DNA of 64,000 bases from Dipteris shenzhenensis (Eukaryota). Positions 1-64,000 of the stretch are shown here, one piece after another. The number at the start of each line of letters is the position of its first letter. Positions within the stretch are counted from its first letter, which is position 1. The notes below the pieces were generated by a model. That model had not been told where the DNA came from. It made no database searches and saw nothing but the letters and a program-made list of their open reading frames with translations. Location: NCBI GenBank assembly GCA_047967505.1, contig CM106538.1; one strand, 5' to 3'. A program made the position numbers and the translations under genes.

Positions 1-2223
1 GCACGTGGGAAGTCGGACTGCCGTACAGCAGTACGGACAGTCCATTTGTTGTATTTAATGAATGCTTGACGTGGCTGTACAGAACAGGATTTGCAGAGCT
101 GTGTGGGCTGATGTACAGCCACATGGGGCTGTTGTACGGACATAGTAAGCTGATGTACAGCCACTTGAGCTGTTGTACGGGCAGGGTCTTAGCTGTACGG
201 ACGGTTGCCAGCGTGGCAGCGTAAAGAGGTTATCCTTCCATTGGCTTGCTTTAGCTTATGCTTGAGCATGGTACTTTGAGACCAGGCTAAAGAAGAAGTC
301 ACTCATGCTTTGTTGGGTTTTCATTTGCAATGGCTTGTTGTGAAGAAGCCTAGTTGGCAGGGTGATTCACATTGAATGCTTGCAGATCAGAGATTGGCCC
401 TTGTGATCATGGGCTGTTCATTTTTGCTTTCACCCAATGCTTGGGTAGTCTAGTAAGCTAGTGGGCAGCAGGGGTAGTGTGGTCCGCGAAAGGCCTCGTG
501 GGCCTATGGGACAAGGTACAAAGTACACCAAAAGAATGATCTCATACAAGCCTCAGTGGGCTGGAGCAAAGGGTGCACTAAGGCCCTTGCTGAGTGCTAA
601 GACTGCTAAATTGATAACTCTACAGAGCTCAATAGCTCGATAAAAATCAGATATAACCCGGAGACTAGCATCTCTCTGAGAGCTGCAGCATGCTAAGATC
701 TGAGACTCAGGCTCAGAAGCCAAAGCACGGCGCCATGGTGGCTCGTTTGTGAGTGGTGAAAATGTCTCGGACCTGCGTTTGTTGGGATGTGTCATGCTGT
801 GATGGCGGAGGGGGACGTGGTCTCCTCGATCTCTGAACCCGTTGGGCTATGTTTAGAGTAACCCCTCGCCTCGGGTGGTTTCCCCCAAGGAAGGCTGTGA
901 TAGGATAGACCTCAATAGAGTGTGCTTTGGTCACTCTCTGTGCTGTAGGTGGTCTCTGCATCCTTCTCTCAGTAATCCAGGCTGCCCGCATGTCAGCTAT
1001 CTCCTCCACTTCCACCCCGATGTGTCCTGGAGCTGACTCAAATGCATAGAAGTCTGTGACATGACGTTGTACTCCGTCAGCCTCTCTGTCCTGTGGCTTG
1101 ATCGCCTCCTGCTGCTCTCTAATATGTCGTAGTAGGGTCTCCTTGTGTCAGTGCATCTCAAGTAGATATAGCCCAATGCAGACTTGGTCCTAGAAGTGGA
1201 TCAATCATGAGAGTGGACCGAAGCCGCTTCCCTCTTGGTAGAGGCAATGGTATCGTTCCCTGATCTCATAATAGGTTGGGAAGACACATAGGAAATGTTC
1301 CTCATGTCTGGATGGACTCCAAGGCCAGTCTCGGTAATCTCCATTGAGGCAAGTTTGAGTATCACCATTTGGGACTTCTCCTAAGAAAATAAAGAGTAAT
1401 CTTTATTAGAATTGACTTCGGTCAAAGAATGGTGAAGTTGGTTAACCAAGAATAAGATTTATTGTTTTTACTTTTGCCTTGCATTGGTAAAAAGAGAACT
1501 GTGGGGACGCCCACAAGGGACTAGAAATAGTCCAAGAACTAGGAATGAATGCATTTTGCTAACCTCTAATGGGTTAAAGTGTTGGAATTTGTTTGTGCAA
1601 TGTGTAGGACCCAAGAGAGTGCAAAAAAGACCTAAGATTGGGGAGAAAAGCACAAAAAGCAGGTCCCACAAGGCTCTCAAGCAAGGACAATGGGGCGCCT
1701 CTTGAAAAGAGGGCCCACAAGACTAAAAGGGCGCCTAAAGCCTCCAATTTAGGAAGAAATGCCTGAAAGCTTGGCTTTAATGTAAAAGTAGCTTTTAGAA
1801 AGCAAGCCCTAGCTTTTTGCTAGGCCAAGTCTATAAAAGAAAGGCCCCAGGCCTCCTAGCTGTATTCAGAATCCTACTCAGTTCTATGCTCTTTCAAGAG
1901 CCATCTGTACAAAGATTATTCTATTGCAATAAAGACCTTTGGGGGTGTCCAGCCCTTATTTTTGGGCCCTAGTGTGGTGTTTTGTCTTATCTCCCCCACT
2001 CCCAGAGTTTTAATTTATTGCGAATCAACTATCTCTCCTCTAGGCTGAATTGCGATTTACTGTAGCTCCAAGATCTTGTATCATTAGCATGTGTGAGTGC
2101 CTAGAGCAGGAGAACTTGCTGCGATTTCAGCCGCCTGTACTTGCTGCAAATTCTTTCCCGGGAGCCTAGCACTGCTGCGATTTTGGCCAAAGAGTGCCCA
2201 GGACCCTTTAAGGTTTGGTTTCA

Positions 2224-3630
2224 CCCAGACTCTGTGGATGAAAGTCACTGTTTGAAAGATGGCATCAATCTGTAGGGGAGTCATGGAGGCGAACTTTGCC
2301 TGTACTATCTCATGTAAAATTGAGGGCTTACTTTGAATCATCACGAATCCCATAGTCATTTGTAGCCACTCAAATTTCCTCCACTCGTTCTGTGGTAAGT
2401 CACATCCCCAGAAGGGTGCTGCATACATGGCCATCGGTCGCACTAGTGTGTCGAAGAGCTAGCTCTTCGTTGTTGGTGGGTCCTGAAAGTGTGCCTGGAA
2501 GCACTGTCTCTCTACTCGGGCCAAAGCACCCCGTCCTCGAGTGAGTCGTGCCTGGGCTGCGTTGGTCATCGTGAAAAGGTGTCTTGTGAAGATTGCTCCT
2601 AGATATGTGTAGGATTGCACTATCTCCATTGGCTCATTACGATAGGTGAAGCTGAGTCGACGAGTCACTGCATGTGAGGTGTTGAAGACCATAACCTTAG
2701 TCTTCCCAAGGTTGACTGTCAAGTCTCTCTCCTTGCAAAACACCTCTAGTGCCTCCAGATGTCTTTGCAGCCCTTCCGCTGAGGATGATATGAGGACTAT
2801 GTCATCAGCGTATAGCAATATCTGTATCATGAGGTCACCCAAGAGTGAACCCTCGCCTCCTAGGCGATCTATGAAAGATGTGATCTCATCGATGTAGAGT
2901 CCGAAGAGGGTCGGTGAGAGTGGACAGCCTTGCTTCACTCCAATCGTGCTCTCGACTCAATCTGATAGACCGCCTGGGGCACGTACTCTGCCTTTGGCTG
3001 ACTCATATAAGCTCACCACACCCCAAATCAACGTCTCTGGAATCTGCATCTCCTATAGTCTCCTGATCATCCGGGAACGCGGGACCGTGTCAAAAGCCTT
3101 CTGAAAGTCTACAAAGCATGTGTAGGCTTTTTGGTGTTAGGATCTCGCCTCTTCAATGATAGCTCTCAAAGTGAATATGTGATCTAAGGTAAAATGCTGC
3201 CTTCGGAATCTTGCCTATCCTAGTGAATATGTGATCTAAGGTAGAATGTTGCTTGTCCTAGTGCTCGCTATCCTCGAGCCTCTGTATGACTACTGAGCTC
3301 CCTCTCTAGAACTGATCCATAAATCTTGGCCAGGGTATGACCAATCATGAGGGTGCGGTAATTTCTAGTCTCCATAGGGTCGCCGGCTTTTGTATCGGTA
3401 CAATAGTGGTGGTGCTCCAGGCAGGTGGGAAGCCATGACAAACAGCCTGGTTGAACATGTGTGCTAGGACCGGATGCCCATGCACAAAGTGCTCAGTCCG
3501 TAGACCCTCATGAACCTGTGCTTTCTGGTTGTGTAGCCGATGAAGTGCAGCCCGGACATTTTGTGTGGTAAATAAGTGACAATTGGTGGGCCTGGGCATA
3601 GAGTACATGTTTGGTGGTGTGCGCATCTGG
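2224..3630 (-). mobile_element. Degenerate non-LTR retrotransposon (RTE-like LINE) reverse transcriptase region
   Basis: ORF 2459-2938 has KQGCPLSPTLFGLYID...LLYADDIVL (RT core with YADD) and YTYLG. Upstream minus-strand VDFQKAFDTV (3085-3115) and WSTTTIVPIQK. Broken by stops and frameshifts. Confidence 0.9.
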
Positions 3631-3633
3631 ATA

Positions 3634-3637
<4 letters not shown>

Positions 3638-3665
<28 letters not shown>
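3638..3665. repeat. (GA)n microsatellite
   Basis: Perfect AG/GA run of about 14 units. Confidence 0.95.
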
Positions 3666-3899
3666 GTGAGGAGGGAGGGCGTTAGCAAGGTCAAGCGAGC
3701 AGGGTCGAGTGAGCAGCCAGGTTTAATTAACTCTCTTTGATTAATATCTCTTGAATCGTGTTTAGTTTGCAATTTGAGTTTTCAAAGAGTCATCCCCATT
3801 AGGGATGTAACTTGCCATTGCAAACTTGTCTTGTCTTGCTAATATCAATGCATCTCGTGTTGTTCTATCTGTCCCACATGCCTTGGGGATCTCGATTGG

Positions 3900-4850
3900 G
3901 AAATTTTGAGTATCCTCTCACTGGCTACGTATTGGCACAGGATGACCAGAGGGCGAGAAGAGGGTATGCTATGCGAGAGACGGATCTGCAATCTATGCGA
4001 CATGCTAGAGGTTGAGATGGAGGAGCAGTTTGCATTCAGATGCCCTGTAAGTTATGAGATCTGTGGACGGCATTATTTATCTATTCAGGAGCAGATTTGG
4101 ACCAATCCAAATTTCTTGGCCCATCTCGATCAGCGACCAGCGGCCACTTGTCTCCTTTGGTTGCAGAGGAGGGACTAGAAGTCCCGTCACAACCTAGTGA
4201 GAGCACGATCATAGACTTCTTTCACCCTGGTGACCCGGACCAGAGACAGCTTGCCCTCGAGTTGACTCAGACATGAGGGCTGCAGGTATCTTCTCTTTAC
4301 TATTTGACTTGGGGAGATAGACTACTGAAGTGATGGTATTAGTCGCCAAATGATGAGCTACATCTCGGAGAGCTCTAAGCAGAGGGAGCCCCGACAAGCT
4401 AATCAGGTTGAGCAACCAAGAACACTTTATTGACTTCCTTCTTCGACGGTGCCAATTTTCACCAGAGCCTTTGTCGGCCGATCGTCTCTTCTATCCTCAG
4501 CCTACTAACGGAGTTGGTCCCCAGATAGCATACGTAGGTCAGCTGCGATCGACCCACTAATGAGGACCTCCGACCTTTTTTGGTATTGTGGTTCCCATAC
4601 GCACAGTCATTTGTGTACTCTCTTGAAAAAAGAGTGTGATGTATTTCTCTATCGCTATTTCTTGTCTCAGACATCAGCCTTGGCGTGGATGCCCGCTCTA
4701 GTGGCCCCACTCATCTTTTATTGTATCTGCTTTTCTTTAGTCTCATAGACCCTTCACTCTTTCTAAGAGTTTATAAACTTTCTTTCTATATTTCTTTCTG
4801 TCAACTCTATCATCCTCTGTACTTCCATTCAAACCATCATTAAAGACAGA
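3900..4850 (+). mobile_element. 3' portion of an RTE-like LINE (C-terminal Cys/His motif and probable 3' UTR)
   Basis: ORF 3906-4178 RRICNLCDMLEVEMEEQFAFRCPVSYEI resembles the RICxLC...EEHF..xCPxY C-terminal motif of LINE ORF2 proteins. The 3' boundary is a guess (ATTAAA near 4839). Confidence 0.6.
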
Positions 4851-7800
4851 ATTTTCTGGAAAGATGACCATCTCTCCTATCTTTTCTCCTTATAGGGATA
4901 AGCAGTTCCTTGCGAAAGAATCAATTGGTGGGCAGTGCAATTGGGGAGTGGCAAGCAGCAAACGAGTAATAGAAGCTTGTTAAAGATGATTGGGAGAAGT
5001 GCATCAGCTCACCTTTCTGCCCTGAGATGCAAAGAATCTGAAGCCAATTTTATTGCCATGCGGCCGACTTTGTTTCTCTATTTTTGATTACTACGCTGTT
5101 CCTTTGTGTCATGTTCAGATCATGTCAATTGCATTTGTAGGCATGCTTAACGATGTTCCTGTGAGAGGGGCTCTTTGCTGTCTGTAGTTTGTGGTAGAGC
5201 GTCACCCAAAACTAGCCTTTAGGAACCATCACAACCTTATACTTGGAGACACGCCCTTTCAACTGTACCTCATCGAAGCACAGTTCAAAGTTGATAGCCA
5301 GGTCATTGAAGCAGAGTTTCAGCCTAACAGTTGTCCAAGCTAGTGCCACCAGCCTCTGTGGTATGCAGAAATCCCATGCATGGAAAAACCTCTACAAAGG
5401 TACTCTGATGCGTGGAGGTGGGCAATGAACAATCACACGCACATGAGAACTTCCAGAAGGAGTGGGCTTCTACATGTCACACTTCATGTAACAGAGGCAA
5501 TGCGGCTTCTATAAGCAGTCCACGGGCACCGCAGATACTGGCCATTGGCGGGTGCAAAGTTGGTGACATCATCAGCAGTGAAGGAGGAATCAGGGCCGGG
5601 GAGGAGGATGCAAAGGGAGAGCTTGCAGCTACGATGAAGCAGCCAACTCTTGAAATAGTTGAGGGCGAACAGAATAGTCGTGAATGCTTTACGAAGGGAT
5701 GCATGTAGCAACTATTGAATAGATCCTGTTGGGTGCTAGGGGTGACCTCATCACTTTGAAACTTCGCATATTCCATGGCCGTGTTAGTCTTCTGCTGTCC
5801 CTTGGCTGCTTGGGAACTCGAGCAGCTGCTACATCAGAGGGACTCAGGCAGTGCCACCATAGGGAGATCAGCCATTAAGGAAGGCCTATGAAAAATGTGC
5901 AGCAGTTCAACAGCATGGAGGGCCTCTACTTAAGAGGGAGGGCCACTACTTCAGATGGAGGGTCCTTGTAGTTGATGGACAGGGGCAGGCTTCTCGCTGA
6001 GGATTCTTAAGGCTCCCTAGGTAGCTGGGTGGGATACTTTTTAAACACTCGTATCTAAAGAATCACTAATGTGTTGTGTCTTACATGTCTTCATGACCAA
6101 GATAAGGCATCAAAAGATTACACATCATTGGGTTACAATGCACCATGCCCCCCCCCCCCCCCCCCCCCCCCCCCAAAACCCAAACAAACACCCCGCCCCC
6201 ACTGCCACAGGCTTTTTACCTAGAAATTTTGCTGTTTTCTCTTGGAAACTTGGACAGTGGCATGGAGATGAACCCAACACCTCACATGTTTTTATGATGA
6301 GTGGTATGCCGAGAGTCTGCTATGGTGAAGATGAAGAATGCCTGTTATTTTGTTCTCACTCCACTGGGTCCATCTTCTACAATTCTACAGTACAGTATCT
6401 TCAGTGTGTCTACTGGCACGGAGAGAAGTTACTACCAGTCACCCTCCACATCGTGTGAGCCACTAGCCTCCGGTATTTGACGCATTGACTAATGTTCCTC
6501 TCTCCCACTAACAAGCAATAGTGTGCACGTTGAAGTCCTGGACCATGATGACATCAAGATCATGTGTAATCCAGAGGGCACTACTTGCTGTAATGTTTGC
6601 ATGGCAACGTGCAACCTTCCACAATTACCAATGCTGATATGACACCAAGCACCTGCTGGGAAACAGCAACTACTGCCCAATAAACATAGAAAGGCAAGAG
6701 TGCTGATCTTTCCAGCAAGCATATACCAACATTGGCGATGAATTGCTATGATAGTGATTCACTTTGCTCAACATATTTGCCCGTAGCAATTTTCCTCAAA
6801 CAAGATGCTGAAGACTTTGGAAGAGTTTCAAAGCTTCCCTAATGGTGTCCGTACTCTACAAACTCTGGAAGCTAGCTTACTCTTGTTCGCACTCATTCAA
6901 TTGAAAAAAACAAGCCCTACCAGGCTTGTTGAGCACATACAGAAAATACTTAGGACAGAGAGCTCATACGCCTGTGAAGAACATTGGCACTCTTGAATCT
7001 ACCACACTGCGAAAGTTAAAATGGTACCCATCAGGCATTATTGGGACCTTCCAGAACTGTCTAGAAGCCATGGTGGATTAGGGCAAGTCATATGAAGGAT
7101 TTGGCCAATGCATTGCCATGTAATAGGTGGACCCATGCATCTGACCTGATGATGAGCTCAGATATGAAACAGATACACCAAATATAACTTCTATCACACT
7201 AAGCGCTTATCACAAACAAACAAAGCTTGAAGATGAGTTTGATTTTGCTGTTCGTGAGCAGGCGAAGCATGCCTACTATTACTATATGTTTTAGAACAAG
7301 AGTGTCATGTTCCTCATATCCTTCATCACTAGAGCATGTAATCTAATGTAGAAGTTTCTGTCGCATAGCTTCCTTGAGTACCTCATTTTTTCGTCAGCCT
7401 CCATTGTGCTCACAAGAAACTTCCTGAAGCAGTCTTTTTTTAATGGTGGTTATTATAACCACAATGATTTTCTTCAGATGCATATTCTTCAGCTTCCTCA
7501 TCAAGAGAGTGGCCTCATTAGTTGTTTGAAGAGCATTGCAGTAGAAGCTTAGGTCTTGTGCTATCACACAATTAATTACTTAATGAGAAACACAAATTTA
7601 GGAAACTTCTACAATTCTGTTAAGTTGGACACCAGGTGGGGTATGAACGAGGCCTCACCTCCCACCATGGACAATCCTTGGTGTATTTCCTTAAATATAG
7701 CGAAGGAGAAACAAACTGACTCTAGGATCGAACTCCGGTGGACTCGGAACTCAAAGCATGTTTCAATAATTTTAATACACAATGATGTCAATGATCCCTA

Positions 7801-8585
7801 AGTGGAATCCATACAAAGATATCTGAAAGCCGCAACTCAAACAACTGGAACAACTATGTTTAGAACTTTAAAAACTGTGAACTAGATGTCTCCTGGCAAG
7901 GTTCTCTGCAATCTTGAACAATCACCCAAAAAGCTACCCAGTCCATAATTTCAACCTTAGCTTTGTGAGTGTAGCTAAATTCTACTCCTCACTCAATCCG
8001 ACCACCAGCCAGGCAGAAATGATCTGCAGAAGCAGATTGTGATTGGTGGGTTTAGGCCTTCCGGAGGATGCAGAAACATGTGATGATTTGGATTCTAGAG
8101 CAGGTGTAGAGCTAAAGGTGTCCCCAGTGTGAAATTGTAGTTCTGGGAAAGGTTTTGCTGGAATTTAAATTGTGGCTTTCTTACCAGGGTGAGATGCTCA
8201 CCAAATTATGATTTTGAGGACTAAAGGAACAAGCAGATGTGATTTCAGCAAGGGTAGAAAGAGATGGGAACAAGGAACTGGTAGGAACAGATGGCTTTAC
8301 AAACAGGGGCCTGCTGCATGAGATAACAGCAATTTCGTTTTCGGCTATGGAGGTGGCAAAAAGAAAGAATAGGGAGCACTTGCTAGCCTTGAAGTAAGAG
8401 GGTGAATAATGGCAATTTCTAGGGTTTGAACCCTTTTATGTCCTGCACACGAGGGTTAGTACATAAGCCAACAAAAGCGATCAACCTAATTTTTGACACA
8501 GATTGATGCGCACATTGAATACCGTGAGCTTCCAAATCTATGACAATGTACAGAGTCCTCAAAGCAAGACATCTCCTCACAAATA

Positions 8586-8695
8586 AGCCATATGTGCATA
8601 GAACAGAAATAAAAAAGCATCTATAATACATCATAATGATAGCCATATGTGCATAGAACAGAAATAAAAAAGCATCTATAATACATCATAATGAT
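8586..8695. repeat. Perfect 55-bp tandem duplication
   Basis: agccatatgtgcatagaacagaaataaaaaagcatctataatacatcataatgat at 8586-8640 and 8641-8695. Confidence 0.95.
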
Positions 8696-10561
8696 TAATT
8701 CCAAAATGTATTTAGTATACCCATATGCTACAACCTCCCCTTATTTTGTGTTCAATCAACAACATTGAAACCACGTTATTTTACTTAAGATCAGGGGCTA
8801 TCCAGGAAATGGAGGTAGCCAATACATAGCCTCGTAACATGTGGACCAATGCATGCTCACTCTTTCTTGACCTTAGAAGCTAACCTAATGGACTAATCAG
8901 CTCGACAGGATCCCCAACAAACTCTGCCCAACTAAGGATCCACTTGAGCTGAGGCACTGGCATGTATATGTGAGTGCAAAAGGGAAAGCAAATATAAACA
9001 AAGCTCCGCTTCATTCAGCAAGCTCCCTTCCCACCTTCTTGCAACCTGTGTTGATATTTTTAAGAAAATCAGTCAATAGGATTGCAATACATGAAAGGCT
9101 GTGGTTAGCAAATGCCCATAACCACCCAAAATTCTGAGCGTAAGAAGGAAATCATACTCTATGGGGTTATGGCATATACATTATAGATTCTGAACTTGTT
9201 GTATCGGTAACATGTGACTATGTCAGACAACGATGTGGATTTGGCCTTTTCCTTGGCCGCTTTGTGGGACCCCAGGTGGCCCTGAATAAGCTTAAAAAAT
9301 CATCCAAAGTTCCCAGGAAAATCCTATCGTATTTGTTGCCGCCCTAGAACTCATATAGAAATTTACAAGGTGGAAATGTAGCTAGGTGACCTACTAAAAT
9401 TCAAGCACTGACGGAGCATTGAATCTCCTTGTGACAAGATTGTTGGCGTAATTTTGTAGACAAGGTGTGTAGGGACTAGGCCTAGAGTCCTATTGTGAGT
9501 GTCCGTAAGTGTGTGAGTCTTAGGTGACCACTTGCCCACTTGTCCAGATTAGATTAGCTTTGATTTGATTCGTGTGTAACCTCATCTATGAGGTAGATAT
9601 GTGGTTGAGATAAGGCTTGCCCAGCCTATAAATGAGGCATCCATTGTACGTGCAAGATAACAATCAACAGGAGTGTTTCTGCCTCTGTCCTCGTGCATCA
9701 TGTGATCACGAATGTCTCTCTCTCTCTCGCTCGCCATTTCTCCCACAAAGATGGTGTGCTTCTTTAAAACAAGCACTGACCAAAGAGGGCACTGGATGAC
9801 CTCTTTTAAGCAAAATGGTGTGCTTCCATGGTTTAACTGTGCAAAAGGGCTCGGTTGGCTTTGTTTGCTGTTTTGTGGCTGTCCCTTTGTCCCAAGCATC
9901 TTAGATGGTTGTTGGTTCCTAAATGTCCTTGATTCAAACCTGGCTTGGGATTTGGCACGGTTACCTTGGTTCTTCGACTCTTGAAGATATCTTGTGCTTT
10001 GAAGAGTTTCTTGAATTTTTATCGTCATGTCTACCACATGTCCTATGTCATGCATGCATGCACGCACTTGCGCAGGCACATGTGCGTGCATGTGTGTGTG
10101 CGTGTGCGCATGCGCATGTGTGTGGTTTTAAGATTTCACCAAAAAATTGTGTGTGGTTTTAAGGAAAAAATGATGATAAGCTTTTAATGTTATAATTTAT
10201 GCCTACTTGTCATTATGTACTTTATAAGAAACCTCTCCTACTGTATTTAAGGGGAAACTACCTTTCTCATCCTTGACAAGTAAGGTACAATAATCTTCAT
10301 TCAACTGGAAAGTTGAACAACCTATGTGTCCCCCTTCAGATTACTTGAAAAACTTCAAGAAATAAAACCAGTCTACCATGTTCGTAATGGAGCTGCTCCC
10401 TGAAATTTCCTGTACATAGCGAAGCTAGTGTACATTGTGTGCGATGGCATGTTTGTTTAGTTTTCTCAGCTGTGGCTTTTTGTTCATTCTTCTAAAACAA
10501 TTCAGCTTTAAATTTATTAACAAGAGTGCCTTCGTTTTTTGTCTTGTTATTTTTTTTTCAG

Positions 10562-11803
10562 GTGTCTGACTGGGTCATGAAAGAGAAGCCATTTGAATTT
10601 ATCGACATGGATTATGCCATTCGTGTGGAATTGATTGAGAGAGTACATGGAGTTAAAGAAGCAGTTGACTACTTTGCAACGATTCCCAAGCCATTTCAAA
10701 CTGCTACGGCCTATGTGAAATTGCTTCAAGTATATGTTATGCATGGCATGGAGAGGAGTGCAGTAAGGTTGGTTCAAAAAGTGCAAAAACTAGGTCTGGG
10801 CCAGCAAACATTAATGCAAAACCAATTATTGTCTTTATATAAGAGGAAGGAAAACATGGAAGGAGTTGCCAAGGTACTGCAAATCATGGAGGAAAAAAAT
10901 ATAGAGCCTGATATATATACGTATAATACAATACTCGATATAAAAGGCAGAAAAGGTGATGTTACTGGAATGGCAAAAGTGTGGAAGCGAATAGCAAATG
11001 ATAAGAATGTAGTGCCCGATTCGGTATCTTACTCTATACTTGCCCAAGGTTTTCTTTCTGCTGGTTTGCTTGATAAGGCAGCAAAGGCAACCAAACAACT
11101 AGAAATCCGCCCTCGCAAAAGGAGACGAATGTTCTATCACATGCTATTGAGGCTGTATGCTGAATTGGGCAAAGCAGATGAACTCGAAAGAATCTGGGAT
11201 ATAATGAAAAGTGGTTCAAAAGTTCTGATGGCTGATTACTCAGTAATGATTCAATCAATAGGAAAGACGGGCAAAGTAGACAGAGCAGAAGAGCTTTACA
11301 AGCAAATGATTGAAGAACTGGATAGCAAGCGCTTACAGCAGTATAGTGCCCTCCTTTCGGTGTACACGTCCCAAGGGATGATCCAAAAAGCAGAGGAGTT
11401 AGTAAAAGAGATATCAAAAATGTCCTTTAGTCTTTCCCTGCCTTTTTATCATAAACTTATACAGATGTATGTAAAGGCTGGCAAAGAAGAAACAGCTATG
11501 GAAACTCTTCTTACAGCCCAAAAGGCCGGGAAAGAGGTTTTCCGGAAGAGACCATGGTATACTACCTTTCAAGAGGTACTTGACATGTTTGCGGAAAGGG
11601 GGGATGTGCGAAATGCAGAAAAAGTAATACAACTAATCAAAGATGCAGGATATGCATGTTCATATAGATCGTATTGCACTTTGCTGAAGGCCTATGCCAA
11701 AGCAGAGGTCACTCCTTATGGGTTTTCAGATAGAATGCGTGCTGATGGTGTCCGCCCAAACCCGCATATCAGAGACGAGTTGAAAAAGCTTGATGGAATT
11801 TGA
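10562..11803 (+). CDS. Terminal exon of a P-class pentatricopeptide repeat protein (At1g80270/PPR596-like, probably organellar)
   Basis: Polypyrimidine tract plus CAG acceptor ending at 10561, then an open frame to TGA at 11801-11803. About 10 35-aa PPR motifs (e.g. PDIYTYNTILDIKGRKGD, PDSVSYSILAQGF). C-terminus LLKAYAKAEVTPYGFSDRMRADGVRPN resembles this subfamily. No E/DYW domain. Confidence 0.9.
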   Translation: MSDWVMKEKPFEFIDMDYAIRVELIERVHGVKEAVDYFATIPKPFQTATAYVKLLQVYVMHGMERSAVRLVQKVQKLGLGQQTLMQNQLLSLYKRKENMEGVAKVLQIMEEKNIEPDIYTYNTILDIKGRKGDVTGMAKVWKRIANDKNVVPDSVSYSILAQGFLSAGLLDKAAKATKQLEIRPRKRRRMFYHMLLRLYAELGKADELERIWDIMKSGSKVLMADYSVMIQSIGKTGKVDRAEELYKQMIEELDSKRLQQYSALLSVYTSQGMIQKAEELVKEISKMSFSLSLPFYHKLIQMYVKAGKEETAMETLLTAQKAGKEVFRKRPWYTTFQEVLDMFAERGDVRNAEKVIQLIKDAGYACSYRSYCTLLKAYAKAEVTPYGFSDRMRADGVRPNPHIRDELKKLDGI

Positions 11804-13250
11804 TTTAAGTCAATTTTTGGATTTTGGGTCGACAACCTCTTGGCTCTTCTCATGAAACTTAACATGGAGCATGAAGTGAGGCCAGACTTCGATGAGGCCC
11901 CGAGGTTATGCAAGCAGAGACATGCAATATGTTCACTGGGTCCTTCCCTAGGCAACAGCTTTATATGGACAAAGCTGTCTACACTTTACAGTGAGATCAG
12001 CATTTGGATTTGCTGATAGTGTTAAGATGTTCTAGTTAGTGACTTTGCCAATTTGTTGCAAAGCAATGGATAATATGACAGGTTTGTCAACATGTTCAAA
12101 TCTTAGTCATGTGTTTTTAATGGTAGTCATTAATGTTTTAGCTGGCAACTTTCCAATTTGTTGCAAAGCGATGGATAATATGGCAGGTTTGAACATCTTA
12201 GTCTTTTTAAAGAGTGCCCTCATTTCAGTTTTCGGAACATAATATAGTCTTTCTGATTGAGGGCCGTTTGGAATATATCAAGGCATCACTTCATATATGT
12301 CGTTGTGAAACATAAAAAAAACTAGTGCTTATTCTAATACACAATACAGAGCTCTCACCTTTCATGTAAGGGCTGTAGGGTAGAAGCATATTGGTCGATA
12401 ATAAAGCTGTATATGCTTGGCATTTATAAATCCTTCACATTAGTTATGTGAAGTTGTTGCGTGTATCTTGTGAGAAAAAGGTAACTGATATTTAATTGCA
12501 AAAACAGAGAGTAGGCACGTATATTGATGTAGTCTTGCATGCTACACACTACCTAGTTGTCTTACGTGGTTATGATCAGTTGTTTAAAACCCCAACGGAC
12601 AGCAGAGGAAGCTAGTAAGATTAACATGAAAAGGCAAAAGAAAGCGTGGTATTGAGAGAGCACATGAAACCCTATCATAAACTTCAGTCATAGACAGTTC
12701 TATGTATAGACCTCACTCCATGATCATAATGTTGATCTTGGGAAAAGGCGTTGAGGAACAATCTCAACATCATATGTGCAATATATTATATGCATAACAC
12801 TCAAAAGACTAGTAAAAAGGCAAATAGGGTCCGATCGTATCCTTAAGCCCTAAACCTAAAACTAGTAGTTAGTCACGTGCGTGCGCTCCTAGTCCTTCAT
12901 CTCTAACTTTGTCACCTTATTCCTATCTTCCTTAGTACTCTCTAAACCCTAAAGCATAGAGAGGACCCCTATATTTGCATCCAAGGTTCGCTTCCATATT
13001 TTCTTACTTTTCAAACAGCTCCTAGTAGACGTCTTGAGCTACATTTTTGCTCTATCTATGGAAAACCCTTATGACTCCATGGCTTCCTGTATTCCCAACT
13101 CAAGCACCTTGATACTGGAGGCTTGCTCTTGGAGGTCAATTTCTTCAATCATAACAAGAATTTCAAAGATGAGCTCCACCAATGGTACAAGGGCAGCTTG
13201 TGTTGATAGCTTCTTAAATCTCCATGACTTTCACAAGGCCACCATCCCCT

Positions 13251-13410
13251 GATAAGAATTTCAAGTCCTCTCATAAGGATTTCAAACACCCTGCCGGTCT
13301 TCAAGGATTCCAAGTCCTCTTCAAGGATTTCAAGTCCGCTGTCTTCCAAGATTTCCTCAAGGATTCAAGTTCCCAATAAGGATTTCAAGTCTCCTGATAA
13401 GGATTTCAAG
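13251..13410. repeat. Degenerate ~21-bp minisatellite (core AAGGATTTCAAGT, ~8 copies)
   Basis: Repeated gataagaatttcaagt / cataaggatttcaa / tcaaggatttcaagt / aataaggatttcaagt units. Confidence 0.8.
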
Positions 13411-14499
13411 CCTTTTATTGCTCTTCGTCACCCTGCAATCTCAAAGTGCAAACAAATATATGTGCTACAATAAGAACTTTAGGAATCGAACGTCAGTAGC
13501 CACTTGGGCGGGCAAACACTTGCATCCATCTGAGCTACTGCTGCAGACAGTCCCTTATTGTGTTAATGGATAATGAGGATGGGGTGGACTAGCTTTTAAA
13601 GGATTCTCCTTTTATTGCATGATTATTTCCAACTCACATGATTGTCCCTTCACCTTTGCAGTTGAATTGTGTTGTCGATGTTGTTGTTCTGCCACGTTGC
13701 ATGTGGTGTTTTAACCTTTGGTGCTTATGGTGGTGAAATTTCTCCATTTAATTTTTCATTATTTTCACCTATAGATTGCTTATGCTATTGATTTTGAAAG
13801 TTTAATTGTTGGCTTTGGACATTGATGATTATTTGTGTGTTGAAGTGGATGCCATCATACATACTTGGCTGATCACATATGAGTGTATCAACTAGGTAGT
13901 AGATGTAGCAATTTGGTGGATGATCCATAAATATGGCTTCATAAAGAAATTATGTCACAAAATCGTGGGTTGGTATCTCAACCTTGATTTGTTTTACATC
14001 GTCTCGATCAAGAGTTACTTGCATCCTTTTGTCTATTGTACTCTCTTTGATATGATTTGCATATTGCTCTTGCATATGTGCTCTTGTTGCTTGATGTATG
14101 TGGCCATTGTCTAAGGTTTAGGGTTTCTAACTTTGATTGTATGGCATTGCAAAAAATACTCATTGGCGGAACATTGGTTGTCAATGTTGCTTGTCTTGAA
14201 TATTGTCCTCATGCAAGATTTAACTATATCAGACGAATTCTCTGCTTCTTTGATCCTCTTGCATGTTTGATATAATAGTATGAAAGTGTCAATGTAATGC
14301 TTGTTCCTTCTTTTAGAGTGCTGAATTGATGTAATGCTTGTTCCTTCTTTTAGATTACAAATTAATGTCATGTTGAATTGTTGGCCTTATTTTCGTCTTT
14401 GCATATTTTGACATTTTAATCAAATAAGACCTCATGGCTTCAAAGTTGTTTCCAGAACTTTGCATAGTGTGTGATTTTGTTTAGAAATTCTTTAGTTGA

Positions 14500-16070
14500 T
14501 ATGCTGTCTAGATTAACTCTATTGAAAGCTTGGGCCAGCTTCAGAAATACCCTTCGCAGAGTTCCTCCCTCCTTTATCGATGAGATTGACAGGCGACCTA
14601 TCATATGTAATAACAGTATACATGATGAGCATGGTAGGCAGCTTGGTTTGTCTCATTATATGCAGTGGTCCAGGTGGGAGAGAGGGCCTGCCGCCTCGGT
14701 AGGTTCTTGGAAAGCCTTCAAGAGGCTTCTAGAAGATCGTCAACAGCATAATCCATATCACTCGACACATTCAAAATATTTTCAAATATATCCTGTGACT
14801 TGATGAACTCATTCTATTCTTGGTCCACTACCTACAAGCAGATGTTACAAATCCTGAGAGCCAAAGCTTTAGCCAGCACCTTAGGAAGGTATTAAGCATG
14901 GTGATTGGCCTCCAATCCCCAAATTTTAACCATTCCTGGTGCTTCAGAAATAGTTTCACCAAAAATGACCCCTCAACATTGCATGATTAGCCATATCTAT
15001 GAGATCACCTTTTAGCATGTCCCAAAAGGCAACAAATAACTCTGCTGTGAAACTGTCACGTACCAGAGACTTATCTTTTTCCATCATTGACACCACCTCC
15101 CTCAGTTCCTCCTCAACAAACGGGCAGCCCAACATACTTCTCTGGAAATTTCACACCCGCATTTGAACATCCTCCAGCATCTCCGTAAGGCATTCCTTCC
15201 ACTACTAGTCATGTACATTGGCATCCCCAACTATTGAACTTAGTTTCAAGTGGAATACCTCCACCACATGCCAAAACTCAATGACTAAGTTACCTTGTTT
15301 ATGTAGAAGCTAATCAATTCTTTCCCTGATACGCTTTCTCCAAACTGACTAGAAGAAAACTTTGGAGGGATAGTCACCCACTGACAATCAAAGTTGTTGG
15401 CTCTTCAGTTGAGACACCCTTGCATCTTCCAGCTCCTTGACTTGCAATGCAACCTCTGTTTCCACCAACGGGGTCCCCACAAACGGGCCTGCGGATACAA
15501 ATCAAGTTTTCAATGCTGACCTGGCATAGAGCAACGCCTCTTCCTCATGGCTCTTGCACCCACATTGTTCTTTACACCATTTTACACCATTCTTGGGTCA
15601 CCAAGAGGATAGTTTGGACTGATTTATCCCACTTGACACAGAGATCCACAAATCCGACCAGTCTTGAGCCATGTACTGTGAATTTGCTTGCAAAACACTT
15701 TACATTGCAGAAGGCCACTGTCAAATTTTAAAGACACCTCCAGTAACCTACACCATGAGACCATCAAAGAGAACCGCCAGCAGACTGACAAATGATATGG
15801 CAGGACTGAAGGCAAAATGTAGGAGACCCCAAAAGGGGCACATAGGCACGACCCTTCTTCTGAAACATACCGCGTGTCTATCTTACTCGCACAGAACTGA
15901 GACCCCTAGCAACGATTATTCCAGGAAAAGCCACCCATTCCCTGTTCATCTGATTTGGCATAGTCAAGAAGCCCCTAAGACAAAACTAAGTCCTCAAGCT
16001 TCCCTCTTAGCCCCAAAAAAAACTCCGCCCAAGGTGAGACAAAAGTAAGTTCCTTTAGAAGCTTTTCTCC
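14500..16070 (-). mobile_element. Heavily decayed L1-like LINE fragment (RT start, probable endonuclease remnant)
   Basis: Minus strand at 14850-14960 reads VKLFLKHQEWLKFGDWRPITMLNT../KVLAKALALRI, matching the L1 RT motif WRPI.LLN..YK..AK..A.R. Boundaries are approximate. Confidence 0.6.
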
Positions 16071-18468
16071 ACATGGTGATCTATCATGCACTCCTGCTTT
16101 GTCACTACAACCAAGTAGGTCAATGCTTGGTATCACTTCACTCAGCTTCCATTAAAGACCTTGGGAATCTCCTGGTCGGCAAGTTTGCTAGCTATATGGT
16201 GTCGTTGCTAAAGACCTTGGTAATCTTGTAGGGCTCGTTCCAACCAAGTTTGAGATTGGACTTGAGTGGCTCTTGATTCGCATTACACAACAAGACCAAA
16301 CCTCTCTTAAGATTCGTCCAAACAATGTGCCGGTCATGCCAAGATTTCCTCCTTTTTTGGATACTTGTTGCAACCAAGCTACTTGGATGTGCACCTCATC
16401 TAGGTCAGGGAGTTGTTGCAATCATCTCTTGATTGCCACAAGTTTCCCAAGATGATGCTTGACCACCACTTAGAGACTTGGGACAAAAATTCCAAAGATG
16501 ACATAGCCGCCAGGAACAAATGCCATTTTGAAAAGACGATTACCTTGTGATATGGGTGTCCCAATCTCATTGATGTGTGCTCACCATCTTGGTGAGAATG
16601 TACTTGAGAATGTTTTTAGTGGACTTGGCACATTAGGGATAGTAAGTTGTGGCAACTTGGTGCTTCACCATGAACTCAATCATTAGTGATTGGAATACAT
16701 TCATAAAGTTGGATACTAACAATTGGACAACAATAACTTCAAATGATATATTCAAAGATGGATATTGTGCTACCAGTCGAGTTGTCTTGTAGGGCCTTAG
16801 CTTCTACCTACTTGGTAGCATAATGTGTGGCCACATATGTATTTGTTTAGTGTGAACTAAGCCACATTTTTCAAAGGCCTAATGCAATCCAAAGTAATCA
16901 AAGCCTTGGATGTAGTGACATGTGGCGCTACGGGAGTAAGCGACATGTTTGTTTAATAAAACATCACATTCAACACACCAAGCATGCGTATCCCATAACA
17001 AACACAAACCTGCTTGAAAAACTTGTTGAGCTATTAGCTCACCATCACAGTGACCTCTAGTAGGTTCGATATGCACCTTGTTGAGCGCTGTTGCCTGTTC
17101 ATGCAATAGCACCCAATGCCACAATACTCCATCAAGCTATATTTCGAGGCTTTCAAAGTAAACTGTCTGTTCTTGTCTTAGGAGATCTTCTCAAGAAATG
17201 TACCTTGTGATACTATGACATTTGTCATCCTCGGTGCTTGAAAATACAAACAATTGTACATTTGGGGGCTCGATTGTGGCTTCCTGGTTTTGATTTGGGG
17301 TCACTGGGTAAACATGACAAGCAATCTGTATGTGCATGGGATTTTCCAAGCTTGTGAATGATCTTCAAATTGAACTCTTATAATAGTAGCATCCACCTCA
17401 TCAAGTATGACCCCTAAATCACTATCTTGTTCATCTAATACAACAAAGCTTGGTGGTCAACATAGAAGACAAATGGATTACCAAGCAGATAGTGCGGCTT
17501 CATGCTTGATAATGCTATAGTCAAGTGCTCTTATGAACCGCTTGGCATATTGGGTAGTCTAGCCTACCATCTGGCTGTGCCAAAATAATGCCAATTGCAT
17601 AGCCTAAAGCATCCACAAGGACATGGAAACTACATCCACATGGGTTGTTTGAGAATAAGTGTTTGGTTTGCTCATTTATTGAGTTCATGAAATGTTGCAA
17701 ACAACTCCTTGGTCCATTGAAAATGAGTATCCTTCTTGGTCATGTCACATAGAGGTTAGCAAAATCCTTCACTAACCTCATGTAGAAGTTGTTCAATCCA
17801 ACAAAGGATTTGAGTTGTGTTAGATTCTCTGGTTCAGTTATTTGCTTGATTGCTTGGATCTTAGTTAGCTTAGTCTAAATGCGTTCCTTGAAAATTAAGT
17901 GACCAAGCAATACACCAATCTATACATGAAAAACACACTTGGATGGGTTCAGGGAGATGCCTACCTACACTTGGCAAAAAGTTTTTCAAGACAAGTAAAA
18001 TGCATGAACATTGCCTAGTATGAACAAAAATCATCCAAGTAAATGGTAATAAGCTCGGTCAAATAATCTCAAAAAGTCACACCATGAACCTCTAAAAAGT
18101 TGATGGTGCATTACATAGACCAAATGGCATGACTTTACAGGCATATGCAACCCATTATATGATAAATGGAGTCTTATGCTGATCCTTAGGTGCTGAATAA
18201 ATTTGTGCCCATTGTAGCCATCCATAAATGAGTATATCTCATGTCTCGGAAATTGGTAAAGTATACCATCAGTGAAAGGGATTGGAGAAGGATGTGGCAC
18301 TATCTAGGAATTAAGGTCCTGTAATCCATAAACGAGTACATCTCATGTCTTGCAAATTGGTCAGCTATACTATTAGGAAAGGGATCAGAGAAGGATGTTG
18401 CACTGTTTGGGCATTGAGGTTCCTATAATCCACACAAACTCAAAGCTTGCCATTTGTCTTGAGAACCA
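15798..18468 (-). mobile_element. Decayed Ty3/Gypsy pol block (RT-RNaseH-integrase), copy A
   Basis: PSPIPFTDGILYQFPRHEIYSFMDGYNG (Gypsy RT), HIEPTRGH...IAQQVFQAGL (integrase N-terminal region), KLGWNEPYKITKVFSNDT (GPY/F-like). Collinear with 22838-25533. Confidence 0.8.
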
Positions 18469-18474
18469 GCATGA

Positions 18475-19619
18475 ATAGAGTTCGGAGTTGTAGCAGCTCG
18501 TTTGAGAGCCAGTCGGGTCATTGCAGAGGAGCGTCGATGAGCTGATTTCGTCGGCTGAGCATTGAAGGAGAAGGCTGTCCGCTGTGGTCTTTGGAAGCTA
18601 ACCGTTGTTGTCTAGAGTTCGGAGTATCTGTTGTAGCGGCTTGCAGTTGCCCTCAGGTGCAGTGATTGCTGGTAGGCGCTGCTGTGGAGCAGAGACCAGC
18701 GGGATCCATAGGAGTTGAGGCTATCGAGATACCCATCTGTAGGAGCCGCTCAGTTGTCCATCGTTGTGAGCAAGGCTAACTGCTGCAACGCTAGTGTCGT
18801 AGGCTGTGTCGCTTGCCTTTGGAGATTCAGCTACTTGTTGTAGTTTGTTGCATAGAGTAGTTGCCTTTTTCTTGCTTGCTGTTGTAGATTCGGCTGCTTG
18901 CTTGTCATGGCCGTGCTGGAGCTTGCTTGTGCTTTGCTTGTTGCATAGGTCATTTGGCTTGTTTTGCTTTGGCTTGCATGTGCTGCTTGTCGACTGTAGA
19001 AGAGTTGCTGTAGTTTGCTAGCTTTGTAGACTGGCTACTATGGCGATGGCGGCTCAATTGTGGTAGTTCCTAAGGCCGGCTTATGTCCCCTTTGAAAAAG
19101 AGATCAGACAACAGCCATAAGGACCTGAAGCAAAAGATTGAAGACTCTTTCCTAAACTAGAATAGAACTCTCAAGAAAATTGAAGCTTATCCTCTCAAGA
19201 ATGAACATCAACACGAAAAAAATCTACATCTAATATAGGAGAGCTAGGACCTAAGCTCTAATACCATGTCAAAAAGAGGGATCGAGCTCTCCTAGTCATG
19301 AAACAACATCCTAACACAACACTAATCTAAGGAGGATGCAACCTAAGTGCAAACATGATGAAGAGAGTGCTCATGACATGTACCTCAAGTCAATTAGGTT
19401 CCAAGATAGATTAGCTTGGACTCATAAAGAGAATCTTTAGATAGTGCAAAGTGCTTGGTTGATATTACTTCAAATGAACCTCCCTTTTATAGGTGAGGGT
19501 ACTTACATCCATTTTCTTGCTCACATGTGGGATATCTCCTCCATGCCATGTGGTAGCTTGCCCTTTACTCATACCTTTGCTCTATATGTGCTCATGGCAC
19601 CATAACCCTCCATCTAACA
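18475..19619 (-). mobile_element. Truncated LTR element: 5' LTR (19267-19619), PBS and ~0.8 kb of internal sequence
   Basis: Minus strand TGTTAGATGG...TTTTTGACA immediately followed by TGGTATTAGAGC (19255-19266), a tRNA-iMet PBS with one mismatch. No second LTR found. Confidence 0.65.
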
Positions 19620-20859
19620 CTGACAATGATGTTAGGCATGGTGGATATTGGGACGGAAGATTTTGAAAAAACCCACATGTAGAGTGGGTTTCTCATAGAA
19701 AATTCCCTCATAACTGTTATTTAATAGGGGACTATACTTAAAGAAAACCTCTCATAACCCCTCTTCATGGGGGGTGTTTCCAAAGAAACTCATTTGAAGG
19801 AAGCAGTTTATCATGAAACTACCTTGGACTTTGAAGAAATGTTCTCACCACCCCACTTCATGGGGGTTTCTACAAATAAAGCCATTTGTAGGAAGTCTTT
19901 CAAGGTATTTTCACCGACGAAACTATCTTGGACAACATTTAAAGATGTCACAACTTTCACATCCAATGTCCAAATATAGTCATTTAGCCACTCAAATCGA
20001 ACAAAAAGGCCATTTGAGCACATCTACAAGGTTTAAAGTTATAAATTATATCATTTCTAGTCTTAAATTTTGAATATAATTTTTAAGAGTATAAAATGGT
20101 CATAATATATATTTAGTCTTAGCACTTTTTAGTGAAATAATCATTGATTCTAATGATTGATGAAGCCTGTGATGAGAGCCACAAGAAGTGATAAGAAAAC
20201 TATATGGAGAGGAGTTATAATAAGCTATGATTTGATGGAAGCACATAATTTAATTATTGGGTCATTGTTTTTGCCTTGGTTTTTCATGCTTTCTAATTGT
20301 GCTTAATTCATAGAATAGACAATTTATAAAGTTCCTTCTAAACACTCTAGAAATGTCCGACAAATTGCATTCTACTAAACATTCCAGAATGAAAATGAAG
20401 AGATAGGACTTACCACGGTAGTTTCTCTACAAAAAACTCCTTGAGTGTATTGCTAATCTTGAACTGCTCATAAACCTTGCTCATACAATTTTGCTTAGAG
20501 GAAGTGCAACTCCATAAATGGGCACTTATATGCTCCTAGGTTGTACCTAAGTTGAGATCCTACGTTGGTTCTAGAACTAGGTGTTCAAAACCAAGCTCAC
20601 TGATTGCTACCTTTGGCTCTTGCATTCACCAGTCACATCTTCAATGAAGTGACTAGGATAAAGATGTTGTTGCTCTATCAATTTTTCGTCCTTCTTTTTC
20701 TGCTTAAGGTCAGTAGCCTCTTGGAATATGTTTCTCTCTCCCACATGTTAGATTATCATTTCCATCAGTCAAGACTCAACATTCTAAGGAAATTGATCTT
20801 TGATTCCAAGTGTTTGCATCGACAACTACTCAAATCTTTGCTTCAATTAGTGGGGATTT

Positions 20860-21050
20860 GTACCTCGGTATCCCTAGTTTTGATTGTCATGATCTTGAAA
20901 CTCTAATCATGCAACACCTTGGCACTTTTCAACCATGGTCTACCAAATAGAAGTGGATAGGCATTCATTTCCATCGAGATGGCAATCGGAATTATTATGT
21001 AGAGCACTCCTTCAATAGTGATAACTACATCTGACATCATAACTTTGTGC
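20860..21050 (-). mobile_element. Gypsy-type aspartic protease C-terminal fragment
   Basis: Minus strand reads NAYPLLFGRPWLKSAKVLHD, matching the YxLLLGRPWL end of retrotransposon proteases. Confidence 0.55.
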
Positions 21051-21234
21051 AAAATACATTCATACTAGCAAACATGCGTATGCATGGAATCAAACATAAT
21101 CACCTGCAAACCATTCAGAGGTGTGCACGCTCTCTTGTGTGTAGCCTTGTGCCAAGCAAGACCTACAAAGGATAATTGGATATTCTCATGCGAACCTTCA
21201 ATGTTAGCAATGTCCCCTTCCATTTGAAAAGAAA

Positions 21235-21935
21235 ATGTCATGTACTATGAACTCGACATGCCTATGCGGCAGCAAGACACTAAATTACTTGGACAACTTA
21301 ATCACTTGTTGCGAGCAGGTGTACACACCACCAGTGACATCGAAACAATTGTACTATCATCAACCACCTATTAAAGAGAAAGTGCCCTATCTTTTCTACA
21401 CAAACACAACAAAAGAAATTCACAACCATGACGTGTTTCAAAGGCTGGCAACAGACGCTCATTGCATTCATGTTAGACATAAAACATGCAGCAAAACAAT
21501 AAGGATTCCATCGGGCCCAAAATCCTCTAGAGGTTTGCACAAAGAACTACAATTGAAATCCAACATGATAGTTGAAATCTGCTCAGGCAACCTTGACATT
21601 CCAAATGGCCTTGTGAATGGAGCTGATGCTATCTTTAAAGATGCGTTGTTGGATACAAAACCCCCGATTGTTTGGGTTGAGTTTACTAATCCAAATTAGG
21701 GAAGCGTATATGCACAACACACCAATGCCTCTTCAAACAAGACCCTGACCTTGTAAATTGCACGTGAGTTCTAGATTGGAAAAAATGACCTCAACAACGT
21801 TTGCAGGCACAATTACCAATACAACCAGTTGTAGCACGCACAATTCATCATGCACAAGGGCTTTCAATGGACTCCCTTGCATTTGACCCATTAGGAATAA
21901 AGGTCCACGGGCTTATCTACACAACACTCTCTCTC
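21235..21935 (+). pseudogene. Pif1-family SF1 helicase C-terminal fragment (probably Helitron-derived)
   Basis: ELQLKSNMIVEICSGNLDIPNGLVNGA (cf. LxLKxGxxVML.RN...GL.NG) and QLPIQPVVARTIHHAQGLSMD...HGLIYTTLS (cf. QxPL..AxA.TIHKSQG.T...HGQ.YVALSR). Split by a stop/frameshift; no Rep domain or motif I seen. Confidence 0.75.
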
Positions 21936-22837
21936 ATACACGATTTCAGAAGGCTTTTTAGTCATCCTCCAATGCTGCTATCATCCGAGCCACATACTAT
22001 TATAGGACATAGCCCATGCTCTTCTTCAACCCGATGAACTCGGATAAGAACCTGCATGCCGTCCTTTTTTCCCTCCAAAAATTAGGGTCTGTTTATATTA
22101 TATTAGAAAAGTATCGTATCTATCTTTATATCTCTTCCCTGATAAACCAAAAAGGAAGGATGGTCATATCATGCGTTCTGAAGTCAAGATTCAAAACAAA
22201 AATTCCGACTGTCAACTTAATCACATAGCAGATAAGAATAACATTTTTGGATGTCATCTTCTTCTTCCTTGGGAGCCACTGTGTCGAGCTTGCATACTAC
22301 TCTGAGGATTATTGTGCTTGGGATAGCTGGAGGGAGAAGGCGACCCTAGATGGAGTGGACTCTTCGTCGATAGAAAGCATTCAAACGTGTGCTTGTTGTA
22401 GTAGCAGAGGTAGTGGGAGGATTAGGTGGTGTCACGATGGTATCAACAATGCTCTTCACAACAAGTGTCTCAGAAGTCTTGGTAGGGGGATAGATACAGT
22501 ACTAGAAACCAACGGTCTATCACCAACTGGGAGATACTCGAAATTCGGAGTAGATGTCTCATGCTTGACCTTGTAGGTTGCATTAGCAGGATCATTTCTA
22601 GAGACAAGGCGTGTAGGAACAAGTATTCTCTATTGGAGGCTAAAGTGCCAAAGTTAAGCGAGGCCCCGCAATGTCGGTTTCTCTTTGGAAGAGGAGGGGG
22701 AACCTATGATAGCACAGTCGTTGCTGGTGGGGGTATTGGTGAGGTCATCCTTTAGCGGCACAGGTTGTTCTGAGTCGAGATGGGTCTTCTCCTTTTCTTC
22801 CACTTTTGCAATTAAAACCCGAGCTTGCTCCAAGATC

Positions 22838-25780
22838 ATGGCAGGATTGAAGGCAAATGTAGGAACCCCCAAAAGGGCACATAGGCACGACCCTTCTTCT
22901 GAAACATACCACGTGTCTATCTTACTCGCACAGAACTGAGACCCCTAGCAATGATTATTTCAGGAACCACCCATTCCCTATTCATCTGATTTGGCATAGT
23001 TAAGAAGCCCCTAAGACAAAACTAAGTCCTCAAGCTTCCCTCTTAGCCCAAAAAAAAACTCTGCCCAAGGTGAGACAGAACTAAGTTCCTTTAGAGCCTT
23101 TCCTCCACATGGTGATCTATCATGCACTCCTGCTTTGTCACTACAACCAAGTAGGTCAATGCTTGGTATCACTTCACTCAACTTCCATTAAAGACCTTGG
23201 GAATATCTTGGTCGTGTGAGTTTGCTGGCTATATGGTGTCGTTGCTAAAGACCTTGGTAATCTTGTAGGGCTCATTCCAACCAAGTTTGATATTGGACTT
23301 GAGTGGCTCTTGATTCGCATTACACAACAAGACAAGCAAACCTCTCTTAAGATTCATTCGAACAATGTGCCGATCATGCCAAGATCTCCTTTTTTGGATC
23401 ACTTGTTGCAACCAAGCTAGTTGGAAGTCCACCTCATCTAGGTCAGTGAGTTGTTGCAATCATCTCTTGATTGCCACAAGTTCCCCAAGATGATGCTTGA
23501 CCAGCATTTAGAGACTTGGGACAAGAATTCCAAAGACGCCATGGCTGCTAGGAACAAATGCCATTTTTAAAAGATGGTTACCTTGTGATATGGCCAGAGT
23601 GCAGCATAGCGGTGTCCCAATCTCATTGATGTGTGCTCACCATCTTGGTGAGAATGTACTTGAGAATTTTTTTAGTGGACTTGGCTTGACCATTGCACCA
23701 AGGATAGGGTAAGTTGTGGCAACTTGGTGCATCACCACGAAATCGATCATTAGCGATTGAAATACATTCATAAAGTTTGTTACTGACAATTGGACAACCA
23801 TGATATTTTCAAAGATGAACTTCGTTGTGCTACGAGTCGAGTTGTTTTGTAGGGCCTTGACTTCTGCCCACTTGGTGGCATAAGGTGTGGCCGCAATTAT
23901 GTATTTGTTTATTGTGAACTAAGCCACATTTTTCAAAGGCCTAATGTAATCCGAGACCCATATTGCTTTCCATGGCTGGCTTGGATGTAGTGACATGTGA
24001 CACAATGGGAGTAAGTGACATGTTCATTTGATAAAACATCACATTCAACACACCAAGCATGCATATCCCATAACAAACACAAACCTTCCCAAAAAACTTT
24101 TTGAGCTATTAGTAGCTCAGCACAAAATTGACCTCCACTAGGTCCAGTATGTGCCTTGTTGAGCACCATTGCAAATTCATGCAATAGCACCCAATGTCAA
24201 AATACTCCATCTGCTCCTTAGAGATATAACTACCCATGAATCACGCTATATTTCTAGGCTTTCAAAGCAAACTGTTAGTACTTGTCTCGGGAGATCTCTC
24301 AAGAAATGTATCTTGTGATAAATACTATGACATTTCATCATCCTTGGTCCTTGAAAAAAAGAAACAATTGTACATCTGGGAGCTTGATGTGGCTTTCTAG
24401 TTTTGATTTGGATCACTGGGTAAACATGACAAGCAGCCTATACCTGCATAGAATTTTCCTAGCTTGCAAATGATCTTGAAATTGAACTCTTATAATAGTA
24501 GCATCTACCTCATCAAGTGTGACCCCTAAATGACTATCTTGTTTATCTAATACAACAAAGCTTGGTTGTCAACATAGAAGACAAATGGATTATCAACAAG
24601 TAGATAGTGCGGCTTCATGCTTGAAAATGCTATAGTCAAGTGTTGTTATGAACTGCTTGGTACATTGGGTAGTCCAACCTACCATCTGGCTATGCCAAAA
24701 TAATGCCAATTGAATATTTGCTCATTCATTGAGTTCATGAAATGTTCCAAACAACTCCTTGATCCATTGAAAATGTGAGTATCCTTCTTGGTTATTTCAC
24801 ATGGAGGTCAGCATAATCCTTCACTAACCTCATGTAGAAGTTGATCAATCCAACAAAGGATTTGAGTTGTGTCAAATTCTCTAGTTCAGTTATTTGCTCG
24901 ATTGCTTGGATCTTAGTTAGTTCAGTCTAAATGCCTTCCTTGGAAATTAAGTGACCAAGAAATACAATAATCTTTACATGAAAAACACACTTGGATGGGT
25001 TTAGGGAGATGCCTACCTACTAGTACACTTGGCAAAAAGTTCTTCAAGACAAGGAAAATGTATGAACATTGCCCAATATAAACAAAAATCATCCAAGTAA
25101 ATGATAATAATAAGCTCAGTCAAATAATCTAAAAAAGTCTCAACCATGAAACTCTAAACAAGTTGATGGTGCATTACATAAACCATATGGCATGAATGTA
25201 CAGCAATATGCACCCCATTCTATGATAAATGAAGTCTTATGTTGATCCTTAGGTGTTGAATAAATTTGTGCCCACTGAAGCCATCCATAAATGAGTATAT
25301 CTCAGGTCTTGCAAATGGTCAAATATACCATCAGTGAAAGGGATCAGAGAAAGATGTGGCACTCTCTAGGCATTAAGGTTCCTGTAATTCTTAAACGAGT
25401 ACATCTCATGTCTTGCAAATTGGTCAAGTATACCATCAAAAAAGGGATAAGAGAAGGATGCAACACTGTCTAGGCATTGAGGTTCCTCTAATCCACATAA
25501 ACTCAAAGCTTGCCATTTGTCTTGAGCACCACCAAGATCGGGAACAACCAATCACTTCGATCAATTGCGTGAATGAAGCCTATTTAGATCTATTGGCCTA
25601 GCTCAACTTTGACTTCTTGGCATAGTTTTGATTCATCCTATATTTTTGCTAATGCATCGGCTTGGCATATGGTATATACAAAATCTAATGTTGGTAGATC
25701 TCAGGTGGCACTCCCCATAAATTGGTATAGCTCCATACAATATTGCAAGAAAAGAATTTTGACTACCTGAAGGGGATCAT
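22838..25780 (-). mobile_element. Decayed Ty3/Gypsy pol block, copy B
   Basis: Near-identical to 15798-18468 (e.g. HTGPSGGQFCAELLIAQKVFWEGL, KLGWNEPYKITKVFSNDT). Extends further into the RT N-terminus (25530-25780). Confidence 0.8.
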
Positions 25781-26125
25781 CCAATAAATGGGGGGGTGGC
25801 CCTTTTTTTGAGCAAAAACCTCTGAGCCTATTAGGGCATGTTACTAAAAGAATATTTCTCAAAGATACTATATGTTTATCCATAAATCTTGGGACAAAGA
25901 TGGAGAACTTCATCTAACAATGACAATGATGTGAGGCATGGTGGATACTAGGATGGAAAGATTTTGAAAAAACCCACGTGTAGAGTGGGTTTCTCATAGA
26001 AAATGCCCTCATAACTCTTATTTGATAGGGAGTATACTTGAAGAAAACCTCTCATAAACCCTCTTCATGGGGGGTTTGGCAAGGGAATCCACAATCTGGG
26101 GTGGTTTCTCCTTGGCTTGGAGTTA

Positions 26126-26560
26126 CTACAGGAAGAACTCTTGGCAATATGGAGCAATTTTAACAATATAGCTACTATCATGAGGCTGAGGTTCATGTTG
26201 TAGAATGTTTCCCATGCTTGGGTCATCTCCAAGCTTGAGCACTTGATGAAACTTGGCTAAGTTTGGGACTTGATTAATGAGGATTTGTTTGGCTCGATCG
26301 ACTATAGGATTGAATTCAAGTTTTGTGGTAGGACTGCTGTTGGTGCCTTCCCTTTTATTCCTTAGCAAGGTTGGATGCCACCTATTTCTGCTCCTTCCCA
26401 TTGATGTCCTTGGTTTGTGGTGGGGTCATTCTTTGGGACTGGCAGGTGTGTTCCCTTTTATTCCTTAGCAAGGTTGCATGCCACCTATTTCTTCTCCTTC
26501 CCATTGATGTCCTTGGTTTGTAGTGTGGTCCTTCTTTGGGACTAGCAGGTGCATTTCTTT
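26126..26560 (-). repeat. Probable Gypsy gag/protease-linker remnant containing a ~103-bp tandem duplication
   Basis: ttcccttttattccttagcaaggttg...ggcaggtg at 26348-26448 and 26451-26551. The gag origin is inferred from weak similarity only. Confidence 0.55.
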
Positions 26561-26585
26561 GGTGAGCGTGTGCAAAAATGGCGAG

Positions 26586-26619
<34 letters not shown>

Positions 26620-26693
26620 CCCTTGTCACATTCCCATTGAAATGAATTAGTTTTTCTTGTCATATTGTGCTGTGACATTCTGTGTGTGTGTGT

Positions 26694-29600
26694 GTGTGTG
26701 TTTAGATTTAATAATCCCATCAATAAATGAACCATACAATCAATTCAATCACATAGAATAGCTTTAAAAATTATTTAGAAATTACACAGTTATGGAGAAT
26801 AAATACTTGAAAATCTTAAATATAGTTTTATTTCAGAAGTATAACAGCCAAACCTTGGTAGGGTTACAAAATAAGTACACAAGTGTCGAATCTGTTCGGT
26901 AGTCCAGACTCCGAGGTTAGGGTCCACTTACCTACCACCATCCAAACCAACCATTTGTTAGAACAACAAAGTTGAGCTTGGGTAGATAGGTAATGCCTGT
27001 ATTCCCTGGCTTGTTATCGCTTTACCTCTAAAAACTTGACCTAACCTTTCAGATCCTATAAGAAAGAAGAATTAACTAGATCAATTTAAGAATAAAAATT
27101 AAATGTACATAAATTGCTTGATTGGGAAATTCTAAATTAGAGAAAAAAATCCACATAATGCTAAGTGACCTATACAAGGTAGAAAATGGATCTCTATGAT
27201 AAGTGTAAAAAAGTGTTTTTTCAAATTTATGCCATAAGTAGATGTATACTCGAAATTCACATGAGCTTGGATCCATTGTTTTTGCACACAAAACTAGTAG
27301 TTAGAAATCAAAGGAAAGAGTAGCCATTACTAATTTGAGAAACAATTGTATGGTACTAGCCCAACCAAAGGCTAGCTGATCGCTTTACCTAAGAACTTGA
27401 CCTAACCTTTTAGATCTTATAAGAAAGAAGAATCAACTAATCAAAATGTACATAAATTGCTTGATTGGGAAATTCTAAATTAGAGCAAAAGATCCACATA
27501 TAATGTGTGATTACAAAACAAGGGGGCTAAACTGCACACATAAGAAGAAACATCATCCAAGTTAGACCAAGAGAAGAAACACGATCTTATGAGAAAAATT
27601 TAAACCTTTTTAAAGGGAGTAGTCCATACCCTTTTTAGAAAAAATTAAATATGGGGGGTAATCCTCACCCATCTTTGCACAACATGGGTGATTTTTTTGA
27701 GGTAAAATAAACCCATTTGCTTAAGAATTTCTATATGTATTAGTGGCAATTGATTGATTTAACCAACAAATAATTTAAGGCAATTTATTGATGGAAAAAT
27801 AGGGGAGAACATCTAACCAGGGGAATTGAAAAGATTGGTATTAGATGATAACTACAAAAAGCTAAAGGAATTACAATTAGGTGAGGGGAGTCATCCACAC
27901 CCTCCCTAAAAATAACCTAAAAGTATTAAATAAGGAACTATCCTTCATCATCTTTTTAACACATAAATTATTGTAATAGGTTCAAAAAAGGAAAATAAGC
28001 AACAAAAAACTAGTTAACCCTACAGTTGACTACACAAAAGAACCTTAAAAGGAATGGAAAATTAAGAGCACCTTTATGATAAGGTTTTTTAAAGAAAGAA
28101 ACGTGTCTAAAGCAAGTGCTACCACGCCTCATCACATAGCTTCAAAGAAAATGAAGACTCATGACAAGTTATCACGTAGGGTGGAAGCATGAAGTGAACA
28201 AGACTTAGAGATGGGAGTGATCAAGAATTGTACGCGTCATCCTTCGCAGTCTTGTCATGTGTGTTTAAGTTGCTACTCAATGGCGTGAACTAGCTTTGAT
28301 TACCTTTGCAGGTAAGCATCGTAGGGAAGCCATAAGGAGGCCATAAGGAAACCTATGGGTGATGGCCTTAGAGAAGCAAGAAGCTCGATGAACAGAATGA
28401 ATACACTTAATAAACATTGAAGTGCCAACTAGAGTAACTGTTAAACGGCTATGTCAATGAAGAAATGGTGAACCCTGCCAAGTCTTTATGCTATATGCCA
28501 AGTTGAAAAGATGAGTGAACTAATACCGAGCGATGAAAGCAAAATGGAGTAAGAAAAAATAGGTAACACATAAAGCAACGATATGCAAATGAATAAATGA
28601 TGGAACCTAAGCACGGCCAGTACCAAAAGTAATATGACATGGTGGCGGAAGATCTGTGAGAGAAGGGTGGTCCACTAAGAGGTTTGTTCAAGTCAGCCTA
28701 GATTCTAGTGACCAAAGAAGGTTGTAGAGTAGGACGAAAGTTTGCAAGGCAAAGAGCAAGAGGACGAACACCAAATAGGGTCGCAATTAGATGCAATGTC
28801 TAGCTTAAGAGGGAGTTGAAGCTACAAGGATGGAGGAGGAAAGGAAAAATAAAATCGACAAGGATAAAGAGAGTGAGTAGGAGGCATACGAAGATGGGCA
28901 CCTGAGATGGACGACTGGCTATAATGAGAGATTGTAGAAGTTTGTGGGGGTCTAAGGGCCAAAGTGCACATAAATAATAGCAGTGCTATGAGACGTTTGT
29001 ACCCTGTTTGTACAAGAAGCAAGAGGACAATTATGCGAGGGAAGGGTGGTAGTGGGGGTTAACTTTGTATATGCATGTTGGGATTAAGTCATAGGTGTGA
29101 GAGTCAAGGGTTTATGTGAGTGAAAGGGGGGGGGTGTGGGGGGGTATTATAGTGTGGGCAAAAAGGCAAAAACCGGGGGGGTATGAAGAGTATATGGTAT
29201 GAAGGTTAGAGGTGAGTTGTCGCACAAGATAGGAGTAAATTTTTATCAGGGGAATCAGACCATTAGTTAGAGTTTAAGGGAAGGGTGGGGAAAAGTAGAG
29301 GGGGTCCAACTTAAAAGACAAGGGGGGATTAAAGAGCCTAAATTATGGCAAAAAAAGAAAGGCTCTTCATACATATTGCATCAAACTGATGAAAGACAAA
29401 TCCTATACGGATTTACAAGGTAAATTAAAGGGTGCCATTAAGGTTAACATATTTGTGCAAGCACAAATTATGGGCAGAATCATGATTCAATGTGTGTGTG
29501 TGTGTGTGTTAGGGATTAACCCATGACAAAAAAAGAGGGGGACTTATCCTAAAAAGGCCATTGAGGGCTTCTAGATTACATAAATATTCAAAATGAGGTT

Positions 29601-29752
29601 GAAAAGCTTATGTACACCAAACATGAGATTCAATCAAGTGTAAAAAGAGTGATGTGTGGTTATGTGTGTGTGGTGTAAGTGGTCGTATGGCTGGGGGGGT
29701 AAAGGTGTGTGTACACTAGGAGCATTCTATGTAGTGGTAATGTGTGTGTGTG
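26694..29752. repeat. ~3 kb tandem-duplicated unit, copy A (no recognisable coding domain)
   Basis: Starts tgtgtgtttagatttaataat and ends ggagcattctatgtagtggtaatgtgtgtg. Collinear with 30062-33050. Confidence 0.9.
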
Positions 29753-30061
29753 TCCCACTCCCAACCCAGAGGGTAAGTCCACATGGTGGGGAGTTATCCC
29801 ACCATGTGGCACTTACTCCCCACCTAATAGTATGCTAAGTGACCTATACAAGGTAGAAAATGGATCTCTATGATAAGTGCAAAAAAATGTTTTATCAAAT
29901 TTATGCCATAAGTAGATGTATACTCGAAATTCACATGAGCTTGGATCCATTGTTTTTGCACACAAAACTAGTAGTTAGAAATCAAAGGAAAGAGTAGCCA
30001 TTACTAAATTGAGAAACAATTGTATGGTACTAACTCGACCAAAGGCTAGTTGGGAGATCAC

Positions 30062-33050
30062 TGTGTGTGTTTAGATTTAATAATGCCATCAATAAATGAA
30101 CCATACAATCGATTCAGTCATAGAATAGCTTTAAAAATTATTTAGAAATTACACAGTTATGGAGAATAAAAACTTAAAGAGCTTAAATATAGTTTTATTT
30201 CATAAGTATAACAACCAAACCCTAGTAGGGTTATAAAATAAGTACACAAGTGTCGAATCTGTCCGGTGTCTAGGCTCCGAGGTTAGGGTCCACTTACTTG
30301 CCACCATCCAAACCAACCATTTGCTATAACAATAAAGTTGAGCTTGGGTAGATAGGTAATGCCTATATTCCGTGGCTTGTTATCGCTTTACTTAAGAACT
30401 TGACCTAACCTTTCAGATCCTATAAGAAAGAAGAATCAACTAGATCGTTTTAAGACTAAAAATTAAATGTACATAAAGTGCTTGATTGGGAAATTCTAAA
30501 TTAGAGCAAAAAATCCACATATAATGGGTGATTACAAAATAAGGGGATTAGTCTGCACACATAAGAAGAAACATCATATAAAATAGACACCAAGAGCAGA
30601 AGCACGATCTTATGAGAAAAATTTAAACCTTGTTAAAGGGAGTACTCCACACCCATCTTTGCACAACATGGGCGATCTAGACAAATATTGTTTTTAGAGG
30701 GAAAATAAACCAATTTGCTTAAGAATGTCTACATGTATTAGTGGCAATTAATTGAGTTAACCAACCAATAATTTAAGGAGATTTATTGAAGGAAAAATAG
30801 AGGAGAACATCTAACCAGGGGAATTGAAAGATTGGTTTAAACAAGGAAAAAGATTTAATAAAAAATAAAAGAAATAGAATGAAAAAATTAAACCAAAACT
30901 TGTTAAGGAAGGGGAAAGGTGATTTAGTCCCAATAATTTAAGGAAACAACAACAAATTTCTCTATTAAACTAATTAGACAAAGAATTAAAAGAAATTGAA
31001 TTACTTTGAAAATAGCAATTTGGTTGACTCTTTGAAAACATTAATTTGAATTGATCACTTTACATTATACCGTAAGTTTTACTACAAAGGCAGTAAAGAA
31101 AATTTAAATTTAGACAATAATTAAGAAAAGAACTTTAAGGGACACCAAAATTAGATGATAACTACAAAAAGCTAAACGAATTACAATTGGGTGAGGGGGG
31201 TCATCCACACCATCCCTAAAAATAACCTAAAAGTATTAAAGAAGGAACTATCCTTCATCATCTTTTAATCCATAAATTATTGTAATAGGTTAAAAGAAGG
31301 AAAATAAGCAACCAAAAACCACTCAACCCTACAATTGACTACACAAAAGAACCTTAAAAGGGATGAAAACTTAAGAGCACCTTTATGATAAGGTATTTTA
31401 AAGAAAGAAACGTGTCTAAAGCAAGTACTACCATGCCTCATCACGCGACTTCAAAGAAAATGAAGACTCACGACAAGTTATCACGTAGGGTGGAAGCACG
31501 GAGTGAACAAGACTTGGAGACGGGAGTGATCAAGGATGATCAAGAATTGTATGCGTCATCCTTCTCAGTCTTGTCATCATGTGTGTATAAGTTGCTACTC
31601 AATGGCATGAACCAGCTTTGATTACCTTTGTAGGTAAGCATCGTAGGGAAGCCATAAGGAAAGCTACAAGTGATGGCCTCAGAGAAGCAAGAAGCACGAC
31701 GAATGGAATGAATCCCATTAATAAATGTCAAAAGTGCCAACTAGAGTAATTGTTAAACGGCTATGTCAATGAAGAAATGGTGAACCCCCCCAAGTCTTTA
31801 CGCTATACGCCAAGTTGAAAAGACCAGTCAACTAATACCGAGCGATGAAAGAAAAATGGAGTAAGAAAAAAGAGGTAACACGTAAAGCAACGATATGCAA
31901 ACAAATAAATGATGGAACTTAAGCACAGCCAGCACCAAAAGTAACATGACGGGGTGGCAGAAGACCTATGAGAGAAGGGTGGTCCACTAAGAGGTTTGTT
32001 CAAGTCGGCTTCGATTCTAGTGACCAAAGAAGGTTGCAGAGCAGGACGAAATTCCGCAAGGCAAAGAGCAAGAGGACGAACACCAAATAGGGTCACAATT
32101 AGATACAATGTCTAGCTTGAGAGGGAGTCGAAGCTACAAGGATTGAGGAAGAAAGGAAAAACAAAATCGGCAAGGATAAAGGAGGGATAAAGAGAGTGAG
32201 TAGGAGGCATACAAAGATGGGCACCTGAGATGGATGATTGGCCATGATGAGAGATTGTAGAAGTTTGTGGGGGTCTAAGGGCTAAAGTGCACATAAATAG
32301 CAGTGCTATGAGATGCTTGTACAAGAAGCAAGAGGAAAATTATGCGAGGGAAGGGTGGCAGTGGCGTTAACTTTGTATATGCATGTTGAGATTGAGTCAT
32401 AGGTGTGAGAGTCAAGGGTTTGTGTGAGTCAAAGGGGGGGGGGGTATTATAGTGTGGGCAAAAGGGCAAAAAACCGGGGGGTATGAAGAGTATGTGGTAT
32501 GGAGGTTAGAGGTGAGTTGTCGCACAAGATAGGAGTAAATTTTTATGAGGGGAATCAGACCATTAGTTAGAGTTTAAGGGAAGGGTGGGGAAAAGTAGAG
32601 GGGGTACAATTTAAAAGACAAGGGGGGTTTAAAGAGCCTAAATTATGGCAAAAAAAGAAAGGGTCTTCATATATATTGCATCAAACTGATGAAATACAAA
32701 TCCTATACGGATTTACAAGGTAAATTAAAGGGTGCCATTAAGGTCAACATATTCGTGCAAGCACAAATTATGGGTGGAATCAGGATTGAGTGTGTGTGTG
32801 TGTGTGTTAGGGATTTACCCATGAGAAAAAAAGGGGGGGACTTATCCTAAAAAGGCCATTAAGGGCTTCTAGATTACATAAATATTTTAAATGAGGTTGA
32901 AAATCTTATGTTCACCAAACATGAGATTCAATCAAGTGTACAAAGAGTAATGTATGGTTATGTGTGTGTGTGTGTGTAAGTGGTCGTATGGCTAGGGGGG
33001 TAAAGGTGTGTGTACACTAGGAGCATTCTATGTAGTGGTAATGTGTGTGT
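30062..33050. repeat. ~3 kb tandem-duplicated unit, copy B
   Basis: Same start and end motifs as copy A. Has an extra AT-rich ~310 bp (about 30835-31150) and lacks the internal module at 27158-27376. Confidence 0.9.
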
Positions 33051-33052
33051 TT

Positions 33053-33455
33053 GTAGCTACATCACATCCATAGAAAGAAATTATTAGTCTTCCTTGTCAA
33101 TGTTAGTGCACTATGGTGTTCTCTTAGCCCATCTCTTTGTGCTCTCTTCCAAACAACGAGTATATTAAGTCTTACCTTCACATTCAAGGATTGGCATGAA
33201 GCTTGTCCATTCACTCAAAATAAGTCACTCCAAAAGTTGTTTTTATGTGAAATTGAGTGTGTAGCTACATCACATCTATAGAAAGAAATTATAAGTCTTC
33301 CTTGTCAATGTTAGTGCACTATGGTGTTCTCTTAGTCCCCTCTCTTCCAAACAACGATTATATTAAGTCTACCTTCACATTCAAGGACTGGCATGAAGCT
33401 TGTCCATACACTCAAAATAAGTCACTTGAAAAGTTGTTTTTATGTGAAATTGACA
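33053..33455. repeat. ~200-bp tandem pair; partial third copy at about 41950-42085
   Basis: gtagctacatcacat...gttgtttttatgtgaaattga repeated at 33053-33257 and 33260-33453. Confidence 0.85.
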
Positions 33456-33637
33456 ATTGAGATAACTTATAATGATGTAACCCCCTTCTCTCTGAATAGC
33501 TCATAAGCAACTTGATTGACCTAGCCATAACCTTAGTATGACCATGATCTCCATAGAAGTAGCATCGGATCTATGGTGGTCCTTGGATCTTACCTTTTTC
33601 ATTTTCACCTTTGCCTTTGCCTTTGCCATATAGGTTC

Positions 33638-33925
33638 TGTTGTTACAGAGCATGGAAGCAATAGAAGATAGACACAATGAAAAGAAGTGCTCATAGAATG
33701 AAGAACTATGAGAGCCATATGTAGGGCATCTCTACATGATCACTGACATCATCGATGACTTCAGAGCTCCACAATCATCTCCTCAATTTGCTCCTAGATT
33801 CTCTCAATCATCCTATGTGGCTCTCCACCACCTAACTGTGCTTGTGGGCACCTAACTGTGCCTCTAGCACTCACACATAGAAACATAAGGTGTGCCTGAG
33901 GCATACACCTTGAGATATCCCAACA
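33638..33925 (-). repeat. 3' LTR of the non-autonomous element
   Basis: TG...CA termini (plus strand tgttgttac...atcccaaca), adjacent to the PPT. Confidence 0.92.
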
Positions 33926-34421
33926 AACCCCCCCTCAAGGAAATGCCTCAGGCTATGTCAAGGATACATCTAGTCTCATAGTTTCTCATGCCATCTCATG
34001 GTGGTCAAGGATAAATCTATGGCTAGGTTCTCATGCTAGCAAGGGTTCCCTTGGGTGTAAGGTAAACAAAAAGGGATACAGAAAGACCTTCCAATGGTTA
34101 TCTCCCCTACATGTACATGCACACAATGTCTGCAGGAGGTACCATGGAACAAAACATACACATGGCCTACATCATAAGGTGACCAGAGGTGTTTACAAAA
34201 CACACAAAACACAATAGTTTATTTTCATTCATTTTGGAGGACTATCCAGGCTGAGTACCTTGACATAAAAAGAGAGATCTGGAGCATACATAGAGATGTG
34301 TTTTAAATGCATAATCTTCAAAGGATGCCTCATCTTGTGGAGGCTCATTAACTGTAAGTAGATTGTCTTTGAAGTTGCTTCCTTTTTGGCTCTGCAAAGA
34401 AACATTGGTGTCAACTATGGG

Positions 34422-34850
34422 CTGTGTGAGCATCACCATGTCCATTATGTCTTTGGCAGTTGTATCATAGACACCACTAGAAAAAATAAGAACACTTTCT
34501 CGAAGACCATCCGTTATAGCTTGGCGCTCCTGTGCGACACCCATACCAGCTAGATACTTGGACTCTGCTTCACCTTCTACCCGTTTTACTTGGAGAATCT
34601 TCTCAGAGTCTCCTTTATACTCAGATGCCACTCGTAACCTTTGAGCGGCATTGATTTCATTCATAGCCCGCCTGACTGCAGCATCTGGTATGATATCAAC
34701 TATCAAAGTCTGTTCTATGCTGTAACCGTATGCACCCATCACCTTCTCAAGCTCTTCTGAGACAGCTTTAGCAACTTCACGCTTTTGCTCAAAGAGATCA
34801 TCTAAATTCATTTTCGGTACACAAGCTCTGACAACATTAAACACATATGC
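34422..34850 (-). pseudogene. HIR4: Uninterrupted fragment of a hypersensitive-induced reaction protein (SPFH/band-7, HIR4-like) inside the LTR element
   Basis: [73 protein letters not shown]...[37 protein letters not shown]...[10 protein letters not shown] matches the plant HIR central/C-terminal region. [15 protein letters not shown] and ITDGLRE are HIR4-type. Both termini are missing. Confidence 0.88.
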
Positions 34851-35673
34851 TTCACATGCGACTACTTTTGTGAAAACGAATTGCAGCAGCTGGTTGCAAT
34901 GCAGGAAAGATGTTTTCAAGGGGAACGCGATGCTCTCCGAGAGGCTTAATGCTCTTGCCCAACACGATGCTACCTGATTAGATGCAGCACTCAATACTCA
35001 GATCAATGATGCGGTGATTGCCAGAAGCGCTAGCTACAACTGAAGCAAGCCTTAACTGGAAATCATCACCCAGGTCAGACTACGCTCCTCGCCTGTATCT
35101 GAAAAAAATCGAAGCCCAATGGGTGCAGGTGAACCGCTTGAGGTACACGGAGCAGTCTCGTTGAGAGCTCAGTTATTAAACATGGAGGCCCGAGCGTTCC
35201 AACCACCGTGTAGCATTTGCAACTTATAGAGAATTAGCATTCACTGCTTGAAGAGCAAGATGAAAAGGCCAGCAACAGGGAGATGGAACATAGTTGAATT
35301 GCATAGCAGTGCGCAAAGAGGAAGCTGAAGTTCTAGAGCGCCGATCATCGAAGGATCAAGTCTTCACGCCTATGTGGAGCAGAGCTACGTTGAGCAGATA
35401 GTCTGCTATAGATCACGGGTGCAGCATGCGGAATCAGGGTGGAAAAGAACGTCGGAAGTGGAGCTTGTACAGCCACGCTTGTGTTGCACCTGTCTTCGTC
35501 AAATGCTTCTCTAATACTTTCTTCTGTTTTGTTATTTCGTCTCTCCTGCTCACAGGTCTACTGTAGATCGAGCTCAAGGTCTTCATGTTGGAGATGAGGC
35601 AATGGAAGAAGAGGGAGAGAGCCACAAGAAGAGTGACATTGAGCTCAAGGAGGATAGAACCGCTCTGATACCA

Positions 35674-35961
35674 TGTTGTTACAGAGCATGGAAGCAATAG
35701 AAGATAGAGACAATGAAAAGAAGTGCTCATAGAATGAAGAACTATGAGAGCCATATGTAGGGCATCTCTACATGATCACTGACATCACTGATGACTTCAG
35801 AGCTCCACAATCATCTCCTCAATCTGCTCCTAGATTCTCTCAATCATCCTATGTGGCTCTCCACCACCTAACTGTGCTTGTGGGCACCTAACTGTGCCTC
35901 TAGCACTCACACATAGAAACATAAGGTGTGCCTGAGGCATACACCTTGAGATATCCCAATA
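35674..35961 (-). repeat. 5' LTR of the non-autonomous element
   Basis: Copy of 33638-33925 with the terminal ...caaca changed to ...caata, adjacent to the PBS. Confidence 0.92.
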
Positions 35962-36150
35962 GGTTCCATGATCTCCATAGAAGTAGCATCGAATCTATGG
36001 TGGCCCTTGGATCTTACCTTTGTCATTTTCACCTTTGCCTTTGCCTTTGCCATATAGGTTCCATTAATAAATCCATGGGGTCGCATGATGTATTGTACGT
36101 AATTAGAGAAAAATAAACAGGGGGCAGGGGAGGGGGGAAGGAGGGGGGGT

Positions 36151-36888
36151 TGTAAGAAAACAATACAACTTTTTTGCTCAACAGATAACAGGATCTCGTA
36201 TGCAAGAGAGAAAAGCTGATAGTATGGAGAATCAAAAATTTGATTACTATAAAACTAATACAATAGATGGCATTATCTCCCAGCCGTGCGCTCCTATGTG
36301 AGAAGCTTCGATGGCATGCTAGAAACAGTAGAGGACAGAGGCTGGATGCTAAGGAATCAGGGTTGCTGTAGCTAGTGATGATAATTGGCTTCACGGGCTT
36401 CCTCTTATATAGCCACCACTCGTAGTCAGTTAGACCCAATTGGGTGACCGGACCCAGTTCACCCAAGACGACCGACTAGAGGTCTCGGTCCTGAAATAGG
36501 CGATGTCGACCACACAATAGAACCGTGGCACAGAATAGAGCAACTCACCTACGATATCCATTTGGACTAGAGCCATCCAGGATCATTTGGGGCTCCAAAC
36601 AGGCCCTGCAACCTGAGAGTGGGCTGCATCGGGAAATGCTCTGTCTACCCTCAGTGTGGTCAGTCATGGGATGCCTTCCCGCACTTGCATGTAGCCTAGT
36701 TGGTAGTGTGCCAACTCTATCTGAAGCCGTCTAGCCATCACGCCACACATGGCCCCCATCTGGTGTCCAAACCAGGACCTACCGGATAACCGAGCTACTC
36801 AAATGCCTTCTCCTCATATGGGGGGCTTACAAGTAGAGTTAGCTGGTTCCCGCATAGTTACATGAGAGTGGAGCATTGATATCTAACA
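36151..36888 (-). repeat. Copia 3' LTR (738 bp)
   Basis: Plus strand tgtaagaaaa...gatatctaaca; homologous to 40956-41662. Confidence 0.93.
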
Positions 36889-36918
36889 CATCCCCTCAAT
36901 GTCCACCTGCAAGTGAAC

Positions 36919-39900
36919 TTACTTTTTCGGCCCAATGCCAAGTCGATGAAGATGCCTCTCCAGCAAGTCTCTTCCAAGAGCCTTCATGAAGATGTCTGCA
37001 TCATTCTTTGTAGTCGAACAGTACACCAAGTCGACCTCTCCATCCATGATGAGCTCGCGTAAAAAGTGATATTGAATCTCAATGTGTTTTGTGCGAGCGT
37101 GGAACACAGGGTTCTTGGCAATTGCCATGCAACTCTGATTGTCACATGATAACTACGTAGGCTTGTTCTGCACTGCACCCATGTCCCCTAAAATCCTCCT
37201 CAACCACACTACCTCACAAGAAGCAAAACATACTTTTTTTACTCAGCCTCGGTAGAAGAAAGAGCAACTGTAGGTTGCTTCTTGTTGACCCATGACACAG
37301 CTCCAGATCCAAGTGAGAAATAGTAACTTGTCACTGATCTCCTGCTGTCCACATCTCCTGCCCAATCCAAGTCATAGAATCTAGTCAAGATGTTGCCCTT
37401 GGTATAGGTGATGCCATAATTAAGTGTGCCTTTGATGTATTTTAGCACCCGCATCCCTGCCCTCCAATGGTTCTCTCGGGGCTTATTAGAAAACTTGCTT
37501 AATACACCAGTCGCAAAGCTGATGTTCGGTTGCGTGTTGCACAAGCAAATCAAAGTGCCCACAAGCCTTCTGTACTTTGCTTCATCCACCAATGGTGATG
37601 AATCCTCATTTGAGAGCTTCATGTCAACCTCCATAGGGGTGCCAAATGTCTTGCACTCAGCGATGTCAAATGCCTTCAGTATCTCTCCAGCATACTTCAA
37701 CTGTGAGATGAAGATCTGTCTTGCCAAACTTCAATCTCCAAACAGAAATGCATCAGTCCGAGGTCTGTCATTTCAAACTCTCTTCCTAGCAACTACTTTG
37801 TCTACGAGATCTTCTCTTCATGGTTCCCTATTATGACAAGGTCGTCCACATAAAGGACCACGATCATACACCTACCTCCTTCTCTGTAGATATACAAATT
37901 TGCATCAGATGGGCTCCTCCTGAACCCGTTTTGTAGAAAGTAGGCATCAATCCGCTGGTACCACGCTTGTGGGGCCTGTTTCAGCCCGTAAAGTGCCTTC
38001 TTCAGTTTATAGCTTTACCTTCTGAATCGGGGATCACAAAACCTAGTGGTTGTTCCATGTATACCTCCTCCTTGAGATCTCCATTCAGAAAGGCGGATTT
38101 TACATCCATTTGAAACACGGGCCAACTGCTGCTAAAGCCAAAACATTGCAAATTGTGGTTAGTCGAGCTGTGGGAGCAAAAGTATCCTGATAATCAAAAC
38201 CATGTACCTGTGCAAATCCTTTTGCCACGAGCCGAGCCTTATAGTTATCCAATGTCTCGTCGGACTTGTACTTGGTCTTGTACACCCGCTTGGTACCGAT
38301 GACCTTGCGTTTTGGTGGTCGATCCACAAGGTCCCAAGTGTTGTTCTTCATTATGGAGCCATACTCCGATTGCATAGCCTCCATCCACCTATCATCACCC
38401 TATGCCTCTTCAAGACACTTGGATTCTTCAGAACGGATCACCTCTATTATCAAAGCGTACTTGACCAAGTGTTCCTGCGCCCTTCTTTGCTCCTCTAATC
38501 TCTTGGACCGGCGGTGTTCGGATTGTTCCTCCTCAATGGTTGGAGGTTCTCTGCCATCCAAAAGCTGCTTTACCCACTTCAAGAATGGCCATTGCCATCG
38601 TGGTTCTGCAGGCTCTTCTTCCTCTTCTTTATCTTGAATCCTCCCAAGCACTGTTGTGGGGGAGTTTGGTCTACTGTTGGTGGTTGTACTGGATGGATAT
38701 TTTGGTCTTGGTTGTCTGGGAAGGAAGCATCCTCCAATTGATGCGGCTGTTCTAAGAAGATCACATCACGACTTACTATTACCTTCTTGGTAACCAGATT
38801 ATAGAGACGGTAACCCTTCGCCTCTTCACTGTAGCCCGAGAAAATACACTTCCGGCTCTTTGGTTCCCATTTGATCTTGTTAGCATCAGGGACATGCACA
38901 AAAAAGTCACATCCAAAAACTCTAAAATGTGCAACTGAAGGTTTCTTACCAGAAAAGGCCTGCAGTGGAGTCATCCCGTTCACAGCTTTCGTGTAGCTAC
39001 GATTCAGAATGTAAACTGCCGTGTTACATGCTTTAGCCTAGAAAGTCTTTGGCAAATCTTTCCCTTTCATCATACTCCTGCCCATTTCGCAGATGATGCG
39101 CATCTTGCGCTCTGCTACTCCATTTTGCTGTGATGTATGTGGCGGGGGTTTCTGCCTCTTGATCCTGTGAATTTTGTAGTAACTTTCGAATTCACTTGAT
39201 GTGAACTCACCACCTCTGTTTGATCTCAACTTCTTCACCTTCCTTCCCGTTTCTTTCTCGACCATTACATGCCATTCTTTGAACTTACTAAAAGCCTCAT
39301 CTTTAGTCTTCAGGAAGTATATCCATATCCTTCTACTATAGTCATCGATCAACGTCATGAAGTAGTAGGGACCACCCAAAGCTTTTGTCTCCATCTTTCT
39401 GTAGAGGTCCATGTGAACGAGCACTAGAGGAGCCTTTGCCCTACCGGCCTCTTTAGGAAAAGGCTGCCAATGCTGCTTGCCCATCATGCAAGCTTCACAT
39501 ACATCGGGAAGATCTGTAATTTCTGGTAGGTCTGCAATCATTCCACTTTTATGCATCTCCTTTAAAGAACTAAGGTTTAGATGACCAAACCTCTCATGCC
39601 ACAGCTTAGTGTTGCCTCACATCGGCTCGAGCATTGAAAGCTGAGAGTTCATAGATGTTGTTGCACCGTGTACCTTTACCAATGACATTCCCTTGAAGAT
39701 CCAAAATCTGTGTGCCATTCTTATCGAAGTGAACTTTGAGGTCCCGATCCGTGATCGTAGAAATGGACAACAAGTTCCTCTTGATTTCTGGCACATAAAG
39801 AACATCAGACAACTCTTTTGCAACTCCATCTGACTTGAGAGCAATCGTACATTTTCCTTTTGCTGGACATTTTGCATCATTGCCGATTGCTACCAGGATG

Positions 39901-40885
39901 TCACTCCCTATCAGCAGATGTAGAGAGGTATACTAATCCTTACGACTGGTCATGTGGTGCGATGCACCACTGTCAATAATCCAAGGTTCATCCGCAGGTA
40001 CATGAACTGTCTCCATGCAAATCTCCTCAATTGCTATGAATAGCTCTACTGGTACTGCCTGCGTGCTATTGTTGGACTCTTTCTTTACTCCGTTCTTCTC
40101 ATCTGCAATCTTCTTTCGGCACTCATACTGCTTTTGCCCTGCCTTGTTGCAATAGAAGCACTTGATCTTTTTATCATAAGAAGAAGATGGGTTACCAGAG
40201 TCCTTACCCTTACCTTTCTTTGATCCAACCAAGAAAGCCGAGTCCTTGTCTTTTGATGCATCTCCTCCTCCATAAGCATCACACTGAAATCCTCAAAGTT
40301 GAGGGGCGGATTTCTATTCTGCGTATTCAGTGCCGTAACAAGACCGTCATACTTTGGTGGGAGAATTCGTATGCACCTTCATGCTAGATTCTCGTTGGTG
40401 ATGGTGATGGTGATGCCGATCGTAGTCATCTAATTACGCAAATTCTTCACCCTGGTGATGAACTTCTTTGCTGTTTCAGACTCAAACAGTTTCTCGTTGG
40501 CGAGTTGAGTCTCCAGATTCTGAATCCATGTCTGATTCGTGGTCTCGTACTGATTTTTCAAGACCGTCCATGCCTCCTCCGTTGTGGTGACATGTTAAAT
40601 TAACGCCATGATAGAATCACTTACACTGCAGACAATAGAACATAGTGCATCTGCATTTCTTCTTGTCCACGCGAGAATCTCATCCGCAGTTGGTACTATC
40701 TATTGTCTTGCATTGGCTGGATTCGGTCTCGCAACCGGCTTCACGTCCACCCCAGTTGCAGTATCCCAAAGCTTGTATGCGCTTAGGATGGTCTTCGTCT
40801 TGAACTTCTAGAGTGGATAGTTAGTGTTGTCCAACTTTCCGCTGTTGCTGAATGGTGGGATTCGCAGTCTTGCGGGCTGGGCCAT
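36919..40885 (-). pseudogene. Copia gag-pol polyprotein, disrupted by stops and frameshifts
   Basis: ATG at 40885; NYPL*KFK gag start; KCFYCNKAGQKQYEC knuckle; WIIDSGASHHMT protease; LVHMDL...IDDYSR...QQNGVAER integrase; YKARLVAKGFAQ RT; DWAGDVDSRRS and KNPVFHARTKHIEIQYHF RNase H. Confidence 0.95.
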
Positions 40886-40955
40886 CTCTCACAATCTACT
40901 CGCAAACAGAAACACATTACCAAATCTTCTTGCTAGAGCCCAAGCTCTGATACCA

Positions 40956-41662
40956 TGTAAGAAAATAATACAATGTCTGTGCTCAACAGATAACAGGATC
41001 TTGTATGTAAGAGAGAAAAGCTGATAGTATGGAGAATAAAAAATTTGATTACTGCAAAACCGATACAATAGATGGCGCTACCTCCTAGCCGTACGCTCCT
41101 ATGTGAGAAGCTTCAATGGCATGCTAGAAATAGTAGAGGACAAAGGTTGGATGCTAAGGAATCAAGGTTGCTGTAGCCAGTGATGATAATGGGCTTAATG
41201 GGCTTGCTCTTATATAGCCACCACTCATAGTCGGTTAGACCCAATTGGGTGACTAACCCAGTTTGCCCAAAATGACCGACTGAATAGGCCACCAACCACA
41301 TGATAGAACCATGGCATAGAATAGAGCAACTTCATTCGACCCAGAGCCATCCAAGATCATCTGGGGCTCCAAATGGGCCCCGCAACTCGAGAGTGGGCTG
41401 CCCTAGGAAATGCTCCATCTACCCTTAGTGCGGTCAGTCATGGGATGCCTTCCCACACTTGCATGTAGCCTAGTTGGTAGTGTGCCAACTCTATTTGAAG
41501 CCATCCAGCCATCAGGCCACACATGGCCCCCATTTGGTGTCCAAACCAAGACCTACTAGATAACTGAGCTACTCAAATGCCTTCTCCTCATATGGGGGGC
41601 TTACAAGTAGAGTTAGTTGGTTCCCGTGTAGTTACACGAGAGTGGAGCATTGATATCTAACA
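40956..41662 (-). repeat. Copia 5' LTR (707 bp)
   Basis: Plus strand tgtaagaaaa...gatatctaaca, next to the PBS. Many substitutions and small deletions relative to the other LTR. Confidence 0.93.
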
Positions 41663-42149
41663 GGGGTGTGTAGGGAAAAAATTACACACGTATTGGATTT
41701 AACTCCCAATTCCAAAAAGATATTCAGAAGATATATAAAGATTCAAAATTATCAAAGGACATTATAACCAGTCAGATTGGCACACGTGTGTACTTTTAGA
41801 ATGAATATTAGGGATGGATAATATCAAGAGGTACATAATGAGTTTGCAAAGAATTCCCAAGTCTCGCCAATGAAGGTGTCCTGAAAAAAACTTTTCTTGT
41901 GTGCCTATGTGTGTATGTGAGGGAGTGCAAGTTGGATAAATGAGTGTGTTAGTCCATCTCTTTGTCCTCTCTTCCAAACAACGATTATATTAAGTCTTAC
42001 CTTCACATTCAAGGATTGGCATAAAGCTTGCCCATACACTCAAAATAAGTCGCTCAAAAAGTTGTTTTTATGTGAAATTGATAGTTGAGATAACTTATAA
42101 TGATGCAACCCCCTTCTCTCTGAATAGCAGCTCATAAGCAATGTGATTG

Positions 42150-42800
42150 ACCTAGCCATAACTTGCACTTAGCCTTAGTATGACCATGATCTCGATAGAA
42201 GTAGCATCGGATCTATGGTGGTCCTTGGATCTTACCTTTGTCATTTTCACCTTTACCTTTGCCTTGTTCTAGTCTTGGAGGCCATCCTTCCTTGGGCTTA
42301 GTATCATCATGTGCCGCTCAGCTTGGGACCTAGTGATGGCATTGGGCTTAATTGATCTGTTACCGCTATCAAAACATCTCAACACTAGGGATCGATTTCC
42401 CTTCTCTTTGTATTGCTCTTGAGTAGCTTGATGTGCTCCAACCATAACTTGCACTCAGCCTTAGTATGACCATGCTCTCCAAGGGAATGGAGGAAGGAAA
42501 CCCTCAATACAAGCTAGAACTCCACTATGGGCATCAACCTAGGTGAACACAAACGAGTTATACACCATAATGACTCATCTATTGTAGTAGGATCTCTATG
42601 GGTGGCATAGCAAAATAGTAGAATAGCTCCAAGACATAGAAACCTAGGGGGTAAATTTGAATAAAAAGATGGCAATGTTGCCTTATCACAATTGCAAGGA
42701 CTATGAAATCATGGACCCAATGATGGATCCACATTAGGATGATAAGGCCATCTCATACCAATATATAGAGGATGGCATGTGAAGATGCTTGCACCTTTTT
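42150..42800 (-). mobile_element. Retroelement gag C-terminal remnant with zinc-knuckle-like motifs
   Basis: Minus strand reads RDPTTIDE, GEHGHTKAECKLW and GKGKGENDKGKIQGPP*IRCYFYRDHGHTKAKCKLW (degenerate CX2CX4HX4C). Confidence 0.55.
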
Positions 42801-42819
42801 CTCTAATGCCATCCTGAGG

Positions 42820-44684
42820 CAGGACTCTGCTTTTGTTGGCCTGATCCATGAGCATTTGGACCAGGAATTCACTAGAGGTGAGCTCATCCTTGAGCTTGGT
42901 GACTGTGAGCTCTAGCTCCTCAGCATTTGCGCAGTACTCCTCTGCTCAATCTAGGGCCATTTGCCCTATGACTTGGGCAGCGATCATCAGGCTGGTGTGG
43001 CTGTCACGCGTGGAGAGCTGTGCCTAGAGGAGGGTCGCTGAGAGTTGTGAGGAGTTTGCGAGACTTGTTCTTGCTGCCTCTGGAGAATTGTGCATGCCAC
43101 CTGTGGGAGTTGTGCCTTTGCTACAAATAAATTCTGCTCCATCTAGTTGGCATGGGAGAGTTGCTTTACTGTCATGTGGCTATAGCCACTTAATGCTTGA
43201 TAATGGGGCACGCTGCAAAATTGTAGGGCCTCTGTGAGGCTTGCCCATGGAGAGGAAGAGGTGTCAGTGAGACGAAGGAGGTGGTCTCTTAAGGACGGGA
43301 GGCTGAGACTTGGGATGCAGTGGGGTCGTCAGGATAGCTTGGGCTCCTGGGTGGAGGCCAATTGTGACTGTCTCGTCACCTAGGAGGTCATCCACCAAGA
43401 TGGGCTCTTGCTATACACTTTTGCCCTTGTCTTGAGGATATGATTGTTTGAGGCGTAGTTGACGGCGTAGGAATGTCTGCACTTGGCGATCCTCGTACTA
43501 TGTGAGCAATTGACGGGTCCGGTTGCTCGGGATGGTTGGTCGGAGTGGCGTTGGGCTCTATTTTTGCTCACTTTGTGGCTTCTTCTTGGTCTACTAGTAC
43601 CAGCCCCGTGGTGGCTGACTTTTCGGCTAACCCATAGCCGATAGGCGGATGCTGCTACATCACATGGTAGAGAATCGGCATGTAAAGCATCGGGTTGCTG
43701 ATGACCTCTCTATGTGTTTTGAGGTCTTCCCTCATACGCTTATAGAAGTAATTGGCCCAGTTCGTGACCTGGGGTTCTACCAGCCGCAACAAAATGTTTG
43801 GCATGATTGACTAGTGGTGGTCAGTGTGGCTGACTTGACTCAAGCACTGCAGGGCCCTTGCTGGTCTTTCCACTTTCGGCTTGATGATCTCCATGAAGTG
43901 GATGCGCCCTTTGCTCTTCTTGTGGTTGTAGTGGCAGATTTTGCTGAGGGCCTCGAGCATCTTGTTCGTCGTTGCATACTTGTCGCCGATGATGACTTGC
44001 AAGCTGAGGGTGGCTTACACCATGTCCTGATTGAGGTGGTAGAAGTGGGGAGTGTCCATTACGTCTCAAAGAACACCCACATTTGTGTTGGAGTTGCAAG
44101 CCTGAAGGAACTCTCCCAAGAGCCTCATATCTAAGTGGCAAGGAAGGTGATCTACCACCCACGGATCCCAAGCCTATCACTACGAGTGCGTCTTGTACTG
44201 CCAGCTCCTTTAGTGCCACATACGCCATTGTGGTGTGGTAATGGAGGGTATAATCATGCCCCTTGTATGCGTAGTGGGAGTGGATGGTGCATGCATTGAG
44301 TTGTTGGAGCCATCCCTCTCCAAGCGGTGAGTGCGTTTGTGAGCGCACAATTTTGTACTCCCCTTGTGTGGGGGCTGGGGTGCACTTTCTTGACATCCTT
44401 GAGGGGGGTGTGCCTCTTGTTGTCAGAGCCTCCTGGGTGGCTTGTTGTGTAGATACTTCCTTCTCCGCTTGTAAATCTTCGGTTGGAAATTTAGAGGGCA
44501 TACGGATCGTGGCCGAGGGCGTACTTTGTGAGTCGGAGGGACCAGTGGCTTGTGGAATAGGGGGTTGGGGGTGGAGGCCAAGCTCCATCTCAAACTTGAA
44601 GAATTCATTCTTTAGATCCATTGGGAAGAATGAGGGCAACTGAGTGATGAGGAAATCGGTGGAAGAGGATGAGTTTGAGGACAT
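42820..44684 (-). pseudogene. Disrupted accessory ('extra') ORF within the Gypsy-like mosaic; function unknown
   Basis: ATG at 44684 opens 287 codons. A frameshifted continuation reads ...QVTNWANYFYKRMREDL..., followed by a probable coiled-coil tail. CTATATAAAG lies on the minus strand at 44801-44810. Confidence 0.4.
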
Positions 44685-44769
44685 ATACTGATTGCTAGAT
44701 GGCTATGTGGAAGAGGGCAGGGGGCTAGAAGATTTCTGACATAATTTTGACAGATTTTGGGGGCAATTG

Positions 44770-45260
44770 CTATGGCGACGACCTAGCAAGATAAGGGCTC
44801 CTTTATATAGATTTTGCTATCCCCACGATTGGCAAGATGGAGTATGGCAATGACTGGTGTGATAATCTGATGGCAATGGTCAGGGAATCTTTTGATGGGG
44901 TGACGGTCGGTGGGATACTACTATGGCAACGACCGACGTGATAATTTGATGGTGGCAACGGTTGATGGGATCTTTGGATGGCGATGGTTGGTGGGATGAT
45001 GCTATGGTGACTGTTGGTGGGATCTTTTGACGTGACAACGGTCGATGGGATATTGCTATGGCAACGACTAGCATGATAATATGATGGCGATGGTTGATGG
45101 GATCTTCAGATGGTGACAGTTAGCGTGATGATGCTATGGCGACAGTCAGCATGATAGTCGGATGGCAACAGCTTGTAGGATCTTCACATGGCGACGATCA
45201 ATAGGATAGTGCTATGGCCATGGTTGGCGAGATAGCGCTATAGCGACAACCGGCAGGATA
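44770..45260. repeat. Degenerate ~27-bp minisatellite array 1
   Basis: Recurring (gct)atggcgacggtcggtgggat-like units. Confidence 0.8.
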
Positions 45261-46149
45261 CTTTTTGAGGAAAGTAAGGAAAGGGAAAGAGGGGGGAAAG
45301 TGGGAAGGTGAGAGAGAGAGAGGAGGGACGACCTGGCCCTAATCACCTAGTGCTGACCGTGCATATGTGTGGGTGTATGTGCAAGGAAGTGACTTGTGGG
45401 CTGCGGGTGCATTGGGGTGATATGCCTAACGTACTAACTCACTTGCTCTCATGAGTCGGGTGGCACCGTTGGTGATGGTATGATTGCAGCTACCTTTGAT
45501 GGTTCGCCTTCGAGTTTGGAGGAAGGTTCTTATGTAACTCCCCTCATTGTAGGGGTCGGTTCTTGTGTTGCTCCCTCGCTGCCTCGGGTGATCCTCGTGT
45601 TGAGTTATACAATTTGTGGTACTAGGGCACGCTCGAGACTCTAGGGTTTGTTTGTCTTCCAAGAGCTTGGTGCCGACCTAGTGCTTGGGGGGATGCTGTG
45701 GTTGAGGAGGTGGATTAGGGCCTGGAACTTGAGGCGCTGGATGGCATCATTCCCTTCTCCTTGATAAGGATGCCTTTAACAGAGACGTCCCTAGAGAGAT
45801 TAGGGAATCATGCCTTGCTTGGATCTTTTTGGGTTAGCGATTGCTATTGAAGTAGCGTTGGGCATAGAGAATAGCCTCTTGTACTTGCTGCTCACAGCTT
45901 TCCTGAGTGGGGAACAACAATGGCGGCATACTGGGCAACTGCATCGGGTTGCCGTCACGTTGGTTTTCTGTCCTTTTCGATGTCGGACTTTCTTCAGAGG
46001 GTCGGTGTATGGAGGGTTGTAGGTGGATGGAGCTTTAGGTCTGCCCTCTCATAGAACTTCTTTACCTTGGACCGACGAGGGTGCAGTAGAAGGAGAAGTA
46101 CATGAATCACACAATAGGATTACCGTAGTTTTACCACCATTTGTAGGGA

Positions 46150-46470
46150 AGCTGTTCTAGCCCGCCAGTCGATTTGATAGTTCACGACATAACGCCATGT
46201 CCTTCCCAATATGATATGTTCATCAGTTGCTTCTGTGGGGTAGAACATAAAAGTGTATTTCTACTGCCTGGCGAGCAACCATTAGACTTAAGTTTACAAA
46301 ACCCAAGGTGCTTATGAGCTGGCCATTGATAGCCCTTACTAAAGCAATGGTGAGGTTTAGGGGTACCTGTAGCTTTTCCCATACCTCGTGGGAGATGAAG
46401 TTGTGGCTCGCTCTTGGATCCACGAGTGCTCTGATGTGCAAGCCCGGACCCTGCATTTGAACATGCAACC
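46150..46470 (-). mobile_element. Second retrotransposon aspartic protease remnant
   Basis: IRALVDPRASHNFISHEVWEKL...VRAINGQ...HFYVL...IILGRTW (ALVDSGASHNF type). Confidence 0.75.
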
Positions 46471-46779
46471 TAGCTAGTTCCTATCATTAGCTCATCCGTT
46501 AGTCCTAGGTGTTCAAGAGTGGCCTTAAGTAATGCCATTTGCTTACACTGTCTGAGCTTAGAGTTACATGCCCTGGCTTCTTCGATGGCCTGGCATTTCA
46601 TCTAGGCTACCTCGGCCTTGAGTTCTTTTTCTCTATGGATGGCTTGAAGGGTAGGCAGTGTGAGTGGCCCATAATATCTATTCAATTTTCTCCCGTTGAG
46701 GTAGCCTTCCATTTCTACTCCATCAAGGGTGGCTATTTGGCACGCCCCTTGTGGAGTGATCTATACCACGTAGTACAAA

Positions 46780-49100
46780 CCCATACCTTAGTTTAGGAAG
46801 CTATAGGATTCCTTTTTGGCTACCCTTTCGAGGAAATGTTCCATGAATGGAAAGGGGTAGTGGTCATGCCTACTAGTCGAAGCATTAACTTTTTTCAAAT
46901 CCATGCATACTCAAATCTTTATGTTCTTTTTCAAGACTATCACAATGGGTGACATCCAGTCAGTATGCTCAATCTCATAGATGAATCCTGTATCTATGAG
47001 TTTTTGGATTTCCTCCCTCACTATGAGCATGCAATTGGGATTCATAGGGCAGGGATGTTGACATACCGGCCTGGCCGTCTAGCATGGGTGTTGTGTGCTG
47101 CATAACTTCAGCGGGTACCCCTTTCATATCGATGTATTTCCAGGCCATGTAGTCCTTGTATTCTTATAGGAGAGCTATTAGAGCATTCTCCTTGTTGGGG
47201 GAGATATCATCAATGATGAATATAGGTTGGAGGTCCTGCCCTTACCTCCTTAACCAGGTTGGGGGTCTTGCCCTTCCGGAGCTAGGTTTACCTCCTTAAC
47301 TAGGGCTGGACCATCATATCCTTAAGAGCACCCATCTTCTCGAGATCTCTTGGCATGTTGGTATAAGATCTTGTGATCCTCGATCATGTAGGCCTTGTAG
47401 TGTGCTGGTACCTGTCGTAGGTCTTCCTTCTCTTCACCTTCCTCCTCTATTTCTTCAGGGGAAGTGGTCCTCTTGGCCTTAGCCGAGCTTTTGGACAAAG
47501 GGAGTCTCGGACCTGAAGGCGGATCTTTCATTGCACTTATAGAGCCTACTGGGGAGGTTACCTTGCTCACCTTGGCTCCCCAATTGGAAGAGAACTCATG
47601 GTGAGCGGTAGTGGCGACAACATATGCTAGCCAGTGGAGGTCTGATTTGACCCTTACTGTCCCTTTGCTCACCTCACAGGGTTTGAGCATGTTAAACATT
47701 CTAAGGGGAACCACCGGGGACATTCTCTTAAGCTCAGGGTTGTGATTTGCAACCCTATTCTCTCTAAAACATCAATGTTGGCCAGGATGTGCATCCAGTT
47801 TTGAGAAAATTCCGGCTTGGGAAGAGGTGCATACCAAAATTCATCGGACTCTTTTTCATCCTTTTCCCTCTCACAATGTTGGAACACCTTCACGGATGTT
47901 GTCCGGATGGTTGTGTTAGATTCCGCGGTCAAAAAGGTGTCTTGACAATGGGTGGGCCTTGTAGGTGTAGAAGTCCACTCGCATGATTTGTTCCTCATGC
48001 TGCAAATAGATGTTATTGGTACGCCAGTCGTGTATGAGCTCGGACATTCATAAGAAGGGTCTGCCTAGGATGGCTTCATAACTCGACTATTGTGTGAAGT
48101 CCATGACTACGAACCTGAAGGGATACATGAATCTTGAATACTTTAATGTTAATGCTAGAAAGGACTCCCAAGGGCTTTGTAGTTTTGCCATCGACTAACT
48201 TCACCACCAAATGGGTTTGCTTGAGCACTGGTTTTCCCCACTTTACCCAGCATTCCTTGGTACAGACACTCACTCCCACTCCCCCATCCAAGATGGCATC
48301 AACCTTTTGGTGCTGATAGGTTATGGGGATAGCCGCGTTCGTGTCATCACCTTTGAAGTATTGGCCTAGCTTATTAATGGTAACCTTGGGTAAGTTCTAC
48401 CCCTCCTCTGGTGACGATTGGTCAGCCTTAGGGCTAGCAGGGCCTGGGGGCCAGAATTATCCATTCATCCAGTTGGATAGGTCTCACCAAAGGATGGGAT
48501 TCCCTCTCAATAGGGGGTGGGCGATCATCATTTTTACCTTAGTTGAGAGGAGGTTGGGGGTTCATAAGACGCCCCTCCTTGAGAGCCTCTCACATCTCCT
48601 CGGCTAGAAGGGCCCTAGGTCCACAAAGGTCATTTCAGTCCCTATCTGCATTTCAGGAGCTGGTTGTTGTTGCTGACCTTCCCTTCCCACTGACATGCCG
48701 ACAAAGGGGTTCTCTATTCTGTCAACTCTGTTCAGCCTAAACATCCAAACATGTTGGAGAATGTACCTCTTAACCTGGATGCTACAAAAGGAGCAAGAGA
48801 GTTGGGAGAGGCCACACTTCTGAAGGGGGCTTTGGAAACCCTTGGACCCGCGAGGCCTTGCATCTCCTCATCCAAACTCTCCGTCTCTTCAGAGCTAGAT
48901 GGATCCTCCTGTCAGGGTTCTATTACGGAGTGGGAGCTAGGAATCAAGCTTTCGGTTAGGACTGCCCAGCTAGGGCGAAAGTGGGCTGAGCATAGCTCAA
49001 AGCACTGTCTTCAGGCGCACGATCCTTGGACAAAATTCTTTCAGATCGCAAGTGCATGTATGAGACCTCTAATAGGGCACACTGAAGCTGAACTTTAATT
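46780..49100 (-). mobile_element. Decayed Ty3/Gypsy gag-end, protease and RT N-terminus
   Basis: AILDGGVGVSVCTKECW...KLVDGKTTKPLG...ILGRPFL (48000-48310). IQKLIDTGFIYEIEHTDWMSPIVIV...VCMD...DHYPFPFMEHFLERVA (46820-47010). Confidence 0.8.
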
Positions 49101-49139
49101 CTGTAATTTTTTTCTGGACTACCCCAGAGGTATCCCCAC

Positions 49140-49830
49140 GGTCGTAGGGATAGCGCTATGGCAACGGTCATAGGGATAGCTTAACGTGCGGGTCAGTAGG
49201 ATACCAATATGGCAAGGAGCATGGGAATAGTTCTTAAGGCGTTGGTCAACAGAATACCAGTATGGCAATGGGCGACGGGATGATGCCTAACGTGTCAATC
49301 GACAGGATAGGTAGTGCCACATGTCAGTGGGATGGGACGCAGGTGGGATCCCCACGGTTGTAGGGATGAGCTAAGACAATGGTAGGAGGGATAACGGGGT
49401 CGATGGGGTAATAATATGGCAATAGGCGTGGGGTTAGTTCTTAAGGCGCCGATCGGCAGGATACCAATATGGCAGCAGGCGTGGGGGTAGCAAGATGGCA
49501 ACGGTCACGGGGATGAGCTTAATGCATCGGTCGACAGGATATCTCGATTGACCATGGGCATGGGGATAAGGCACCAATCAAGGGATAATATTATAGTGAC
49601 GATCGTGGGGGTAGCACTAAGGCCACGAGTGAATGACTCTCAGACTCGCAAGATAGCTAACTCTGACATGCGTTAATTAGGGCGACATGTTAGACCATGG
49701 TCAGAAGTTAGGTCATGGGGATAGGCGCTATGGCTATAGGTCAACAAAGTTTGATCGGTGGGATACGGCTATGGCGATGGTCAGTGGGATAGCGCTAAGC
49801 CACCGACCTGTGGCAATAGGAATGTGCTAT
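49140..49830. repeat. Degenerate ~27/54-bp minisatellite array 2, related to array 1
   Basis: Recurring ggataccaatatggcaa / gggatagcgctatggcaacggtc units. Confidence 0.75.
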
Positions 49831-51169
49831 GTCGTCGACTGGTTTTTTGATGATTTTTTACAGATTTGGAGTTTTTGTTCATGGTTTTTTGTGCTAGGGG
49901 GATGCTATACTACCTACTCTACCTACTCAATGCAAAGACCTTGAAAGAAAAACAACATTTGAGTGCCAAAATGAAAGATTTCTTGAGGGGTGACTGTTAA
50001 CACACAAAACAACTTTGAAATTCAGCTTGATTCTTCATTCTTGGTTGTTTTTTGTGATATTTGACAACATACACACCTTAGCAATCTGACAAACTACCTT
50101 CCTATCATTTCACATTTCAAACAAACCTAAAAAACAAGCTTCCTAACCTCAAAAATGCTCTACAACATAAAATGACAGTTTTCTGTCTCTTTTTCTTCCA
50201 ACTCACACTTCCTTCCTCATTCCTCAACTAAAACTCCATTAACAAAGCTCCAAGTTAAGCGTGAAGCCTTGTGCAATGGGTATATTATGAAAGAAAGCAA
50301 GTGCAAATGCAAAAGCATACCTCCATTCCCCAGCAGTGTTACATCAATTTCTTCCACTCTTCTAGTTATTCAAAATGAGGATGATCATTCTGAATCAAGG
50401 CATTGCACGAATCAAGCGTTCAAGAATGGTTAATAAGATGAACAGTTGCATTGGTGGCATGAAAGGAAAATATGAACTTTTCGCGTAAGTGTTGCATCTA
50501 TTGCGAACATTCTAGTATTTCTTGAAAACTCAAGAACCAAGACATTGCACTAATAATAAGACTTATGAATGATTGATAGGATGAGCTCATTTCATAGATA
50601 CATTATGATAATTATGCATGAAAATATAATGTATTCACTTCTAAGGTATTGTCAAGTTTTTGACGCATATTTCGATGAAAAATATGCTGGACATTTATTT
50701 GTTGGTAGGGAAAACGTTATGTCTGTCAAAAATAAACCATCGGGTCTTGACAAAATTCGACAATGTTTGACAGCATCAGCATCTGGATAGCACCTACATT
50801 GTAGTGATGGGGTGGCAGTAGATTTGGCTTACAACCACCCTCGTCAACGTATGCCCTGATGTCATCGACATTCGTTGCGCCACATGGGGGAGCAGGGCAC
50901 AGAGAGATTTAGGAAGTGAGCATTTCTACAAGGCATAGCTTGCAAGCATTTTAACTTCACCCTCTCTTTCCTTCTTCTTCTCCCTCCCGTCTCCCCTCTT
51001 TTCTCCCCTCTTCCCCTTCCCTCTTTCTCTCGTGTGGAAACACATTGCGACAATCCGGAAGCTGCTTGCATGACACAAGTGGACGGATAATGCTTGCATT
51101 GCTCTCACAAGGAAGTAGCTTGGAGTGGAGGCTCCAACGACATTCCTTCAACATCCCCATGACACGTGA

Positions 51170-54100
51170 GTCAATCTTCCTCGACCGCAAGTTGGACCAC
51201 AACCACGCATCCAAAACCTGGAGCGCACATCCTGGGGCACTCTCTGGGTCACCCAATGTCTCTCTCTCGAGGGGGTCCAACTCGACGAGTCCATCTGAAG
51301 CCTCCTGCCAATTCGTGTGGTGTAGGAAAAGAAGGGCACCTCGTCCACTGTCTCAGCTAGGCCACCCCTGGAGGGTCAGAACCACTCCCCCGGATCCCAC
51401 TAGACCTCCGTCAGGGGTCTACCCTCCCACAGCCAAAGTCGCCATCTAGAGGCGTCCTACTATGAGATACTTGGAGGGTCAATGTGCCACTCCTTCCCCA
51501 AACGTCCCACCACTCTTATCATCTACCAGTGAATCCTATCAAGGCTCCCATCCATCTCAAGGTTACTCTCAATAAGTGGATGAAGTAGGCCTCTAGGTCC
51601 TACAACGAAGAATCCGGGGTGCGTGCTGCCGTGCTGCATCAACATCCTCAAGGGAACACTAGTATGGGAAAACTACCCCAACCATTTGCTGTCTCTCCAA
51701 ATGTGAAGTCCTTCCCACCAGGACTCAGGAATGGCTAAGTCAATCTCACCGATCCACTGCCCTGCCTCCCGTAAATGTGCTAGGACGTCAATCCTCGCCT
51801 CTGTCTCCATAGGTACTTTGCTCCAACGACCAAAAGACCCTGCTGGACCACTGTCCCACTGTGCCCAACCAATGTGAGTCCACTGTCTGAGCATACGTCC
51901 CTCTTGATCTCTGACCTTTGGGTACCACATAAGGGGCTGGCACTCAAACTCCTCTCTGCATCTGGGCAGAGCACAGATGAGACCCCCTGCTAGTCTCTAC
52001 CAAACCTTGTGAAGACTCCTCATCAGGGGGGAGCCCTTCCTCGTAAGGGGGGCCTCTGAAAAGATCCATCTATGTGAAGGTTGCCACTGTCCCCCAGTGC
52101 ATGGGGTGTTCCTCAGAAGCACTCACTGTAAGAGGAGCTTCCAAGGCTCTGCACCTGGGGTGAGGCCACGAACCACCAACTTGCCCAGAAGGGCCCTGCT
52201 CTGCATCTTCGGATCAATGATACCCAAGCCTCCCAGTGCCTATGGCATGATCACCGTCTGCCAAGCTACTTCGGCCCTAGTGTTCCTCATGCCGTTTGAA
52301 CCTGCCTAGAGGAAGTTCTGTACCAACCGTCGGAGTCGCCTAATGCATCCTCTGTGAAAGCACCAACAGGAGGCAATATACCAAGCCATGGCAAGAAGGA
52401 CCTGGTTTGCCACTAAGGTGCAACCTGCTAGGGAGAGTTTGGCCAAGCTCCAATAGAGAAGCTTGCGCCAAACACTCTCAAGGACCGAGGCAATCTGCTG
52501 CTCTTCTGTGATGTCAATACCCACTTGGCATCTGAGGTATCTCACTGTCTAGCCTCATAGTATCCATCTGAAGCCAAAGTCACTCCCCCACTCCTGGATC
52601 TCCTGTGTCTCCTCAATGCTCGTGAAGAAGCCTATGGATTTCATCCAGTTGATCCGTGCCCCCGAGGCCTCACAATAGATAGCCAGGGCATCTTTGACTC
52701 TCTCTAGACTCGCTGTGGTGCCCTCAACATACAAGGCCGTGTCATCTGCAAACTCTGAGTCAAGGAGCTCCTTCTCCTGTCTAATTGGGAGCCTCAATTG
52801 ACCCTGTGAGACCCACTACTTGTGATCTCAGATAGTAGCCCAGAGCCTCCTCCATAAACAAGAAGAGGAAGGGAGCTAGTGGGTAGCCTTGGCGGACTGA
52901 GTGAGAGAGGAATCGCCTATGTGTCCTCCGATAAGCATCTGACTAGAGCTCCTTGCATATAGCACTGAAAATCCTCTAACCCATCTGTCTAAGAAACCCA
53001 ATCTCCTCATAGTGCCCTCCAAGAAAGACCACTCCACTCGGTCGTAGGCCTTCTCGAAATCCAAGAGAAGGATGGCCAGCGGCTATGACTCCTCCCTAGA
53101 CCAATCCACTGCCTCCCAGAATGTGAAGATGTTGTCTAGGATGCTGCGCTCCTAGGGGCAAACCTAGTCTGTGTGTCATGGATGATGTCGGTAAGATGGG
53201 GCCGTAACTGCAAACTCAAGACCTTGGTGAGGATATTGTATGCAGTATCAAGCAGAGTACGGCCTCCACTGCCAGATATCTAACCTATCTCCCCCTTTCG
53301 GGATCAAACAAATCCAACCCCTGCTCAAGGATTGAGGGAGAAGGCATGTGTCAAAAATCTCCTAGCAAGCTAACCGAAAAGGATGGAGATAATCTCCCAG
53401 AAGTTCAGGAAGAAGGCCGGAGTCAAGCCATCCTTACCCAGGCACTTCTGGGTCGGGAGAGCCTTGAGGGCTTCCCAGAGTTCCTCATCTGTGAAAGGTT
53501 TCTCAAGTATGCTGCATAAGTCTTGCGAGACTACTGTTGGAACGTGATCCCAAACTAGCTCTTGCCACAAGACTAGCTAGGGTCATCCTCTCCGTCTGAA
53601 AGAGTTGGCTATAAAAACCAGTGGTCATGTCAAGAACTCCTGCGGGTCAGTGTGCATGATACCCATGCGAGTCTTAGAGATGCTATAGTTGTGTGCTTGT
53701 CGATCAGGGCCCAGTGCTATGAAAGAACTACTTCGTCATCCTGCCTCGCTGCTACACCCAACGGGCCCGAGAGGAGTGATAGGAGAACTCAGCCCGCCTC
53801 AGCTTTGTGTCTTGAAGCTCGAGACGAGCGCTCTCAAATCTGTCACTAAGCCACTGAGAAGCTGGTTCCTGCTCCCTGAGCCTCTTGATGGAGGTGAGGT
53901 CTCTCCTCAAAGCCTGCTCACGCTCTTGAAGGGTCCTCCTTCACCTAAGGACGTGAGCCTGTAGCTCCTCACTACTCCTTTGAATTGCATCGGCCACCCA
54001 TGCAACCCAGCCCTCACATGGTGCCATCTCTGACTGCTCCCAAATCCTTGCCATGACCTACTGGGTCTCCTCATCTTGCAGGAGGTCCTCTAAAATGCGG

Positions 54101-56100
54101 ATCCCATTCTGGGGGAGACCTCGGCGGATATGATCCAAGTGAAGTACCACTAGAGAGTTGTTTGACATCATGGTACCTGCCAGAATCTTGGTAGATCTAC
54201 CTCTGTGTAGTGCCAAGTCCCCAACATAGAAGCGTCTAATCTCTCTAGCAATCCATTGTTCTCCTCTCTCCAAAGGAGAAGAGAAGGCTGCCACGAGTCC
54301 TGCTGAACTCTAGCTCTCTCCACGGGTCTCTGCCACTGATCATGAAAATGAACTGCTCCCAGGTGCTACACTTTGCTGCTGGCATCTTAGAGAACGAGGC
54401 GCCGCCTTGCTTGTCTTCCCCAAACTCCAGGTTATTAAAATCACCTCCAACAATCCAGGAGTCAATGTCCGAAAGACACTCTCACAGCCTCCTCCAAAAG
54501 GCCGGGCGGTGCTATCTACACATTGGGGCATACACATTAAGATCTAGTCCCTGTGGTCCCATTCACTCATCCATCATGAGTGTAATCTAGTTACCCAAAA
54601 TAGCATTAAACACCTCCGGGGATCACTTCTCCAACCTTGTGGAGGCAAATGGAAATCTCCGAATGGGGTGTGTCTGAGATCCCACTGCATTGATTAAACC
54701 CCCCTTCCGGGGCTGAAGGACCATGAGCGTTATAGGGTATGAGTCTGGAATCTCGAGATAGTTCCAGGGTCCTAACCTCCAGAAGTCTCATGTTAAGGGA
54801 CGCCCGGGTTGGAGGTTGGGAGCTGCTGACCGGGAGGACGAGCCTTGTCCCTCAGGATCCCTCTCTGATTGGACCTGCAGCTGTGATGAGGAAGCAAAAG
54901 GGGGCGTCATCGTTCCCTTGCCTGATGGTAGGGGTGACGAAGCAGAAGAAGCTATTGCTGAAGTGGAGGGGCAGGCGATAAGAGAGGGAGGGGCAGGGAT
55001 GCGGGGGACAGAGGGAGGGGGGCGGGTGGTGAGAGTGACCATAGAAGGGGGGGTTGAGGGGGGGGGGGGAACCCTGGAGGGGGAGGGGGAAGTGAAGAGG
55101 AGGAGGGGGAGGGGTTTGGGGGTGGAGGGGGAGGGGGAGGAGGAGGGAAGAGGACAATCTCAGGCCCCCCTGTGGATTAGGCTCGCTGGGGCTCTAGATC
55201 GGCTCCTCCGTGGCCCTCGTCGGGCTAGCATCTGCAGCATCCACCATCGCCGCATCTGGAGCTCGCTCCTACTACAAGGGTGGGTGCGGAGGTTGAACCT
55301 CCGAAGCTGGAGGATCGGCTAGATGGGCAGAGGCCCCTACCGCTGGAGGGGGTGGCTCCTATTGTTCCTCCTTCGAGGCCTCTCAGTCAACCCTGTCCCT
55401 CTCTTTGTGATTGGCCCTCTGCCTGCGGCATTTACGGATTTGGGTGCTTGGTTTCTTTTTCTTTTTTACCTATGTCCAGTTCCCTTCTGAGGGGGTAAAC
55501 CATGGGGTTTGAGACTCCTGCTGCTCTTGCCTAAGAGGGCGCTGGAACTCGGGCCTGCTGACTCTGCCTACTTTGTGGAGGAGGCGGGGAGGCGCACGAG
55601 GGAGGCCACAGGGGAAATCTCTGGCGAGGTGACCCATCTGTCTGCACGACACTGGCCTGGTAACCTGGAGATCTCCACCCTCTGGCGAAGTGTGCCCCCT
55701 TCCAGGGTCTCGAGAAGGATCAACTCTGGGAGGGACTTTGGGTTCTCAACCACCAGCCTGATCCTGGGGACTCCATCATCTGTTAGAACTGAGGCGGTCG
55801 ACTCTGGCAGGGACTCGAGCACTGTGCCAAATGCCCAATCAATGGAAGAATGGCATGATACTCCTTGGGGAGTCTTGGGAAACATGGTGTGATCGAAAAA
55901 CATGGAACAGGATGTGTCGTATCCATGTCCTTCGTTGTGAACCCATGATACCAAGGAAAGAGGTAGACAAGACGCGGGCCAAGGAGGATGGGGCTCTAAT
56001 CCACAAGTGTCGAGGCAGTGTTGGGAGCTTGTATTTAGAATTTGTGCATACAATAATCAAGACCAAAGTCAACCATTTGGTCTTTTATACATGTCACCTT
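51170..56100 (-). mobile_element. Nearly full-length decayed L1-clade LINE (ORF1 + EN-RT), 3' end missing
   Basis: ORF1 end with PRIRLVVE...RLPGQC/SCRQMGHLARDFP knuckle. EN region with NVYAP and WIVGGDFN (54430-54540). RT with GKDGLTPAFFLNFW, DFEKAYDRVEWSFL, EFADDTAL, RYLRCQVG. C-terminal WDPGEW...PFFSYTT. Confidence 0.88.
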
Positions 56101-56719
56101 TTGAAGGGAGGGCCAACCCTTTTCCTTTTAGCACTCTCCCTTTCTTTACTTTTTTAAAGGCTCTTGGGCTCGTAGGTTGCCAAGGCATCTTTGCTATCCT
56201 TTCCATCTCTCCCCTACTGTTCCACTCCTTGTGTGTCAGAAATAGCACTTATGTTAACCATATAAGAGCACTTGGGACAATTTCGGAATTAGGAGGTGCT
56301 CTTACCAAAACTTTTGGGAAAAACCTGGCATTAGGAGATGCTCCTATAACCGAGTCCCAAATAGCGCTTGTGTTAGCCTCGTGCCTCCAAGCCCTAAGCT
56401 ATTTAGGACTCAAACCCCCTGTATGAGGCTCAAAACCTGAAGTGGCGAGGCCGATCTTGGGCTACTTGCGGCTTGACCCTCGTGAGGCAAATAAGTGCAC
56501 TAACCACATTTTGTGGCGATTTGCAGCCGGAACCTATGACCCTGTGGACTATTGGGCATATTTGGGGCTCAAACTCCCTGAGCTTGTATTGTACTCCTTC
56601 CATGGCTGCAATCGTTGAAGTAAATCATGAAGCCTAATCACCTCTAATCACTAGTTATCCTGCATTCTGTGACTGTACTATGTGGATGTTAACACCCTCC
56701 ATGACACCAGGAAATCTAG

Positions 56720-57707
56720 AAGCCTCTACAAGAAGGGCCTACAGTGATGGAAGGACCTTTGGAACCAAAGCAAGGCGGATTGGAAGACTCTCAAAGAAAT
56801 CAAGAGGGAGGTGCGCATGATGGAAGGGGAAGTTGATCTATTCAGGGCTATGCTGGAAAGAACTTCGGATAGCTGGCCATTGAATACTGTGGTGTCTGCT
56901 GAAGCGAAGGAATAGCAATGGATGGTGGGGAAAACTAAAATTGATAAGCTCACCTCTAGAACCCTATACCGAAAGCTGGCAGGTGGACATAGCCCTGTGA
57001 TGGGGTTGAACAGGCGATGGGGATTGAGACGCAGCCCAGCATGGTGGAAGGCCAGGCTGCAGAGTGTGTGGAAAGGGTGCGCCTACGGAAAGGCAAAGTT
57101 CCTACTCTAGTAGTTATAAATCAATGGTTGCCGGTGAGGGCGAAGCTTGCAAAGAGAATTCAGATTAGCCCTGTTTGTCCCATTTGTGGTAAGATGCTAG
57201 AGGATCTCATACATCTTTTCAGGAAGTGCCTGGTGAAGGAAGTTTGGAGGAAGCTGGAGCGGCAGTGAAGAGTGCCGGGTTGATGAGCAAGTTCTCCTTG
57301 GGCTCCAATTGGGTGCTCCCCCTCTTCAAAGACACGTGGAAGCTTCCCACCACATTAACAGTGGCTACGTGTTCGTATCTAAGGGTGGCGACACTCATGA
57401 CTATCTGGGAGGTCAGAAATAGGCTGGCCTTCCAACATGGTGTCCAATTGGGCTTCAGGGCCCCAATAATTCTTGCTCTAATGAAATCATACCTTCAAGA
57501 CTTTGGGAGGATCGTTAGTAAAGACAGCCTTGTGATTAGCCAAGCTATCCTTGATGTAGTTAGGAACTTGTGGGTAGAGTAGGCTGGCTGTGCGCAGCAT
57601 GGGCCCTAGGTAATATCCCTTCTTGGTAAGGGCCAAATTTTGTAGGGTTGGCTAACCCCCCCTTTTTTTTACTAATATATCATGACCTTTTTCCAAAGAA
57701 AAAAAAA
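56720..57707 (+). mobile_element. 5'-truncated L1-type LINE 3' end with A-rich tail
   Basis: WWKARLQSVW...KAKFLL*...WLPV...CPICGKMLEDLIHLFRKC..KEVW (zf-RVT-like) and TIWEVRNRLAF. Followed by aaagaaaaaaaaa at 57695-57707. Confidence 0.8.
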
Positions 57708-60700
57708 CATTGTGCTCTTGCTAATGCTAGGATTAAGTGTATACTACCCATGGATTGTGGAGGGCAAGTAGGCCCCTTTTTGTTGTTGATTTATGGTGTG
57801 TACAATAGGGTAACTTCCTTGGCAATGGCTATTCTTACTAGCTCTCAAATAAATCAAGAATGTACACTCCTACTAATTTCCTTGCTACCCATTTATTCAA
57901 TGAGTATGATAGCTTGTGGCCTTCCATCAATCATGTCTTTCAAATAAGTGGTCTTTATGAAACCTAGAACAAGTGTGACCTCATTGTCAAGGAAAAAATC
58001 TTGTCACAAGTTTCGCCTTTATTGACTATGGCAATGTATGTGTCTATGTAAATGAACATGTCCATACCATAAGGTAGGTTCGTATTTAAATACCTTATCT
58101 GAAAGTACTATAAATGACACTTGATATGAAGTATAAGAATAGACATGTAGGAACTTGTTCATATAGATTGATGAGATGAGTAAGTAAAAGAATCATGCCA
58201 CATTGTAATGAGAGTGTTTATCTTTGATGGGTTCATCATGCAAGGAGCGAAAAGAGCACATGAAGATCAATTTGCAAGGTGTGTATCATGGCTCACTATG
58301 TATTGTATGATAAGATAACATACATTTTGTTGTATTTTTTTAATGCTAGGTTACAATGTCATGTACATTCTTTTTATGAGTTATATAAGCCACGATTTGA
58401 AAACAAGGTGCATTGCTTGTGCATAGTTCCTCTTACAACTTCAACTAACTCATTCATGCTAAAATATTTGGGGTAGCTTTAGGGTGACATTTATTTAAAA
58501 TATTTTCTTTTGGAATCATTATTCATAAAAGTCTTTAAACGAAATGAGTCAAGTGCAAGGCTTAGGTCATGCAAACACAATAGTATAATTATAAGTTAAT
58601 GTGAAAGATTCACTTATCCATCAAACACCTTAATGTAACCACAAAATTCAAAGGACAATTTCAAAAAAGAAAATACGGTAATTACATTTTTCAATACATA
58701 CTAATGAAAAGAAAATGGTAATGCATAGAAGAGGTAACATAGTGATGGTTGATTTAGGTGAACTAATAAGTTTTGAAGTCATGGAAGGTTCATTGTAGAT
58801 ATGAGGTATGACTTGATGCTGTTGAAACTTTAACTTGTGAATCATGACTAGATGCTTTAAAGAAAAACCTTAACATGAATGGGCGTAATAAGCCAAAGCT
58901 TAAAGATATGATTATATGAATTGTATGTATGCCTATTTATGTAATAGGTGGTCCATGATTAAATATCTTAGATGGTCTTATGGAGGCTTCCACCTTATGC
59001 ACGATAGCCTTTTGGAGTGTCTCTTTTATAGCATGATGCCTTTCACCTTTTAAAAGAGTGTACATATAAGTACGTTGTACTCAAAGCCATTGACTTTGTG
59101 TGTCTTAGTATGATAGACCTATCATGGAACAAATATTCTTTACATATACGAGCATAGTTTGCATATCCAAGTCTAGCATAATTTGTTGCTACTAAGAAAA
59201 GGGCTACTCACTCTTTATGTTGTATGTGTGCATCAAAAGGAAGCCTCCTTTGAGAGGGCATGGGACCCTTTACAAGAAAAAAGAAAAAATCAATTTGATT
59301 GAGCCTTACATCGAGCATGTTAACTCTACTAGTTTATGAACAATCCTCGTTTTCATTTCACTTTCTTTCTGGCAATATAAGGCATTGCTATGAATGTATG
59401 GCATGAGAGGTTGTGGGATAAAAGACTACATTAATGTAGCTTTGCAGAGGGAACAGTGAGGATAGGAGCTTGTTTATTAGGACGCTAGAGGTAAGTGGGG
59501 GATGAGAGCAAGTTTGATTAAGTGATAGCAAGGGGTAGGTAGTGAGTAGTAGGAGTTAAGTAGGCCCAACAAAAATGACTAAACACAAGTGAAAGAAAGA
59601 GTAGGAATGCTGACAAGGGGTACCTTTCACTCAATAGATCACTTGCTCTTGTGCTATGGAGAAGGCCACTGAAGGCAATACTAGCATTACAGTCCTTGCA
59701 TATGAGTATGTTTGTACACAAAGCATGTTTCCCAAAGCAACTTCTATGTCAGAACGTGTTTGAAGATTAATGGATCATGATATATATAGAGAGAGCTTTG
59801 TGGTGATAACTCCTAGATCTTTGGCAACGTAGGATAGAAACACATTAGTAGGACGAATTGTTTAGTATTATATTGATGGAGAAAATTTTGATGCAACATT
59901 ATTCAATAAGCTTCTTAGGGAAACCATTGATTCAACCCCCTTGCATTGTTTGAGTTATGGAAGGAGCTCTTTTAGGGAGGATTAGAAAGAGCAAGAAAGT
60001 TTGTAAATTTTTTTCATTTAATATTTTGATGTTTTGATTTAAGGAAATGATAATGGTATGCCAAGCTTACGTTTTATTTTTTGCATTGAAATGTATGTTC
60101 CATGCATTTTCCTTTAGGCTAGAGGAGTGTTGATGGGAGACTTAGAAGACCTATGGTTCCATGCATTTAGTTTAGGCCTGTGGAGTGTTCAAGAGGGTTC
60201 ATGGGAGATTTAGAACTTGTTTAATCAATTCCACTGGTCGCGCGTGGATGACCAAAGGCCAAGAGCGGGAGTAGAGGATAGCATTAGACATCAATGTTCA
60301 ACGATGTGTAAGGAGACCTAGCCTAGCTAGATGATCTACGAAGGTTTCGAACTAATTCACTCCTCTATCCCCTCATTCTGCCCAACTCTTGACGTGGAGG
60401 TTGACTAATATTTTAAGTGCCAAGTGTAAGACTAACACAAACTTGTTTTAACTCTTTTTTAAAGAGTGACACAAAGGCAGATACACACATGTTGGATGTA
60501 GTAGCAACGGGCGCTGCTCTTCCCCTGCTCTTTTAGACACAGGTGGACATTGTAGCAGAGTTGATTGGATGAAAATGAGATGGGGCCCTCGATGTTTTCA
60601 CAAATTTGCTCTTTGTTTGCACCATGGGCAACGTAGTAATGGCCGGCGAAAATAAATCGAGCGGATGGGTGAGCTCTTTTCCACCGACGAATGATACGAG

Positions 60701-61324
60701 AGCTTCTTGCACTGCTAAACATGTGTGTATCCCACCAAACCAGTGTTCACAGAATACCTACAAACTATATACAATGAAGTTGCACCATTTACATTTCCTG
60801 AAAAAATACCTTCCCAAATTTGTAAACCTCCAAAATTCTAGGCAATTTAGTTCTATTTCATATGCAATTTTCTCAAGAAAAACCTTCAAAATTTGAAACC
60901 TCAAATTTTGTGATGTGTTGAGAGAAATGTTCTCTTAAGAGTGTGCCGGACATAGAACGTGCAAGTGAGAAGCCTGAGAGAACCATGTTTTTGAAAGACC
61001 AGAGACCGGAGACCCTCCATGAACTTATGAGCATTTTTGCCCTAGAGACAAAAACGCCCGCGGTTTGATTGATTTTTGGGATGTGTGAAAAAAGTGTGAC
61101 CCCAGAAAGTCCAGCTGGAGATTTTCAACGTGCCCGCAAGCCATTGGCGGGAAGCGAGCTGTCGTGGCAAGTGGCACTATGTTGGCGTGACGCGCTCTAC
61201 GTTGGGATTAAAAAATTCCACTGAAATCCAAAACAATCGGCCGGCCCAAACAGAAGCTTCCACGCAATCAGGCCAAACTCTAATCATGGACGTAACGTCC
61301 AGCGCAGTTGACGCGTCTGATGAC

Positions 61325-61495
61325 AGGAAGTGACGTGGTCCGGTGGAGCCGAAGCACATGGGTGCCGGCAGTACAGGCTGGCAGGGTAGGTGGGACACAA
61401 TGGACAGTGCGAAAGGGCGTAAGAGTTGTAAGTCCGGGGAAGTGAGGCCGTTAGGACATCGTCTCTCTCGTTGGCCAACCCATATATATTTTTGA
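61325..61495 (+). promoter_or_regulatory. Probable core promoter of the DUF1685 gene
   Basis: TGACGTGG (bZIP/ACGT-type element) at 61331-61338 and TATATAT at 61483-61489, in a CpG-retaining region, followed by a CT-rich leader. Confidence 0.45.
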
Positions 61496-61872
61496 CAACG
61501 TAACTGTGAAGAGCTTTGTTTCTTAGGACGTCCCCTGAATGCCCCTCGCTGGGGGCTGGGGCTTGGCTCCCTGCTCTCTCTCCGCCATAGCTGGCTTCTA
61601 CGATCACTGCTCTCTCTTCTCTCTCCTTGTTTTCGTTGTATCATACTTCTCAGCCAATGTTGTAGCTCTCTATCGTCTGCTTTCGTTGTAGCTAACTGCT
61701 CTTTCCTCTCCAATTGTTGTTTATCATTCCTCTCATCAGAGCCCATTTTTTAGCTCTCTCTCACAATCTCTCAGGCTCCCTTCTCATCGCAACTAGAAGA
61801 TGTTCTAGAACGCTTTTCTAGCCTCCGTATCACTCTCTGTTGAGGCTCCCTTTCTCCCTGTCTATTCCGGGA

Positions 61873-62848
61873 ATGAAAGAGAAGCCAGTGCATTCTCCCG
61901 TGACTTTCCCCTCGGAGGTCATTAAGGACTCGCTCCTCTTGCCTCCTTTCTCCAGTAGGAAACGGGTTTTGTCGAAATGTGAGCCGCTCCCTGACCGTAG
62001 CGTAAGCTTCGAAGATAAAGAGTTGAAGGATGTATGCTCATTACTGGAAGACGACTCCCTGGTAGAGATCGTGGCGGCAACCGAAGTGTCTAAGCCCTTT
62101 GCTGGATTTGGATCGTACCGGCTGAGGTATGGCAATGCCCAAGATAATGCACATCGAGCCAGAGCTCGTAACATTATGGGAGGTGGCCGTAACGGATGGT
62201 CGTGCGAGGCACCGGCCAAGCTTGGAACTGGTGATAGAAGCCAACGGAATTTGTCCCCGGAAAGACTCGAAGGGAACAAGTCGGGAAGGACAATGCATTC
62301 GTCCCTAACCCATATGCGGTCTGTATCTGCATCTTGTCCCATGAACGTTAACAGAGAGCAACCATATCTGATGGATGCAAAGGTTCACCGCAGGCTGCAG
62401 AAACAACGCTCTTTCTCGACGGATCTTGATCGAGACGAAGCGTGGGAACGGAAGAAAGACTTGTTTGCTGTGGACGAGTTTGGAGTATCGCACGAGTTGA
62501 AACCCAGGGCCGTTGGAAGGAGCGTCTCTGATTGTGGACACAGGGCCTCGTCTGGACATTTTGGTGAGTCTAGGCCCATAACCAGAACTCGGAGTTTGAC
62601 GGACGAGGATCTAGAGGAGTTAAGAGGCTGCATCGATCTGGGTTTTGGGTTTAGCTACGATGAAAGTTGTGATTTGAGGGGCACGCTTCCCGCTTTGGAC
62701 CTCTACTATGCCATCAATCGGCAGTATGTTGATATCACAAGCCGCTCTTCACCAGCATCTCCTTATGACGGAGTTCTACTGGAACGGACATCCAGCGGGG
62801 GTAGCCCTCGCAGCCCCCTCAGCGATGCTTGGAGAGTCTCTAGTCCTG
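61873..62848 (+). CDS. DUF1685-family plant protein, exon 1
   Basis: First in-frame ATG at 61873. Contains RSLTDEDLEELRGCIDLGFGF...LRGTLPALDLYYA...WRVSSP. Phase-1 donor GTATGT at 62849. Confidence 0.9.
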
Positions 62849-62889
<41 letters not shown>

Positions 62890-62963
62890 TGGCTGATCTA
62901 TACAAATTTTCTCCGAGTGCCCTGTATGCCTTGCTTGATAGCCATTTATGCCTATGGTTGCAG

Positions 62964-63043
62964 GTGACCACCCTAGTCAAGTGAAAACGAGACTTCGACA
63001 CTGGGCTCAGGCGGTAGCATGCTCCCTGAAGCAGGGGTTATAG
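62964..63043 (+). CDS. DUF1685-family plant protein, exon 2 (spliced product 351 aa)
   Basis: TTGCAG acceptor ends at 62963. Splicing restores SSPGDHPSQVKTRLRHWAQAVACSLKQGL*, the conserved family C-terminus. TAG at 63041-63043. Confidence 0.92.
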
Positions 63044-63410
63044 TGTGCACGAAATTACCTTTGATTCATGGTTTGAAAGGGAGATTCATGGTTCGAAAGG
63101 GAGACGCGTCGGATTAGCCCTTCCTTTGTGAATACGTAGCCTATGTGACATCAAGAATGACTTTCTTCCTACTCTGGTTCATTTTTACTGGCGTTAACTG
63201 TCGCTGTACCTTGTCGTGGACTATCGTTTCATCCTTTCGCAAGGCTGGTGATCAGAAATTGCAGTCACCTTACATCTATAAATCTGGAGCTGACTTCTGA
63301 CATGGAGTTACACTACTGGAACACTTGAATCGAACAGCACGGCAGTTCAGTGTGCTCCTCTGTCGCTAACGCTGAATGCTAATCATTCTTTGGACGTGTA
63401 TCTGTATGAA

Positions 63411-64000
63411 GAATGTTAAGGTGATGGGATCCACTAAGTTCGAATTTTGATTTGACATTTTAACTATAATTGAAGTTTTTATTTCTCTTCATTTCTACAT
63501 TTGTGGGAGACGTTGAAATGTGGAAGCTTAAGAAAATTTTATAGATGATATCTCATGGGACGCTTGACTAATGAAAGTTGGAACTTGTTGCTATTCTGAG
63601 ATTGTATCTCTCTGCCTACAGTATATTGAAAATCGGTATGGGTATCTAACTCATCCTAAAGGTTGGTCTCCATGATGTAATGGATTAGGAAGAACAACTT
63701 TTTCCCGGAGGGCGGTGCTACATAGGAAAGAGAGAAACGTAGTAAGCATGTTGTGGAACACGTTATTCAAGTAGAAAGACTTCTCGCATAAGAGAAGTTT
63801 GTATCTCTGCAATCTGATGGAAGTGCCAACTAGATTACTGACTTGGATCAATGAACTAGCTTCTTCAATTGGGTTGTTAGAATGTAAAGGTGATAGGATC
63901 CACTAAGTTAAAATTTTGATTTAAAATTTGACTAAGTTTTTATTTCTCTTCATTTCTACATTTTTGGGAGACGTTGAAATGCAGGAAGCTTAAGAAAAAT
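63411..64000. repeat. ~125-bp direct repeat pair, ~470-bp spacing; second copy runs to the window end
   Basis: gaatgt(t/a)aaggtgat..gatccactaagtt...gaagcttaagaaaa at 63411-63537 and 63880-64000. Confidence 0.85.

Follow-up and report, generated by a model that had tools for sequence, protein, structure and literature searches.

The 2,324-bp LTR-bounded element at positions 33638-35961 of the 64-kb window (by which we mean the whole stretch of DNA analysed) is a recently inserted, small non-autonomous plant LTR retrotransposon. In our judgement it quite probably took up, by template switching, a piece of a spliced HIR4-type mRNA from a host gene associated with membranes and immunity, and the cargo has been decaying ever since. 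Below we describe the structure of the element and its target site, the identity and spliced origin of its cargo, and the junctions, for which several other routes of capture have to be weighed.

Architecture and insertion site of the element

The element and its immediate flanks comprise the following features:

33542..33637, no strand: left copy of the 96-nt flanking repeat, the last 5 nt of which (33633-33637) are the left target-site duplication (TSD) GGTTC
33638..33925, minus strand: 3' LTR in sense (left on the plus strand), 288 nt, sense reading TGTTGGGATATC...GTAACAACA
33926..33939, minus strand: polypurine tract (PPT) region, sense CTTGAGGGGGGGTT, adjoining the 3' LTR on its upstream side
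33940..34421, minus strand: non-coding 3' interior with no Pfam domain, part of it common to relatives
34245..34997, minus strand: stop-to-stop frame containing the cargo, 251 codons; first in-frame ATG at 34811, giving 189 aa
34422..34850, minus strand: cargo of 429 nt, equivalent to residues 101-243 (143 codons) of a HIR4-type SPFH protein
34851..35661, minus strand: 5' interior, 811 nt, 48% GC, of which only the last ~19 nt by the primer-binding site are common to relatives
35662..35673, minus strand: primer-binding site (PBS), TGGTATCAGAGC in sense, abutting the right LTR
35674..35961, minus strand: 5' LTR in sense (right on the plus strand), 288 nt, first sense dinucleotide TG changed to TA
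35962..36061, no strand: right TSD (GGTTC, 35962-35966), then right copy of the flanking repeat (35966-36061)

The two LTRs enclose an interior of 1,748 bp and are identical at 283 of 288 positions (self-BLAST E = 1e-142), the five mismatches falling at LTR positions 36, 115, 116, 151 and 287. In sense, the 3' LTR reads TGTTGG...AACA and thus has the TG...CA termini of LTR retrotransposons, and the start of the 5' LTR has mutated to TA. The PBS is presumably complementary to the initiator-methionine tRNA (tRNA-iMet). A tRNA scan of the 64-kb window found no tRNA genes, and a viral-contig scan with the PBS/LTR joint returned no matches. The TGGTATCAGAGC motif is described as a conserved PBS of LTR retrotransposons, including those of ferns, in the available text of PMC7215508. 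At the other end of the interior, the core of the PPT is a C-run on the plus strand (33928-33936; sense GAGGGGGGG), which lies 2 nt from the left LTR. The PBS beside the right (5') LTR and the PPT beside the left (3') LTR lie on the same strand, and therefore the sense strand of the element is the minus strand.

The only Pfam family in the element is Band_7, which is matched by the cargo. None of 30 further interior frames of at least 30 aa matches a gag or pol domain, or any other Pfam family, at E <= 0.1; by Pfam, the element lacks coding capacity for gag, protease, integrase, reverse transcriptase (RT) and RNase H. The preliminary description, made from the letters of this DNA, is borne out in these respects: the two 288-bp LTRs with five differences, the PBS and PPT in correct order and orientation, and a non-autonomous interior without RT or integrase are all present.

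The interior up to about 34344-34398 is common to multi-copy relatives in four public sequencing runs. About 790 nt of the 5' interior (34851-35642) match neither a protein (Pfam) nor an RNA family (Rfam), and a 70-aa frame of the 811-nt region, searched against 1.84 billion representatives, yielded a single match (E = 9.4e-6), the aligned part being a 20-aa motif that recurs in an unannotated protein of 2,172 aa without a Pfam family. Scanning 33000-36600 with Rfam (E <= 1) gave one sub-threshold match, rliF, whose 22.9 bits fall short of the gathering score (60). The contigs of the four public runs leave 34916-35622 uncovered, which speaks neither for nor against the arrangement. In one of these runs, X4, a joint that “goes back 1946” is what a collapsed LTR gives in graph assembly; a circle or tandem array was considered for it and not adopted, since a collapsed LTR yields the same.

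Pol domains of the Ty1/copia superfamily are arranged with integrase before RT. This order, integrase then RVT_2, is found on the minus strand of the neighbouring copia element at 36151-41662, which agrees with the present element in its PBS, in the TTGAGGGG core of its polypurine tract and in the LTR start TGTT.GATATC. The resemblance suggests, indirectly, that the element has ends of the Ty1/copia style, its own pol being absent.

The motif GGTTC adjoins the element on both sides, at 33633-33637 and 35962-35966, as expected of a 5-bp TSD. The preliminary description had reported this duplication, and it is present; the situation is less clean than it implied, since GGTTC falls within a direct repeat of 96 nt that flanks the element (33542-33637 and 35966-36061, 93/96 identical). 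A paralogue of the flank at 42029-42265 carries the 96-nt unit once only. Integration of the element as a unit thus requires a tandem-pair target struck exactly at its joint, which counts against that reading. Nevertheless, three copies of GGTTC are found versus two expected of a plain tandem pair, and hence a genuine 5-bp duplication at the joint appears to be the simplest reading.

Could the LTR-cargo-LTR order be an assembly chimera that is absent from the organism? In a search of indexed public sequencing runs, the best holder contained a fraction of 0.21 of the sampled words of the stretch, and no RNA run was among the holders listed. Because no run exceeds 21%, the arrangement stands without independent confirmation. 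Yet PBS, PPT and the matching 5-bp duplication are coherent, the flanks continue each other, and five LTR differences are not normally produced by a collapsed or mis-joined repeat. An artefact is accordingly extremely improbable.

The HIR cargo and its spliced origin

The cargo lies on the sense strand of the element and contains no introns, stops or frameshifts. It matches Pfam Band_7 at E = 2.2e-10 (profile positions 93-171 of 176), and in tblastn it shares 122 of 144 residues with the HIR protein P0004 (E = 1e-78). In a tree of 27 rows, Adiantum and Ceratopteris belong to the clade that contains the cargo (support 97/90); one step further out, this fern clade is paired with seed-plant HIR4-type sequences (100/97), and three HIR1-type rows are set apart by the longest branch of the tree. 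The terminal branch of the cargo (0.22) is the longest among its immediate relatives. By its placement, the cargo is a HIR4-type sequence that groups with ferns. It covers residues 101-243 of a 288-aa HIR only, without a full SPFH domain or the N-terminal membrane anchor, and as judged from its sequence it is a HIR fragment, not a gene.

The evidence on introns comes from genomic exon fragments of relatives rather than from the parental locus of this genome, and consists of short predicted proteins on contigs of up to 38 kb, in sets of 43 and 24. In the first set, homology is lost right after ...NEINA (residue 168) in at least 29 of the 43 fragments and after ...EELEK(V) (136/137) in five. Three more start at V106, and the residues ahead of it are unrelated, although the invariant YVF would be expected there; their exon agrees with P0003, a protein of the fern clade, at 30 of 31 residues. 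In the second set, six of 24 fragments start at residues 167-169. The relatives thus have introns at codons 105/106, 136/137 and 168/169, and the cargo is continuous across all three. It therefore derives from a spliced mRNA. A metagenome scan with the HIR alignment added no intron positions: all 80 loci kept were uninterrupted, being either bacterial-type (44-54% identity) or cDNA-like. For rice HIR genes, “3-5 introns” are mentioned, with no positions given in the part of PMC11613742 at hand.

The parental transcript is approximated by mRNA-type contigs from three of the four public runs (1,421, 1,514 and 940 nt), which match the cargo at ~97% and may represent a sister species or a paralogue. 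The match spans 34422-34850 (34423-34835 in run X7) without gaps, and 11-12 of the 429 nt differ. Contigs X1 and X2, the longer two, extend past both cargo ends, and the loose ends listed for X1 and X7, translated by hand, read ELQNPKEQIQ upstream and YFDTMKDIGS downstream, which are the expected HIR residues. Since the contigs run on as HIR coding sequence on both sides, the junctions at 34422 and 34850 are exact. Accordingly, three earlier proposals gain in precision: the HIR4-like SPFH segment of about 143 codons on the sense strand agrees with Pfam, tblastn and the tree, the capture of HIR mRNA agrees with a sense-oriented cargo lacking three of the relatives' introns, and the junctions, formerly placed at about these positions, are now fixed to the base. 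Judged by bin depths, and leaving aside 167 unlisted pieces, the contigs of the four runs do not appear to bridge 34422 or 34850 in the manner of the window, an observation neither for nor against the arrangement.

Junctions, proposed route of capture and probable decay of the cargo

Each junction falls within an exon. At its 5' end (residue 101), the cargo begins five codons upstream of the 105/106 intron, and residue 243 is passed by 22 of the 24 fragments of the second set, all 22 of which continue ...LTQYFD...; in five cases the contig is 6.5-38 kb long. These positions favour template switching over exon-precise splicing, by which whole HIR exons would have been spliced to cryptic sites of a read-through or intron-resident element. 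Such a route would be in keeping with the parental transcript, where each end of the cargo comes immediately behind a CAG, in phase 0, and with P0128, a protein of a distant lineage (57% identity) that loses homology exactly after ...LTQ at residue 243. It conflicts with the uninterrupted passage through residue 243, with the location of the nearby intron at 105/106 and not 100/101 in three fern-like fragments, and with the lack of GT/AG intron remnants in the element sequence beside the junctions. Exon-precise capture is thus very unlikely, and on the short genomic gene fragments the idea of exon junctions at these sites in HIR4-type genes was rejected.

Random template switching does not account for the CAG at both ends, which has a nominal chance of (10/429)^2 = 5e-4, computed post hoc; the coincidence hints at a non-random rule for the choice of switch sites. 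Just outside the 3' junction, a hand alignment shows a patch of 11/12 nt that is similar to parental sequence lying a few bases farther downstream. An older, degenerate HIR sequence flanking the cargo was also considered and found unsupported, both by BLASTP (E = 19 on the 3' side, 0.11 on the 5' side) and at the DNA level, where 17/500 and 135/500 shuffles score at least as high and the best alignments are misplaced.

Alternatively, the cargo might have entered an already integrated element as DNA, be it as cDNA filler in double-strand-break repair, by ectopic gene conversion or as a LINE-type retrocopy. The relative in X4, which is 98% identical over 33733-34344, departs from the window at 34344/34345 and has a different middle section, which is compatible with such a later entry. 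The cargo itself argues otherwise. It ends at codon 243 of 288 rather than at an mRNA 3' end, and it has no A-run and no surrounding TSD, the longest repeat in its flanks being an offset 5-mer. A poly-A or TSD of its own was the mark by which the preliminary description would have recognised a later, independent insertion, and neither is found. Moreover, the divergence of the cargo from the contigs (11-12/429) is at least that predicted by the LTR pair, not less. Entry as DNA is therefore unlikely. The excess over the LTR-pair prediction is slight, with a binomial P that depends on the number of changes assigned to the cargo lineage and ranges from 0.31 (6 changes) to 0.02 (12). This excess is the one hint that the element moved again after capture or belongs to a family with the cargo in common, as the preliminary description had proposed. 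Integration as a unit after capture may be proposed from the intact ends and this weak divergence argument (P = 0.02-0.31).

Capture by template switching would have proceeded as follows. A HIR mRNA would have been co-packaged with the RNA of the element, and reverse transcriptase would have made non-homologous switches into and out of the HIR mRNA at sites inside exons. The chimeric cDNA was then presumably integrated by the integrase of a copia-type partner, entering a fern-like genome as one unit with a 5-bp duplication, in tandem-repeat-prone DNA beside an older copia element. Since integration, the cargo would have been drifting neutrally.

The differences between cargo and contigs indicate the direction of change. 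Ten of the 11-12 are listed, seven of which alter an amino acid and three are synonymous. Six non-synonymous differences are common to all three contigs, with the contigs retaining the conserved HIR residue and the cargo bearing the derived one (R24, V91, Q107, E108, I122 and D129). In an alignment of 16 HIR proteins, the derived replacements strike invariant or nearly invariant residues such as A191, R207 and Q208. The 862-nt leader before the cargo frame contains 13 upstream ATGs. Together, the replacements at conserved residues and the upstream ATGs point to neutral decay, and the cargo is best read as a drifting passenger, apparently not a working gene. Methylation-type decay was considered as well: in six of the eight listed transitions a G:C pair of the contig has become A:T in the cargo, mostly in CHH context, but so small a number does not bear a reading.

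The same data bear on a function of the chimera for the host or for the element itself, either through a truncated oligomerising HIR fragment or through small RNAs acting on the HIR4 donor. Such a role would draw on the open frame of 251 codons (189 from the first ATG), on the sense orientation of the cargo behind an LTR, and on simple arithmetic: because only 11-12 mismatches occur in 429 nt, an identical run of at least 32 nt must exist between cargo and contig. In addition, methylation of donor genes has been tied to TE-captured fragments in gymnosperms and maize, according to the accessible part of PMC13477047. Against these points stand the replacements at conserved HIR residues, a non-synonymous to synonymous ratio of 7:3 among the ten listed differences, which equals the neutral-decay expectation, the 13 upstream ATGs, and the truncation, by which the N-terminus with its membrane anchor and half of the SPFH domain, the first, are missing. 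A functional element is scarcely probable, and the truncated oligomerising product suggested at the outset is weakened by the seven replacements and the upstream ATGs.

A wider proposal holds that the element is a recently mobile vector in a fern-like genome, which would have spread the HIR4 fragment to several loci, and that small RNAs would methylate or dampen the HIR4 immunity gene. The sequence permits small RNAs against HIR4, which could arise because the fragment is LTR-driven and ~97% identical to its donor. We regard this scenario as unlikely; if true, transposon and defence gene would be in conflict at the epigenetic level. Further copies, if they exist, would offer a route to ask whether captured defence-gene fragments feed back on their donor via small RNAs.

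Comparison with known systems

Retroviral oncogene transduction joins a segment of host mRNA to the viral genome by RNA-level recombination during reverse transcription and yields a helper-dependent defective chimera. The route proposed for the element is the same, whereas its junctions lie off splice sites and the cargo has no evident selective advantage. Among plant elements, the Cassandra TRIM carries a 5S rRNA-derived sequence in each LTR; the Rfam scan of 33000-36600 (E <= 1) detected no 5S match.

According to the available text of Gao et al. 2016 (PMC4717578), TRIM subfamilies average 685 bp and gene-carrying ones measure 1,172-1,449 bp, all but two of the latter having at least two copies. 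At 2,324 bp, the element has a TRIM-like design above the published range, and without its private middle section of 1,298 bp it would measure ~1.0 kb. Like the gene-carrying TRIMs described there, e.g., soybean GmaRetroS15, it is non-autonomous, has both LTRs and a 5-bp TSD, and contains intron-free host-gene sequence with several exons in a row. It differs from them in its size (2,324 bp, with 288-bp LTRs), in carrying one recognised host gene and in its fern-like host; moreover, most of the TRIMs are proven to be multi-copy, whereas the present element is described from one copy.

Maize Bs1 (Jin & Bennetzen 1994; Elrouby & Bureau 2001, 2010), as cited in the consulted parts of PMC13317346 and PMC4717578, transduced intron-free fragments of cellular genes and, like the element, is an LTR retroelement without its own pol. 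In Bs1, pieces of three genes are fused into a transcribed and translated ORF, while the element carries one fragment, which appears to be decaying neutrally. Pack-MULEs and Helitrons capture genomic DNA including introns (PMC4717578, in the portion available). Like the element, they are non-autonomous dispersers of host gene fragments; the cargo of the element has no introns.

TE capture of gene fragments is reported by surveys in rice and sorghum, as cited in the available part of PMC13317346, and across vascular plants the TEs that carry exon fragments number from thousands to hundreds of thousands per genome, mostly with a single fragment each (PMC13477047, in the part available). Such gene capture is a familiar phenomenon in plants, and since it has been catalogued in large numbers in seed plants, the general picture is unchanged by the element, which joins Bs1 and the gene-carrying TRIMs. 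The genome-wide catalogues (PMC13477047, in the same part) are bulk computational compilations, whereas here a single young copy shows at once where the two junctions lie, that three introns are gone and which way later mutation has run, providing a base-resolved case of an LTR element that probably acquired part of a spliced host mRNA in a fern-like lineage.

Structure, insertion site and neighbours of the element

The small element (33638-35961; 2,324 bp) is bounded by two direct repeats of 288 nt each (33638-33925 and 35674-35961), which differ at five positions (36, 115, 116, 151 and 287) and match each other in a self-BLAST with E = 1e-142. A primer-binding site beside the right repeat and a polypurine tract beside the left repeat indicate that the element is read on the minus strand, which makes the left repeat its 3' LTR and the right one its 5' LTR. 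Written in sense orientation, the LTR sequence runs TGTTGGGATATC...GTAACAACA, the first two bases of the 5' copy having mutated to TA.

Features of the element and its surroundings (window coordinates)
2462-2956, minus strand: RVT_1 reverse-transcriptase fragment
10496-11800, plus strand: PPR-repeat open frame, 435 aa
33928-33936, minus strand: polypurine tract, seven-C run within, sense GAGGGGGGG, 2 nt from the left LTR
34422-34850, minus strand: HIR-derived cargo, 143 codons without stop or frameshift
35662-35673, minus strand: primer-binding site, reverse complement of TGGTATCAGAGC, abutting the right LTR
36151-41662, minus strand: older Ty1/copia element, directly right of the small element
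61822-62964, plus strand: DUF1685 frame, 381 aa

The primer-binding site presumably pairs with the initiator-methionine tRNA; a tRNA scan found no tRNA genes in the window. TGGTATCAGAGC is described as the primer-binding site conserved across plant LTR elements, including fern copies (PMC7215508). Within the element, the stop-to-stop frame 34245-34997 (minus strand) matches Band_7 as its sole Pfam family (E = 2.2e-10, profile positions 93-171 of 176), and none of the 30 further interior frames of at least 30 aa matches gag/pol or any other Pfam domain at E <= 0.1. The preliminary description, made from the sequence alone, of a mini-LTR element with LTRs differing at 5 positions and no RT/IN is borne out. 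Cassandra was ruled out as its identity, since an Rfam scan of the element region turned up neither a 5S rRNA nor any match close to threshold. Within the 5' interior, a 70-aa frame (35348-35557, minus strand) has a weak match to P0121, an unannotated 2,172-aa database protein, in a motif of about 20 aa repeated at ~69-aa intervals; the match comprises five stretches and may be due to chance.

On either side of the element lies the pentamer GGTTC (33633-33637 and 35962-35966), and its reading as a 5-bp target site duplication stands, albeit less cleanly than first described: its five bases are the end of a 96-nt direct repeat around the element (33542-33637 and 35966-36061; 93/96 identical). 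Had the insertion itself generated the 96-nt duplication, four extra bases (GGTT) would be left unaccounted for. The simplest reading is a target consisting of a tandem pair of a 95-nt unit, with the element inserted at the joint, which explains why three copies of GGTTC are present rather than the two of a bare pair. At 42029-42265, a left-flank paralogue carries a single copy of the unit. The surroundings are repetitive: a ~200-nt tandem repeat lies at 33046-33453, 33124-33623 resembles 41949-42265 on the far side of the copia element, and a ~3.2-kb tandem duplication (26693-29753 and 29832-33054; 81-96% identical across pieces) ends about 0.5 kb to the left.

The neighbouring copia element has LTRs (36151-36888 and 40956-41662) that are 85% identical, a 5-bp target site duplication (GGGGT, 36146-36150 and 41663-41667) and fragmented gag_pre-integrs, rve, SH3_retrovirus and RVT_2 frames. 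Its primer-binding site, located before 40956, is the same as that of the small element, and both share the polypurine core TTGAGGGG and the LTR start TGTT.GATATC. These common features point to, without proving, a helper of the copia type.

Elsewhere in the window, a 2.7-kb direct repeat pair (15797-18474 and 22838-25537; 85-89% identical, ~7 kb apart) may have arisen by segmental duplication or be the LTR pair of a large old element. The PPR and DUF1685 frames are probably host genes, and the RVT_1 fragment is probably a remnant of another retroelement.

Identity and probable spliced origin of the HIR cargo

The best database HIR protein, P0004, aligns with the cargo at 122 of 144 residues (tblastn, E = 1e-78; residues 100-243 of 288), in agreement with the HIR/SPFH segment of about 143 codons described earlier on the sense strand of the element. 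Neither the N-terminal membrane anchor nor the first half of the SPFH domain is part of the cargo. In a 27-row tree it falls inside an Adiantum and Ceratopteris clade (support 97/90), which next groups with seed-plant HIR4-type sequences (100/97), while HIR1-type rows lie across the longest branch; the label “HIR4-like” is therefore correct, and the host is likely to be a fern or something closely related. Uninterrupted, full-length relatives of plant HIR proteins (44-54% identity) also occur on metagenome contigs of up to 363 kb (loci L006-L080); a bacterial origin is presumed for them, and their closeness to plant proteins is unusual considering that HIR is a plant “immunity” family.

The parental transcript was sought by aligning contigs from four public sequencing runs (X1, X2, X4 and X7) to 33300-36300. 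Contigs of X1 (1,421 nt, 12 mismatches) and X2 (1,514 nt, 11 mismatches) match exactly 34422-34850 without gaps and extend past both ends, and a 940-nt contig of X7 matches 34423-34835 with 11 mismatches; X4 yielded no contig of HIR mRNA type over the cargo. Beyond the cargo, hand translation gives ELQNPKEQIQ upstream and YFDTMKDIGS downstream (X1 and X7, among the matches listed), the residues found at those places in aligned HIR proteins. These flanks identify the contigs as HIR mRNA-type sequences, which share about 97.3% identity with the cargo, and the approximate junctions proposed earlier at 34422 and 34850 thus proved exact. The source of the contigs may be a paralogue or a sister species. 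X1, X2 and X7 each have a second contig, of higher abundance, that covers only 34644-34706 (63 nt, the NEINAAQR region), differs on both sides and probably represents mRNA from a different HIR paralogue.

Intron positions were deduced from short predicted proteins on genomic-size contigs (a first set of 43, 30-77 aa; a second set of 24, 41-132 aa), which served as exon probes. At least 29 of the 43 proteins span approximately 136/138-168, homology stopping directly after ...NEINA; in five, homology stops after ...EELEK(V) at residues 136/137, and in three it starts from V106, unrelated residues replacing the invariant Y102-V103-F104. The exon starting at V106 agrees with P0003, a protein of the fern clade, at 30 of 31 residues. 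Six proteins of the second set show homology from 167-169 with unrelated residues before. These breaks place introns at 105/106, 136/137 and 168/169, all within residues 101-243, and the cargo is continuous across all three. Provided that the parental gene shares the intron positions of its relatives, an origin from spliced mRNA rather than genomic DNA is well supported, in line with the mRNA capture initially proposed.

Proposed route and timing of capture

In the parental transcript, both cargo ends lie in phase 0 directly after CAG, a coincidence with a nominal, post hoc chance of (10/429)^2, or ~5e-4. An origin of the ends as exon junctions was therefore put to the test, and exon fragments of relatives reject it for HIR4-type genes: the 5' end lies five codons upstream of the 105/106 intron, and all 22 fragments (of 24) that reach past residue 243 continue LTQYFD..., including five on contigs of 6.5-38 kb. 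The only fragment breaking at 243 is the distant P0128 (57% identity).

A later, independent retrocopy insertion, the alternative named at the outset, would carry its own target site duplication or poly-A; the surroundings of the cargo show neither a poly-A nor a duplication, and the 3' end of the mRNA is absent. Instead, the sense orientation, the position of the junctions inside exons and the origin of the segment from within the mRNA are consistent with the proposed template switching. HIR mRNA and element RNA would have been co-packaged, and reverse transcriptase would have switched non-homologously between them, a route outlined in PMC13317346. The facts fit this part of the preliminary description, which we continue to regard as an inference. 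Random template switching offers no explanation for the CAG coincidence. A further oddity is a patch at ~34402-34413, adjoining the 3' junction on its outer side, that resembles at 11 of 12 nt the parental sequence slightly farther downstream.

The LTR and 3' interior (33733 to ~34344-34398) are multi-copy in all four runs, with identities from below 90% up to exact (exact pieces in X1). Since a 98% identical relative in X4 departs from the window sequence at 34344/34345 and 35642/35643, the middle 1,298 nt are private to this copy among the contigs of the four runs.

The LTR pair diverges by K2P 0.0176, which dates the insertion to ~0.7 My at the rice rate of 1.3e-8 per site per year, and earlier at slower rates. 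Between the cargo and the mRNA-type contigs, 11-12 of 429 sites differ; simultaneous capture and insertion would predict ~3.7 changes along the cargo lineage, and the binomial P is 0.31, 0.09, 0.03 or 0.02 if 6, 9, 11 or 12 changes are assigned to the cargo. These values only hint that capture preceded the present insertion.

Fate of the cargo and relation to known gene-carrying elements

Ten of the 11-12 differences are among the matches listed, three of them synonymous. Six nonsynonymous ones are common to the X1, X2 and X7 contigs (cargo residues R24, V91, Q107, E108, I122 and D129); in all six, the conserved residue is that of the contig and the derived one that of the cargo, and four of the six fall on invariant or nearly invariant columns of a 16-protein HIR alignment (A191, R207, Q208 and G229). 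A seventh, at 34672, occurs in the main contig of X7 and the short second contig of each run. The substitution ratio is that of neutral decay, and 13 ATGs lie in the 862-nt leader ahead of the first in-frame ATG (34811), which together make the suggested truncated oligomerising product unlikely. Small-RNA cross-talk with the HIR donor would be permitted, as at least one identical run of at least 32 nt must exist between cargo and transcript; in other plants, donor-gene methylation is reported in association with captured fragments (PMC13477047).

Overall, the structure is confirmed and the initial interpretation partly supported: uptake of spliced HIR mRNA into a non-autonomous LTR element is well supported, the element may have spread as a family, and a function is unlikely. 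Among the papers listed on fern LTR gene capture and on HIR retrotransposons or retrocopies, titles and abstracts mention no HIR fragment in an LTR element. Gene capture by LTR elements is already known, and the present element is a further instance. Bs1 of maize is a known precedent (PMC13317346), and exon-fragment-capturing transposable elements number on average tens of thousands per angiosperm genome and hundreds of thousands per conifer genome among 23 vascular plants (PMC13477047). TRIMs with intron-free exon runs of host genes, both LTRs and 5-bp target site duplications are likewise described (PMC4717578). The small element operates like these gene-carrying TRIMs, yet at 2,324 bp it exceeds their size limit of ~1.45 kb.
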